Shown: positions 1 through 64,000 of the stretch, piece by piece
Position numbering within the stretch: position 1 is the stretch's first letter
Layout of the letters: every line of letters begins with the position of its first letter
NCBI GenBank assembly: GCA_020891255.1
Contig: BQFW01000009.1
Coordinates: forward strand, 1,302,001-1,366,000
DNA from: Entomortierella parvispora E1425
Lineage: Eukaryota > Fungi > Mortierellomycota
Length of the DNA stretch: 64,000 nucleotides
Reading direction: 5' to 3'
Made by a program: the position numbers and the translations under genes
The notes under the pieces: model-generated
What the model was told of the DNA's origin: nothing
What the model saw: the letters and a program-made list of their open reading frames with translations, nothing else
Databases searched by the model: none

Positions 1-261
1 GCTGGATTAAAAAAAAATAAAAAAAAAAGGAACCTGTCAGATGGCGAGAAACCGCTAATGCTCCCATGTGGGCCCAACTTTCTTTCATGCATTGAGTTTC
101 TTTTTTTTTTCTTCTTTCCACTCCAAATACCTGCTGAGTCGCTGCAAGCGCTGCTGAAAGTTGTTGAAACCGGAAATGACCTTTTCGGTTTCTTTGTCCG
201 TCAGAGCCTTGGACATCAAGGCAGCAATGGCCTCGAGAAAGTTCTCCCAAGCGTTATCCAT
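1..261 (-). CDS. Unknown protein, 5' part only (gene runs off the left edge)
   Basis: Minus-strand ATG at 261 opens MDNAWENFLEAIAALMSKALTDKETEKVISGFNNFQQRLQRLS up to a GTATTT donor at 130. The intron has a CTGAC branch, a poly-T tract and a CAG acceptor at the window edge. Family not recognised. Confidence 0.5.
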
Positions 262-2816
262 CCTGATAACCGAATGAGTGTGTCAGTGTGCGGTAAAGAA
301 TGGGAGAAGGAAGGAGAATGTGATGAGAGGGAGGCGGGGAGATGGCGAGTCGAGCAATCCGTGGGCTTTCTTGGAGAGTCGTCTGCGCGTGATATTTCGG
401 TAGATTGAGTTCCCGCTCAAAGAGATGGTCGGCAGAAGCGGGTGGGTGGGCAGATGGAAATGGAGCCTAATGGAACCTCAGCTTGGGGGGAAGAGAGCAA
501 GCCGCTTCTTTTTTTTTCGACCCGAGGTAAGGGGGCGGGGAAGAGGGGGGGGAGGAGCAGACTACGTTGGAACGCAACAATGGGCGGTCCAAGAGTAAGT
601 CTGTGAAGGAACGGATGTGGAGAGAAGAGAGAAAGAGAGGCAAGGGAAAAGAGACAGGAAGAGACCCAGGCGAGCCAACAAATAGAAAGCGAGGGAGAAG
701 TGTGGGAGACGTCAATGCCGCCTCTCTTTCTGCCCGTTCCTCCAGTCCTCTCCCCAAGGAAACTCTCTTTCCTTTGGCCCAATGGGTCGAGGACGGGCCG
801 CGTTAAGGGGTGCTCCATGCTCTCCTGCATCTTCGTTACGTCTTTACGCAAGGGCAATTGACACGACTGTCACTCTCGCTTGCTCGTGGCCGTCATAGAG
901 GTCATCTGTGTACCATGCCCCCCAACATCAAAATGATGATCTCTTTCTGTACTTGGTGAAACTGAAAAGTAATAACGTTTATGGAGTGAACTCTTCAGAA
1001 GTCTGTCTGGAGTGACATGCCAGCGACTCGATTCTTTCTGGAGTCATGTCCACCTTTCCTATCTTTGCCAAGAAACTGTGCGGAAGTAATAGACCTAGGC
1101 GAGATGCAATGGCTGCGGGCGCCAGACAACAAAAGCAGGCACTACACGTGCATCGGTGGACCAAACGTGCACACAGCTGTCGCGTACCATGTGTCTGCCA
1201 AGACTCGGGATTTGTAGACTTTGAAGAACAGAATGGACATATCAATATATCGCCGGTTTCTTCCTCAGCGACGGAAACGTCCACAAATTGAAGAATGAAC
1301 TTGCTGTGGCTTTCCTTTGTCACTCGCGTCTCATTGCTCTCATCATTTCGGCCCAAAATTCCTTTATTTTCTTTCCAGAAAGTGTCGGCTCGTCTCTCAC
1401 GTCTCTCACCCCAGCACTCCTGGGCACCTGCCGTAGAACCATGTCTGCTCTCTTTCGTCCAATCTAGGAGTTCTTGACATTGAAAGTGTACAGGTTGGTG
1501 GCACGGTTCTGTCACGTGCTTGGTTCAAGCCCAGGGGTAGACCTGTGGTGGTGGTCTTCGCCCTCGATATAAACATTTTACCTATAGTGTCTGGCGATCT
1601 TTCCCGAGTTCTCCAAGCATGGACCGCGCCTTGCACAGAAGGATCCAATATCCGCATGTGAGTGGCAGCGACGATGATGAAGTAGAAGAGATCTTTCTCG
1701 ACCTCGCGTCCCCGTCTTGTATTTTAGTGGTGGCTTAGAGGACCACAACATCTGCACTGACTGCAGTTCCTACTTCTCCGTCGCGTCTTTTGTGTCGTCT
1801 ACGGCGACCCGGGTCCCTGATGTCTCTCTTGTTTACTTCGCGCTGTCGCATCGACTGTTGTCAAGCACTCCGCTCAATACACATCCTCCACACTACTCAC
1901 TACTAAGACTAGACACACAAACGCTGGCTGAAAGACAACATTTGTCAACATCAAGTTGGCGTGCTACCCACGCCATGTTTAGGCACAGTTGTTTCAACAC
2001 CAATATGCCAACGTGCCATCCATTCGCGACCCATGCACACTCACGGGATGGCTCTGTTTGTCTGATGCTCTGCTCCTCGTCTACGTGGAGTGCAGTTTTG
2101 CCATCCGGTTTTTCCTCTTTCTTTGCGCCATGCTTACCAGGTTTGGGGATCCCGAGTCAAGACAAAAAAGGCCTGGCCAGACCAAGCCGAAGGTCGACTC
2201 TTATTGACTTGCGTGTGAACAGCCTGTGAGGAAGGAAAGGGGAGAGTAATGAAGAGGACTCGGGCGCGGTCCATATTGGATCTGATAAGAGCAGCAAGAC
2301 AATGGGATGCAGCATGAGAGTTTTTGTTTGAGTGGAAAAGTGGACTCCAGCCAATCGGAGAATTTCTTTTCTTTGAAAATATTTTTTTTTTTGTGTTTTC
2401 TGTCACCGCCCTCGAGGAGCACAGAGAGGAAAGGCGCCATTCTGTACCTTCTTTGCTTCTTCTAGAACAAAGGAAACACACCCCGCCCTTGCTGACGAGC
2501 TCCTCAGGAAGGCTTTTTGTCTTGATCGGGGCACGAAGAGCTACGGCCTGACGCTATAAAGACCCAGGGGTCCCCGCGCAGTCTTCCCACTTTTTTTTCA
2601 CACACCATATCCTTCTTCAGCTCCCCCTGACACATTCTTTCACTCCCCCCCACCCCCAAACACCCACACCCTACCCTTTTTCACTCCAGTAAGCACTCAA
2701 CTCTCCATTATACCGAATACCGAAGACGAACAAGAGCAAAAAAACTTTGTTGGTCCATGAGATTAACATTCTCATTCCTTTCCATTTCCGCTTTCTCATT
2801 CCTAGAATCCATTACA

Positions 2817-3773
2817 ATGGCTCTTCTCTCTGTTGATCTCAAGGAAGGTACCAAGACCGTCCACGCCGAGGCCGAGCGCTCCAAGTTCGTCAAGTACTTC
2901 TTCAAGGGCGAGATTACCCCTGCCACTTACGGCCGCTTCCTCATCTCCCTTTACCAAGTCTACTCGTAAGGAATTCTTTTGTCAGATTTTTGGTCCCTGA
3001 AAATTAATTCATGACGACAACGTGCATGTTCCTACCATTGTTCCTGTCGTCCCCCCTTTTTTTTGCTGTGTACCACGCACGTACTGAACTTGTCACCCTC
3101 TTTTTTTTAAAAAAAATGCATCTATCTTAGTGCCCTCGAGAAGGCCTTGGAGGAGAACAAGGACAACGCCAACGTTCAGCTCCTCTACTTCCCCAAGGAG
3201 CTCGCCCGCAAGGAGGCTCTTGAGGAGGACCTCGAGTTCTTCAACGGCCCCGAGTGGCGCGAGATGCTCACCCCCGTCTCCCCTGCCCAGCAGGCTTACA
3301 TTGATGCCATTGAGCGTTGCTCCAAGACCAAGCCCGAGCTTTTGATCGCTCACTCCTATGTCCGTTACCTCGGAGATCTTTCCGGAGGACAGATCTTGGC
3401 CAAGAAGCTCCAAAAGTACAACGACTTGCCCGAGGGTAAGGGAGTTGCCTTTTACAGCTTTGACCAGATCGAGAACGCCACTGCCTTCAAGGACATGTAC
3501 CGTATCCGCCTGAACCAGGTCGAGGTCGATGAGGAGACCCACCAGGCCATTGTCCAAGAGTCTTGCCAGGCCTTCATCCGCAACATTGACATCTTCCAGG
3601 AGTTTGATCACGAGCTCGAGGGTCTCCCCTTGACCAAGAAGGAGCAGGAGGCTTTGGCTGCCGTCCCCATCGAGACCGCCGCTGCCGAGAGTACCGGTTT
3701 CTTGGCTTCCTTGGCTCCCTCCAACTTGATCAACTCTTTGGCCGTCGCCGTTGGCTTGAAGTCGAACGCTTAA
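2817..3773 (+). CDS. HMX1: Heme oxygenase (2 exons: 2817-2965, 3131-3773)
   Basis: DLKEGTKTVHAEAE (proximal His), AHSYVRYLGDLSGGQIL distal-helix motif; GT-AG intron joins in phase; strong codon bias. Confidence 0.95.
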
Positions 3774-3931
3774 AGACCAAGATAGTGTCGACCTGCATAT
3801 AACCCCCTACCCCTTTCGCATTGTAATATATTCCCCTCATTTTCAAAAAAAAAAAAAAAAAAAAAGTCCTTTCAATTATGAATGATTGTTGCAACATGTT
3901 TTTTTTATTCTTTTTCTTTTTGCAATTTGGA

Positions 3932-5028
3932 TCAATCCTTCTTTCCATGACGAGAACGACGGAACTCCTGCCACATCTCCCATTCGTACTTGGCAACGTC
4001 GTTGATTGTCTCTGTATCCCGAACATGGAGGCGACGAACCAGAGGTTGATCCAGCAACCACTCGAACAGTCCTGAGGATCGGAGGATACTATGGATAACC
4101 CAATAGTAGACCAGAGCAAATGCAACGCCACAGATGGCGCCTACACCGACTTGGAGCCAAGTGTGATAATAAAGGTGGACTCTAAAGAGAGAAAAGGGAA
4201 AAGGCACGTAAAAAGCGATTTGTCAGAATTAGTCCTGCCTTCAATATCCTGTCATGGGGCAGATCATCCTGTCTCCCTGTACCTGGAATAAATAACAAGC
4301 GCTGCCCAGACGACAGAGCCGATCGCAAAAATGTGTGGCAAGATAGATCCAGGTGTCACCTCCCTATGATGTAGTCGTGAGAAACAGAGTCAACAAACCG
4401 TCCATGCACTAGAGAGTGAAATGGAGGGGGGGGGGTCACCATGCTGTCGACATTTCCTTTTCACATACCTCCGATACATCAAAATGACGACATAGGTCGC
4501 AAAATAGGCCATGAATTGAGCATGGCTCGAGGGCATTCCATACCCGTCACCAAGAAATCCTGCAGGTGCAAAAATATTAGATCAGCCGTTAGAATCGCCG
4601 CAAGAGTTCCGACTGCAACGCGACTGAAGATTCGGCTGGAGTGCATCTTCACCTGTGGGTCGAGACTGTCTGACAAGTCGCTTCAAGACCAGGTTCAAAA
4701 GTTCATTCAGGAGTTGACCAGCCAACATGAGCGCGACTTTAATATCGCGTCCGTTGAGGATGATGCCTCCATAAGCACAAATGATCCAGAGAGGCGACAG
4801 GGTGGTATAGGCCATGATTTTAGAAAACAATCCATCATCCGTGTATTGGACATGAGAGAAGGTGAGTGAGGTCAGGTTGTCGAGCGTTGGCAGACCAGAT
4901 GAAGCGGACCGGATGTCGTCCATTACGGATTCCTGTCCTCCTGCTCCAGGAATGCGATCCAGTGCCGCCTTGGCTGCATCCATGGCCTTGCGGAGTCTGA
5001 GGGTAGATGATGATGCTGTGTCGGGCAT
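3932..5028 (-). CDS. CAX4: Dolichyl pyrophosphate phosphatase (PAP2 family, DOLPP1/CAX4-like), multi-exon
   Basis: LTSLTFSHVQY...LAGQLLNELLNLVLKRLVRQSRP and RVHLYYHTWLQVGVGA PAP2 motifs; C-terminal LLDQPLVRRLHVRD typical of DOLPP1. Start codon uncertain. Confidence 0.85.
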
Positions 5029-5497
5029 GGTGCAGTCTGTCGGCAGATGACTCGGGTGATGGATTCTGTCCTGCAAGGGGAACGTGATGAGGCAGCAAGA
5101 GGCGAAGCGAAGGAGAGAAGATTAGAAAATTAGAAAAAAAAAAAAAAAAAAAAAAAAAAGGGAGAGCCTGCTGGCACCTTTGGGGCACGAGGAAAAGAAA
5201 GGATCCCCTTTCCTGCCATGCGTGGCTGAATGCGCACAATCTCCCTGGAAACATATCCCCTCGTTCGTGCATGCCCTTGCCCTTGCTTTTCTCTCTTTTC
5301 TCTCTTTTCTCTGCTTCAGCATCCATCCATTCATAGACACGGCTCTCAAGGACGACCAAGGAGACGCTTTTTACAACTGACAACACCGGACTCTGCATTA
5401 TTGATTCTTGACCAGGACGCATCCACTGAAATCTGAACCCGGACCAATACGCGACCTTGAAGACCCGATCCATTTCAAAGCATTCAACCATTTTGGC

Positions 5498-6416
5498 ATG
5501 TCTACAAACTATACACCGCGCTGGGCACCACCATCAGAACCTCCACCAGACGATGCTGTTACTATTCCTATAGCTCTGCCGTCCCTCTCCTCTACCACCA
5601 GCACTGTTGTGGCTATGAATGGAAACCAAGGCTATAACAACAACAACAACTCGGCTGACGTAAAATACAGTCTCGACCTTGGCTCTGGACCCAATTCACA
5701 TCCAAATCCCCACTCGCCTCCCTCTTCGCCAGGAGCTACACCGAAGTACCCAATGTATTCATATACGCATCCAGGACCCAATCGAGTGCCTGGTTCGATG
5801 GCCTCGCCTCCAAATGGATTAAGGCAAGGCCAGAATGACGGAAACGGAGGACCGCTGTCATCAGAAGCACCTACAGGAACACCGCTGTGCATCATCCGCG
5901 TCAGTCGAGACCACAATAACGCTGACGAGGCTACACGATTCGAATGTGAACAGTTCCCAGAAGAGTTCCTTGGAAGGGTATGAGAACATCAACATGGAAA
6001 ATCAAAGAATATTCACTTTCGAACATAAAGCTAACCGTTGCAGAGGACTTTCTGGCTGTATAGATGACCCGCGCTCAATTCAAAAGTTCTGTGGAAGGAA
6101 TCAACGCATGCATGGAGGACGCCGAGCGACCGCTTCTCAATTGTTTAGATACACTCCTGGATTGTTTAACTGCATATACAGCCAAGCATTGCTGCGGGAC
6201 CCATTATCAACGAGCCATTCGAAGGATGGAAGAATATATCGACCAAGAGAACCGTAGACTATATCACCCAGCTCGGATGCATCTCCGAGACCCTCAGAAA
6301 GTTGGAATGATCTATGTAAGGTTCTTGCGAGTGATCATATGGAAGCTTGCATTTATTTCTTATTTTCTGACCTATTCATCCTTTTCTTGATGTAGCTCGA
6401 ATTTGAACTTCACTAA
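5498..6416 (+). CDS. Golgin A7/Erf4-family Ras palmitoyltransferase accessory subunit (3 exons)
   Basis: Pro-rich N-terminus, then IIRVSRD...RFECEQFPEEFLGR|MTRAQFKSSVEGIN...LDCLT...YIDQENRRLYHPARMHLRDPQKVGMIY|LEFELH, matching the Erf4 pattern. Confidence 0.8.
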
Positions 6417-6546
6417 ACCTAGAGCGTTGCCGACGATGCACTCGCCATTTTTGTAACTGTCAGTCAGGGACTCTGATACACCATTTATACCCCATTGTAA
6501 TAAAATTTGTCCTAAATCAACAAGCTGCCCTTTCTTGCTTTTTGGA

Positions 6547-7712
6547 CTAATTCAAGTCTGCTGCGGTCAAGACAATGGGCGAAGGAGAAATCAGGTTCTC
6601 CTTCCCGTCAAAAAGCAGCTGGAGCTGCTCATTGTTCAATAGATCGTCTTGAGGGTATGGATGAATTCTCACAGCTGAGCTGTCGCTGTTGATGATTGGT
6701 TCATCTGCAGCCCGGATATAAATGTCCATGGCCGTCGAATTGTGCACTTGTAGCTACGGCCACATTGGGTACATTAGGTTGGTTTTATTGTCGATATTGA
6801 AGAAAGGGGAAAAGGTAGAGTGTCGGATTAATGGTCCAGCATCAAAGTATCGCTTTGACTTCCTTTTCCAATAGGATCAATAGCGTCGCTGACGCTTTCG
6901 GGACTCATTTACCTCGTGGCAAGCACCGAACAGGGTGGATCCAACACAGCCGTGAAGTAGAATATTGCCAGTGATCGGAGGGACCACAACCAAACATCGC
7001 TTCAGGTTCTTGACATAGATGTTTCCCAATGAGATTGACCCTGGGATCAAGTTGACGGTGCACCCTGTCAAATGTGTAAGATGGACATCTCGGACTGATC
7101 GCAAGGGTGAGGAGGGCGGCGAGATATCCATGGGCGAAGGAGTAGGATATAAATCAATGGATAGGTGTGTGTCTGTTTGACCGTTGAAGACTAGTCGGGA
7201 GCTGGTGTCATCTACAGCCATGGAGCTATCTGTTTTTGCGACAGTTAGATTGGAAGGTGAGTCGGGCTCCGTGGTGTTCGAGGATGGGTTTGCAGAGGAT
7301 GATGCGTTACTGGTGAGCATGGCACGCGCCTTGAACCTGAACTTTGGTTTAGGGACGAGTTGGGCTCGAAGAACATTCAATTGGTCCGCCAAAGCTCTCA
7401 CTTCCTGAATGGATAAGAAAGACAGACGAGTGAGCCGAGTAGATCCCGAAGAGTCCCACCTGCGGTCAAATATCCTTGTCAGTGTGAATATACTATACCA
7501 AAGTACAGACTCGAATGATGGACGATGGTTGGGTTGGGATCTGTTCTTTGACAAGGTTTTGCAGACCATTGATACGTTGGTTCAGCTCATTGACCCTGTC
7601 AAGGACCTTGTCTTTGGGAACACGCGAAAGCCCTTCCAGGCAGCGTTCAATGTCTATACGCAATGCCGATCGGTGGATTAAACATGTTTGAAGAAACTGG
7701 TTAGGTTTTCTG
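6547..7712 (-). CDS. TBCC: Tubulin-binding cofactor C; first exon unresolved
   Basis: N-terminal helical part (IERCLEGL...LNQRINGLQNLVKEQ...LRAQLVPKPKFRFK) and beta-helix C-terminus (VHLTHLTGCTVNL...IYVKNLKRCLVVVPPITGNILLHGC...ACHE|FRMHNSTAMDIYI...PII). Confidence 0.8.
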
Positions 7713-8966
7713 CAAACAAAAAAAAATATAAGGCGGCACTTTTGAGCCTCAGGGTGTCCTTCGATCCATCAAGACTGCACCTCTCCGTTCTGGTGCAATG
7801 GACGATTGCAAGTCGTTTTCTGGGTTGATTTTTTTCATGGCGGATGAGGGAAGAGATTGAGCGTGGAAAGCAGAGGGTTGCTCTACGAGGGGTTACAGAA
7901 GCAGAATGTTATATACCGATCGAAGGGGGAAAAGCGCGGTCTCTTTCATCGGAGAAAAATTGAGTTTGGATTTGGTGGCGCACCGCAGTTTGAGCGACTG
8001 GACATACATGCTGCTCAAGGATGGAGACGTTCTTTGTGCGGCCCGCTTGCGCCTCTCGTCTGCTCCAACGTCGGTGCTGCCAGACATAGGGTGTCGTTTG
8101 TGTCTATTAAGTGAGTACGCGCGTACCTCAAGTGGATGTAATTGATTCCTTTAGTGCTCCTACTTAAAGATTGTCATTGCCATCAAATTGGACTCTTCCC
8201 CCTGCTCAGTCCTGCTGATCGCCCGTTTCCCACGGCCATAAAGAAGACAACAAAGGGTTGAGGTTGACGACAGTTTGGGCATCACGAGAATGATCGACTT
8301 CACCACAACCAAAACTGCGTCTTGCTGCCATCATCCGTCTGCGTGCAGCAAATATGAGGGGAACTAATCCCTGACCAGCTGTTTTTGCCAGGTCCCAGCT
8401 TGCGTAAGATTGAGGTCCCGGAACCCACATGTCAGCGACCTCCGTCCACCACAGCAGTGAATGTACCTCTGGTAGACTACAGAGCACACACGACTCCGAC
8501 AGCGTGCAGCAGCTGAAGGGTGCTGTAGCTGGCCGTCTCCCGTCTCTCCACGTTTGTTCCCACCACGACGATTCAAATTTGGCTCCGATCGGGAAAGGCA
8601 AAAAAAAAAAGTAAAAAAAGTAAAAAAAGAGTGACTGCTTCGCCCTCTGACCGGTTTGTGGGTGCACAAAACGAGTGGGGGAGAGCAAGAAGGTCTTCGA
8701 AGGAAAGGGCCCCGATGCCGTGTTCTTCATCTTCCTCATCCTTCATCTCCCTTCATCTGCATCTGCATTGGCATCCATTTCATCCCTTCATCCCTTCACT
8801 TCATCATCACTGAACTAGCTCCAATCACCGTTGAATGTACGTGGCACAGGATGCACCCGATCAGAATTTCAATTGAATGTGAAACTTACCTCGAACCATG
8901 CAACTTTTTTTTCTTGTCTTCTTTAGCGAGTCAAGACAGCACCCTCCCCATCCCCCATTTCAAATC

Positions 8967-10638
8967 ATGAACAGCGAACCGCCAGAGGAAGCCAACGCCT
9001 TCTGGGCCCAAAAGTCTGCGCTTGAGCAGGTAAAGCGAACCGCCGAATGATTGCCAAGAGTTCCCTCTGCTTTTTCTTTGGCACACACTCTTTGTTCTTG
9101 TGCATGTTGGGGAGGGCAATGAAACGAACCCCATCGAAAAAAAGAAAAAAAACTCGAATCGGGAACACAAAGAAAGGGAGTGCACCCAAAGTCTGCATCT
9201 TGTTGCAAAGCGAGGCATCAGGACAGCCACCACCGACAACCTGGCAGAGAGCGGGTGGATTCATCTTTGAGGAGCAGGGGCATGCCAGGAAGATCAGCGC
9301 ACACTCATACCAGTGACAGACGAGACGCACGTTCGACGTTGCCTCTCCACGGCTGCATTTTGAATGTTTGGTCAGCAAAAAAAAATAACCGCTGGGCCGT
9401 TGGAAGGATGCCCTTTGTTCTTTTTGGCTCTCGGCGGATAAACACCGTGAGAGGGCCATCTAGACCACAAACAGGAACAGGATTCGATGGCCCTGTCGTG
9501 GACAAAAGCTTTCCTGCCAAAGTGGGAGCAGATGAAGTTACTATCAAGCCTGGTGGTGGCCGCAATAGAGTTGCTGATCTTTTTCTTTCTTGTTCGTTTA
9601 TCTCTTCCCTATCAGCGCTACCAAGTCATCTTGGACAGAGTGACCCCACTCACAACAGAACGATGGGCATTTACGGGAGCGGCACTCTTTTTTTACTTTG
9701 TCCGAGTGTATTTTGCTCAGGGCTGGTACATTGTCACTTATGCACTCGGCATCTACCTCCTGAATCTGTTCCTGGCGTTCTTGCAGCCAAAGTTCGACCC
9801 CTCGCTCGAGGCTGCTGATACTGCGGAAGAAGGTGGACCCATGTTGCCCACGCGCTCGGATGATGAGTTTAAGCCATTCGTCAGGAGGCTACCTGAGTTC
9901 AAGGCCTGGTAAGATCATCCTACTCTCTAGCAATCAAATCCTATCTACAGGAATACAGAGGTGTCAATGGATGAACAGGATCAATACCATTTGGAACCCA
10001 CCAAAACGTCTTGAGCTTGACGCCCCTGGACACTATCTCCGAGTCAGGAGCTTCGCAGGAGATACAGGACACTGTTGGAGTGAGCCAGAGCTGTGCAAAT
10101 GCAACAGAAAATGCTTCAGGATCAGGTCATGGGGACGCTATTGAGCCTCCTCTATCCATCGTGGGGGAGCGATAGGTGGAGGGACCTTCATTTGCCTTGC
10201 AAAGATCCACCTTTGTGCAATTGCGTACCTTTCGACTTGGGCTCCCATTGTTCTCGCCAGATACATTAATCTTTTCCACGACACACAACCCATGGATGTA
10301 CAACCTAATCAATGTGGAGTACAGAAATGGCAACGGCGTGAGGGCACCAAAGATAGAGATGGCGCAGATCTGAAGAAACGAAAGAGATGGGAGACTAACT
10401 ACTTTTCTTCCTCTCTGCATTGTCCAACAGGCACTCTGCCACGAAGGCAATATTGGTTGCGTTCTTTTGCACGTTGTTCCGAGTGTTTGACATTCCCGTG
10501 TTCTGGCCTATCCTTCTGGTTTACTTTTGCATCCTCTTCACCATCACTATGAAGCGACAGATTCGCCACATGATCAAGTATCGGTACATTCCCTTCAACA
10601 TTGGCAAGAAGAGCTATAGCAAGAGCGGCTACAAATAG
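8967..10638 (+). CDS. RER1: Rer1 ER-retrieval receptor (exons 8967-9029, 9616-9908, 10431-10638)
   Basis: [11 protein letters not shown]...[27 protein letters not shown]...[14 protein letters not shown]...[14 protein letters not shown]...[14 protein letters not shown]; exon phases consistent. Confidence 0.93.
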
Positions 10639-11648
10639 AGCACTCCCTGCCAGCCCGGTCGATTTCTCTCTTACCCTCTCTCTCACCACTATGACAACGT
10701 TTTCTGTCGTGGAGAAAAGTCCGGGATCCAGCCTCAACAAATTGTAAAAAAGAAAAAAAAAAGCCCTACTGACGGTGGATGAGGGGAACATCCGTCGATA
10801 TCTTCATAAAGTACAGAGTAATATTGTAGAACACGCGTTGCAAAATATAACCAGTCTTTGCCAACTTGGCTCTGAATCATAATACCATTCGGCCTAGAGT
10901 TTTGATACGCGTGCAGGACTAGACAGCCACACACCCCAGAGCACGGCGGTGCAGGGTTTATCACCGAGCCTGCAACGCTTGTTCCTACCACCGCCCTCGT
11001 GCGCAGGCAGGGGAACAACCTTTTTCACAAACACAGGATTTGTACTTCCGATCACGACCATCTTTTTTGAGCAATCTTTTTTCGTCTTCCTTCGATCCTC
11101 GGTAGACTGACGACAAAACTGCTCACTCGGTCTTTTGTCTTTCGTCAGCCGCTTGCTTTGTTTGTTTTTTTAGGGAATCAGTTACTGCACCTCGCCAGGA
11201 GCAGGCGGGTGGAGTGGCTCTATTTGTAGTTTTGAGTCCTGCTCCCTTACCTTTCTCCGGTCGCGTCTTTCCCGGTTATCGCGCGGACCTTTGTCTCATT
11301 TCATTACTCTCGGTCCATAGCTTATTTTGTTTCTTTTTTTTTTACTTCGGGTCCTCAAAACAGAGGAGAGCGCACGTCAACGTGCATCTTGGTTCAGAAA
11401 GACAAGCAGAGACCCCGCCTTTCCGGCCCCCATGCTTGCTCTCAATCCTCTTTCTTATTTTCTCGGGCAAAGCCCTCGTGTCTTACCTGGGAACGGTACC
11501 TGATTCCAGAGTCTCATACAAATACTGTCCAACTTTTCCCGAGGGCCCGCTGCCTTTAGCTAGTTCCCTTTCTTTTTCTTTCACTCTCTCATCCTTCTCC
11601 GTCCTCCTTCTCCCCACATATCCCCCCACCTTTCTCCCCTGAACAGCA

Positions 11649-14071
11649 ATGTCCTTCAAAACAGAGCATCCAAACCTAACAGCCATCGGCGACTATGTCT
11701 CGCATCTCGGACACAGGCTCACTCACCTCTTGGGTCGAGAGACGTGTGAAAGCGAACAAGAGGTTGTCCAGGTCGTCGACCGCGAAATCATTGATCCCCT
11801 TCTCGATGGTGAGGACTTGCTCGAGGACGCAGCGATCGAGGCTGCTCGACAGGAATACGAATTCATTCAGCCTTCCACCCTCTTCAAATGTGGACCCATC
11901 CTCCGTTTCCAAGATATCAATGTCAAACACCGCCGCTGGATTGGTTCGGCCCTTATCGTCACGGATAAGGAAGAGAAGCCCCCAAGACTCTGCCTTCGCG
12001 ACCCTGTCAAGGGTCGAATTGGCTACTCTGTCCCTCGCCTGTTGGACACCTGGGAGGGCAACCACTTTTACAGATACGAGATTCAATTGGCGATGATGAG
12101 CCACCGTATGAAGAAGATTGAGTATTGGTTTGAGGAATCAGTCATCGGCGAGTCTGGTCAAAGACCTGAGGGATACCATCGCCAAAAGTGGAACTTTCAT
12201 GTGCCGGCATTGGAGGAAGGCCACAATTGGGCATTTTACTCTTGTAACGGTTTTACGTCCGATGTAGAGGATCCCGAGACCAACTTTCATGGCGCGAACC
12301 CATTGTGGGATGACTTGATGATGGTGCACGATCATCGCCCCTTCCATACCATGGTGGGAGGAGGTGATCAGATCTACAACGACGATGTCTTGGCCACTCC
12401 CGAGATGGCCGAGTGGCTGGCAATGAAAAGCGATGCCAGAGTTGCGACAGAATTCAACAACGAGAAGAAGTACGCAGTCGAAAAGTACTACTTTGAGCAC
12501 TATGTCCAACACTTCACCACCGGCACTTATTCCAAAGCCCTTTCGCTGATTCCTTCTGTCAACACTTGGGATGATCACGATATCTTGGACGGATATGGAT
12601 CATACCCACCACACTACCAATTGTGCCCGGTCATGCAAGGTAAGCACAAAATACAACCCCCTCCTATTTTCAGCCAAATCGAAAACTGAATGGCGCGTGG
12701 GTCTCTCCATCGTTACTGTCTCCCCCAGAGAGCCCATCCAGCAACAATCTCCCTGTTTGATCTCGCTTGGTTACTTTGCCCATTTTCTTTTTTTGACAGG
12801 ATCAAAAAAAAAAAGTCGCGTAGTTTCAATTATTTTCCCATGGTGGGTCTCACATCAATTGCTCACGCTGCCTCTTTTTTTCTTTCTTCTTTGTACCTTT
12901 CTCATTACCGCGGAACTCAAAGGCATCGGCGCGGCGGCTGCTCGCTTCTACCTCCTGTTCCAACAACATGCCAATGCCTACACAGCCCCACAGGCTGGAC
13001 TCTTGACCTCAGCCTCTGGCAAGGGCTGGAACTGCATCACCCATCTCGGCCCCCGTACCTTGGTGGTCTTGCCTGATACCCGATCGGAGCGTTCCAAGGA
13101 GACCATTCTCTCGAACGAGACGTTTGCCTTGTTGGAAGAAGAGATCAACCGCCGTCTTTTGCCCACCACAGACCATTTGGTCATTGTCCTCGGAACTCCT
13201 CTTGTCTACCCAGCATTGACCCTGTTCGAGAACACATTGGAAAAGATGGGCGATAAACTTTCTCGAGGCAGTGTCATTGGCAAGATCTTTGGCAAGTGCA
13301 AAGCATTTGAGAACGTCTTGGGCCAATTCGGACCCGAACTGTTGGATGATCTGGTCGATTCTTGGGCGTGCACAGTTCACACGGAAGAGAAAAGACGCTT
13401 GGTGGAGATGTTGCAGTCGATCGCTATCCAGCGTAAGGTGCGCGTTACTTTTGTTGGTGGAGATGTAAGTAGTGAAATTGTCCCTGTTTTTTTTTTTTTT
13501 TTTTTTTTTTTTTGCTAATGATGATGATAACGAGAGATGACATCGAACTAATTCAATGACAACCTTTTTCTTAGGTGCATGTTGGAGGAGCCGGTCGTCT
13601 TTTCGGAACTGAGAGTAAAGACAGACGGACGGATCCCTATGATATGGTTCAAGTCGTTTCTTCGGCCATTGTCAAGTAAGCCCATGCCCTTTCAGTCCCT
13701 GTCCGCTCGTGTTATTGCTGATTTTTTTTTAGTCCTTTATTTTTCTCACCTTCCATGTTTTGCTTTATCTTTCTAATATCAGTGGGCCACCCCCTGGAGC
13801 TGTTATCTCTATGCTCCACACTGCCGCCAAGACCTACCCCTTGAACGAACACACTTCGGAGCAAATGATCGATATCTTCCACCAGGATGTAGATGGCACC
13901 AAGCTCGAGTACAAGAAATTGTTGAACCGTCGTAACTGGTGCGCGGTGCGCGAGCAGTTGCAGGACCAACAGATCAAGTTCACGCTCAGAGTCGAGAACT
14001 TGAACCATGTGGGTGTCCAGAAATACCCCATCCTCGTCGACAAGCTCCACACCACTCCCATTGAAGAATAA
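11649..14071 (+). CDS. Fungal PhoD-related metallophosphatase-fold protein, multi-exon
   Basis: FYSCNGF, MVGGGDQIYND, WDDHDILDGYGSYP, GGDVHVGG and QVVSSAIV motifs of the PhoD-like family; GT-AG introns near 12640, 13466 and 13676. Confidence 0.85.
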
Positions 14072-14207
14072 AAAAAACCCTCCCTCCTGCAATATGCAGT
14101 GTATCTATCCATCACTCGATAGTCTTTGTCCAGATAGCAAAATTCGATCAAGAGAGATTCCAAATGCGAGCTCCCCTGTATTGCATCCACGAGGTTCTCG
14201 CTCTGAC

Positions 14208-14699
14208 TCAGATAAAGGTTCGGCTTCTTGAGACTGACCTGGTGCCTGGTAATAAAGATGGACAGGCTGCTTTTAAGAAGCCAATGGATGCGACCAATGG
14301 CTCTGTAAGGTGCAAGAGGCGGATGGTTTGTTTGCCGAGGAATCCAACGTCGTACGGGTGAACCCTCAGGGCGAGTCTTTTACTATGATGGGCGTTCTTG
14401 ATGATGAGCGACGAGGAAGGGCCATCGGACACAGGATGCTCAGGCTCTTCGATCTTTCTCTGCGTGTGCCTCTCCACTACTTCCCACAGCTAACAGTGCC
14501 ACACATTTTGCCATTGACGGCAGACCCGAAGACATATGGCGAGCGAATGTCGGTCCAAGTATTGAGAAATGAGCAGATTGAGTTCTGGAATGGCGAGCGC
14601 ACTTTCAGTTGCGTTGGCATTCAGATGGTTCAGCTGGTCCGGGGAGTCATGTCGCGCTTGATCCGCTGGTGATTCTTCTAAACATGGTTGTTTCGACAT
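14208..14699 (-). pseudogene. Truncated F-box-like pseudogene
   Basis: SALAIPELNLLISQYLDRHSLAICLRVCRQWQNVWHC, an in-frame TAG at 14490-14492, then LWEVV...PSSSLIIKNAHHSKRLAL in the same frame. The ORF ends early, with no LRR body. Confidence 0.75.
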
Positions 14700-14878
14700 G
14701 TGAGAGCGGTCATTGATGTCTCCTGTCCAGTGGATTGGTGATGAACGATGAAGAAAGAAGAAGGAAGACAACGCGCTGCGGAAGTACTGCAGCGTTTAAA
14801 AAAGAGAGCGAGCAACACAGCCGCATGGTGCACGGTGCACTCCTTTGACACGGTGCTGTGCGCCACCAAAACGAGAGG

Positions 14879-14887
14879 ACAGAACTT
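14879..14887. repeat. Target-site duplication ACAGAACTT (left; right copy 22487-22495)
   Basis: Perfect 9-bp direct repeat bracketing the TIRs. It can also be read as TG..CA termini with a 7-bp TSD (CAGAACT). Confidence 0.9.
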
Positions 14888-15909
14888 GAAGCTCTGAACC
14901 CAGCCCCTCTTTGCTCACTCCTTCACTTCAGAGGGGCTGGGCGCAAATCTCACCCTTTCCTATGGATGACCCAAAATAATTTTTTCGTCCAAAAAAGGAA
15001 AAAAAATTCTCTGATAAATAGTGTAATTTAAAAACTTTAAATAAATTCACTCTAATAATAATAAAATAGTGAGAGTAATGCCAGCCATGCAGCCATGCCA
15101 TCGCTCGTCGCCCGGCTTGAATGGGGTTAATTTCTTCCATTTTTTCATTTTCAATGCCACCACTTTCTTTCATAAACCCCGCGTTCCGATCTTGCATTCA
15201 GCTCCTGCCACCTCTTCTTTATACCCTTCATCTGATTAAATGACAAAGATGGCAAGCAAAAAGACCAATCGAGCAGAGGTGAGGAGACGCGTCTCGGGTG
15301 TCCATGATGCTCAGAGTCGCCCACGCGTCCATCTGCTCTATTTTTCTTCATCTCTTCATATTTTCTGTTGTAGTCATGATGCTCTTAGCAAATCTGATCA
15401 AGATATCCCGGGAACGCCGAGAAGATCGCGTAGCACCAAGGTGAGTAGCTTGATGTGGTGCCTGGTGGCCTCTTCCTGGTGTGGCCTCTTCTAACTCTGT
15501 GATTTACAATAGGGTGAGGGACGATTTCGTCTTGATTCCCCAGGTGCTCCTCCGCGAACCCCGCAAACAACACAAACCCCACGAGCACCACGAGCACCAC
15601 GAACTCCACGAACCCCGCGCACCTCACAAACCTTACAAACGCCAAGATTCATACAGTCACCAATTGTGGCCAACCAAGTATGAAAAAAATCGTTAAAAAA
15701 TATGTGCTGCTCGCGTTTTCTTTTCTAACAGATGTATCCACCTCCTCCCATTCATATCGATTAGGGAACTACCAATGGTTCTGGTGCTACCGATATGGCC
15801 CAACCTTTACCCTTTGTCATGGAGGCACAGGCTCTTTCTCCGACTTCTCAGGCTGCGTACATTGGAGGATCAACGCAATTCAACATTGGAAAAAATTCGA
15901 CGCCACCCA
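14888..15909. repeat. Left terminal inverted repeat
   Basis: Reverse complement of 21466-22486. The ORF track gives mirror-image ORFs (14928-15197/22177-22446, 15481-15696/21679-21894). The only difference I found is A5 versus A4 at ~15258. Confidence 0.95.
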
Positions 15910-18157
15910 TCACTGGAGAAGAACCGCCACGACTCAATGTTGGAGAGAATTTGACGCGATCCAATGTTGGAGAAGAATCGCCGCGACCCAGCAATGCGTC
16001 GGAGGAGTTGACGTTCGATCCTTTCTGTGATAACACTGATGGAGAACCAATCATGACGTGGGGTTCTGATAACTATTATGTAAGAACCCCTTTGAGGAAA
16101 AAGTGGTCATCGATGCAGCCATCGTCATCAGCTCCTTCTTCACCCGCCAATTCTGTCGGCTCTCCGTTGCAGTCATTCTCGTCACCATCAAATGCGGTTC
16201 TTAGCCAACCTTTACCGTTTATACAAAAAAGCGATGAACGCGAAGACGAGAGTGATGTCCAGGTAAGTCGAGTTTAATTATGAAATGGCGATGTTCTGGA
16301 CTTGCATTAACTCTCACATTAAAATGCATATATGTCTGTAATCTTCATACTGCAGGATCCATTATGTAAAGAGGCTATTCAAGCTTGCCGAAAGCGTTTT
16401 CATCACTCACCAAAGGAGGAGCAGCTTCGTGTTGTCAAACATATATACAACAAGCAGGATTGCTTACTGCTTGCGCCCTGCGGGTGGGGAAAAACACTTG
16501 TATTTTCTCTGCCAATGGTGATGTGGAAGGACAAGATTACGGTCGTCATTTCGCCGTTGATTGCCCTGATGCAGGATCAGATAAAGGTATGCCAGCATAC
16601 AATATACCAGTCTAACAGGTATACTTTTTTCTAACATATCGCGCAATGCGACCCTGTGTTAATACTCTAGAAACTCAAAGAAAAGGATGTCACTTGTTTG
16701 CTACTCTCGACCTACAACGGCAATCGAGTTAACGACAGTGACATTAAATTAGTTAAGGAGGGACATTACAGAGCTGTGTTCATGTCGCCAGAAGTCATTT
16801 TCGGGAAAGGATCTACTGCATGCAAGGTTCAGGACCTTTGGAACAATAAGTATTGGAAAAGTCAACTATGCTCCATCGTCGTAGATGAAGTCCACTGTGT
16901 AGATAAATGGAAAGATTTTCGGCCGTATTATTCGCAAATTGGATCATTGCGTGGTAAGGTACCTGGGGTGCCGATCGTAGGCCTGACTGCAACCCTCCCA
17001 CCCGATTCGCTCCAGGAAATCAAGAATAGCGTCTTTCTCGCCTCGTCCACCGTTCATGTCATTCGTGTGGATGACATTCGTGATAACATCCAGCTCGAAG
17101 TTCATACCTTTTCACTAAGGAATCGAGTCAGACAACTGGCGAAGTTGCTGGACAATACAAAGACGATTGTCTATTTTGACAGCATCGCACTTCTCAGAGA
17201 TGTACAGGACAAGTTAAGGCCATTGAGGCCTGATCTGCGAATGGACGCATTTTTCTCAACCCGCCTTAGTTCTTCCAAGGATAAAGTCCTGCTCAAGTTC
17301 ATTAATAGCGAGATTGATGTCCTGTTGGCTACTGATGCCTGCGGCATGGGATGCGATATCTCAGATGTTATCACTGTGTTCCAATATGAGTAAGTTGAAA
17401 CGTAACTAAGGTTGGACAATGCGGATGAAATGAGAGACGATCTTACTTACTTCAAGATATTTTCAATGATATGAAGTCTGCCTCACGATTTGACGAGTCT
17501 TGTGCAGAGGTTCGGTCGAGCAGCGAGGGGTCCTGGAACTAAAGGCTTTGGGATCCTCTTGGCGCCTCCAACTACCAGCAGGAAATACAACAAGAGACCT
17601 GACATCTTAAATTTCGTTGCCCCCCAATTGACAAGGACAAGGACAAGGAAAAGGACAAGGAAAAGGACAAGGACAACAGTCGGAGGAAATGTCGGTGGCA
17701 TGTGGTGGATGAATATCTAGGGAACAAAATATCCTCTCGTACCAAATGTTGTGATGTATGTCTCGGTGAGTCTTGTCGCCGCAAGACGACCGAACTTACT
17801 GGTCAAATTGGGCCCGAACTGACTATACCAAAGGGGAAGAGCGCGGACAAAGATCAGGATGTAGGGAGGAACAGGTTATTGGAGTGGAGGAAGAACGAGT
17901 GCAAAAAATGGACAGGAGAAGAAGTGTCCTTCGTGGACTTCGAGCTTTGCGTTTTGCCCGATAAAGTACTCGCAAGGTTGTGCTACAAGCTCTTTGCGGC
18001 CACCACTACTGAAATGGTGAGGTTGATAGCTGACAGCTGTGATTTTGTGCCAGTGGATTGCGATCATTTTGAAATGATCGCTGAGGTTGTGGCGAAAGCC
18101 CTGGGCGAGATAGAAAGTACGAAAAATGATCAAAATTCCTTGGTAGTCGAAGAATAG
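15240..18157 (+). CDS. Transposon RecQ-like SF2 helicase (frameshifted); leader exons lie inside the left TIR
   Basis: Motif I APCGWGKT, Ia VISPLIALMQDQ, II DEVH, III LTAT, V ATDACGMGCD, VI QRFGRAAR and Zn-binding CRWH...CCDVC. Exons 15765-16262, 16356-16586, 16671-17389 and 17477 onward join in phase. Frameshift at the C6 run ~17620. Confidence 0.88.
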
Positions 18158-18323
18158 CCCATCAATTGACCGAGCCAAGATGACAAGGAGATGGAGTCAC
18201 TGCTTGCATCTGATGACCCTGCACAACCAAACATTTACAGCCGGCCGGGCCATTTAACATCGCACGAGCCCAGGTCCCATTCATTCATTCTTCTTTAGTT
18301 AGTATTATTATTGTCATAAAATA

Positions 18324-21300
18324 TCATTCAGCTACAACATGGTCGTTGGCCTCGACTTCCTCCATATCCACAGTATCGTAGCTATCGCTTTTTCTGAGAA
18401 AACATGCTATAGCACTCTCTGCCATTTTGTGCGCGCCAACAGTTTGAAGGTCAACTACCACGGATGGAGAAGGCCGAGTGTCTTGCTTGGATGCCCAAAG
18501 GATTCCACAGAACTGGAGATTGTCTCTGACAAGCTCAACATCCTCTTTCGTGGATGGTTTTTTGTGAGCAGTGCTGTTGTACTTGGTTTCTATCTCCCGT
18601 TCGAAATTACGTGCAATGGTTTGAAATATCTCGACGTTTGTTGAGATTTGTTCGCGAAGATAGTCCCAGCTTGCGTTTGGCCCTTTCGCTGCATGAGTGG
18701 CTTTGAGGAGGAAGTTGATGATTTCTTGGTACATGTCCGTTGGCATCCATGCTTGAGGAATGCCTTTAGGGTTCACCAGCATGCTTGAAAGGACCCTGTG
18801 TTCCCATTCACGCGTCCACAGGTGGCGCATGCCGTGGAGAAAATCGTAGTAGCTCAAGGGCATATTTGGAATTGCCTCCGCCGTGCATCATCAATGCCAC
18901 GGTTGGTAGCACACATCTTATCCGCCCAAGATCGCCAGCCTTAATAGCAGCAGAGAGTTCGATGAAAACGATCATGTCTCGGAGGAAGAGAAGAGCATTG
19001 ATATCTGCTGGAGTGCAGGGCCGGCCATTGAGCAAGGGATTGGCATGCTGCAGACTAGCTATGGCGTAAATGACAAGATCAACGAATCTTGTCATGTCAG
19101 ACTCCACTGAGGTATGAAGATCTTCCCAGAGTACCATTGACATTGCGTCGAAAACAATCTTCAGCAGTTCACTGGTTGGCTTGTACTCCGGTTTATCCGT
19201 GTTAAAGCCTTTACTGGCCAATAGGGAAATGAATGATGCAAGTGAGCCTGGGGTATTGGCATCGGCGCCAAGATGTGTCTTGTAGATCGTGGAGCAAAGT
19301 GTCATTTGGAGATGGAAGAGCTGAAACGTAGGATGTACCCAACCAAGACTGCCGAATGGATCCGACTCAACCATGCGGTGTACCTTGAGAGATAAAAGTC
19401 TAGAGACAGTCATCTGATCACCGGCCACTATGATGTCCCTGGTGGTCTTGCTGAACCATTCATCGCTTAAGCCGAGATCTATCTTTGTTATGTTTTCCAG
19501 CACTGCGAGATTTCCGGCAATAGTCGACTCATCGATCTTCATGGTTGGCAATGGAAAAGTTTTCGTCTTAACAACCTTCAGTACGTCAATGGCCGGCATG
19601 GGAATCACGCAAACACTGGGTGATCGAGGCAAAAACTGCGAAATGGCAGTCGACAGATGTGTGCGGCAGGCAGCCCTAGTCATGGTGCGGTCGGTGCTTG
19701 TGGGGAAAAAAATGCTGGCGCTTGGCTCTGGCCTGTCCACTCTGAAGCAAACCATTGGGGATGATCGAGGTATTTCAGCACTCCTGGAGCTCCCGAGATT
19801 TGAGCTGTCGGGAATCAGAATCACGGTAGCAGCTGTGCCGTTGTCGAACGTGTCTCTTTTTCCTACTCTCTGGTGATGGTGCCTTGTGGCAATGTTGATG
19901 TTGTCGTATACAATGTAAAAGTCGTTGTTGAGGACTGCCACCTTCACCCTCTCCTGTGCGTCTTTGGTCAAGGCCTTCAATGCCCTGTGAATCTGATCAT
20001 ATGACACGCAAAGTCCAAGAGCCGACAAAGTCTCTAAAACTCGTCTGGGAGCTCCCAGGCAGTGAAGATAGATGCCCATTACCATCTGAAAAGCATTGCA
20101 TTGCTGGGATCTCAAGAACATGAGCATAGCAGAGATGCAGCCACGAACAGAGCTGGGTTTTCGACCGCGCCTGCGAGCAGGTGTAGCGCTTCCCACAGTT
20201 TCTTCATCATTGTTGCCGATGTTGTCACTGCCGTTGTTGACGGTGTTATCGCCGTTGCTGTCGATGTCGTTGTCGCCGCTATTGTCGCTGTTGTCGCTGT
20301 TGCTCTCGGTGTCGTTCTCACTGTCGTTGCCGTTGTTGTTGCCTTCGTTTACTCTGGTGCTACCATCGCCACTGTTCGTACCATTTCCCTTGCTAAGCAT
20401 GCCGTCCAAAAGTCGTGTCAAAAAAGAAGCTTCGCCGGCGTAAGAGTCGAGAAACCCGTTCCTGAGGATCTTATCGATATTTTCCTCCGACATTCTATTG
20501 TGCGGGAATCGGTAGGCTGGGTGTGGGCCATCGTCACCTACGACGCCGTTCTTGAGGCGATCAAGCTCCCGTTTAGTCCTTGAGACAACGACGTCTACAG
20601 CGCTGTTCACAAATGGGGCATCCCATTCTTTGATCTTGCGTAACTTTTGGCTCCAAATTTTGATAACGCGACGAGGACCGTCTTTGTGATAGAATTGATG
20701 AGTCCAGCGCTTGATGTTTTCATCTTGAGAGTTAAACAGCTTCTCGAAGAAGGCGGGAAGTGAAAGCTGTTGTTCCCTGATGTAGTTAAGAATCATTGCA
20801 ACTTTGTGGGTAGAGGAATGCTAAAAAGAAAAATAATTGTTAGACGCCTGTGGGAGTGACATATTGCTGGTTTCTTTGGACAACCGGTCTTCACATACAT
20901 GCGGCTTCCTTGTTGATCCGGGCATTCGATCCTCTCCATTGGTCGCTCTGAGTGTGGGGGGAATCGGGCATGCACATCTATACGTAATTCGTAATTCACT
21001 TGAGAGGTAATTCATAAATTACGATAAGGATGTTTTCGAAACCATGTGCTGAATTTACCTGCAGTGTCGATGAGTTGAACTGCTCCTCCATGTCGGCCGT
21101 TAAAGTCCTAATCCTATCACTGAATTTCACTGCATGTTAGAAATTTGCGTAAACCTGGGGGCAACTAAAGTTGCGACAGGGTAGGCAGGTTGGGGTATCT
21201 CATGCTTACGCGAACTGAGGGGTGCTCAGATTCCTAGATCGTCGCGAGTTTTTTCTTGTGGGGGTCCTCATGTAATCGTTCCCAGAAACCCATATCATCG

Positions 21301-22134
21301 GCGTCTCTGTTCGATTACTTCCTAATCTCCGAAGCCAGAATGGGCTATCGAATGGCTCTCCATCAGTGTTGTCACAGAAAGGATCGAGCAGAGACTCCTC
21401 TGACGCATGCTTGGGTCGCGGTGATTCATCTCCAATGCTGGGTCGCGGCGACTCTTTTCCAATGTTGGGTGGCGTCGAATTTTTTCCAATGTTGAATTGC
21501 GTTGATCCTCCAATGTACGCAGCCTGAGAAGTCGGAGAAAGAGCCTGTGCCTCCATGACAAAGGGTAAAGGTTGGGCCATATCGGTAGCACCAGAACCAT
21601 TGGTAGTTCCCTAATCGATATGAATGGGAGGAGGTGGATACATCTGTTAGAAAAGAAAACGCGAGCAGCACATATTTTTTAACGATTTTTTTCATACTTG
21701 GTTGGCCACAATTGGTGACTGTATGAATCTTGGCGTTTGTAAGGTTTGTGAGGTGCGCGGGGTTCGTGGAGTTCGTGGTGCTCGTGGTGCTCGTGGGGTT
21801 TGTGTTGTTTGCGGGGTTCGCGGAGGAGCACCTGGGGAATCAAGACGAAATCGTCCCTCACCCTATTGTAAATCACAGAGTTAGAAGAGGCCACACCAGG
21901 AAGAGGCCACCAGGCACCACATCAAGCTACTCACCTTGGTGCTACGCGATCTTCTCGGCGTTCCCGGGATATCTTGATCAGATTTGCTAAGAGCATCATG
22001 ACTACAACAGAAAATATGAAGAGATGAAGAAAAATAGAGCAGATGGACGCGTGGGCGACTCTGAGCATCATGGACACCCGAGACGCGTCTCCTCACCTCT
22101 GCTCGATTGGTCTTTTGCTTGCCATCTTTGTCAT
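18324..22134 (-). CDS. DUF6589/Academ-type DDE transposase (frameshifted); leader exons lie inside the right TIR
   Basis: FLRSQQCNAFQMVMGIYL, VYDNINI, AGDQMT, FHLQM, KAGDLGR, YALELL, LVNPKG and DMYQEIIN motifs. +1 frameshift at the A4 run 18840-18843. Upstream exons 22097-22134, 21935-22001, 21698-21862, 21210-21610 and 21059-21119 splice in phase to 20820. Confidence 0.85.
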
Positions 22135-22486
22135 TTAATCAGATGAAGGGTATAAAGAAGAGGTGGCAGGAGCTGAATGCAAGATCGGAACGCGGGGTTT
22201 ATGAAAGAAAGTGGTGGCATTGAAAATGAAAAAATGGAAGAAATTAACCCCATTCAAGCCGGGCGACGAGCGATGGCATGGCTGCATGGCTGGCATTACT
22301 CTCACTATTTTATTATTATTAGAGTGAATTTATTTAAAGTTTTTAAATTACACTATTTATCAGAGAATTTTTTTTCCTTTTTTGGACGAAAAAATTATTT
22401 TGGGTCATCCATAGGAAAGGGTGAGATTTGCGCCCAGCCCCTCTGAAGTGAAGGAGTGAGCAAAGAGGGGCTGGGTTCAGAGCTTC
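21466..22486. repeat. Right terminal inverted repeat
   Basis: Reverse complement of 14888-15909. Confidence 0.95.
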
Positions 22487-24136
22487 ACAGAACTTTAAAG
22501 TGTTTCCCTTTGCATGCTCATGTTCGACGACCCTCATGCATGCCTCCATTCCTTGACCATTCTTCTCCTTCTCGTTTGCATCCATTCATTCATCCAGCAC
22601 AATGTCGACTGTCCAGTAAAGCACGCATGCCGTCCTGCTCCTCACCATCGACACCACCTAGAATGAACGCGAGGCAATTCCACAATAATTCCCTTCCTCA
22701 TACTCATAACACAAAGTTCAAAAGGCGGATCTTATTATTGTTGAAATTGATGGCTACTTCTACAAGCTGATAATAAAAAGACAGAAAAAGAAGGCGCTGC
22801 GAAAAAGCAATGAAGGTCCCAAAGGTCTTCAAAAGTCCTTTTCTGCAACCATGTTCGAAAATGAGAAAAGAGAAAGAGAAAGGTTTTTTTTTGGTGTTTA
22901 CAAGCTGCTACCCGCAGGCGTGCGCAACTTTAAAGTTCCCTAGGAGCTCATGAGCACTCCTCGCAGGGTAATGGATGCGCCTTTCGGCTACTCACATCCA
23001 CCCGCCGACATGTCTTTTTCCTTTATTCCCCAGCATGCCCAGCACACACTACCCGCCGCTCAATGCGACTGATAAGCAAAATCCATGATAAGTCAAGGGT
23101 GCGACCTACAAGGGCTAATGACGTTTTCCAAGATACCCAACTTCATGAAGATCGAGTACCGCAGACAGAGTGACAAGAGTAGAAGCCCCCGCGTCACGAA
23201 AATTGCGAGTAATGGTGAAGGACCCACTGAGGCGGTAAAAAGATTGCATCCTTTCCATCCTCGGGAGCGTCGGCGACTGAGGAGAAAAAGAAAGAGGGGG
23301 AAAGGTCTGGTATTTATACCTGACCTCCCACTAAGTGACTGGTCTGGCCGAGGTGGACGGGGGGTTGTGCAAACGATGCCTTTTTCGTTGCTGCTGACAT
23401 GGTTGCACAAAATGTTCTCGTCACGAAGCGTTTTTAAGAGACGAGCCATTTCATTTTGAAAAAAGTCCAGGCAGACTGCCGTTGGTCACGGGGTCGACGT
23501 CGACGATGAGATGAACATAGGAGTGACCACGATGAAATGTCATTGCCTCTTGACCATGAAGGAGAAAAGTGGAGATCACCATGTATCTCGTTGAATTTTG
23601 ATCTTTTTTTTTTTTTTTTTTGAATGTAATATTTCGCGTCAATTGCCTGTTCAAGTCGGCTTTCTGCACACTTCCAGTCGTTCAATCACAGTGTATTAGC
23701 CCTGCCTCTTCTCAGAGAGCAAGAGATGCTGGCCTCCTGCTCCACTCGATAACTGAGACTGGTCAGGTAGGCCCATTTCTCCATGGCCATGGCTGCTTGT
23801 CAATTGGCCTTCAATTCCACCATCATATCGTCTTCATCCGAGCCATGCCTCTTTCCAGTGCCTCAGTGCTAGTCGTGCGTCCCCTACACGACTCGTCATG
23901 AGAATCCTCTATCTAACCTCGAGATCAATTGCACTTTCTCTCGGAGAGAGGCGTCCTATGTACGTCTTTCGTCTTTTCCGCTCGTGTTCAGTTCGCATTC
24001 ATGTAGCCAGCACCATCTACGAGCTCTACTAAGTACTAATCAGATCAATATGTTGCATGTGGGCGATTCGATTGGACTGTAACTCTTCTACCTCCTAGTG
24101 CATGGTGTTTGGAAAGCTCCCTTTTTATTATTATTA

Positions 24137-25687
24137 CTATCCGTTACAGTTCTCTGACTCGGGTACTGGTACTTCAATTCCACTACACGTTTCTAGTTTG
24201 GGCCAGTAAGTCGACACCCACTGAATCTCTGCCAGCCCCCATCGGGATGAATCAAGTCCAAGAAATTTCAACTGACGTAGCGTCTTCAATGTATCCATGC
24301 CATGAAGAAGGTCCAGTCGGAAGTACCTCCTTGGGAAACTGAAATATTCACCTACAAAGATCGTCCGGGCGTCTAAATACTCCAGAGCTTCAAGTTTCGA
24401 GAACCTGTCTAAAAATACCTGTTCTGGTTGTCTCAACGAGGGCAACTCCACAATTACAATCCCCAGTCGTAAGCTCTTTAAACCGAGGCAAACCCAAGGC
24501 TGCTCTTTCTCAACAAGGTCAAACTCGGCTATATAGTCTGCACTGAATTCCCTTAGGGTCAGAATGGTACAGAGTATATTGTGCACCATGGACCCCGTCA
24601 CCTTTCTACAGAGCCGTAGATCCAGAGACCTGAGCGTGTTCCGATAACGCGGGATATCGTCCTTCAAGATCTTCCACGAAGTGGCATCAAAACTAGAGGA
24701 GTGCACTTGGAGTTCGACCAGACAAACTGTCGACGTCAACAGCTTTTGGAAATCAGCATTGTCAAAGTCGCCAATCATCAGTTGGAGACATTGGAGTCGT
24801 GGGAGGAACTGCGCAGTGGGATCTTGAGCCCCCTCGGCCAGCAAGGACATGGGCGACGGAAGCTTCAACGACATAGAGTCGATATGATAAAGAAGTTTGA
24901 CCAGATGGGGACTCTTTGCTATTAACATGTTCATTATGTACAGGGAACCCGCTGTACATTCGTCAATCTGCAACTCGAGCTTTTCCAGTCTTGTCTCGGC
25001 TCTGTCTTTCAGTTGATGGATCGTGGATGGAGTCGGCCGCTGATCAAACTCCCAGCGAAGACTGAGCGACAGATTCCGTAGACGCGACCAGAAGGATTCG
25101 TACCGGTCGAGCCATTTCTCCAGAGACACCTTTCGTTTGTCGTTCACCTCTCCGGTATGCAAGACTTCCAGCTTCTGGCACTGATAGATGACATCCCCCA
25201 CTCCAGTGACACCGCCATAGCAGAAACTTTCTAGTACTTTCAGAGAGGATCGGTGTCGGTGGATCAGATCGGAGAGAGGCTCCTCAAGATCATCCTCGTA
25301 GGCTTCATCGGGATGAAACAACTCGACCAGATTGGGGCAAAACACCGGCTGGCGCTCCTGGTCACTCTCTTTCACTTCAAAGTTGCCTCCTTCCATCAAA
25401 AGAACAAGTTTTCGGATGAAAGGAGCGTATTTCTCGAGCACGGTTGAAGCGTGGCCAAAGCATGCGGTCTTCAGACATATCTTGACTTCGGACCAGACGA
25501 GGGGGATGAATATGGGGTGCCACTCCTTGTTTACCCGGAGACAGATTGTGAGGGAATGTCGGTCCAGGAATTGGCCAATCATGTGCAGAATCTCATTGAT
25601 CGAGAGAGCCTCCAGTGTTGCATTCCTGGAATCAATGGCCTCCTGTTTGTCGGCCAGTAAAGCGTACGGATGGTCCTGGACTGACAT
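24137..25687 (-). CDS. F-box-like/LRR (RNI-like) protein, Mortierella-type expanded family
   Basis: EALSINEILHMIGQFLDRHSLTICLRVNKEW F-box-like start, LRR-like repeats, PWVCLGLKSLRL, and C-terminal LDLLHGMDTLKTLRQL...WVSTYWPKL; intact single ORF. Confidence 0.85.
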   Translation of the reverse strand: MSVQDHPYALLADKQEAIDSRNATLEALSINEILHMIGQFLDRHSLTICLRVNKEWHPIFIPLVWSEVKICLKTACFGHASTVLEKYAPFIRKLVLLMEGGNFEVKESDQERQPVFCPNLVELFHPDEAYEDDLEEPLSDLIHRHRSSLKVLESFCYGGVTGVGDVIYQCQKLEVLHTGEVNDKRKVSLEKWLDRYESFWSRLRNLSLSLRWEFDQRPTPSTIHQLKDRAETRLEKLELQIDECTAGSLYIMNMLIAKSPHLVKLLYHIDSMSLKLPSPMSLLAEGAQDPTAQFLPRLQCLQLMIGDFDNADFQKLLTSTVCLVELQVHSSSFDATSWKILKDDIPRYRNTLRSLDLRLCRKVTGSMVHNILCTILTLREFSADYIAEFDLVEKEQPWVCLGLKSLRLGIVIVELPSLRQPEQVFLDRFSKLEALEYLDARTIFVGEYFSFPRRYFRLDLLHGMDTLKTLRQLKFLGLDSSRWGLAEIQWVSTYWPKLETCSGIEVPVPESENCNG

Positions 25688-25746
25688 GTCGACAGATGTG
25701 ACGGTTGTGAGTTGGTCAATGATGGACGTGCATCGTCGTTTTGAAT

Positions 25747-27297
25747 TCAAACGCGGTTCTCCATTCCCAATGACACGAAGGTCACGCGCTCCACGAGCGG
25801 CGTCTGGATCGGGACATGCGATTTTTTTTTTAGAAAGCTACAGAGAGTGTGCAGACGAGGCCAGTTTTGAAGCGCCCATTGCATTTCTTCTGCACCCCAC
25901 TTGACGCCGTAGGAAGTGCCGTGCAGTGTCTCGAGATGTCGCAAAGTCCTTAGCTTGTCCATCCCATGTGCAATGTCCAACTAGATGCAGTGCTCCGTAA
26001 AGTAGGGACCGAGACGCGGATCACCATGTCCAAACTTCCTATCCACATTGCCTAGTCTCATGTCCAACGAAGGGAGCCTCTCCAGAGTCGATATTCTATC
26101 CAGGACCAAGTGCTGCTTCTGTCGATCATTGATAAAAAATAAGAGAGTCAACTATCGAGACACGCCCAAGGCCAATCGTCCAGGACCATTCTGGTATCAC
26201 TTATGAAATTGGCCATCAGCTTCCTGAGTCCCGAGAACGAACACAATATGTTATGGACACCTATGCCTGAGACACTGCGGCAATTGATCACATTCAATAC
26301 CTCCAGTGTCGTCAAGTACCGTGACATCGACTTCAGGATTCTCACGGACATGTCACTAAAGCTGGTTCCATTGAGCTCCAGTCTTGTCAGTGCGCGCAGA
26401 TTCTCTCCTAGAATCAGGAAGTGTCTACTAGTGAGATAGTTATCTGGGACTTCCAAGGATCGAAGGGTGTCGTTTTGTTTTCCAGTAGGATAGATTTCAT
26501 AGATACTGCTGTGAATCTCCAATCTCAACCGTTCCAGCCTTGGACTCTTTCGGACCAGCAAACAAAAGTTCTCTACGAGGTCATCCCGGTTCTTTTCTAT
26601 CTTGAGCGTCAGGTCTCGATCAAGCTGTCCTTGAGGCTGTCCAGGATTGCTACGTTGACTGAGGTCTGGGGATCGGTACTAACTATTAGAACGAACACGG
26701 GCTCCTGTGCAAAGATTGTAAGGTGCTGTCAACGTGATGGTTGGCAAGCGAGACCATAGAGCTTGATATAGATTCATCCAGTAGTCCTGGGTAACAGTAG
26801 TCATCGCCGTGAGCTCTAGATCCTCCAGTGCGGTGCATTCCGCGATGACATTCAAAAGTCTGGATGATGTGTTGGAGGTGCACGAGAAGCTCTTCAAGGT
26901 CGATAAGTGTCTTCGGATCAGGTCTTCTGCAACAGAGGATCATTGCCGATATATCGCGCAGGACCTTGCAAGACCAGCTCCTGAATCAAAGACGCGTGGC
27001 AACTGAGAGTTTGGGTGAGAGGGAGTCGGGCTTTTCAAGCTGCACGCGGGTTTTGAGGCAGACCTCGGGGAGGATTGTCCTGTACCACTGGCGGCAGACG
27101 AGGAGACATTTGGCAACCGACCGTTTGCTCAAATACTGAGCGACAAAGAGGATAATCTCAGGTATGGCGAGGGCGGTTGGTGGTTGAGGGGATTACGATT
27201 TGCCAATGTCGGTATGAAGCGGCTCATGAGGTTCAGTAATGAATGGCGAGTCCAGGACCTCGCGCTTGTGATCTGCCATTGCGCCCTCTAGGGACAT
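25747..27297 (-). pseudogene. F-box/LRR pseudogene, tandem paralogue of 24137-25687
   Basis: TALAIPEIILFVAQYLSKRSVAKCLLVCRQW, DLIRRHLSTLKSF, LYQALWSRL, VHNILCSFSGLRKL, PWACLDS* and GMDKLRTLRHL...WALQNWPRL lie in several frames, separated by stops and frameshifts. Confidence 0.8.
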
Positions 27298-27576
27298 GCT
27301 TGGCAAGAGATGCGATGAATGAGTTGGACGAATGAATGATAGAATGAAAGAATGAAAGAGTACATGCCATCCAATGCCAAGTAAAAAATAAAAAAAAATA
27401 AAAAAATGTGATTCTCGCAGCAGATAACAGGCATGGATGAGTGACCTTCCTGCCATGCGCTTTGCCTCTCCTCTTCTCCCCCTTCTTTTTCTTTCTTTCG
27501 TTCCTTTCGTTCAATCTCGCCGCCAAACAATTGCACTCGCTAGCAGCAACCACATACCATGGCCATGGCCGCCACC

Positions 27577-28620
27577 ATGACAGATCCACTCAGCACACCA
27601 GAAATCATGCTTCTTGTAGCTGACCACCTCTCTCTCCACGACCTGACGCTCTGTGCCAGAGTTTGCAGGCATTGGCGCGATACCTTTGCGTATAGAATTT
27701 GGGAGCACACCACCATATGTGCACGCTCCGAGGATCCTTCCTTCCCCTCCTTACAGAAGGCTTTGAAGCATGCAGCCTTTGTTCGAAACTTGACAGTCGA
27801 AAGTAAGCCTTCCCCCTTCCTCCATGGACGAAACAAAACGCGATCATGGCTTGCTGACTTTATATTGCTTTTCTTTTTTCTACTAGATTTCCATGAGTGG
27901 AAGTATAGTGAAAGAAACTACTTTTGGGTAGCCTTCTGCCAACTGTCTATCCTCCGCGCATTGACGTTTCGTGGCAGGATCGAGATTGACCTGCCCGTCA
28001 CCCAGTCCTGGTTTGAATCCCTTCATTGTCAGCTTTGCTATCTGACATGCTTGGATTTGGACCCTTTCTTGGCCTTCACTTGCGAGATGTACGCAGAAAT
28101 CTTGACCCGCGGTCGTCAGTTGAAGATCCTTCGAGGCGGGACCTGCAATGCCAAGGGTCTGACAGAAGGCAAGCCCTGGGCATGCCATCGGCTGGTGGAA
28201 TGGACCTTGTGTCTTGACTTTGGTTCTTTGAAAGATTATCAGGAGGAGGAGAAGGAAGAGAAGAGAGAAGTGGAGAAGAGGACGCGCGCGTTAGCCACGA
28301 ACAAGCAAGCACTAGAGGAGCACGCCCAACAAAAGCTCGAGGATGTCTATCGCAGGGTCTTTCAGCGAATGTCAGCCCTTCGAGCTCTGGAAAAAGTAGA
28401 CTTGAGTCTGAGAAATGCAAGAGCCCTTCGGGGCCCTCTCTGCATCACCTCGGGGAAAGGCATTGAACAGTTGCTGGGGCAGCCGCTTTTGAGATCCTTG
28501 AAAGTGCAAGGCGGAGCATTGGCAGCTTCAGAGATAGATTGGTTTCGAACGAGTTGGCCGAGGATAACGGTCGAGGAGGTGGTTGCCCCCGTGGATCCGA
28601 CCTATTTCTTTTGCATCTGA
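27577..28620 (+). CDS. F-box-like/LRR protein (84-nt intron 27803-27886)
   Basis: MTDPLSTPEIMLLVADHLSLHDLTLCARVCRHW, LKHAAFVRNL, KPWACHRL, VFQRMSALRALEKVDL, GIEQLLGQPLLRSL...WFRTSWPR. Confidence 0.85.
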   Translation: MTDPLSTPEIMLLVADHLSLHDLTLCARVCRHWRDTFAYRIWEHTTICARSEDPSFPSLQKALKHAAFVRNLTVESKPSPFLHGRNKTRSWLADFILLFFFLLDFHEWKYSERNYFWVAFCQLSILRALTFRGRIEIDLPVTQSWFESLHCQLCYLTCLDLDPFLAFTCEMYAEILTRGRQLKILRGGTCNAKGLTEGKPWACHRLVEWTLCLDFGSLKDYQEEEKEEKREVEKRTRALATNKQALEEHAQQKLEDVYRRVFQRMSALRALEKVDLSLRNARALRGPLCITSGKGIEQLLGQPLLRSLKVQGGALAASEIDWFRTSWPRITVEEVVAPVDPTYFFCI

Positions 28621-29268
28621 ACTGGTGATGAGCGCGATACTCCCAAAAGTGTCTTGTTCACATTCATACAGTAGTTTTTATTCGCCCAACAAACAAACAA
28701 AAAAAAATGTCCTGGCAACATCAGTAACCAAAGTGATGTACGAATGCCACATGGGATCTCAACAGATCAAAAGCAGCAAAGCTGATATCGAAACCTCCGA
28801 GTCCAACGCTGTAGTGTCCATCTTGCCTCTGCCTCTCCCCATGGCGCATCTATGGATGTAGGTCCTTCGAGAATCTTCAGCTTTGTCATCGTCTTCAATT
28901 GATGCAGAGGTGGAAAGCATGAGCTGCTGCTGGCCATGCTGATGCGCTTGGTTTGACACGGAGACTAGATGATGCATTGGTCCGAGGGGTGGAAAAGAAT
29001 GATTGTCGCGCGACGCGAGCTGGTCCTGTGACACAGCACAATAAAATAATTATGTTTTTTGGCAATCAAGCGTGGAAAACAGATGATTCTGCCATGTACT
29101 GCAATGGACTGCAATGGACTGCAATGGTTTATTATTGCAAAACAGAAAGTGATGAATGAAGGGTATCGTGGTATCTTGGAGTCATCAGGTCATCTTCATC
29201 AGATTTTGTGTTGTAGCAGCTCGGTCATTAGGGAGAAAGCAAAATTGGAAATAATACATGCATGAACA

Positions 29269-32096
29269 TTAATAGGCGTGCAAGGTTGAAGGAGGCGGCC
29301 TGGTTGGGGATAGCGGGTTTTTGTTGTTGCTGATGCCCTGTGTTTTCGATGATGGTGGAGATAAAGTCGCTGGCGACAAGGTCAGCTTGAAGTTGGATAT
29401 GGATTTTTGAGTCGTGGTTGTGGAGGGACCTGTGGGTCCACCATATTTATCTTTCCAGATCCAAGAGTTGCCCATGAGCTCCTGTCCCTGAGCAGCAGCG
29501 AGTCGATAGTACTTGGCAGACTTGTACATGTCCTTCTTGACGCCAATGCCATGGTAGAAACACCAAGCGAGGTCATTCTGGGCATCTGGGTCTCCCTAGA
29601 ATATGTAGCAAAAAAAAGTTGTTTAGTTGCATGGTCCTCATTTCAGATGGTCTTTTTGCTACCCCATAGATCAAACAAGCTTACCAAGTTTGCAGCAATC
29701 TCAAAGTAATACGCTGCTGTCTTTTTGTTCTTTTCAACACCCCAGCCATGCCTGAAGCAGATGCCCAGCTCATAAATCGCCAGCACCAACTCGCCTTTCG
29801 CCGCGGTGCTCGCAAAAGAATCCCGGCTCTTCAAGTCTCCAACTGCGTGCTCTGCACTCTTTTGCAAGTATTGGAACGCCAGGACCCTATTGGGGGTACA
29901 ACCCCATCCATGCCGGACTGAAAGACCATACATCAGCATACCAACTGGATCTCCCAGTTCTGCTGCCGTGCGGAAGTATCGGGTCGCCTTTGCGATATCG
30001 CCAAGTTCGTGAAAGTCAATTCCTTGGCGGACGAAATCCTCTGCCTTTTCAGGCATAGGATTCGAAGGTCCAACGGCTTCCTCTGGTCGAACATACCCTC
30101 CACTAGCCTGGTGGTGTGCCGGATGCATGTTGAGATTGGTAGCACTATTACCTGCTCCTTGACCATTCTTACTAGGGGTCGCGCGGTGGGCTGGAATAGG
30201 ATGATGTGACTGTCCACTGCTACCTTTTTTCAAAGGCAATTGCGAATAGGACGACCCTCCTATATCTCTAAAACGAGGGTCGGATGACTTGGATCGCCCG
30301 TAGTTGTGTCCATGTCCTCCGGTACTACTACCACCAGCTACAGCAGTTGATCGTCCTCCTTGTCTGTAGTCGTTCCCGTCGGACCTAGACCTGAATTGAC
30401 TCTGTGCACTCTCTTGACTAGACCATGGCAAGTTCGTGACACTGCTGCCATTGTTGCAACCATTGCCTTTGCCGTGATTGCTTTGGGTATGTTGATGGTG
30501 ACTCGAAGGTGGTGGACTAGCAGTTATCGCTGGGGCGGATCCCTGACGGAGTATAGGACCTCCAGCCGAGCTACTGCCGCCATAACACTGCTGCTGCTGT
30601 TGATGCTGTTGTTGCTGCTGCTGATAGGCTGTTGATCGAGCATAGTTGCTTGAGGATGTTGGCGACGTGTAGATGCTATCCGCTGAGGTACTACGTTCTG
30701 GAGTGCGAGTTTCGCGTTGGCTCCTTTGAGCTTCGTACGCCGAGGCAGAAAGATATGCATTGTCGGTGTTGGCTCTGGGAGCGATGGGACGATCTTCTTG
30801 GCTACGTCGCTGTTGCTGCTGCTGTTGTTGTTCATGGCCAAGGTTCGTTCTGTCGGGCCGTCGGTCGGTGGTTGCCGCTGAGCCACCATACTGCTGCTGC
30901 TGCTGCTGCCTTTGTTGAAGTTGGTCTCCTCGCTTGTCCTTCACACCGCTGCCACTTGACGACTGTGCATGTTGTTTCAAGTTTGACTGCTCTTTGGCTA
31001 GGGGGTGAGTACCCGATGCCGACGGTCTCTGCTTCGATGGAAATAACGAGATATTCGGTACTCCAGCACGGCCTTTATATGTCATGGAGAGTCGGTGGAT
31101 GGATCTTCGATAGGAGATAATTGATCCAGTGTCACTGTCCTCCTCGTCTGTATCCTCGCCTTTGCCGTTCTTGGTGGGAGGTCTCTGCTTCAGCTTTTGT
31201 TGATAGATTAGCGCCTGCTGTCGGAGATTTTCTTGGTCCTGGGGCAATGTGTGTTGGGTGGGCGAAAGCGGAGAGTCATGTTTATAGTTGTCGAAAGACA
31301 GGAATAAAGAAGATGACGGTATTGTTGTAATTAAAGATGGTCGGTCTGCATGACCCTTTGCAGACGTGGTCGCTGAAGCCGATCCGCTCCGTTGTCGCTG
31401 CTGCAAGGTCGGTCCTTGCAAAGACGCCCGTGGAACGCTGCCACCGTATATTGGCTGCTCCTGGTGTTGGGGATGTGAGTGTTGCTGACGCGCTGGCCGA
31501 GATGGCGTCGTCTCCTCGACTCGCGTTGTACTCTTGCTCACAAGAACATATCCCTGGGAAATGGCTGAAGGAGGTGCCTGCGCGGACGATGTTAACGGAG
31601 CTGCTCCTCTTGCATTGGTATCGTTGATTACCGAATGACTGGTGTTTGAAGTAGCCATGCTGGAACCGGGCTTTGCCGTTGAAGTAGCAGATGAAGCATA
31701 ACCTCCTTGATTCGCATTTGTGTTGCTGAAGCTCCTGCTCGGCCCGTTGACCTGCGGCTGGATGTTGCCAGTCCGTGTTTGAGGTAATATCGGGGTAGCC
31801 TGGGTTGAATACTGATGTTGTCGTTGCTGTTGCTGCTGTTGCTGCTGCTGTTGTTGTTGTTGTTGTTGTTGTTGTTGGGTAGAATAGCTGGACGCTTGTG
31901 TTTGTGTCTGTGGGGGTACTCCATTGGAAGGCTTTCTCTTAGGAACATCAGGGTACAGGGTATATGTTGTATAGGATTTGGGCAGAGGAGTCTGAGGCTC
32001 ATATTGTTGCTGCAAAGGCTGCTGTCGACTCTGTGAATGCGACTGATATTGCTGGTGGTTCTGATGCCTCGAGGAGGCTTCGCCTCTGGTCGCCAT
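29269..32096 (-). CDS. Sel1-like repeat protein with long Q/S-rich disordered N-terminus (Nif1/Dsf2-like)
   Basis: C-terminal SLRs GMLMYGLSVRHGWGC, LAIYELGICFRHGWGV and GDPDAQNDLAWCFYHGIGVKKD...GNSWIWKDKY; one intron near 29595-29680. Confidence 0.82.
31828..31878. repeat. CAG/CAA polyglutamine tract in the Sel1-repeat gene (further tracts at ~30590, ~30815, ~30895)
   Basis: (CTG/TTG)n on the plus strand, translating as QQQQ on the minus strand. Confidence 0.9.
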
Positions 32097-33090
32097 TGAG
32101 AATTGTGGGTGGTGTAGGGACCCTGTTGTTGAACCCTTCGCCACTTTGGTTCCTTGATTCTAATTATGTCCACAAATAGGACGATAGACGAGTGGATGTC
32201 AGTTTTTGTTGTTTTCCTTCTGGTGCTGTCTGCGAAAAAGACCGATCGTGTAACCAGCAATCAATTAAAAATATCGAGGCAAGGGGCGAAGGGGACCACA
32301 ATGTAAAGGGAAGGACAAGATTATCGACGTGAGGGAGTACAATCAAGAGGAAATTAGGGTACATTGGCCTGTTGAGGCTGGGTGGGCTGGGACAGACGAG
32401 GAAATCGAAAGCCAAGCTTCTTTCCTCGATGGTCGAGAGGAAGGGGCTCAAAGGAGGACGAAAGGATGGATCCCGAGTGGACAGCAGACCAGCGAGGGCG
32501 CGCTATACCAATGACGATTAGATCGCCAAGGGGTGGAGTCTGTGGACTGAGGAATAATGAGATAATGTGGGACCTTACAATTGTGCGACTACGTGGAGAC
32601 GAGAGAAATGACGAATGCAAGCTGGGATTAAGAATGGGAGAGAATGATTCAAAGACTAGGAAGAATGGAAGAAGAGGAACAAAGGCCTGAATCGATGAAT
32701 GAATGGACGGACAGGATGGATGGATGAGAAGAGGCGAGAAGGAGTGCCAGGAAAGGAGAAAGGGAAAGAAAGGAAGGAAGGAAGGAAGGAAAAGAGCATG
32801 CGCTCAATGCACCCTCACACACGCGCGTGGTGTCTCCTTCTCTCTTTCTCGCTGTCAATGCTGTCAGTGGACTCTCTGCCGCCTTTGTTCTTTTCTCTCT
32901 TCTTTTTCGCTCTTTCTCAAAGGGCTCTCAGGCTTGGCCCCTGTCCGTTGGTTTATCGTTTTCTCTGTGTGGTCTGTCTCTCTGTGTGTCTGTCTGTCTT
33001 CTTGTGGTCGGTATCTGTCTGTCCTCTGGGTTCTCTGTCCATCGTGCTCGTCTGTCTCTCGGTCGACCGCGGCTCGAGTGAGCACCTTCT

Positions 33091-33091
<1 letters not shown>

Positions 33092-33124
<33 letters not shown>
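33092..33124. repeat. (GA)n microsatellite in an SSR-rich intergenic region
   Basis: About 16 perfect GA units; nearby (GAAG)n at ~32770. Confidence 0.95.
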
Positions 33125-33126
<2 letters not shown>

Positions 33127-34453
33127 CTTCGCCCACCGACCCTCTTGTCCGTTGCAGCCTATTCTTGTCTACGAGCGCGTTTCTTGCCTTCCTCTCCGAA
33201 TGCTGCGTGGCAGTGATGTTTCAGTCAAACCACACGACTGTCTGGGACGCGCCTCTCTCTCCAGCTGTGAGCAGACTCGTTCTGCGAAATGACGCTGTAA
33301 AGTATCCACCCTTGAACTGGCGCCATTTTATGACAATCCTTGCCGCCTTTCTGCCCCCTTCTTCAATGGATGACAAACAACTGCCCACCCCACCTTCCTC
33401 CCCCTTTTTCATGTGTTTTGACTTCATATTTTTTTGCAGTCCGAGAAACGATTTTGAAGTTTCCCTCGGTTCAATTGCTTCCTTCTTACTGGACAAAAGA
33501 ACCACAACCACAACAGGTTCGCCCTCTGAACCCCGTCCGTTCTAGGGGGAGGGGACCTTGACCTTAATCCGACGAAGGATAAAACCATTGGCCAAGTGAG
33601 CCCGAATCGTTCCTGACCCGGACATATGCTTTGATCGATTCGATGGAGTAAATCTCAAAGGGAGGGAGCAACGAAAGCAACACTCTGCATTCATGAAACG
33701 CGTCCCTCTGTTTCTCATCGCCACCAACGACAGACAATCACCTTGGCAGTGCATGAGCTAGCTGGGAGTTTGTTCGACTTTCGACAAAGGTCCCTGGTTT
33801 CATCTGGACTAGCGTCCTCTGGCTTCCCATGGCGTATGGTCGCTCACCATTTTCTTGCCGTTGTTTTTCATAAGAGCAAACAGTAGGACTCTTTGTGTCT
33901 TTATCAAACTGATCAATGTTAGCTCATTAGGGTGCTTCTCCGTTTCTCCATGTTGCCCTGGCCCCTCCCCGCCCCGCTCACAGATTTTTTTCAGGAGCAA
34001 AAAATAAAGTATCAACCTATCGATTTGAACTTTCACCAGAAAAGGTGGTCGTCTCCTTGGTTCTCAAAGAAGGAAAACGACCAGATCTTTGAGGTTTGAT
34101 GGCTCCTGAGTGCTGTCTCCGGGTTCCCCTTCGGCCAGCTCCATTGATTTTGCTTCCCACCGACGACCCCATCTGGACCTTGACGTGCAAATCAACCTCC
34201 GGATATCGGCAAGGGCCATGCTTATAATCCTTTAAGGACTTGACTCTTCTTCCCGTTTTGTGTTCTCTCTTTTTTTTTAACTGTTCTCTTTCGTGACCTC
34301 ACTAACACCACAATAATCGCTCCCAATTCATTTCCTCCTTCTGCGTCTTCAACGGTCGACTCTCTGAGAACGGAAAGGCAAGAAATCGAAAGAACCACAG
34401 GAAAATTCTCCTCTCAAGCAAAGAATAACAACAAGGAAACAATCACAACGACA

Positions 34454-35876
34454 ATGGCGGAGGATAGTCATCATTCGGTCATCGATATCGATCCCGAAGT
34501 CAAGGTGGAGGAGAAATCGAAAAACGGACCCAAGAAACGGCTGCACCTCAACCCTGCAAAGGCAGTGATTGGAGGAATCACACATTCTACGAACGCTGTC
34601 ATCGGGGGTATTTCGCAAAGTACAAATGTGGTCAAGGGTGGTATCTCTCAGAGTAAGGAAACCTCTAGTCTCTTTCATCCTCATTGCCACTGACACGGAG
34701 AAATAACGTTGCAAAGTCCGTAACTGACCACTCGCTCATGGCCATCGCCACTACTACCACAGTGGAAAATGGATTGACTAATGTGGGTGGCAAGTTGACC
34801 AAGGTTCCTGGCGTCAGTCATGGTGTCTCTATCTTTGCCGACTATCGCAAGTTCCTAGACCGTGGCAATGTCGTTGATCTCGCGGTCGCTGTCGTTATTG
34901 GTATGGAACAGACATAGCTTCTGGAGGGGCAAGACGGATACAACTTTCTTCTTTGTCACTAACACGCTTTTGCCCCTCTATTTGACAAACTATAGGTGCT
35001 GCTTTTACGGGTGTAAGTTGGGGGCACGACATAGATCTCCCAAGATCTAATCTAATCGCGGTCTGCATTGTTTCTTTTTTTTTGTGGGGTCAATCCACTA
35101 ATTCTATGAAGAGATGGCGGGCGTTTGTGCGTGGGATTAATTTAATCGATAGATTGTTGACAGTCTTGTCAAGGACATCGTATCGCCTATCATGTCTCTG
35201 GCTTCCGGCAAGGCACTCGAGGAGAACTTTGTCATCTTGCGAAAGGATTCTGCCTTTGTCAACCCCGATGTAAGCGTCTTTTTTCCTCTTGAAGGTTGCC
35301 ACTGTTGCAACTGTATCCTACCAGTGATGAACAAGAAGGTGCCTAACTATCTCCTTTCTCTTTCACTCGCTCACTCTCGACAGTATTCGACGCGTGCGGC
35401 AGTCAAGGCGAGTAACGCGCTGTCTTGGAACTATGGCAACTTCATCCAAACCGTCATCAACTTCTTCATCATCTCAGCCTGTGTCTTTGTCATTGTCAAA
35501 CGTAAGAGATACGATACAAAATGAGAAAGAAAAGCTGCAACCTTTCGCTCTAACGCTTCTCTCAATGTCACTACCTGTTGTCAAAGTGTATCAAATGGGT
35601 CGCAACACCAAGACGGACGCTGCTCCGCCAGAGAAGAAGTGCCCTTATTGTGCAGGTTCCATTGAAGCGACTGCCTTCCGATGCCCAAAGTGTACCTCCT
35701 GGCTTGACTTGGAGATGTACGCCAATCTAGAAGATCAAAAGGCGAGACGTCTCAACGACGGTGGCAATGGAAACCAGTACGAGGCCGAAACCTGGAACGA
35801 AAAAAGCGGCCTTGAAGAGCAAGACATCGTGGTTTCTTCATTCGAACCTGATGGACGAAATCACTTTGAGCAGTAG
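34454..35876 (+). CDS. mscL: Large-conductance mechanosensitive channel (MscL family) with introns
   Basis: YRKFLDRGNVVDLAVAVVIG|AAFTG|IVDSLVKDIVSP (TM1) and NYGNFIQTVINFFIISACVFVIVK (TM2), followed by KKCPYC...RCPKCTSWL; five GT-AG introns including a 17-nt micro-exon at ~34997. Confidence 0.9.
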
Positions 35877-37618
35877 CTTCACAGTTTCCATTGCGCCTTC
35901 TTGTCGTTAGAACACTTCACAGTCACCTTACCAACCGCCGTTACGCTGATGAAGACCCGTGAACCTTCATGGCAATTGAGTGGTGGATAAAAAAAAATAA
36001 CCCTAATAACAAAAAAGATAGTTGAAAGATCGCAAGACGCCGTTTTATAGTGTAGAAGGCTATCCTTCCCAGGACCCGAGGTCGAGACCAGGGAACGTGC
36101 CCACTTGCTGAAAATGGCGAGGCAGAGACAGTCAGAAAGAACGTGGGATATAATGTTTGCTAGCGGAGAAAGTACACTTTAGATTTTCCACCTTCACCTA
36201 CATACTGTAGAGTACTCCATCACGAGGGTTGGGCGAGGAGACAAACTTTTGGAGACAGAAAAAGGCTAAAGCGGGGAAGAGGGAGCTGTTGGACACAAGC
36301 AAGATGATAAAAATACGCTCGGGAAGGGGCGCTGACTTGAGTGCTCGATCTCATTGGCTGAAGGATGAGCACGATGGGTGATTCTTTGAAGAGGAGCCAT
36401 CTTCAGAGCTGACAAAAAAAAAAAAAAAAAAAAAACCAAACAGGCAGGGCATGACGGAGGTGGTTGTTCAATTTCCAAGGACAGAGCATGTGCTGGCTGG
36501 ACTAGGAGACAAAAGGAAACCGTGACCATGGGGTATGGAAACGTGTTGGGTGCGATGCCTGCATCAAAGTTAATTGGCAGGTTGGAAGCAGGGGAACCAC
36601 ATGCTGTGGGCGATCGACAGTGATTTGGCTGCCGCATTGTGGTGAGAGGATATATTGCAACTTGCCCTTTTGATCTGACTGTCCTGCTGTCTGGTGGGCA
36701 GGCCAGTCGTTTCGTTCTTTGATTGCTCTCTGTGCCATCCTCCTCAGCTAGACTGACGGACGGAAAGAAAATTATTCGCTATGGTGCTGCAGCCAATCAG
36801 CGCACGCGTCCCAGACACGCTCCGCCTGCATCCAACGCGATCTGCGCTCTGGAGGGAAGAGACACTATTCTGCCCACAACAACCGGCTTGGGGAAACATG
36901 GGCAAATGGATGCCCTTGCGTGGACCTGCGCTGCACTTGGCCCCGTTGTCTCGGTCGCAAACCCGCTCTCCATGGCCATGGAGGGTGGGTAGGGGTGGAT
37001 GTGCAGGTGCACAGTGTGTTCAGCCCTCTGTTGATTACTGCTCAGCAGCTCTCCTGTGGGTGATGTTGTGCAATCCTTGATGGAAAGGCAATGTTGTGAT
37101 ATGAAAACAAAGACAATGGTCTCCCACCTAAAAAAAAAAAAAAGAAAAAAAAAAGGTCTCTGTCTTGGGTGTCATATCTTCAAAAACGACGGAACGTGGA
37201 CAGTCCATGGGATGGAACCCAGAGCTCGGCAATGAATAAGAAGTGGCCATGCCCTTTGCAATTGCACCTCTTTTTCCCCTTTCCTCTTCTTTTCTGTTAC
37301 ATATTTCTTTTCTTCTCCTCTCTTCTTTCTCTTCTTGTTCTTCTCTTTCTACCTTCTTCCCCTTTCCTTCTCCTCTCTTTTTTCTTCCTCTTTGTTGCGA
37401 AGATACCTTCGGTAGCGATCTGCTCTTATCAGATAGACCTGTTACCCACGATCGCCCACAATTCTTCTGTCCTTCACCATCTCTCAGAGTGTTACGCAGA
37501 GATCGTTCTCAATCAACTCAGTGGGAGTTGGGTTGTCAGAATCCTCCTTCAGCGCCCTGCACCGGTTCACCCCCCCAAAATCCATTCTCTGTTTAAAAAA
37601 GCTCGTTCCCACTCTTCC

Positions 37619-40045
37619 ATGTCCGTCCCGGACTCTCTGTCCGTGGCGACCGACTGCTTCCAGGGAGCAGAAATAGCACCCACAGTCCTTTTCTCGGACG
37701 ATAGCACTATGGCCACCTCCAACAACTCCACTTCTTCGCCCTCCCCACAGACACCGGCACTTCAGGACTACAACGTTGACCGTCAATTCCTTGCAGCCAC
37801 CCTTGCAGCAGCCGCAAAAGCTGCCAGTTCATCATGCTCACCCTCAGCCCCTACTTCACCGCATTCTATATCCAAAACTCGGCAACACAAACTTTCATCC
37901 AACATCGCCCCTCATTCCCTTGTATCCTCCACCACAGCGCTACTTAGAGAAGAATTTGATATCGTCCACTATCCCGTCAAACACACAACGCTCATTGTCT
38001 CTGCCTTGCTTTCCTCAATGGTGAATGCAAACGACCAGCGCTACAACCCTCTTGTCGACCCTATCACGCTGTTTCACTCTCGTGCAGTTCCCCGGATATC
38101 CATTGAGGCGTACTTGACCAGGATCCTTCAATACATTCCCTTCTCCAACGAAGTCCTCCTGAATGTTCTAGTCTATCTAGACCGGATCGGAGGGTTGAGT
38201 GGAATGGAGCAGATCTGCGGCAGTGGTGACCACTCGGAAGAGGTGGAAGAGGAGCAAGAATCTCCACGACCATCAATGGCACCAAGACCCTCTCCTTCGA
38301 ATCCTCTGTCCACCTCCACCACCACCCCCTTGTCGCATTCCCCCTCCTCATCAGAAAAATCCCCACAGATAATCCGATCCAATGATTTCGGTACATCTCC
38401 AACACGTTCTTCGCCCACCTCGGCCCCTTTCTCGTCACAGCTGTCCACTTGCTCAATGGGAGCTATCTTTACTGCTCAGGACCCTTGTCCTGGTTCCTCT
38501 GATCTCCCTCCTGCGCCTTCATCTTCATCGACAACCTTCAATCGTATTCCTACTGATGTAAAAAGTTACAGCCGAAAGGACCCTGTGGATGCTCTTCCCG
38601 CCGCCCCTTCCTTACATCCTCGCCAGCCAAACTCCGACTGGCCAATGATCCAGAAACGTGCCAGGGACGCCGAAGAACCAACATCATCCACGGCACCCTC
38701 AACAGCACTCACACCTACACCCACGCCGATCGCTACCACGACCCCGACGGTTACTTTCCCAGGCCCCACCGGCGGCTCACACAATTCTTTACACCGATCC
38801 ACCTCCAAAGAATCCCCGCCAGCGCCAGACTCTGGCTCGGACTGTCCTCATGGACAAGAAAGTGAGGAGGACCACTGTCGGCACGTGCCTAAAAAAACCA
38901 AACTCGACGGGAAGAGACCTAATATGTCTTCATCAGCCCAGGACTCTACTCCGACGGTCCAAAGCCATTCTTCCTCGACACTTTCGTCATCGACAGGCAG
39001 TACCCGCCCCAATGGGTCTTGGACACCTGCACCCACACCTGTTTTGGCCATGACCTCGAATGGTTTTCGGATCAACAGCTTTAATATCCACCGCTTGCTG
39101 ATTGTCTGCCTCATGGTCGCCGCCAAATTTACATCTGATCATTTTTACTCGAACGTGCGCTATTCAAAGGTAAAAAAAAAACAAAAGAGAGACCCGTGTG
39201 TCCCATCTTTTTGTTGTGCTTTTGTTTTTGATGAACGTTCCAAACAGTTTTGGCGTCGCTCCAACCCTAAACACCGAGGTCATTTTCTTAACCTGCGATG
39301 TAATGCTCTCATGTGTAAATAGGTGGGCGGTCTTAGCCTACTGGAGTTGAATCAGTTGGAGCTCGAGTTCCTGTTCACCACTCGATTCGAGTTGAACGTC
39401 AAGGAAGAGGAGCTTCAGCGAGTTGGCAACGCGCTTTTGAGGTTTAGGGACAAGGAGACGGCGCCGACTCCACAACGAGTATCAGCAAAGAGGAAGAGCG
39501 TCCAGGAGACAACAGAGTGTTCTCGTCCCTCGAGTATACCAGAACCAATGGCCGTCATCAACACGGCGACCGTCTCGGGTCCCGAAGGCACCAATGGCCA
39601 TTCAACACAGGGCTTACAACAGGGTCCAGATGCCAGACAACAAAACGAGCACCATCTACAGCATCAAAAAAGTGGACGCTTCTCCATTCCATCACCAACG
39701 AGTCCAAGGAACGGCCCCATGTCAGATCGAGTGGGATCAAGTACTGCCTCTACTACTGGTAATAGTGGCAGCACTGGATCCGGAACGACCAACAACGCGG
39801 ACCAGACAGTTGCTGCCTCCACTGACACCGCATCGGCCACTGCGGGGGATGGAACGGTTGTCATTGTGTCATCAGGATCGCAGGACCCTCCTCGGCCTCA
39901 ATTGCTCTCCCCACCAGCGGAAAGACAACGCAGGAAGGACGGCGAGGTGACCCAAGGGTCAGAGAGACCCGAGGGAACCGCGATGGGCCATGGCAAGGAT
40001 GCACCCCGTAGTTCTGCGTCCCTGTCTTCAGCCAAGGAGCTGTAG
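37619..40045 (+). CDS. Pho80/Pcl-family cyclin
   Basis: FHSRAVPRISIEAYLTRILQY...VYLDRI and NSFNIHRLLIVCLMVAAKFTSDHFYSNVRYSK|VGGLSLLELNQLELEFLF; one intron 39169-39322. Confidence 0.9.
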
Positions 40046-40435
40046 ATTGTTTGTTTTTTTTTCCTTCCCGTCAAGCCATCCGACCTCTCCATCCATTGTA
40101 CATAGAATACCATTATCCGTTTGTTTTGTTTTGTTTTTTTGCTTACAGCACATCATAATAGAGCAATGTTTGCAGCAACGACAACAACAACATGAATCGC
40201 GCAACAACCTGGAAGGGCCCCACGGCGGGACTGGGGATGGGGAATGTTCGATTGTTTTGACTTAAGGGTGTACATGTTGGAATGACGGTCACTTGTTTAC
40301 GTGAAGATAAAAGAAAATTTTTCGCGCTCTTTGTTTCTTTTCTTTCTTCCTTCCCCATCCCCACTCCCCTCTCCTCCCTCTTCGGTTGGCCCAAGGTATG
40401 CCCCTTCTTCATCCACCCCCTCTCATCCACTCGAG

Positions 40436-42348
40436 ATCAGGACAGCGCGCAGACAGACAACTTCGGGTTCAGCCTGGATGATCACCTATTTCAAAATTTC
40501 AAACTAGAGTTTCTGAAAGCATACGTGTTTATAATGCAAAATCTGAGCAACTACCTTCGACCCTTTTGTCTGTCGACGCGCGCGCTGTGCCTCACTCGAT
40601 CCCTCATCCCCTTTGATACATCGCGTGATGGAATTGGTCGCTAACGAATATCACCACCTTTTGTTGTGCGACTGTAGATGTGTACTCGACACGCTTTGAT
40701 CCAACTGATTTCGTCTTTTTAATGCGCATCTGTCTTTTGTTGAATGGTAAGAATCTCTCCCATCCTCTTTCTTCCTCGATCCCTCTTTCTCTTTTTTTTG
40801 GCGCGTGTCAACTAGGATGATACAAACGCAATTAAAGCTGGAATTACCGCCTGAATCACAGTGTTGATAGTTATTGCACCCAACTGAAACGACATTCGCA
40901 AAAAAAATATTTTTTTTTCCTTTCCTCTTCCTCGCTCATGTTTACGACTTGGAAACTAATCATGACATCCATTGCTGCCATTGATTAGAATCTCATCAGT
41001 AGACGACTACAACTGACGATCCGACAGTCACAGCTTGGCATGCTGGAACGCAAATGGTAAGGATCTCAACCTCTCTCAATTGGAAGAGCAGTCGAGCTAT
41101 ACTGATGAGCCTTTTAAAGGCATGCACTGGGCACTGAAAAAACCATGTGGTCAAGCATATATACGGCCTAGAAAACCGTGGACTGATTCATAGCATCGAC
41201 CCTCAACCATATGAGATTCGTTTAAGACTGCGTCAACGAAGAAGAAACATGTCCTAACGACCCTTTTTGTTCTTCAGATCCTGGATCGTTTATTAGTACA
41301 CATACCGTTGAGGTCAGCCTTCCGAGTCGTCAAAAAACTGAGATGGTAAGCTTCTATTCTCCCCTTTTATTTCAACTTCCCCCATTTTGTATTTAAAGTG
41401 ATGATCCTCCTTTTAGATGACGAGTCTGAATGTTTGAGCATGGGCGGTTTTCGCGCTTGCTCGTTACGTGTTGAGACTCTTTTTTATATACCATTCATGC
41501 ATTTCTGATTCTTTACAAAACGATCTCATTGTCGAATGGTTTCAATGCAATTGATGATCCGGTTTATTAACCAAACCACCTTTTCTTTTCAGAACTCCTC
41601 CATAGTTGAAGGCTCTCAGTCGACGGTCTCTAGCTTCTCAAGGAATTTCATAAGGTAATGATCGACATGATTTCTCGTTAGTTCTCTTTGCCTTTCCCTC
41701 CAGGCTGGTGCGATATAGACGTTTGGGTGCACGCGATGATTTTTCAATTAAAGACAAGCATATGTCTGATTTACGATGACACCTTTGACCGACTGATGCA
41801 CCCACTATACACTCGCTGCACGCTGCATTCGCAATTGAATGACCAAAGGAGTTTACTTGACAGTTGTCTAATCAGTTATCTTTGGTTGTTGATAGGTAAG
41901 GAATTTTTTTGCAGCAAACTCCTCGGACTCTTGGTCTGGTCATCGTCCAAATCTGTGGTTTTTGGATTCAAGGTAATGATCAGCACTCCCTTTCCTCAAC
42001 CCCTCCCCCTTCGCAGACTTTGGTATTTCTTCAGCTCAATGATGATTTTTTTATCACGACGGTCAACTTAGCACAAAGTGCATTGATTATAACGGCTGTG
42101 ACAGGCCAATCTTTTCTGACTCTGCATATTTTTTTTCTTCAAAGAAAAAAAATGATGCAGAGACCTGTGGCTGAAGACTACCTTTGTTGTCTCCTCCTTT
42201 TATGTCACTTTTTTATACGTCCCACTGAAAAGACTTTAACATTTTCACTAATTGTTTCTGTCTTTTCTCGATATCTTTAGGTATGCTTTCTATTGTTTTT
42301 TCACTCGCATGGTTATGATAGTTGCTACTGCTGTTTCAATAAATTGAA
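40436..42348 (+). CDS. Putative intron-dense gene of unknown function; model incomplete
   Basis: Consensus donors at 40747, 41057, 41346, 41655, 41896 and 41973 alternate with pyrimidine-rich AG acceptors every ~100-150 nt. Several short exons are open, but I could not chain all of them in phase. Confidence 0.4.
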
Positions 42349-42653
42349 TATTTCAATGTATGCACCTTCAATTGCTTCTTGCAAAATGACTTCTGAAATG
42401 AACAATGAACAACGCAAAGGAGGGCAGGGCTGCGGATTGGTCAATGTGGAAGGATACGCTTTATTTGTTCAAAGCAAAAAAACAGACAAGAGAGCCACAA
42501 AGGACGAAGCAATTGGTCCGCATCTGGAAGGACTGCTCATTCGATCCACGCGCGTTGCGGATCCACAGCGAGCCTTTGCCTCTTTATAGCGGGCGATCTG
42601 TCGAGATGACTGGGAAGATGATGAATAAGTGAGGCAGTCGGAGGTGGGATCCG

Positions 42654-43561
42654 TCATGGTAGCGGCATGGTCAACTTGAGTACGTTGTCTACAAGAGAGA
42701 AAGGAGAGACAAAACGCAAGATATGAGTATTGTCAACTGGCTAGGTGCCTCTCAAACCATGGCGAGCAGGCAAGCACAAGAAAAAAATCACTGAGAAAAG
42801 TGCAAGAGATCACACATACGGCGGTGCTTGACGGCAAACAGAAAGTACGCGACACTGTCAATCTCCTTAGTGGGGTTCGGCTTCTCAAAGTGCTTAGAGG
42901 CTGCGACAGCAAGATCCTCTTGCGATTTAGATCGTGGCTTTAGTTTGTTCAGCCGACAATACCGACGGAGGGTTGCCACGTCCATTGTGCTAAAGTCCAC
43001 CTATTGATACACAGAAGCGGATCCTCTTTTTGTTAGTTTCTCTCCAACAAAGAACACTCTGTGATTCCCTTCCTTCTTTCAGGTGCAACAATCCCTTTCC
43101 TCCGTCATAACCACCCTTTCGAGAACAGAAAAGGGGGGGGGGGGGGGGGGGGTGCATCGAGATGGATGGGCAGCGAGAATGAAGAAACAAAACTCAAAAA
43201 AAAAAACAATATGGTCTTTCTCCCTTACCGTGATGGTCGGTGATTCTGCTTTCCGTTTTGTGCCAGTGCCCGCGCCTGCATTTGAACTTGAGGTCTTCTC
43301 GGCTGTGCGATCTTGATTGGCATTGCCTCCGGTGTTGCCTCCATTGGCCCCTGTTCCGTTCCCTGCTCCTCCTGCAGAGGAGGACCCGGCACGGTCAGAA
43401 TGACCGTTGGCGTTGGCATGGCTCCGGTCGTTGTCTCGTTGGCGTTCACCTCCGTTGGTATTATTGTTGTTGTTACTGTTGCTGTTGCCCCCAGAACCTT
43501 TGCCGGTATTTCCTCCAGTGCCGCCTGCACCACTGTCGGATACCTTTTGTTTCGGTGCCAT
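42654..43561 (-). CDS. SAP30: SAP30-like Sin3-binding protein
   Basis: G/N-rich N-terminus, then VDFSTMDVATLRRYCRLNKLKPRSKSQEDLAVAASKHF...KEIDSVAYFLFAVK, the SAP30 Sin3-binding domain pattern. Confidence 0.8.
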
Positions 43562-43896
43562 GAAGGGTTTCTTGTGTGGGTGGTTTTTTTGTTCTGGAGA
43601 AGGGGGTGGTGGGGTAGTGAAGTGGGGAGAACGACTGGAGAGAGCTAGAGTGTCACGTATGAGAGGAAGAAACGGAGGAGGCGGTGCAGGGTCTAGTGAG
43701 AAGGAAGAGAAGAGGAAGAGGAAGAGAAGAGAAGACGAAAAAGGAAGAGCAGGGTCGATCGGGTAGAGATGGCAAGTGAGCTGATGGTGATGAAGAGGCG
43801 GGAAGGACAAGAGTCGGGCATGAAGAGAAAAGAGAAATAGAAGCAGAGAAAAAGGGGACTCGACGCCCTCTCTCTCCGACCGTGGCTTGGTGGAGG

Positions 43897-43924
43897 TGTG
43901 CAGTGTGCAGTGTGCAGTGTGCAG
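43897..43924. repeat. (TGTGCAG)x4 heptamer array between divergent SAP30 and KPTN
   Basis: Four perfect copies plus degenerate flanking copies. Confidence 0.9.
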
Positions 43925-44248
43925 TCTTCAGTGTGTGCAGTGTCGCGGTGTGTGTGTGCAACAAGCAGTCCACTCTTTCCTTCCCTCTTCACACTTCGCC
44001 CCACCCTCCCTTCCCTCACGCTCCTTCTCTGCTGTTCCTTGCTCCCGGGCTTCTTTGACTCATGGACCATCACAGCCACTACCGCGACCAGGACCACCGT
44101 CCGCCCGTGCTCTTCCAGTCCGACGACCTCGACCAAGACCACGACATCGCCCATCCCCTCCACAGGAGTCACAGCTCGTCTCGTCCATCCCACCACCCCT
44201 CCGCACGCCACCATTCTCATTCCAGCACCCACGACAGACTGCGACACG

Positions 44249-47200
44249 ATGGCTCAGCAGCCTACCCGAGTGAAGACGAGCGGCCTGTCCATGTGCATTC
44301 CCAAGAATGTCACGACTCCTGTCCTGTCCAGGACATTTACACAGAGACAAGCTTTTCTCGGTTCAGTGGTGGAGCGCGCACGTAAGGACTTGCTAAACCT
44401 ACAAATCTCTCTTTTTTTTCATGCATGGTGATATCGCTGGTGGGCATCAACTGAAGTGCGCTTCTCTTGTTTTCATCAGGAATTTGTATGGACTTGTCGT
44501 TGTCAAGGAGCTAGGTACCCCCTCAACATACCCGTCGCCTGATCCGGTTCCAACAGAGAATCTATTCGCGATCGACTCTTTGGTGGATGCAAGCACGCTG
44601 GTCGAGGCTTCATCTTCTACCGCCGAAAAGAATCCTTCTCGGACACAGAATCTTTCTACTGCACCAGTGTTGCAGGCAGAAGAGAATAGCGAGAACAAAG
44701 TAGATCAGGACAATGGGGCAGCAGACAAAAGTATACCAGCCGTGGCAGGATCTGCCCCAGAATCAACTCTGGAACTCAAATCCGGGAACGTAACCTCTAC
44801 AAAATCGAGCATATTCACGCCTTCAGGATCCTCAACATGGGCCCACCTGCCAGGTCGATATGTCTTGGTAGCAGCAGGAAGCTCTATCAAATGCATTATG
44901 GGACTTCAGGAGTCGTTTGAATTCACGGTGCATGACTTGGATAAGAGAGGTGGAGGGACTGGATCAGCGAACCAGGAGATTGTGTCCATCGACGCCTTTG
45001 AGCGAATAGATGAACGTGGATGTCAGTTGATACTTCTGGTCTCCATTGCAAAGGTAAACACGCTTTCCTTTAGTCCTTTTGACACGCGATTGTCATCTTG
45101 ATTTGCCCGATTTGACTGACCTTTTTTATTGTACAAATTTCGACCCATAGGCTGTTGATCCAGCACAGTTTGAACTAAGATGCTATGGCGCCAAAACGTT
45201 TGGCAACAGTATAAAGGAACTCTTGCTGAAACTGCCTAGTAAGATATGAAAATCATGGGGCATGCTTTTCGCCTCGGTCATTTGATCCGCCTGGGAACAC
45301 GATCGTTAACACTTTTTTAATTTCATATAGTTTCAAAGGACGTTCAGACTATCCCATTGTCGTGGGCGCCAACAAAGATTATTCATGCCCCTCTGGAGGA
45401 TGATCCGTTTGAGATGGCGATTCTAGTTGGCGGCAGTGACAGCTGTGTTCACTTTTTTGTCCAGGATTCTGACAATGGGATCTACGAAGAGCAACCGATC
45501 GAGACTCATTTCTCAGTCCTTGCCTCGTTTTCTTACTGCGAATACTGGTAATACAGTCTGACCTAGATGCCTCCTTTTTTTTTTTTTTTTTTTTTTTTTT
45601 TCATCGAGAATCTTCGACCCATGATACTGACCGAAACTTCATTTTTAGCGTTCTGAGTCTCGAGATTAAGGACTATCCCCATTGTCGAGTAGTAGCCGCC
45701 GGAACCCAAAACGGAACGTTGAACATTGGTATTATACCCAGAGATCCGACCACTTTTCAACTGGACCGATCCAAGGCGAAGAGCCACACTATTGTCTTGT
45801 TTGCACCGATCACCACACTCACAGTTTTTACCTCTCGAGTGCAAGCCGACCACAAGAGTTACTCACAGGGAGACCAATCAGAAGCACAGGCAAAGGTTGT
45901 CGAGCAGAAAGAGGAGGCTGGAATACATTTGCTGGTCACTTGCGCCATCGAGCAGGCATGGATCTACAGGTACTTTTTCACCAACCACCCTCTATCTTGA
46001 ACCACATCACTGTTCTTAGGGTAGCTTCTAATCATTACTGCTGTCGTTACTTTTATTCTTTGATAGCAATATTAACAAATACGGTCTAGCCAACAGATCG
46101 GATCTCTCAGAGTGCTCATATCACGACAGCATTATGACAGCACATGTGATGGACGCTGACTGGGATGGCCAAAATGAGATCATGATCGGGACCTATGGTC
46201 GGCAACTAATGGTCTTTAAAGAGCTTCCTCAAAGTCAGGTTCAGGCGAACAGCGGGGCAATTCACAATGGCGCATACTCCCGTCCGACATCTATCACAGC
46301 TGCTGGCACCAAGATCTCCATCTCGCCCGCCTCATTCCCTCCACACCCGCAGCCGATTTCTTACAACCATTCCACAACAGCTTCCATGTCAATGCCAGCG
46401 CCACCACCGCCACCAGCGTTGCAGTGGGGCATGACCTGGAATCGTCGGTTTGCGTCTCCTGTTTACGGGATCTCGAGCGTGGACTTGAACGATGATGGTC
46501 TGGAAGAATTGGTTATCACGACCTCGAATGGCTGCTCGATCTTCTTGCCAGATCCTTTAACAGCTAAACGGAGGCTGGGTCAAGCGGTGGACCGGATGAG
46601 AGCCATTGACGACATGAAGGCTACGCTCGCTCGTCTGCGACAGGAAAACGCCGAGTTGTTGAAGGAAAAGGAGGAAAAGGAGGCTAGGGAGGCACAGGAG
46701 ATCCAGGCTGCCAAGGAAGCCAAGGAAGCTCGAGAGGCTGCTCTGCAAAAGGCTGAGAAAGAAGAGGAAGAACGTGAGGAAAAACGATGGGCTGCTGCTC
46801 TGGAGGCTGAGAAGAAGGCTCGAGAAGAAGAAGAAAAGGAAAGGGCAAGGAAAGAGGACGAGTTCAGGATAGAGAGAGAGGCATTGGCCAAAGACCAACA
46901 CAAAAAGGAGAAATTGGCCGGTGAACAAGACGAGCAAGAGCGGGCTGGAGAGCAGCAGGCGGCCGAAAGCGTGGACGAGTACAACAACGAAAATCAAGAG
47001 CCTGATCGGACAACGTCCAATGCATCCAATGTCGCCGCGTCATCCGAGGACCCAGACCTGACAATAGCAGACACCGGAGCCGAGATGAAAACAGAGTCCG
47101 AAGGCGAGAACGCTCCACAGGACCCAGACCAAGGGGATAGGGGCGAGACGGATCAAGAACAATCGGACAAAAAGGTTCTAGAAACTGCGGAATCGATGAA

Positions 47201-47420
47201 TGCCAATCCAGCCGTGGAGGAGAATGAAGGAAACGGCAAAGGAGAGGATGCAGATAAGGGTCAATTGAAAGAAGAGGGGACGGAAGAACCAGATTTGGAA
47301 GGTTTGTCAAAGTTAAGGAGGTCAAACGAGAGTGAATTTGACAAATCTCCAGAATTAAGTCCCATGGTGGAGACGCGCCTGGAGCAGGACAAAGAGGAGA
47401 AGGACCCTACTTTACCGTAA
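44249..47420 (+). CDS. KPTN: Kaptin (KICSTOR subunit)-like beta-propeller protein with acidic coiled-coil tail
   Basis: NLYGL, EIVSIDAF, LVGGSDSCVHFF, DSIMTAHVMDADWDGQNEIMIGTYGRQLMVFK and RRFASPVYGISSVDLNDDGLEELVITTSNG resemble kaptin; multiple introns. Confidence 0.78.
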
Positions 47421-47668
47421 CTCGCCTCGAGGACGCGACGAGAAATAAATGAAAGGGGTGCAGTCACGATAAGCTATTTGTGCTTGGAAATCAACAAAGC
47501 AAAGACGCGTTTTAATTTAGTTGGTCGAAAAAAACATAAAAACCAGCGCGTTGCCTCTGTTTGTTTTCCTTCGTTCTCTTCTCTTCTCTCCATCCTCTCC
47601 TCCATTCCCCTCCCGCCCTCCTCTCTTCTTCTCCTCACCTTCACTCTCGACCCTACCGTACACACAAC

Positions 47669-50576
47669 ATGTTTGTCTACAAGCGAGGTACGACAGACGT
47701 GCCACTGCGCTGCAACCCTCTTGTTTTGTTCATTTGGCATTTGTCGCCACCATCTTTTGTGCATCGTATCGAGTCCATGTGCGCTAACCATTCACTGCCT
47801 GCTTTTCCCCTTCTGTACCTTGAACCCATCCTTCTGATTGGAACCTCCTTCCTCGACAAATAGATGGTAAGAAGCTGCGTTACTTTTGCCTGAAATGTAC
47901 AATGCCGCATGTAAAATGCAGAGCTGTGCACAGACTGATTCATATGCATTTCATTCTTGTTTTCTCATTTCAGGACGCAAGGAGCGTGTTGCCTTTGACA
48001 AGATTACGGCCAGAATCGTCAAGCTGTGCTATGGCCTCGACATGAACTTTGTCGACCCAGTCCAGGTCACCCAGAAGGTGCGTCCCGTTCACTTGACCTC
48101 CTTTTTTGTTTTTGCGGGTTGCCAGGACTGTTCCCCCCTGTCGGTGATTGGAACTACCCTGTTCTGTGGCTTTTTTTTTTCTTTTTCTTTTTCTTTTTTT
48201 TTCTCTTTTGCCTGATCCAGAAAACTGACATGTGTTTTTTTCGTTGTATTGAAACACGTCCTTTAGGTCATCTCAGGTGTCTACCATGGAGTCAGCACCG
48301 TCGAGCTCGATAACCTCGCTGCCGAAACTGTACGTTTGCACTCTTTAATGCCATACTGACAGATCATAAGATCGAAACTAATCAATTGATCTGCATTTGA
48401 ACCGACTTAGGCTGCCTACATGACCACCAAGCACCCCGACTACGCCATCCTCGCTGCCCGTATTGCTGTCTCGAACGTCCACAAGGAGACCAAGAAGGTC
48501 TTCTCTCAGGTCATTGAGGATCTCTACACTTATATCAACCCCAAGACCGGCAAGAACGCCTCCATGATCTCCGAGAAGACTTACCAGAGCGTCATGAAGA
48601 ACCAGGATCGCCTCAACTCTGCCATTATCTACGATCGCGATTTCAACTACAACTACTTTGGCTTCAAGACCCTCGAGCGCTCATATCTTCTCCGTATCGA
48701 TGGCCGTGTTGCAGAGAGACCCCAGCACATGTTGATGCGTGTTTCTGTCGGTATCCACGGCGACGACGTCGAGAAGGCTATTGAGACCTACAACCTCATG
48801 TCTGAGAAGTTCTTCACCCACGCCTCGCCCACCCTCTTCAATGCCGGAACCCCCAGACCCCAGATGTCATCTTGCTTCTTGTTGACCATGAAGGACGACT
48901 CGATCGAGGGCATTTACGATACCCTCAAGACCTGTGCCATGATCTCCAAGACTGCTGGAGGTATCGGTCTCAACATTCACAACATCCGTGCCTCGGGCTC
49001 CTATATTTCCGGAACGAACGGATACTCGAACGGTCTCATCCCCATGCTCCGCGTCTACAACAACACTGCTCGCTATGTCGATCAGGGTGGCAACAAGCGC
49101 CCTGGTGCGTTCGCCATGTACCTTGAGCCCTGGCACGCGGATGTGTTCGAGTTCTTGGATCTTCGCAAGAACACTGGAAAGGAGGAGAGCCGTGCCCGCG
49201 ATCTGTTCTATGCCCTTTGGATTCCCGATCTATTCATGAAGCGTATTGAAGAGAACGGCGACTGGAGCTTGTTCTGCCCTGCTGAGGCCCCCGGTCTCCA
49301 GGATGTTTGGGGCGAGGAGTTTGAGGCCCTTTACGCCAAGTACGAGAGCGAGGGTCGTGCCCGCAAGACCATCAAGGCCCAAAAGCTTTGGTATGCCATT
49401 CTTGAGGCCCAGACCGAGACTGGAACCCCTTACATGTTGTACAAGGATGCCTGCAACCGCAAGTCCAACCAGCAGAACTTGGGAACCATCAAGTGTAGTA
49501 ACTTGTGCACAGAGATTGTCGAGTACAGCAGTCCCGAAGAGGTTGCCGTTTGCAACTTGGCCAGTATTGCTCTCCCTACCTTTGTCAACAACCAGGTCTA
49601 CGATTTCAAGCTCCTTCACAAGATTACCAAGGTTGTCACTCGCAACTTGAACAAGATTATTGACGAGAACTACTACCCCGTTCCCGAGGCCGAATACTCC
49701 AACAAGCGTCATCGCCCCGTTGGTGTCGGTGTACAGGGTCTTGCCGATGCCTTCATCAAGATGCGCATGCCATTCGATTCGCCCGAGGCTCGCAAGCTCA
49801 ACTTGGAAATCTTTGAGACCATTTACCACGCTGCCCTCGAGGCTTCTTGCGAGATGGCCCAGGAGGAAGGCAAGTACGAGACATATGAGGGATCCCCTGT
49901 TTCCAAGGGAATTCTTCAGCCCGATATGTGGGGTGTGACCCCCACTGACCTCTGGGACTGGGATACTCTCCGTGCCTCCATTGCCAAGCACGGTGTCCGT
50001 AACTCGCTCTTGGTCGCCCCCATGCCTACCGCCTCTACCTCTCAGATCCTCGGTTTCAACGAGTGCTTTGAGCCTTATACCTCGAACATCTATACCCGTC
50101 GTGTCTTGGCTGGCGAGTTCCAGATTGTGAACCCCTGGATGTTGAAGGATCTTGTCGAGATGGGACTCTGGAACGATCAGCTCAAGAACCGTATTATTTC
50201 CGAGAATGGATCCATCCAGCGTATTCCCGGTATCCCTGACGATTTGAAGGCACTTTACAAGACTACCTGGGAGATCTCTCAAAAGGTCGTTATTGACTTG
50301 GCTGCCGACCGTGGTGCATTTATTGATCAGTCCCAGTCCATGAACATTCACTTGGCCGATGTCAACTATGGCAAGCTCACATCCATGGCTTTCTATGGTT
50401 GGAAGCGTGGTCTTAAGACCGGCATGTACTACCTCCGTACCCGCCCTGCCGTGGATGCCATCAAGTTCACTGTGGACCAGTTGTCGATTAACCGCGAGGC
50501 ACAAGAGGAGGCTAACCAGGCCGCCATGATGTGCTCAATCGATAACAAGGATGCCTGCATGAGCTGCAGTGGATAG
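47669..50576 (+). CDS. RNR1: Ribonucleoside-diphosphate reductase large subunit (class Ia)
   Basis: ATP cone ([18 protein letters not shown]), [66 protein letters not shown] and C-terminal CxxC; exon 1 47669-47687, micro-exon 47864-47866. Confidence 0.98.
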
Positions 50577-50650
50577 TCGGATGGTTTTTTTTTTGTGTAT
50601 ATGTTTTCTCAGTTTGTAAAAAGAATAAAATTCTCTTGAATAATAGTACT

Positions 50651-53263
50651 TTATTGTTCCTTGATGTCGGTGATCGAGTACGGAAAGACTCTGAAATCAT
50701 CGTACAACAGATTTCCTTCCTCATCGTAATGGAAATCGTAGTAGCACTGCTCGCAAAAGTAACAAGGGGTCTCTCCAGCCAGACGATCGTCCACTGTGAT
50801 GAAGTGCGCAGGGTTGAAACGACACATTTTGCACTTGTGCTTGATCGCTTTTCGTCGAAAGATAGTCTTTGGGTAGCAGAGTCGATTGAGTTCGTCATGT
50901 TGGTGACTGAAAAGTCTGCAAAAAGAAAAAGGACAAAAAAAAATGTAAATAGCTGAAAGTCTAGGACACAACCTCCTCCAGCCTCCTGGACTTCATACCT
51001 CAGATCTTTAAACTTGATGATATGTTCACAGTTCCCTTGATGAACGAGTAGGTAAGGATGGTTCAGTCGGATCGACAAATCTCGGATCAGAGTTAGGGCC
51101 ATCAGTTTCTTTTGCAGATTTTGAAACTCTGGCGACTCTCTCCTCACAGGTGATTCCTGCACCCAATTCAAAATAGTTCTAGTCGAAGAAAAAAAAAAAG
51201 ACAGAAGAGAGTGGAAAACACAAGGGATTGTTAGGGCTCATTCCATCGTGGTCATTTGTCGATACAACGTCGCTCGACACTTACTGGCTATAGTCAAACG
51301 AAACCGCGGCATAGGCAGCCTCATCCTCAAGTGCAAACTGATCCAAAGGTATATTTTCTGAAGTGGGTTTCGCCATCTCTGCCCTCAAATCCGAATCATC
51401 ATAGTTCAAGTCGTAATCTTGTTCCATTGGTTCCTGACCCTCCCGCTCCAATTGTTGCAACCACGCCTGCTGAATCGCTATGGCGTCCTCTCGTCGTGTC
51501 TTACATTGCTCTAGCAACTCGTCTTTCCGCGCTTTCTCTTTGGCCACTATTCGAGCCTTTTCGTCCACCCGCGCTCGGATCAACGGTGAATCGGTATAGA
51601 AGGTGCCTTCGATAAACATAAAAGAGTTGCTGGCCTTTCTCTTTGCCGTGTTTCGGATCTTTGAGTTTTCATTCCCCCGTTCGTCAAACTCGCTCTTGGA
51701 GGTGAAATCTGTCAGACAGTAGAAGGTATCACGCATGTCTGAGAGAGGTTGACTTCCCAAGAACATCGTCTCCTGCACTTTGATCGTGGGCTTTAACGAA
51801 CTGTAAAACTCCACCACGACCACGACTTCGCCCGGATCGACGATGGGGACATAGGGTCGAGAAAACGGAGATCCCTCGGACTGGATGTAATTGAGTGGTT
51901 CGCGCTGATGAGGTGGCAACACAAAGTGCGAGTCGACCTGGAGGGACCGGAGAGGCGAATCCTCAATCTTCAGAGATATATCCTGGAATTTGAGTTCAAC
52001 GTTTGTTGGACGGATCAACTCGATTTCCTTTTCGGTTTGCGAGGTCTGTTGGGCTCGTTGAGTTTCCATTTCAGCTACAAATATGGCCAAACTCTGTAGA
52101 CCTTCATCTGTTGCGCCATTCGTCTTGACCACCTCCGAGCTATTTCGTCCCTTCTGATTTTGATCAACGCCCGCAGGGATGTCGACGGAAACAGCCCCTG
52201 GCAATGGCGCAGTGCTCTCTCCTGATGGCGCTTCTGTGTCTATTGTGGTTCCTGACGAAGAGCCTGCCTGAACCTGCGATCGCTCTGGACCAGACCCAGA
52301 ACTTGATGAGCTGATCCCTGCCGCAGATATCTGGACGCTCTGTGAATGCTGTTTTGAGGCTGAGGCCGGCTCTTCCATCTCCACATCTGGTTCGCCTTCT
52401 GTTTCCAGTGCTCTCTGCTTTCCCTTCTTTATCGGGGGCTCTATGGCGGCATTCTTTCTGGCCCAGCGCTGCTTTCTTTCTTTTTCTTGTCTAAGCCTCA
52501 TTGCTGTTCGATTGGTCTCGTACGGTACTCTTCGATGACCTCTCATCGGGGCACTCAAAAGCCTCCGCACCTTATTGTCGGCCGAGCTTGTGACATTCAT
52601 CTGATTGTCCCGCATATGGATGTCCGCAGTGTCTCCAGCCTCGTTGATTTCCTCCGCCAATCCATAGACTGAGGCCCAAGTCGGCCGAAGAGGCCTATCC
52701 TTGGCGGCTGAGAGGATCTCTTCTTGTCGATCCTCTATCCTGTCCGTGAACCATTCCTGGAGGAGACCCAGGACTGTTGGATCCTCAAAAGGCTGATTGG
52801 CTTCCTGGAGATCATCAAAGATATCACACCGGGATACAAGATCTTGTGCGGCGAGATTTTTGGAGGTCAGATAGGCCTTGAAGGGGTCGTTTTGCTCTTG
52901 CTGTTGGAGGAGGCGGACGAAATTGGAGCTGAAGGTCGATATAGAGATGAGTTCACTCTGTGGATCGGTGGCCAAGATTGATACTTTCTCAGGAATCCGT
53001 TTTGGGGACTGTGGTGGTGGTTGCTGCAGCTCCTGTTGGCCCTGTTGCTGTTCTGGTTGCTGTGATTGCTGCTGCTGCTGGCCTTGCTGCTCGTGTGGGT
53101 TGGCTGTGGCTATGGTCCTGGAGAAACTTGGTGGCGACGTCCGTTGTGGCCCAGAGGACGAGGAATGTGAATGGCCTGGCTCTGGTTGTGGGGATGGGGA
53201 TGGGGAAGACAAGTAGGCGTAATCCGATGCAGGAGACAGGGACGGGAAGAATGATTCGCTCAT
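50651..53263 (-). CDS. SNAPC3: snRNA-activating protein complex subunit 3 (SNAP50)
   Basis: FLGSQPLSDMRDTFYC, FMFIEGTFYTD, LSIRLNHPYLLVHQGNCEH and zinc finger CKMC...DDRLAGETPCYFCEQCYYDFHY; two introns. Confidence 0.88.
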
Positions 53264-53546
53264 GGTCCAGAGGGAATGAACTGAAATGTGGACGGGGCAA
53301 AACAGGGAGTGTTGACCACAAAGAGATCTCTTTTTGCATGCATGAGAAAACGCGAAAATCAGGTCACGTGGAGAGGCACATCCTGGGGCGTCCTTATGCC
53401 GGGTGCACCCCACATCCTGCTTTCACAACCACCCCTCCTTCATCAGCACGTTCTTCCTTCAGTCTTTTTAACCACCTCCGCTGCACTCGGTTCACAATCT
53501 CAACGACTGATGACAAGCAAGAAAATATAAAAAAAAGAAAGGGCTT

Positions 53547-55599
53547 CTAATTTATTCCGGCCCTGAGCTTTGACTGGTGTTGGCTAAACTCGGTTAACGT
53601 CGTCCGTGCGATGGCCTTGCCTTGGAATGACGTGCTGGTCGCGGACGTTGTCATCACTTGAACATAATCTCCGAGCTTGATAGGTACACGTCCCGTCGTT
53701 CCACTCTGATCAGAGGATGTCAGTGCAGCGGCAATCGAAGGCTGGATCATTTCGTCGTCAAAAATAATCTTGTATCCTCCATCAGCACGACCAACCCAAC
53801 GGCTCTTGTCGCGTTTGCTTCGTCCCTCCACGAGAACACACTCGCCTCCTGGGGTTCCCAGACGGGACCTGAACTGATTCTCAGCTCCCTTGTGGAAAAC
53901 ACCAATGATATCCTGAAGTCGACGCAACTTGACATCCTCTGGCACATCATCCTCAAGACGACGTCCTGCATGGGTGCCCTCTCTGCGAGAGTACATAAAC
54001 ATGTATGCCATCTCATACTCGACGCGACGCATCAAATCCATGGTGTCCAAATGATCTGCCTCTGTCTCACCGCAAAAACCAGTAATGAAATCGGATGAAA
54101 GTGCAACGCCGGGAACAATGGATCGGATGTTGTCGACAAGTTCAAAGTAGGCGTCTCTAGAGTAACCACGGCGCATCCTGGACAGAACAGCCGTTGATCC
54201 TGACTGAGCTGGCATGTGAATCTGGGAGCAAATATTGGGCCTCTCTGCCATCAAATGCAGCAACGCCGTTGGAAAATCCTTTGGATGTGGTGATGTGAAG
54301 CGGATACGCATCTATAGTTTTCGAATGATAATTAAAAAAAGTTGGTGGTCTGGCTTTTCCTGCTATATGGCGCAACCTTGCTACGAAGCATATAGCCTCG
54401 GCCCTTACCTCTGGATCGACCTGAGAGACGTGATCCAGCAATTCTGTGAAGCGCATTCCTCCGTCTTTCCGCTTGTAGATAGTGTTGAATCCTGGGTTAC
54501 TGAGCTCAGCTCCAACGCCTGCTGCCAACTGTACACCGTCGCCACTGGTATCGCGGTACGAGTTGACATTCTGGCCCAAAAGGGTCACTTCTTTGATTCC
54601 TGCGTCACTCAGTTGCTTCACTTCTGTCAAAATGGAGTCAATAGCTCGACTGCGCTCATTTCCACGGGTGAAAGGCACCACACAGAACGAGCACATGTTG
54701 TTGCATCCTCGCATGATCGAAAGATGGGCCGAGAAGCTCTCAGGGGCAATTCTCATCGGCACAATGTCAGCGTAGGTTTCGTCCGCAGAAAGCATCACGT
54801 TGGCAACTCCCTGGCGGGTTGTTTCAGAGATGGACAAAAGATGAGGGATCGAACGGTAGGCATCCGGTCCACATACCAGATCAACCATCTTGTCCGAGTC
54901 CAACAATTTATCCTTGAGTCGTTCAGCCATGCACTTTTTTATAGTCAAGAAAAGAACATCGTTTGATTAGCCTTCTGACGTCCTTCGTATAAGAACCAAA
55001 CAATCTGGAGGGCCGCGCTCACTTACGCCAAGGACACCAACGAGAGGCGCACGATCTTTTTGAGGTCCAAGCTTCTTGCGCTTGAGATCAGCCAGTCTAT
55101 TCCAGATCCTAGTTTCTGCATTCTCTCGGATGGCACAGGTAACCAAGAAGACAATATCGGCCTCGGATTGGTCGTCTGCTTTGGTATATCCTGCTCCGTT
55201 CATGATCGCCATAAGAATCTCTGTATCGTTGAAGTTCATCTGGCAACCATAGACCTCCACAAAGTACTTGGCACCAGCACCGAGTTTACGACCCTGGACA
55301 GAGAGGTATGGGATGTTGTCGGGCATTGTCTTGGTCGGATCCAGCGGAGTACTGGGTTGTGTGGTGGTGCTGTTGAGAAAGTCTTGCAGTGAAGGACCTC
55401 TGTTGCCAAACACAATATGTTTCTTTTTCGTTGATTTTGTTGCCTTGGGAGTAGACTCTGTTGTAGTTGTGGGAGCATCTTTGGCGGGGATGGTAGGTGG
55501 TGCGTGTGCAAGGCTAGCAAAGGCAGCTCTAGGGTAGAGACGAGAGGTGCTGAGGAGGGTTGCCCTTGCTGGTCTGGCAAGTGAAGCAAACAAAGCCAT
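53547..55599 (-). CDS. CDK5RAP1: Mitochondrial tRNA methylthiotransferase (MiaB/CDK5RAP1, radical SAM)
   Basis: Presequence-like N-terminus, [36 protein letters not shown] (CxxxCxxC), [21 protein letters not shown] and C-terminal TRAM domain. Confidence 0.93.
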
Positions 55600-55918
55600 G
55601 GCAACTGAAGTTGTGCGGAGATAACAGAGAAGAAAAGAAGGAGAGGACTGCAAACGAATAAAGGGATGAGTAGGTGATGGAGGAGCAAGGAAGGATGGTA
55701 ATGAATGAACTGATCACCTCGGACCTTTTGGTGCTGCCTATCTCCTCCTTGCCCCTGCTGCCTTCTCTGGCTCCGCCCAGGCTTGGGTCCGAGATGAGCA
55801 AGCCACCCAAACATGCAGTCACGAAAAAAACAGATGTGATGTGTATAGACATGCACTTTCTTTTTTTTTTTTTTTCCTTTTCCATTACTCTCAGCAAAGC
55901 AGGAACAACCATAACATA

Positions 55919-56116
55919 ATGTCCAGCGTACGATTGGCCCCACCACCCCTCAAGCTCACGGTCTTGGAGAGCCGCTCTCTCTCGACCCCCGAGACTGTTC
56001 AGACTTTGCACAACTTCTTGTCCAATGGAACCGCCATCCATTCTGCACCAACCAGCATTGCTCACCAGGTCACTCAGGTCTACGAGAAGCTCCGTCTTGA
56101 GTCCAAGCGCCATTAA
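55919..56116 (+). CDS. 65-aa protein, candidate RNA polymerase I A14 (Rpa14/Ker1)-like
   Basis: Compact ORF with host-like codon bias, divergent from CDK5RAP1. PPPLKLTVLESRSLSTPETVQTLHNFL...QVTQVYEKL resembles the Rpa14 pattern by eye only. Confidence 0.55.
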   Translation: MSSVRLAPPPLKLTVLESRSLSTPETVQTLHNFLSNGTAIHSAPTSIAHQVTQVYEKLRLESKRH

Positions 56117-56724
56117 ATGGAAGACGACAAAACAACATATAGAAACGAAGCGGTTGGATCTTAATATCAAACGCAAAGGATGATACATTACTCCCAGAGA
56201 GATATCCTTCCAACTGTCGGACTGGCTCAGACCTTCCTTTACTCACCTTTCAATTCATCGCATCAACACAACCTTCAATTGTACAACATCCAGGTCGCTG
56301 ACATATCCACAATAAATTCACCACAGCGTCGACAATCTCCAGAAACTTTCTTGGATATGTATCCATGTCTCCTAGACACGAGATTTTTTTGTGTATATAC
56401 GGATGTTTTTGAGGCGTCAGTAGAGACTGAAATCTTTATGTTGTAGCTACAGGAATCCAGGCTGCAGCAATTTTCTACAAGGAGGGATGGCTGGCTTAGT
56501 GCGAAATCGTTGAGGATACAATGACTTGTTTCCTCATGATTCTTATTATGTCCATACAAATGCATAGAGGGTATCATGGGAGGGGGCCTGGCTTTCTGAC
56601 TATGACTTGGTCCTGAGAAACGACAATCCGTATCAACTGATCAGGCTGTCGGCATGGACCCTCCAATTGCCATTTTGATTGAGAGGCAGTGAAGGGGCTT
56701 TGTCGACCGCTTGTGTCCTGGTAT

Positions 56725-56895
56725 TCATGGAGCACCAACTCGGAGATGAGCTCCATTCTTTGCTGCAATCCAAGTGATGAAGGCACAGGTCAAGACATAG
56801 CCCGAAAACTTGAAAAAAGCTGAGCGGGAGATTTGTGCCTCCTCTTCTGGTGTCCGGAAGGACGAAAAGATCCGCCGGAGATTAGGAAGTGCCAT
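56725..56895 (-). CDS. 56-aa single-TM microprotein, unknown function
   Basis: MALPNLRRIFSSFRTPEEEAQISRSAFFKFSGYVLTCAFITWIAAKNG; divergent from LSM6 at ~170 bp. Confidence 0.45.
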   Translation of the reverse strand: MALPNLRRIFSSFRTPEEEAQISRSAFFKFSGYVLTCAFITWIAAKNGAHLRVGAP

Positions 56896-57064
56896 TGAAT
56901 GGGATAGAAGGAACAGGTTGCGCGTTGGAGTTGATGAGAATGGTCTATTCTCAACAGAACTCCACACGTGACTATGATCACGTGCTTGGTCTTATTCTCT
57001 GCTGTGAAAGCGAGCAAAGGCATCAGAGGTGTCTTCTCGCAACACACACATCAGACACATCAAC

Positions 57065-57526
57065 ATGGAACCAACCCAGGACTTTACCAGCTTTCTCCTT
57101 GGAAGACCTGTCATTGTCAAGCTGAACTCAGGAGTCGATTACCGCGGTAAGGATGTCATGGATTCAAGAAAGGAGATCAGACCTCCCAACAAAGAACAAA
57201 GAGAATTCGCATCAAGGCGCTAATGGCTATAGCTTTCATAACACCCCCATTACGACCATTAGGCATCTTGGCTTGTCTGGATGGCTACATGAACATTGCT
57301 TTGGAACAGACTGAAGAATGGGTCAACGGTCAGCTCAAGAACAAATATGGAGATACGTTCATTCGTGGAAACAATGGTAACGTTTTATTTGGCTTATTAT
57401 TTCCAAGCTCTTTTTATTTCCATCGCTCAGTGCCTTGATATCTGAGAGTAGATCCAAGGACTGACACCCTTATCTTCTGTTATTACCACATTAGTTCTTT
57501 ACATCTCAACAGCCAAGGGAGCATAA
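57065..57526 (+). CDS. LSM6: U6 snRNA-associated Sm-like protein LSm6 (3 exons)
   Basis: GRPVIVKLNSGVDYRG|ILACLDGYMNIALEQTEEWVNGQLKNKYGDTFIRGNN|VLYIS. Confidence 0.95.
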
Positions 57527-57775
57527 GCAGAGAGATCTGGAGTGTTGGACGCGTTCTTGCAGCAATATATTCATCACCAAAGCAGAAAGGACGACTGCTG
57601 ACAGCCCCGGATATTGTAATAAAAAAGAGAAACCATTCAAAAGGATAGTTCTGCACTACGAGGAAGAAGGGAGATAGTGGGACAAGTCATTTTTACAATC
57701 CAACAGATAGAGGATCTGTTTTATTCAATTGAGGTGTACAATGGGCAAAAAAAGAGTGGGGATAAACTGCGTTTT

Positions 57776-58956
57776 TTAACGGTGCTTGTTGAAGCGGTCG
57801 GTGACAGTCTTCCAGTTGACAACCTCCCAGACGGCCTTGAGGTAGTCGGGGCGGACGTTCTTGTACTGGAGGTAGTAGGCGTGCTCCCAAACATCAATTC
57901 CCAACAAGGGGACCAAACCAGTGGTAGGCTTGAGGGGGTCCTGGTTGGGGGTGGTGGCGATCTCAAGGCGCTTGAACTCCTTGTTGTATCCGAGCCAGCC
58001 CCAGCCGGATCCCTGAACAGCAGCGGTCTGGGCGTTGAACTTCTCGATAAACTTGTCGAGGGAACCCCAGGTCTTCTCGATCTCTTTGAGGAGCTCACCG
58101 GAGGGCTTCTCGCCACCGCCGCTGGACTTGGGGGCCAAGTTCTCCCAGAACAGAGTGTGGTTGATGTGTCCTAAAAGCAATTGGTGGGGGGTTGAGATAT
58201 CCGCCCTTTATTGTCGTCATTTTGGTCTACGCACGTATCAATTGCTCACGCCCCAGGTTAAGACTGAAGACTTACCTCCACCGTTGAACTTGATGGCAGA
58301 CTGGAGAGCAATCTCCTCGTCAACGTTGTTGCCCTGGAAGGCAGATCCGAGCTTCTCCTCAGCAGCGTTGAGACCGTTGACATAGGCTAATCAAAGATCG
58401 TCGGAAAAAAACCACGATATGGCACAAATACGTCATTGTCAATATCAAAATGATATCACTGTTTAATCGACATGAAAGAGGCCAGCATTAATTGCACCGG
58501 AGACGCCGGCACCAAAACTTACCCTGGTGGTGCTTGGAGTGGTGGACCTTCATGATCTCACCACTGATGTAGGGCTCCAAAGCCTGCGGTGTTTGAGAAT
58601 TGAATTGATTAAAGAAAGAAAGACATATCAGCACACAAGAATAGATATGATGAAAAACACTGAAGGCACCAGGAAAGGATAGACGCGACGCGTACCTCGT
58701 AGGCATAGGGGAGAGCTATACACAAGGGTCATAGAGCAAAGAGGCAGCGGACAAGAGGTTAGAACACAGGAGCACTGCGGAGACAATAAGTCATTGATGG
58801 ATGCGCAATTCCACGCGTGTGAATTGTTGACGAAACGCGCGTAGATCAGCAAATCGATCAGAGTAACGTACCAGGGAGGGTGTGCTTGAAGCGGAGGCCG
58901 GCGAAAGCAGAGGGCTTGCTGATGGCGGCAGCGGTGCGAGGAATAGAGCGAAGCAT
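57776..58956 (-). CDS. SOD2: Mitochondrial Mn superoxide dismutase (multi-exon, including a 20-nt exon)
   Basis: [46 protein letters not shown] and [11 protein letters not shown]. Confidence 0.97.
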
Positions 58957-59310
58957 TGTGATGTTGATGGTGACGAAAAGGAGAAGAGTTGATAGGGATG
59001 AAAGAGAGAGAAAAAAAAAGGAATGATCCGGATGCAGGCCTTTTTGGTCTGCGCAAGGGAAGTTGGACAAAAATAATAAAAACTATCGTCACAAAATTTA
59101 TTCAAAGTATTGCGACAAACTGCCAAGTGTGCGCCACCATTCTCACTTTAAACGCCATCACGACCATTGATCGTTCCTTTTCCATACAACCATTGTTCTT
59201 TTCAACTTTCAATTGTTCCATTTCCGAACGCCAACATCACTGCCATTGTTCTTTTCACCTTTCAATTGTCGTTACCATCCATCTGTTTTAACCATCTATC
59301 CCCACCGTCC

Positions 59311-60039
59311 ATGTCTGACACCCCTACCCTTTTCTGCTTGTCGACGACGAGGATGTTTAATTTTCGGTGAAAATCGAGCCGAAGACAGAGACAGTGGACC
59401 AGCTGAAGGAAGCAATCATGAACAAGAGGAAAAACGATTTAGGCAAACTCAATTCAGTCGATCTTATTCTTTGGAAAGTCCATATTCCCGTTCCGTCAAC
59501 CAAGGATCATTTCCCATGAGAATATCACAATGGAGCAATTTATGGACGCCCATGCCAACAAGAACTCGATGCCTGGCAACCGCGTCATCCCTCCATTTTT
59601 CTTCCCCAAGGGCAATCCCACAGGACCTAACATTGTCTTTTCCATTCGAATCAATGGAGACCTCTTCCCAGTTTTTGTTCAACTCAAACTGCGCAAAATA
59701 CTATCGGCAGCACAGGTCAAGTATGCCGCCTCAACTGTCTCTGCTCCTAAAATTGAAAGACATGCGACTGGCTCGAGAAGGTTCTGCCTCTCGAACAACA
59801 CATTCATCAGTATAATCGTTGCGTATCCTGCTGGTGTGGTGGACAAGCTGAAGCGACCTGCTCCCAGCTATGATCTTAGCCGCCTCCTCCCACGAACTGC
59901 TTCAAAGTCCACATATTTGACGCAGGTAAGAATCTTGATTGACCAGAGTAACATTGGCGAGATCTTCCCGAAAGACCATGTGGACTTTATCGATAGGATT
60001 AGAGGTCCTGGAAAACTGACAGAAGGTCAAGAAAGGTGA
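59311..60039 (+). pseudogene. Crinkler (CRN)-like effector pseudogene
   Basis: MSDTPTLFC(L)VD...FSVKIEPKTETVDQLKEAIMNKRKNDLGKLNSVDLILWKVHIP CRN-N pattern, with a frameshift at ~59337, TAA at 59358 and TGA at 59517. It is followed by a short C-terminal remnant (VFVQLKL...FISIIVAYPA...EIFPKDHVDFIDRI). Confidence 0.75.
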
Positions 60040-60798
60040 AGAGGTTCCCAGGAAATCAAAGAAGTAGCTGCCACGGCCAATGTCGTCTCATGGCATAGCA
60101 CAGCACAGCGAGATCGAAAAGACGATGGAATAAAAGAACGCTTTGTCCCTGCAGATGTTGCTGTTGATAAACGAAAGTGAGATCCAACCAACAGCAGACA
60201 AGATCGCGCCTGTACCTTTGCTGCCAGAGAGGGTTTCAAAGAACAGGGCCTACAGACAATAAAGACATGATACCGGGAGACAAAAAGGAAGAATGACTGA
60301 AAGACACCACAGGGACAGAAGACACGCCCCTATTGAGAGCCAGCCGATGGAAAAGGATGAAGAGCAGCAGAGCAGGCGTTGCTCTCGTCTGTTTTCGGAT
60401 CATTTCCTCGGTGAAGTGGGCAAGACTGCCCCAAGGTGAGGAAGTAAGGTTGAGTGCATGGAGGCAAAAAAGGGCTGGGCGCAACGCAAGATGCGTATTT
60501 TTAGAGGAAGAGGAGGCTGGAGGAAGGAAGGGGAGGCGTGTGTCTCTTTTCTTCCTCTCCCACTCTCTTCCTCGCCTCACTGTCGCCTTCTTTGTCCTTT
60601 CTGCCTTCATCCCATTCACTCTTCTCCATTCCACTCCTCCATTTGCTCTTGCGTGGTAGATCCAGCCAGTCTTGACAACTCTCCGATCAAGACTCATCTT
60701 TGTCAGCTGGCGGCGTTCGTTGTCAGACCCTGACCTTCGCCCTCTCCCTTCTCGCGCTCGCCCATTGCCCATTCCACTCCTTCTCCTTTTCAACGAAA

Positions 60799-62277
60799 AT
60801 GATGACCATTCCCCCACTAGGGCGATCTCTCGTCCTCTTTATTGGATGCGCCATTCTACTACAGCTCGTCCTCTTCTTCAAAAGCCACGGCCCTTCACCC
60901 GACAGCTATGATTCCCAAGAGTTTGAAACCTCGTCTTCTTTCTCGTCAGATCCAAACAACAACCAAGATAATAGCAACAAGCATTGGGACGACCCAGGAC
61001 GGAATCGACACCCGACAGTGCCTCTCTCCTTGAAGGACCTCTTGGTACTGGACGAACTCGCCGACAAGATTGCAAAGATTGAGGCTGATAGAGTCTTTGA
61101 GGACAAGGAGGCGGGTCGGATCCATGGAACGCCTATTAGAAGCAATCCTTTTCTGGCATCAAAGATGCGGGAGCAGATCAACTGCTGGACCACCCATGGC
61201 CGTTGGGTTCGACAGGACTCAGAGTCGACAAAGACCCTCAAGCACCTAGGTGACTCTAGATTTGCGAAATGCGATAAGAACTTCATGAAGGCTTTGGACC
61301 GCGAGGGCCATGGACATTTTTTGGGCCAGTATGATCACGTCCATGAACGCCTGCTGGTACGAGAAGCCGTCAAGTACAAGTGGGTCCCTGACGAGATGAT
61401 CTGTGGACCAGGCACGGATATTGGCTTGAAGGACATCAAGGCCGAGTACCAAACCTTCACGAAACCAAGGTTTTGTGAGATTATGGATCGACGAGAGATC
61501 TTGGTGGTCGGTGACTTGACCCAGTACCAAATTCACGATGTTTTGCTGTCGGCGTTCCAGAGTAGCTTTGTCTGCTATGGTGAGCTCGGTTGTTTGCACC
61601 ATAGCTCTCACGGACTCTGCCCTGGCGTGGCTCTCAAGTATGCAAGGAATGATTTGCTGTCTGTTCCTTGGGCTGTGAACCCTGAAGAGGAAGAATTCCC
61701 CAGTGCTTCGACCGTGGAGCAGCCTTGGGCCACTCCCGAGATGCTGCTCAAGTACAAAGTCTTAATCTTGAACCGTGGACTGTTTTGGCGACCGGATGAG
61801 GTCTTTATGGGCGAAATGGTCTTCACGATGAAGCATCTCGCAAAGTATTATCCTGATCTTTTGATCCTCTACAGAGCCTCACACCCAGTAACGTCGGATT
61901 GCACCCAGCTCAAGACACAGGGAGAAGACGAAGCTATTTTCGACAAAGAAACTGGCGGCACAGTGGTCGAAGGCACCATTCTTCAAAAGCCATTGTCTGA
62001 ACCACCCAAGAGGACTGAATCCTCCTCGACTTCTGGAAAGGCGGAGTTCAGACCAACTGTGGCGGATATTCAGAGACAGAACAGGATCGCCAAGACGATT
62101 GTTGAGGCTGCGGGAGGAATCTATCTCGACACCGAAGCCATGTTTGCCATGCGACCCGACGGACGGATGGGAGAGGGCGACTGCACGCGCTTCTGTGCTC
62201 CAGGGCCATTGGATGCTTACGCTGACCTGATCTACAATACCCTGCGCATCCTTCGCGCCCCACTGCCCCAGGAATGA
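60799..62277 (+). CDS. Type II membrane SGNH/PC-esterase (TBL/Cas1-like) family protein
   Basis: N-terminal TM anchor, CWTTHGRW, YKWVPD...C, ILVVGDL, VLILNRGLFW, LILYRASHP and RPDG...DCTRFCAPGP; single exon. Confidence 0.72.
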   Translation: MMTIPPLGRSLVLFIGCAILLQLVLFFKSHGPSPDSYDSQEFETSSSFSSDPNNNQDNSNKHWDDPGRNRHPTVPLSLKDLLVLDELADKIAKIEADRVFEDKEAGRIHGTPIRSNPFLASKMREQINCWTTHGRWVRQDSESTKTLKHLGDSRFAKCDKNFMKALDREGHGHFLGQYDHVHERLLVREAVKYKWVPDEMICGPGTDIGLKDIKAEYQTFTKPRFCEIMDRREILVVGDLTQYQIHDVLLSAFQSSFVCYGELGCLHHSSHGLCPGVALKYARNDLLSVPWAVNPEEEEFPSASTVEQPWATPEMLLKYKVLILNRGLFWRPDEVFMGEMVFTMKHLAKYYPDLLILYRASHPVTSDCTQLKTQGEDEAIFDKETGGTVVEGTILQKPLSEPPKRTESSSTSGKAEFRPTVADIQRQNRIAKTIVEAAGGIYLDTEAMFAMRPDGRMGEGDCTRFCAPGPLDAYADLIYNTLRILRAPLPQE

Positions 62278-62347
62278 GGATAGTGCGAAAAAAGGAAGGA
62301 AAATGCATGTAAAAATATACAGTATAATGAATGTTGGCCCAGTGTAT

Positions 62348-62435
62348 TATGACTTTGTATGACTTGATGTTTATCTCTATGTATCTCTATCTATGACTTT
62401 GTATGACTTGATGTTTATCTCTATGTATCTCTATC
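62348..62435. repeat. 44-bp perfect tandem duplication between convergent gene ends
   Basis: TATGACTTTGTATGACTTGATGTTTATCTCTATGTATCTCTATC x2. Confidence 0.9.
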
Positions 62436-62468
62436 TTTCTCCTCTATCATCTCCTTTCAACTCAAGCT

Positions 62469-64000
62469 TCACAAGGCCATGGCAGCCTGTGCGGCTAGCC
62501 ATTTTTTGGAGTGTTTAGCATGCTCGCGCTTGAAGGTGCCTCGGAGCTCGACATAGGGCAGAAACCTGAGCTGGGGAGGGACCACATTATACCGATCACT
62601 CGCCTTCCGGATGATCCATTGAGGAGTATAGTGCAAAGCAATGCGACGCATGCAGTCACCCAAAAACCCCTACACCAAAGCAGAAGATACGTAAAAAATG
62701 TATGCCTTGTGTTAGTTCACAATCGTGCAATGGACCATCCTTTGACTATTCTTTCATATAAGGTACTCTTTTCTCCTTACCTGGGTATGCATCAGGGATC
62801 CCATTTGGCTAGAGAGGTTGACGGAGGTCCGACCGACGTCGTATCGGGTCTTGTAGTACTGCTCAAAGACCTTGGTGATACCCTGCTGAGAGGTCGATTC
62901 CATATCGTACAGCAGGTTAGTCAGCTCAAGGGCTCCTTGGATAGCGCAACAGGCACCCTGTCCTCCAAAAGGAAGCATCTTGTGGCAGGCTGTTATTAAT
63001 GATCGCAGAGATATGATTCTTTGTTAGTGCACACAACTCAACAGCAGCCGCCAGATGCAGACGCGGAAGAACAGAAGAAACGCAACAATACAGTCCTCGC
63101 TTACCATCACCGAGCAACACGGTCCGGCCGTGGTACCAGGTTTGGAAACACTAAGATACATGGAATCGATGGAGATTATTTAGCCCATTAGCCCTATATA
63201 CCCATGTATTCAAATGAAAAAAAAGAACCCACTTTACATCTCTTACCTTCTCCTCCAACATGACCTTTGTAATCCGGTCTTTGGCTGTTTCTCCAATGAT
63301 ATCACCCAGTGTGTGTTTGCCGTAAGGAGAGGGGAGATGTGCAACCTGCTTGCATAGAGTCTCCGCGGCCTCTGGTCCCCATTCCGAGTACCTAAAGTTC
63401 TTCTGCTCTCCAGTCCCGCGCTCGTCCTGCACAATCATCCATCCAATTCGGCGGCCTTCAAGCGGCATGAACCACCACTAGAATAAAACAGCCAAAAGGG
63501 AATGCGTTAAACCATCTTTTATCAACAACGGCGTAGAGTACATACACTACAAGGGGTATTCAGCAACACAGAGATAGCCCAACTTACAGCAAAAGGAATG
63601 TCCTTTCCAAGGACAATCTCAAACTCACAAAACTCCTCCAGCACGACAGGAAACTTTTCGGGATCCAATGGCTGGGTGACACCCACGACACAATCATAAT
63701 CAAACCGCATTGGCTTGGCATCCACCTTGGGCAGCTGGCCAAGCTTCTCCAATTCTTGGTACATATTTTGTCTTACACTGCTGTAAGCACCATCGGCTCC
63801 CACTAAGATGGAGCCTTTATACACTGAGTCGTCAGAACAAGTGATCTGGACGTGATCCTCGCCCTGTTTGGTTTTCAAAACTCGTTTGTTGTAATGGATC
63901 TTGCTAGGTGGAATACGGGAGAGGAGCAATTTGATCAAATCTGGCCGGGAGACGACAATAGAGTAATCGCCATAGCTGAGGGAGAGAAATGGGGACACAA
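62469..64000 (-). CDS. FAD-dependent monooxygenase (FAD_binding_3 type); 5' end beyond the window
   Basis: SRPDLIKLLL, ILVGADGAYSSVRQ, TWYHGRTVLLGDA|CHKMLPFGGQGA; GT-AG introns join in phase. Confidence 0.9.

Follow-up and report, generated by a model that had tools for sequence, protein, structure and literature searches.

To our knowledge, Academ is among the least studied superfamilies of DNA transposons, and we know of no member that has been shown to move and of no established job for the helicase encoded by its AcademH lineage. The accessible text of one review gives target-site duplications of 9-10 bp for AcademH and of 3-4 bp for AcademX (PMC10045372), and the AcademH lineage is reported from Mucoromycota in the accessible part of another paper (PMC10799480). 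A second fungal lineage of DNA transposons with a RecQ helicase, KolobokH, is characterised by a 4-bp TTAA duplication, a C/DxxH signature and a helicase gene located downstream of the transposase gene in the same direction (PMC9587614). Here, we describe an element in the window (the whole stretch of 64,000 nucleotides that was analysed), which is very probably a cut-and-paste DNA transposon of autonomous type from the AcademH lineage (Academ superfamily) and one of nine copies derived from a very recent burst. This placement was reached by features and elimination, not by comparison with named Academ entries.

Structure of the element and its copies in the genome

The element starts with the letters GAAGCTCTGAACC and finishes with GGTTCAGAGCTTC, and its termini are of the form RR..YY (GA..TC). 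A preliminary description of this DNA had outlined a 7.6-kb element with a perfect 9-bp target-site duplication, terminal inverted repeats of about 1.02 kb that differ by one base, and tail-to-tail helicase and DUF6589 genes whose stops are 166 bp apart. All of this stands: the same 9-mer lies on both sides of the element (Table 1), the left repeat is the reverse complement of the right one save for one extra A in 15258-15262, and the stop codons of the convergent genes are located at 18155-18157 (helicase, plus strand) and 18326-18324 (DUF6589, minus strand), with 166 nt between them. Perfect identity between the two ends breaks off within an array of 27-nt tandem units, of which the left end has four (about 15883-15990); inward of the perfect match, the ends differ by a 27-nt indel and are about 75% identical as far as about 16050. 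The subterminal palindrome has perfect stems of 12 bp (14899-14910 and 14930-14941), which are two inverted copies of AGAGGGGCTGG.

Table 1. Features of the element and of its insertion site (positions are those of the window)
Feature	Position	Strand	Remarks
Whole transposon	14888..22486	+	7,599 bp; one of nine near-identical full-length copies
Left target-site duplication copy	14879..14887	.	9 bp, ACAGAACTT; perfect
Right target-site duplication copy	22487..22495	.	9 bp, ACAGAACTT; perfect
Left terminal inverted repeat	14888..15909	+	1,022 nt; presumed promoter, helicase exons 1-3 and start of exon 4
Right terminal inverted repeat	21465..22486	-	1,021 nt; transposase exons 1-3 and start of exon 4
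Subterminal palindrome	14899..14941	+	mirror copy at 22433-22475; z -3.06
Three 27-nt (9-codon) tandem units	21412..21492	-	inner edge of right end
RecQ-family helicase gene, 7 exons	15240..18157	+	Pfam DEAD, Helicase_C; spliced frame
Helicase exons	15240-15278, 15374-15440, 15513-15677, 15765-16262, 16356-16586, 16671-17389, 17477-18157	+	
Helicase motifs	Walker A 16482-16496; DEVHC 16884-16898; motif VI 17505-17531	+	
Zn-finger-like CRW..CCDVC in helicase	17690-17761	+	sequence pattern
DUF6589 (putative DDE transposase) gene, 7 exons	18324..22134	-	Pfam; ~1,095 codons
Transposase exons	22134-22097, 22001-21935, 21862-21698, 21610-21210, 21119-21059, 20977-20899, 20801-18324	-	
Predicted catalytic residues	D 19905-19903 (VYDNINI), D 19419-19417 (AGDQMTV), E 18725-18723 (DMYQEIINFLLK)	-	
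A5 run	15258..15262	+	A4 in other 8 copies and right end; shifts helicase exon 1; sole difference between ends
C6 run	17620..17625	+	C7 only in copy L002; shifts frame between motif VI and Zn-finger-like C-terminal part
A4 run	18840..18843	-	A3 in five copies; last 175 transposase codons incl. catalytic E out of frame
Host word CGCCACCAA (TTGGTGGCG on opposite strand)	14861..14869	+	9 nt from duplication, 18 nt from element end

The element is present in full length at nine unrelated loci of the 38.9-Mb genome of the soil fungus Entomortierella parvispora, essentially without substitutions (0 among seven of the copies), with exactly 18 perfect ends and no deletion derivatives. Eight of the nine copies lie between perfect 9-bp duplications, each different, and the remaining copy has a duplication of 7 (or 8) bp; the flanks of the nine copies are unrelated to one another. 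Collecting further copies, as had been suggested, fixed both the termini and the length of the duplication. As eight copies each carry their own 9-bp duplication, the element ends in G..C; the second option of the preliminary description, TG..CA ends with a 7-bp duplication, is ruled out since the bases adjoining the element vary between copies, and no two copies have the flanking 9-mer in common. The insertion had also been called young, and its youth is shown by the copy-to-copy identity, but not by the identity of its two ends.

The two genes, their shared N-terminus and the frameshifts

Protein searches were run exon by exon, and the joined spliced models, in which all introns (12/12) are GT-AG, were checked by script for open frames. 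According to Pfam, the plus-strand ORFs carry DEAD and Helicase_C and the minus-strand ORFs DUF6589 alone (E 9e-59 and 9e-26), so that the three expected domains are all present and the minus-strand ORF is indeed DUF6589. The best PDB sequence matches of the helicase core are WRN, RecQ, BLM, RECQ5 and RECQ1 (E 1e-15 to 1e-10), and its motif II region, VVDEVHCVDKW-KDFRPYY, follows the RecQ-type pattern DExHC..W.hDFRP.Y; both place the protein in the RecQ family. The candidate Walker A lysine is found in GWGKT, and in copy L002 the helicase has an open frame of 799 codons once spliced. For the C-terminal 184 helicase residues, including a CRW..Y.G....CCDVC pattern that resembles the RecQ zinc-binding module and is out of frame in the studied copy (C6), neither PDB nor Pfam gave a detectable match, and an HRDC domain was not found in the helicase.

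DUF6589 entered Pfam after 2017. An alignment of 27 homologues has three near-invariant residues that are predicted to be catalytic, D (VYDNINI), D (GDQMTV) and E (YQE..N...K). In an AlphaFold model (pLDDT 75.6, core >85), made for a homologue with 61% identity and not for the element's own protein, the first D is located on strand 1, the second D follows strand 4, and the E sits on the final helix of the core. The structural matches of this model are Hermes (VIA Z 11.3), Tn5 (9.2), RAG1 (8.8), the P element (8.2) and ISCth4 (7.8), where the VIA Z-scores alone are clear and the Foldseek E-values for the same fold are weak (0.008). Judged by this model, DUF6589 is predicted to fold as a DDE transposase with an RNase-H-like core.

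Both genes begin at the same ATG within the inverted ends and have the first three exons and some of the fourth in common, and 138 identical codons are shared by the N-termini of helicase and transposase. Each inverted end would provide a promoter and the 5' part of the adjoining gene, and the shared N-terminal module might tie the transposase to the helicase.

The preliminary description had called the element complete, which holds for its structure but not for its reading frames as assembled, where single-base frameshifts, three in the studied copy and all in homopolymer runs, affect both genes. A fully open transposase frame is present in 0 of the 9 copies as assembled and an open helicase frame in L002 only, and the public gene model EMPS_07069 stops short of the catalytic E owing to a single-base difference in run length. 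Introns do not account for the breaks. No GT..AG pair would connect the main DUF6589 ORF to its C-terminal ORF, and the frames join directly if the A run is one base shorter, as it is in five copies. For the step from helicase motif VI to the C-terminal ORF, the only donors are poor ones whose use would remove conserved sequence, and L002 joins the two via C7.

The three frameshifts in the studied copy are probably assembly errors. They could also be genuine, in which case the family would be real but its copies dead, the burst having been driven by a lost master copy or by the enzymes of another family. We consider this unlikely, even though at least one transposase frameshift is seen in every copy and a helicase frameshift in 8 of the 9 as assembled, and the C6 state at 17620-17625 is common to eight copies. 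Against it, 17 of 17 length differences fall in homopolymer runs with essentially no substitutions in 68 kb, each variable run has its frame-preserving length in one copy or more, the frames past each shift are open for 175-184 codons and conserved in other species, and the ends of the other families differ outside a shared block. Homopolymer-only differences without substitutions are the signature of long-read consensus error and not of mutation. If the frameshifts are errors of this type, the copy-to-copy differences reveal directly where the E. parvispora assembly has homopolymer errors.

A host word at a fixed distance and a proposed mechanism

A host word, GCCACCAA (mostly CGCCACCAA), is found with at most one mismatch exactly 9 nt outside the duplication in seven of the nine copies, on either side of the element; the probability of seven copies at this fixed offset is about 1e-22. 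The word is around 6-fold over-represented in the genome, with about 1,900 exact 9-mer sites. It does not appear to be part of a tRNA, a small RNA gene or a host repeat, as the window contains no tRNA, there is no Rfam match and the flanks are dissimilar; nor does it seem to have been copied from the ends of the element, since its resemblance to TGGGCGCA is weak.

Two further families with the same tail-to-tail layout of helicase and DUF6589 genes are present in the genome, their transposases being 36-41% identical, and all three families have similar termini and the exact subterminal 11-mer AGAGGGGCTGG in common. No target word was found at ten examined ends of the two sister families, and the specificity would therefore be element-encoded and recently evolved. 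In family 2, the ORF in the end is of low complexity and without similarity, which rules out a shared N-terminus encoded there, and the helicase ATG is located at the inner edge of the end; coding ends are thus particular to the family described here (family 1).

We propose, with about even confidence, that this AcademH family is site-directed, that its transpososome reads an intact GCCACCAA and integrates one helical turn away in either orientation, and that the N-terminal module from the inverted ends ties both proteins together. This module could be what both proteins use in common for nuclear import, for assembling together or for contact with a host factor that reads the word. The transposase would bind the conserved subterminal block AGAGGGGCTGG..GCAAAT, a candidate binding site, pair the two ends, excise the element and cut the target with a 9-nt stagger. 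Target choice would come from reading of the word by the transposase, or by a host protein that it binds, and the active sites would be set one helical turn off. The helicase might open or remodel DNA at the ends or at the target, or channel the repair of the donor gap; opening or remodelling would fit the 9-10-bp duplications of AcademH as compared to the 3-4 bp of the nuclease-encoding AcademX. Neither targeting at a fixed offset nor a shared N-terminus encoded by the ends was found in the accessible literature.

The family has exact ends and nine identical copies, a defined 9-bp stagger, clear gene models and candidate catalytic residues (D, D and E), as well as a candidate binding site common to three families, a simple target rule and a culturable host fungus. 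Taken together, these assets make the question of the helicase and that of targeting directly testable.

Classification and comparison with known systems

The element had been described as AcademH-like from the outset, and this is supported by a DDE-type transposase without a match to any other transposase family and with a DDE core in the homologue model, an SF2/RecQ-like helicase within the element, inverted ends, 9-bp duplications and copies at multiple loci. Against these features, other readings have to be weighed. The probability that the element is immobile, and represents either host genes duplicated as a pair or an artefact of assembly, is negligible: nothing other than the cellular-type domains of both genes speaks for it, and the nine copies, sharp common ends, inverted termini, locus-specific duplications and unrelated flanks all speak against it. 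An assignment to KolobokH is very improbable as well. KolobokH is known from fungi only and encodes a RecQ helicase, and one red-algal Kolobok has its helicase on the opposite strand (PMC9587614); in addition, the RR..YY ends of our element and the Actinomortierella ambigua relative P0092, which is predicted as one DUF6589+helicase protein, would be in keeping with such an origin. However, the duplications are 9 bp long, of varied sequence and in no case TTAA, and no conserved C/D-x-x-H was seen in the tested interval of alignments A1 and A2, where the nearest conserved His is in QLFH. The resemblance is that of a fungal DDE transposon with a RecQ-type helicase, while the TTAA duplication, the C/DxxH and the same-direction helicase of KolobokH are all absent here.

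Somewhat less remote, though still improbable, is an unnamed superfamily of DUF6589 elements that is AcademH-like only in layout and duplication length. The link between DUF6589 and Academ consists of elimination and shared features, not of a comparison with named Academ entries, and a statement that DUF6589 is the Academ transposase was not found in the accessible literature. Moreover, word searches (protein and profile), a full HMM search, of which the best 150 of 6,940 matches were listed, all of them close, and Atlas returned only fungal DUF6589 proteins among the matches listed, and none of these was an AcademX-like relative carrying an XPG-nuclease. On the other hand, Academ has been reported in Mortierella, where Academ and Kolobok were the only reported DDE superfamilies lacking a Pfam model in 2017, and Academ abundance is highest in Pucciniomycotina (PMC5751038), in accordance with the reported enrichment of DUF6589 in the rust Puccinia striiformis. 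A helicase combined with 9-bp duplications is also the published signature of AcademH, as far as the accessible sources go. We therefore retain the AcademH assignment.

Target duplications of hAT transposases are 8 bp long. One of these enzymes, Hermes (PDB 6dwz/4d1q), comes closest in structure to the predicted DUF6589 core (300 residues), and in both the RNase H fold is interrupted by a large helical segment ahead of the catalytic E. In contrast to hAT, sequence identity is only ~10%, there is no match to the dimerisation domain and no CxxH motif, and the duplications are 9 bp; as Pfam also gives DUF6589 only, hAT membership is rejected and the likeness is confined to the fold. Helitrons combine a Rep/HUH nuclease with a Pif1-type helicase and lack inverted ends and target duplications, none of which fits an element with a RecQ-like helicase, no Rep domain, long inverted ends and 9-bp duplications. 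The cellular RecQ helicases WRN, BLM and E. coli RecQ have the same Walker A, DEVHC..W.DFRPYY and motif VI and a similar C-terminal CRW...Y.G...C.DxC pattern, but the transposon helicase differs in having an N-terminus in common with its transposase partner. Dada elements, reportedly described by Kojima and Jurka in 2013 as target-specific DDE elements that insert inside small-RNA genes, are similar in their strong sequence-directed target choice, whereas here the target is an 8-9-nt host motif that stays intact, lies on one or the other side of the element at 9 nt from the duplication, and belongs to no tRNA or Rfam gene.

AcademH itself has, according to the accessible parts of the papers that report it, a DDE-type transposase, an SF2/RecQ-like helicase, inverted ends and 9-bp duplications, as is the case here (Kojima 2020, Mob DNA 11:15, via PMC10045372 and PMC10799480), and both AcademH and our family are fungal and of low copy number. 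The 1.02-kb coding ends, the 9-nt offset of the word and the 11-mer of three families were not found for AcademH in the accessible literature, Kojima 2020 being outside this scope. Overall, the element does not represent a new kind and fits as a member of the little-studied AcademH group.

Boundaries, copies and age of the element

The element occupies 14888-22486 of the window and is bounded by long inverted ends. A repeat finder placed the inverted arms, taken together, at 14887-15964 and 21411-22487, and direct alignment of 14888-15909 with the reverse complement of 21465-22486 revealed one extra A, in the run at 15258-15262, as their sole difference. This agrees with the terminal repeats of about 1.02 kb differing by one base that had been proposed in the preliminary description. 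Beyond the perfect repeat, the alignment of the two ends continues with a 27-nt indel and about 75% identity, which fades by approximately 16050. The perfect 9-bp target duplication and the tail-to-tail helicase and DUF6589 genes, whose stop codons have 166 nt between them, were likewise confirmed.

A DNA search of the genome (38.9 Mb, 20 contigs; window on contig 9 at 1302001-1366000) returned nine full-length copies of this family, here termed family 1. Exactly 18 perfect ends were recovered with the terminal 30-mer, and shortened derivatives were found in neither genome search. Eight of the nine oriented copies are flanked by perfect 9-bp duplications, each different, and the duplication of copy L008 measures 7 bp, or 8 bp if one G is counted differently. 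The ends had initially been given as either G..C with a 9-bp duplication or TG..CA with a 7-bp duplication. As the bases adjoining the element differ among the copies, the former reading stands and the latter is excluded, and the differing duplications place the flanking 9-mer outside the element. No similarity was found between the flanks of different copies.

Seven of the nine copies show no substitutions among them. L008 and L009 each have two apparent substitutions, beside indels, and all remaining differences between copies (17 columns) are single-base changes in homopolymer length. From this identity between copies, without reliance on the identity of the two ends of a single copy, we conclude that the burst of family 1 was extremely recent, so that the youth previously ascribed to the insertion is upheld. 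Five mid-sized contigs (C5-C9) carry all nine copies, with 0.9 Mb of contig 9 accounting for three and the largest contigs for none; this clustering, which is statistically not firm, may reflect local hopping. One diverged lone end-like 30-mer on contig 11 (G000:C11:1353704-1353733), which differs from the family 1 terminus by 3 mismatches, could be an ancient remnant or else a terminus belonging to a related family.

Features of the element, its copies and its sister families (window coordinates unless stated otherwise)
Feature	Position	Strand	Details
Element start	14888		GAAGCTCTGAACC
Element terminus	22486		GGTTCAGAGCTTC
Target duplication	14879-14887; 22487-22495		ACAGAACTT
Transposase gene	ATG at 22134, inside right end	-	seven exons; EMPS_07069 mapped onto window
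Further helicase introns	16263-16355; 16587-16670; 17390-17476	+	all GT-AG
A5 in place of A4	15258-15262		helicase exon 1; this copy alone; sole difference between ends
C6	17620-17625		between helicase motif VI and C-terminal part; C7 in L002 only
A4	18840-18843		transposase frameshift
Target word, this copy's site	14861-14869
TTGGTGGCG in window	7972-7980; 14861-14869; 33719-33727; 53128-53136
AGAGGGGCTGG, family 1	14900-14910; 14930-14940; 22434-22444; 22464-22474
AGAGGGGCTGG, families 2 and 3	L022:5583-5593; L027:6415-6425; L028:6797-6807
Family 2	L021-L026, L030		copies nearly identical
Family 3	L027-L029		copies nearly identical
Family 2 ends			553-bp inverted, starting TAGTCTCG
Family 3 ends			starting TAGGCTCGACCCAGCCC
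L005 inverted repeat	left 169-316, right 588-732 of oriented flanks

Gene models, frameshifts and protein folds

A Pfam scan matched the three expected domains, DEAD and Helicase_C on plus-strand ORFs and DUF6589 on two minus-strand ORFs (E 9e-59 and 9e-26). All six introns of the transposase gene are GT-AG, and exons 1 to 3, together with the opening part of exon 4, recur on the plus strand of the left end, from 15240. Because both ends hold the same first exons, the helicase and transposase proteins have their first 138 residues in common. Both fourth exons stay open past the perfect repeat and contain a common motif, ASEE..DPF..W.S.N..TP.RK, which is also present in Podila transposases; the open frames and the motif indicate that this region is coding. 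The joined spliced models were checked for open frames only, and similarity searches were run exon by exon.

The public transposase model EMPS_07069 (P0001) stops at 18811, where there is no intron. If the A4 run within this gene were one base shorter, a state found in five copies, the C-terminal 175 codons would join directly and the full frame would comprise 1,095 codons. Due to this one-base difference in run length, EMPS_07069 lacks its last 175 codons, including the predicted catalytic glutamate. For the helicase, the spliced frame of copy L002 is open over 799 codons, and there is no credible intron that could span the C6 shift. As assembled, the transposase frame is interrupted in every copy and the helicase frame in every copy but L002. 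The transposon had been called complete, which holds for its structure but not for the assembled genes of this copy with their three frameshifts. Since all of these lie in homopolymers, substitutions are essentially absent and the downstream frames are open and conserved, the frameshifts are very probably long-read assembly errors. The homopolymer length differences between the copies suggest that residual long-read consensus errors persist in repeats of the assembly, and these may break other gene models in it as well.

The helicase core best matches WRN, RecQ, BLM, RECQ5 and RECQ1 (E 1e-15 to 1e-10) and contains the RecQ-type motif DEVHC..W.DFRPYY, Walker A GWGKT and motif VI QRFGRAARG. Its C-terminal part, for which no match was found in PDB or Pfam, carries a CRW..Y.G..CCDVC pattern that we take to be reminiscent of the RecQ zinc module. 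An alignment of 27 DUF6589 homologues identified a near-invariant D (VYDNINI), a second D (GDQMTV) and E..N...K (DMYQE). In the AlphaFold model of P0003, a full-length homologue with 61% identity (pLDDT 75.6, core mostly above 85), the RNase H order strand-strand-strand-helix-strand-helix-strand was seen: strand 1 carries the first D, the second D comes after strand 4, and a helical insertion of approximately 170 residues then precedes the E-bearing helix. Foldseek with this model gave weak E-values, the top matches being Hermes, P element, ISCth4 and RAG1, and a second structural aligner returned Hermes (Z 11.3), Tn5 (9.2), RAG1 (8.8), P element (8.2) and ISCth4 (7.8). Judged by the predicted structure, DUF6589 has the fold of a DDE transposase.

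The NCBI protein EMPS_07069 of Entomortierella parvispora matches the main DUF6589 ORF with 100% identity. Homologues with 37-69% identity are encoded throughout the Mortierellaceae (Podila, Mortierella, Linnemannia, Actinomortierella, Dissophora, Gamsiella and Haplosporangium) and homologues with 25-28% identity by Agaricomycetes; a profile search against 1.84 billion representatives returned 6,940 relatives at E <= 0.001. In one predicted protein of Actinomortierella ambigua, P0092 (KAF9969049.1), DUF6589 is followed by DEAD and Helicase_C, which reflects either a related element with both genes on the same strand or gene models that were merged.

Target word and sister families

In seven of the nine copies, the word TTGGTGGCG or a variant with one mismatch is located at precisely 18 nt from the end of the element and hence 9 nt past the duplication. 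Four of these copies carry it flanking the helicase end and three flanking the transposase end; its orientation is constant relative to the insertion point, and its invariant core is GCCAC[C/T]AA. The chance of seven in nine at a fixed offset, calculated from the word frequency in the window, is about 1e-22. Genome-wide, there are 1,863 exact matches to the 9-mer versus 313 to the reversed control (approximately sixfold), and the 8-mer was counted 22 times in 141 kb of host DNA versus 4.3 expected. Long open frames make up 62% of the bases, and 16 of the 22 sites fall outside them. As the word is commoner than expected, lies mostly outside long open frames and matches no tRNA or Rfam family, it looks like a host regulatory motif. 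Close pairs of the word are frequent.

Upstream of the insertion, the nearest host gene that could be recognised codes for a PhoD-like phosphatase and ends about 1.4 kb from the element. Two overlapping ORFs there (11649-13518, +) both match the PhoD-related family PF19050 and probably belong to a single gene that an intron or a frameshift interrupts. An unassigned ORF of 537 codons is located on the other strand, 1.6 kb downstream. The L005 insertion site is bracketed at a distance by a 150-nt inverted repeat (74% identity), which is unrelated to the element.

Searching the genome at the protein level uncovered two more DUF6589 groups with 38% and 36% identity, comprising at least six copies that are nearly identical in one case and three copies in the other, and one further locus at 41%. 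In both families, read over one 10-kb half per locus, the helicase gene (+) is followed by the DUF6589 gene (-). The target word is absent from all ten of their readable ends. All three families have an exact match to the 11-mer AGAGGGGCTGG with a ..GCAA[AG]T-like stretch after it, 43-92 nt inside the end and pointing inward, and in family 1 two inverted copies form a 12-bp stem (z -3.06). On sequence grounds, AGAGGGGCTGG is the best candidate for a transposase-binding site common to the three families. In family 2, the helicase ATG is located at the inner margin of the inverted end, whose own ORF looks non-coding. Long ends acting as promoter and 5' region seem to be general to the families, and coding ends are particular to family 1.

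Proposed mechanism and superfamily assignment

The sequences themselves establish the anatomy, the duplications, the identity of the copies and the target rule. For the steps of transposition, we propose that each end drives transcription of the adjacent gene and that the transposase binds the conserved subterminal block and pairs the ends, after which it would excise the element and insert it with a 9-nt stagger. The reader of the target word could be the transposase itself or a host protein bound to it, and it would place the cuts one helical turn off, on either strand orientation. The helicase might open DNA at the ends or target, or steer repair of the donor break, and one might speculate that, through the common N-terminus, the two proteins share a localisation or a partner.

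Among the superfamilies reported in Mortierella, only Academ and Kolobok were without Pfam models in 2017 (PMC5751038). KolobokH elements are fungal and carry a RecQ helicase (PMC9587614), as does the element described here. However, Kolobok is characterised by 4-bp TTAA duplications and a C/DxxH motif (PMC9587614), and family 1 has neither. AcademH is described as combining a transposase with a helicase and making 9-10-bp duplications, whereas AcademX carries a nuclease and makes 3-4-bp duplications (PMC10045372), and AcademH has been reported in Basidiomycota, Ascomycota and Mucoromycota (PMC10799480). Among the matches listed, the best 150 of 6,940 in the profile search, no relative with an XPG nuclease was seen. 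Taken together, the element is real, well delimited and very young, and the AcademH-like reading put forward earlier is supported: by elimination and by its features, namely a transposase with a helicase and 9-bp duplications, it is very probably an AcademH transposon, and it represents a new family of a kind already known.

Follow-up and report, generated by a model that had tools for sequence, protein, structure and literature searches.

What do the kilobase-long, identical terminal inverted repeats (TIRs) of a DNA transposon in the soil fungus Entomortierella parvispora E1425 contain? The window that we analysed, a stretch of 64,000 nt from the Nanopore-based assembly of this strain, carries a 7,599-bp AcademH-like element at positions 14888-22486, and an earlier note on the same DNA had proposed that its TIRs are coding, with a helicase gene and a transposase gene both beginning inside them. 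Spliced RNA for two TIR introns, annotation, conservation in five families and open reading frames in both arms all bear out this proposal. We put at about 75% the probability that 14888-22486 is a recently active AcademH-like cut-and-paste transposon in which TIRs of ~1.02 kb act as duplicated heads of the helicase and transposase genes.

The element and its copies

The element is flanked by a 9-bp target-site duplication (ACAGAACTT at 14879-14887, with the same letters at 22487-22495), and such duplications are perfect at all six insertions, namely the four full E. parvispora copies and those of P. verticillata and P. humilis. AcademH DNA transposons, reportedly described by Kojima in 2020, are said to carry TIRs and genes for a DDE-type transposase and an SF2 helicase. 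The present element resembles them in its SF2 helicase gene beside a transposase gene, its TIRs and its 9-bp duplications. AcademH duplications measure 9 or 10 bp (PMC10045372), and these transposons are low-copy in fungi, including Mucoromycota (PMC10799480).

The left TIR (14888-15909, forward strand) and its mirror on the reverse strand (21466-22486) are identical over 1,021 nt, the sole difference being an extra A on the left (A5 at 15258-15262 versus A4). The arms first mismatch at 15910/21465 and remain alignable for ~200 nt more; the two indels in this stretch, 27 and 51 nt long, preserve the reading frame. At the outer end lies a terminal motif (14888-14941, mirrored at 22433-22486) made of a 22-nt end, GAAGCTCTGAACCCAGCCCCTC, and a 12-bp internal palindrome. 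The 22-nt terminus is found without change in three species, and the terminal stretch gives a folding z of -3.6 to -4.7 as single-stranded DNA, with one compensatory pair in P. humilis. Relatives have TIRs of 827-1,200 nt. At the DNA level, good conservation between families is limited to the terminal ~60 nt, which fits the idea, already put forward in the earlier note, that such long TIRs are explained by their gene content. Inward of its terminal motif and upstream region, each TIR has an ATG, 353 nt from the element end, followed by exons of 38, 67 and 165 nt and 145 nt of a fourth exon. The two genes are convergent, with 3' ends 166 nt apart.

The genome contains four full copies, with 0 substitutions among them, each at a different locus, as well as at least nine annotated transposase 5' parts, and DNA depth over the TIR is ~19 times that of the flank. 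A contig of strain X3 joins both flanks without the element and thus represents an empty site. When runs X3-X6 (other strains or relatives) were compared with the element, only low-complexity matches were returned, and we therefore consider the element absent there. The family looks active, given its nine or more near-identical copies and the absence of one insertion in another strain.

Could collapsed repeats or the behaviour of gene predictors have produced the TIR identity and the shared exons? The assembly is indeed Nanopore-based with homopolymer errors in repeats, and within intron 1 two 1-nt indels separate an Illumina-derived contig from the window. However, the copies occupy four loci that each have their own 9-bp duplication, other species, assembled independently, and one metagenome contig show the same architecture, Illumina DNA contigs span the TIR, and a spliced RNA contig exists. 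An artefact of this kind is scarcely credible.

Probable gene heads inside the repeats

In the right arm, read on the reverse strand, the transposase gene starts with exon 1 at 22097-22134 (ATG at 22134-22132), followed within the TIR by exon 2 (21935-22001) and exon 3 (21698-21862). Exon 4 (21210-21610) crosses the boundary, 21610-21466 belonging to the TIR and 21465-21210 being specific to the transposase. The RNA evidence comes from a 463-nt contig of run X2, which consists of 21700-21861, 21934-22001 and 22097-22182. Introns 1 and 2 (95 and 72 nt) are out at the predicted sites, exon 2 being joined on both sides, and the contig runs ungapped through exon 1 to 22182, hence in the A4 form. 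X2 depth is zero over both introns and over 22218-22365. Two of the junctions that the earlier note had predicted are present in this contig, in a sequence common to both arms and to all copies and so not specific to either arm. X2 carries the label 'DNA?', and we took it as an E1425 RNA run from its behaviour and from the genome paper, according to which a TruSeq RNA library was made for E1425 and the AUGUSTUS annotation was supplied with transcripts; the paper gives DRA013164 as the name of the E1425 RNA-seq. The E1425 sequencing runs were found with the host gene RNR1, as the element used as query listed no RNA runs.

The contig extends beyond the TIR ATG on its upstream side by 48 nt or more, which defines a 5' UTR at 22135-22182 (reverse strand) and places the transcription start at or upstream of 22182. 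This observed 48-nt stretch contains 0 ATG, and a stop codon lies immediately upstream of the TIR ATG. The deposited protein P0001 is built from the same five right-arm exons. All exon coordinates of the earlier note have GT..AG borders, its right-arm model is open and translates exactly into the peptide that it quoted, and the branch sites that it saw recur as CTAAC or TTAAC in several introns. Its direct splice from 21059 to 20820 has to be amended, as a further exon (20977-20899) lies between these positions.

Downstream of the 61-nt exon 5 (21059-21119), this exon 6 (20899-20977) is lengthened to 79 nt in the window copy by a C6 run at 20956-20961, whereas the sister copies L004 and L005 have 78 nt. 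The form in these two copies matches homologues, while the 79-nt form shifts the frame. Exon 7 (18324-20820) encodes a DUF6589 core (Pfam, 4.7e-91). Here the transposase frame of the window copy is truncated by a homopolymer at 18840-18843, which has 4 nt against 3 in L005, and we took the protein from L005, P0066 (1,101 aa, 7 exons), as the intact transposase. Residues D576, D738, and E926 or E969 are invariant in 16 transposase sequences. The AlphaFold model of the core is confident, and its top Foldseek matches are P element, Hermes, Transib and RAG1, with weak E-values (4e-3 to 0.03) and low TM-scores. A PDB sequence search with the transposase gave no relevant match, and in Pfam DUF6589 was the only family matched, with no MULE or other transposase family. 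Relatives of the transposase are fungal (Mortierellaceae and Basidiomycota).

The left arm mirrors this organization on the forward strand. Exon 1 of the helicase gene (15240-15278, from the ATG, mirroring 22134-22097) has 39 nt in this copy, one more than the 38 nt of its sisters. It is followed in the TIR by exon 2 (15374-15440, 67 nt, GT-AG borders, 67 nt ungapped in three families) and exon 3 (15513-15677, 165 nt, holding 9-nt repeats). Exon 4 (15765-16262) is the same as in the other arm over 15765-15909 and helicase-specific over 15910-16262. The exon-4 motif SP.Q.FSSP[ST]N.[VI]LSQ and the acidic tail after it are conserved in other families. This left exon 4 alone found no match as a protein-database query, probably owing to a length filter and clustering. 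Exons 5-7 (16356-16586, 16671-17389 and 17477-18157, stop at 18155-18157) encode a RecQ-like SF2 core. The helicase frame is shifted here by a C6 run at 17620-17625, where the sister copy L002 has C7 and reads through. The model on L002 has 799 aa, 7 exons and six canonical introns and equals the deposited P0069, which matches DEAD (3.5e-23) and Helicase_C (1.3e-16) in Pfam. Its best solved relatives are WRN, RecQ and BLM.

As assembled, the window copy has four homopolymer frameshifts. The left-arm exons of the earlier note are in phase from exon 2 into 16356, as it stated, but the A5 run at 15258-15262 puts exon 1 out of frame, and the annotation breaks the gene up into two products, of 159 aa and 447 aa. 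This split, together with an RNA contig that fits either arm and a P. verticillata helicase annotated (Broad) from an internal Met outside the TIR, could mean that only the transposase uses the TIR start. The left mirror exons would then be passive copies maintained by homogenisation of the TIRs, and the helicase would be transcribed or translated from an internal start, for instance Met 187 or Met 206 in the 799-aa model. We regard this as unlikely. The exon-1 frameshift is a homopolymer indel private to one copy in a Nanopore assembly: the other three full copies have A4, and their annotated helicases begin at the mirror ATG. Moreover, of six helicase models that were retrieved, five start with the leader (P0067, P0068 under four accessions, P0069 and P0071), and the evidence from other families detailed below (open frames, a conserved motif and a complete leader on a helicase arm) also speaks against an internal start. 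That the helicase mRNA, too, would start in its own TIR is what comparison and annotation suggest.

A predicted leader common to two enzymes

P0069 and P0066 agree in every residue from 1 to 138, and their identity over 219 residues is 79%. This agrees with the identical leader of ~140 aa proposed in the earlier note, its length being 138 aa. The leader is predicted to be disordered, as the note had proposed: AlphaFold pLDDT is ~24 over residues 1-272, and the charge-hydropathy test classes it as disordered. It is basic and Ser/Thr-Pro-rich, and its tandem repeats have periods of 9, 9 and 27 nt. In a database of 5.8 billion proteins, the leader matches only helicases and transposases of this element. 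It is followed by ~60 aa that differ between the two enzymes, having diverged from a single ancestral sequence. In the 54 codons adjoining the TIR boundary on its inner side, the arms show dN/dS of 0.45 and dS of 0.56. We count these values among the signs of coding, together with the 27- and 51-nt indels, the repeat periods, the ATG-free 5' UTR and the stop codon before the TIR ATG.

The earlier note had proposed looking for TIR exons with conserved phases elsewhere, and they recur in four other Mortierellaceae families. The four-exon leader is thus found in five families (E. parvispora, P. verticillata, P. humilis, metagenome contig L011 and L. gamsii), with canonical splice sites and phase 2 after exon 1 throughout. 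Exon 2 is 67 nt long in three families and contains a conserved TPR[RK] motif, and the start M..(N)KRQ and the NQ at the end of exon 3 recur between families, as do two basic clusters, namely KR and, 16-19 residues on, PR[RK].R or SKR. The leader models are homology-guided, as brute-force enumeration of splice sites gave too many solutions and a stricter version none for P. humilis. They leave out a M. alpina locus (L006), which is nested or damaged, and L013, a contig without TIRs.

Wherever the two arms could be read across the TIR boundary, they keep one common frame open, over 60 to more than 200 further codons. In the helicase arms of four families the leader frame stays open for 105 to more than 200 codons, and a conserved [ND]PF[WCL] motif, like the region with dN/dS of 0.45, precedes the first Met beyond the TIR. 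L. gamsii has all four exons of the leader on its helicase arm.

Between families, little of the leader is conserved beyond its short motifs. In nucleotide identity its exons do not exceed its introns, so that this comparison did not tell coding from non-coding sequence, and we take selection for the leader sequence as such to be weak. The low complexity and poor conservation of the leader, as well as the weak context of the first TIR ATG (T at -3), would suit a situation in which the TIR exons are spliced but belong to the 5' UTR of both genes. Translation would start later, perhaps at the Met of MAQPLPF in exon 4, which is still within the TIR, or beyond it, and the shared coding leader would be an artefact of low-complexity sequence that happens to be open. 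Such a reading is very unlikely in our opinion. A second in-frame ATG, three codons on, has the strong context AAGATGG; the frame is open from the first ATG into both enzymes in five families despite differing exon lengths; the start motif M..(N)KRQ, the exon-1 phase, the 67-nt length of exon 2 and its TPR[RK] motif are conserved; and under the scanning model an in-frame, stop-free upstream AUG is the start codon. We infer that translation proceeds from the TIR ATG.

A possible mechanism and its precedents

Under the reading that we prefer, with TIRs as duplicated gene heads, a TIR would comprise, from the outside in, a conserved recognition motif of ~55 nt, an A/T-rich upstream region, a transcription start with a short 5' UTR, the ATG and the exons. 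The poorly conserved A/T-rich region is presumably the promoter. Transcription would run inward from both ends, yielding the RecQ-like SF2 helicase from the left and the DUF6589 transposase, whose fold may be that of a DDE transposase, from the right. Both mRNAs would have the same promoter and 5' UTR, and both proteins the same 138-aa leader. The earlier note had likewise proposed that one TIR-borne upstream sequence drives both genes, and the upstream DNA is indeed identical in the two arms. Divergence jumps from 0 differences to a dS of ~0.56 at the inner TIR edge, which implies that one arm is repeatedly copied onto the other and that this holds them identical. The two basic clusters of the leader could act as a common nuclear-import or regulatory tag, and the earlier note had suggested that the leader might bring about co-localisation or hetero-assembly. 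More tentatively, the TIR may be a gene-head module under selection, rather than just a binding site with a drifting repeat attached, in which a common expression programme and an import or regulatory tag couple the two enzymes while copying blocks regulatory drift; we view this as possible rather than probable.

In the descriptions of AcademH given by citing papers, we found neither a TIR-borne start codon or first exons nor a shared N-terminus, which would distinguish the present element from them. The arrangement is not universal among DUF6589 elements, as a Mycena relative has a helicase fragment upstream of, and divergent from, the transposase; the convergent arrangement was not seen at the Mycena and Rhodofomes DUF6589 loci.

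Large inverted repeats whose boundary falls within a coding region are known from poxvirus ITRs and plastid IRs, in which the repeat is copy-corrected and the boundary moves between lineages. They resemble the E. parvispora element in that the products of the two arms share one end and differ at the other. However, these repeats are genome-scale and one product is usually a truncated by-product, whereas in the present case a transposon TIR takes this role and each arm yields one of the element's own essential enzymes. Among transposons, MuDR of maize also generates 9-bp target-site duplications, but its TIRs are of ~0.2 kb, its coding regions are not known to be TIR-encoded, and MURA and MURB are not known to have a common N-terminus. 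MuDR further differs in its transposase family and in its second protein, which is not known to be a helicase. Its genes mudrA and mudrB are convergent, with promoters in the two TIRs (PMC10401008). TIR-borne promoters are thus known, while a TIR-encoded N-terminus common to two proteins appears to be undescribed. The earlier note knew of no description of this arrangement, and our literature searches for TIR-embedded start codons or exons common to two proteins likewise gave nothing comparable. Kilobase-scale or structured TIRs occur in Galileo, Tm1 and other long-TIR or foldback transposons (PMC4168063, PMC3169594). Bacterial IS elements resemble the present element in having promoters inside their inverted repeats. 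To our knowledge, the TIRs of Galileo- or Tm1-type transposons and IS elements are non-coding arrays or single-gene promoters, and we know of none with spliced coding exons common to two proteins.

If the TIR is indeed a module under selection, a transposon would couple two proteins by means of its inverted repeats. The proposed organization would provide a concrete reason for the kilobase-long identical TIRs of some DNA transposons, the TIR being here mostly gene rather than binding site, and a natural case in which an inverted duplication gives two unrelated enzymes one promoter and one N-terminal tag. As the fungus is culturable and the family apparently active, the idea is open to experiment. 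There are also consequences for annotation. Gene predictors and transposon annotators take TIRs as non-coding, so that one of the two genes is mis-started. The Broad and other annotations of relatives place the start of one gene of the pair beyond the TIR, on its downstream side, and those of P. verticillata and P. humilis appear to mis-start one gene. Short-read assemblies, for their part, break right inside these TIR coding exons.

Element limits, copies and classification

The 22-nt end GAAGCTCTGAACCCAGCCCCTC occurs in the window only at 14888-14909 (plus strand) and 22465-22486 (minus strand), so that the element spans 14888-22486 (7,599 bp), and ACAGAACTT borders it on either side. Its TIR arms (14888-15909 and 22486-21466) match fully save for one additional A on the left, and they first mismatch at 15910/21465. 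By Pfam, the minus-strand gene contains DUF6589, and the plus-strand gene contains DEAD and Helicase_C. Entomortierella parvispora EMPS_07069 matches the transposase exon at 18808-20796 with 100% identity, and D576, D738, E926 and E969 are invariant in an alignment of 16 transposases. The AlphaFold model is confident for the transposase core (residues ~510-1080), and its top Foldseek matches, all with weak scores, are the P element, Hermes and Transib transposases and RAG1. The best solved relatives of the helicase are WRN, RecQ and BLM. AcademH elements generate 9-10-bp duplications (PMC10045372). As the 9-bp duplications fit AcademH and a helicase partner is present, AcademH-like is the right label.

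The window is locus L003 (GCA_020891255.1, contig BQFW01000009.1) in reverse orientation. Three more full copies (L002, L004, and L005) lie on other contigs, each with its own perfect 9-bp duplication, and show no substitution relative to the window copy. Annotated fragments reveal at least nine copies of the 5' part of the transposase, and Illumina DNA word depth is ~1,627 in the TIR versus ~85 in the flank. Sequencing runs were located with the RNR1 exon at 48420-50576 as query. In one run from another strain (X3), a 641-nt contig joins the left flank (to 14885) to the right flank (from 22523) with ~22 nt in between, and is thus an empty insertion site. Together, these near-identical copies with their own duplications, the TIR depth and the empty site indicate a young and probably active family. 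The X3 flanks (14700-14885 and 22523-22789) are only ~90% identical to the window under the same organism label; this ~10% difference suggests that considerably diverged strains share that label.

The four full copies differ from one another only by 1-nt homopolymer indels, six in total (15258-15262, 15345, 16630, 17620-17625, 18840-18843, and 20956-20961). Four of them (15258-15262, 17620-17625, 18840-18843, and 20956-20961) break reading frames in the window copy as assembled, and at each of these sites the frame is open in at least one sister copy. Locus by locus, the indels split or shorten annotated genes (transposases of 934, 940, and 1,101 aa; helicases of 447, 653, and 799 aa). The genome was assembled from Nanopore reads and polished with Nanopolish and Pilon (PMC8759367). 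Indels of this kind are a usual feature of unpolished Nanopore repeats. An Illumina contig also differs from the assembly by two 1-nt indels within intron 1. A likely cause of the frame-breaking differences is faulty polishing of a multi-copy repeat, though real mutations may also account for them.

A predicted leader encoded in the TIRs and common to both genes

An earlier note, made from the sequence alone, had proposed that the TIRs are coding and give helicase and transposase a common four-exon N-terminus. The deposited proteins bear this out: residues 1-138 are the same in the 799-aa helicase (P0069) and the intact transposase (P0066). Beyond residue 138 they are alignable to approximately residue 200, with gaps of 9 and 17 codons. 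In the right arm, the five proposed exons have GT..AG borders and a single open frame, yield the peptide that had been quoted, and are exactly those used by the deposited transposase model (P0001). The acceptor at 20820 is also correct. The direct splice proposed from 21059 to 20820 is not, as a further exon (20977-20899) intervenes. This exon is 78 nt long in L004 and L005, reads MCMPDSPTLRATNGEDRMPGSTRKPH, and aligns to Podila homologues; in the window copy and L002, a C6 run inserts one base, which the gene predictor offset by shifting a splice site. The mirror exons of the left arm keep their phase from exon 2 through to 16356, as had been claimed. Exon 1 of the window copy has A5 there, versus A4 in all other arms. 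The L002 helicase, modelled with six canonical introns (of 95, 72, 87, 93, 84, and 87 nt), has 799 aa and matches the deposited EMPS_03645 (P0069) at every residue.

Libraries for this genome comprised Illumina DNA and TruSeq RNA, and AUGUSTUS annotation was supplied with transcript sequences (PMC8759367). Run X2, whose sample also yielded the assembly, behaves as an RNA library, since its depth is zero across both introns and across 22218-22365 and an adapter remnant is present. A 463-nt X2 contig joins 21700-21861, 21934-22001, and 22097-22182, the predicted introns of 72 and 95 nt being spliced out at GT..AG sites. Common to both arms and all copies, this contig lies wholly within shared TIR sequence and is therefore not attributable to one arm or copy. 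It has the A4 form of exon 1 and reaches 48 nt upstream of the ATG, a stretch containing no second ATG; a TAA immediately precedes the leader start codon. Other X2 contigs enter the terminal ~120 nt of the TIR (22367-22486) from several flanks, including that of the L005 insertion site, and end at an A/T-rich tract, which looks like read-through of host transcripts terminating in the outer TIR.

The leader is predicted to be disordered, in agreement with the earlier note (pLDDT ~24 at residues 1-272 in the AlphaFold model, with a concordant charge-hydropathy test). It is basic (net +10), with ten S/T-P sites and tandem repeats of periods 9, 9, and 27 nt. The sole conserved residues in exons 1-2 form two basic clusters 16-19 residues apart, which we take to resemble a long-linker bipartite nuclear localisation signal.

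GenBank and UniProt already list the helicase and the transposase, with their identical N-termini, as hypothetical proteins. In a database of 5.8 billion proteins, the leader occurs only in proteins of the E. parvispora element itself, and our literature search, which did not include Kojima 2020, found no description of TIR-encoded exons common to two transposon proteins. MuDR provides a precedent for co-regulation through identical promoters (PMC10401008). The present element is best described as AcademH-like, with what would be a MuDR-like TIR promoter logic carried on into coding sequence.

Conservation of the arrangement in other families

The TIR measures 827 nt in Podila verticillata (L001), 900 nt in P. 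humilis (L008), and ~1,200 nt in the right arm of a metagenome contig (L011); in L. gamsii (L007), the left arm is damaged and the right terminus lies ~920 nt outside the repeat's inner edge. All four carry, as does E. parvispora, a four-exon leader with canonical splice sites. Exons 1/2/3 measure 38/67/165 nt in E. parvispora, 17/67/90 nt in P. verticillata, 23/67/108 nt in L011, and 23/55/84 nt in P. humilis; exon 1 of L. gamsii is also 23 nt long. Exon 1 ends in phase 2 in every family and reads M..(N)KRQ(Q/L), with KRP in E. parvispora. Exon 2 contains TPR[RK] or SKR, exon 3 ends with NQ, and exon 4 starts with a recognisable N.G..AE..L.L followed by AEES..[ND]PF[WC]. Apart from such short motifs the leader is unconserved, and nucleotide identity between families shows no clear difference between exons and introns. 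By these comparisons, architecture and frame are conserved, and the sequence is not.

In four families, both arms stay open in one frame for 60 to >200 codons beyond the TIR boundary. In the helicase arms, the [ND]PF motif precedes the first Met outside the TIR, and the helicase start codon is therefore expected within the TIR. Helicase arms also have in common SP.Q.FSSP[ST]N.[VI]LSQ and an acidic tail immediately before the helicase core.

The Broad model of P. verticillata MVEG_10419 (L001, 9769-10419) uses a 17-nt micro-exon, and its start ATG lies inside intron 2, by homology with the introns seen in E. parvispora RNA; the family is better matched by a model of four exons (17/67/90 nt and exon 4). 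Annotation of the neighbouring helicase is probably ~170 codons too short. Many Mortierellaceae transposase homologues lie on contigs of 5.0-5.7 kb, approximately the element length minus TIRs, and several partial homologues start where the TIR boundary falls; short-read assemblies apparently break within the TIR coding exons. In Mycena olivaceomarginata (L009, 9307-13412), a DUF6589 gene has a DEAD-helicase fragment upstream of it in divergent orientation, so that not all DUF6589 elements have the convergent, TIR-started arrangement. In Mortierella alpina (L006), a first DUF6589 element is adjoined by a second one (1-8249 and 17128-22854), with HINT homing-endonuclease and Crinkler domain genes upstream.

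Terminal motif and probable homogenisation of the arms

Between families, TIR identity is 81-85% over the first ~60 nt and ~45-55% with many gaps over the remainder. Three species share an identical 22-nt end, with transposases only ~48-60% identical among them. A 12-bp palindrome occupies positions 12-54 from the end (12-23 pairing with 43-54 across a 19-21-nt spacer or loop) in the window (14888-14941 and 22433-22486), L001 (9595-9657), and L008 (8724-8786). As single-stranded DNA it has z-scores of -3.6 to -4.7, and P. humilis shows one compensatory change (T:A to A:T). This terminal hairpin is a candidate recognition structure for transposase or helicase. We infer that recognition would need the terminal ~55 nt alone, the other ~1 kb serving as upstream region and gene head.

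The inner TIR boundary differs by family (approximately residue 80, 99, 138, or later). Just inside it in E. parvispora, over 54 codons, the arms differ at 11, 11, and 19 first, second and third codon positions (dS 0.56, dN/dS 0.45), with indels of 27 and 51 nt; like the 9-, 9- and 27-nt repeat periods of the leader, these figures speak for coding sequence. The step from 0 differences to a dS of 0.56 points to repeated copying of one arm onto the other, the end of the copied tract being able to shift. In E. parvispora, the boundary falls inside a 27-nt (9-codon) tandem array (15914-15990 and 21411-21494) with one extra unit in the helicase arm, and slippage or unequal exchange in this array may determine where the homogenised tract ends.
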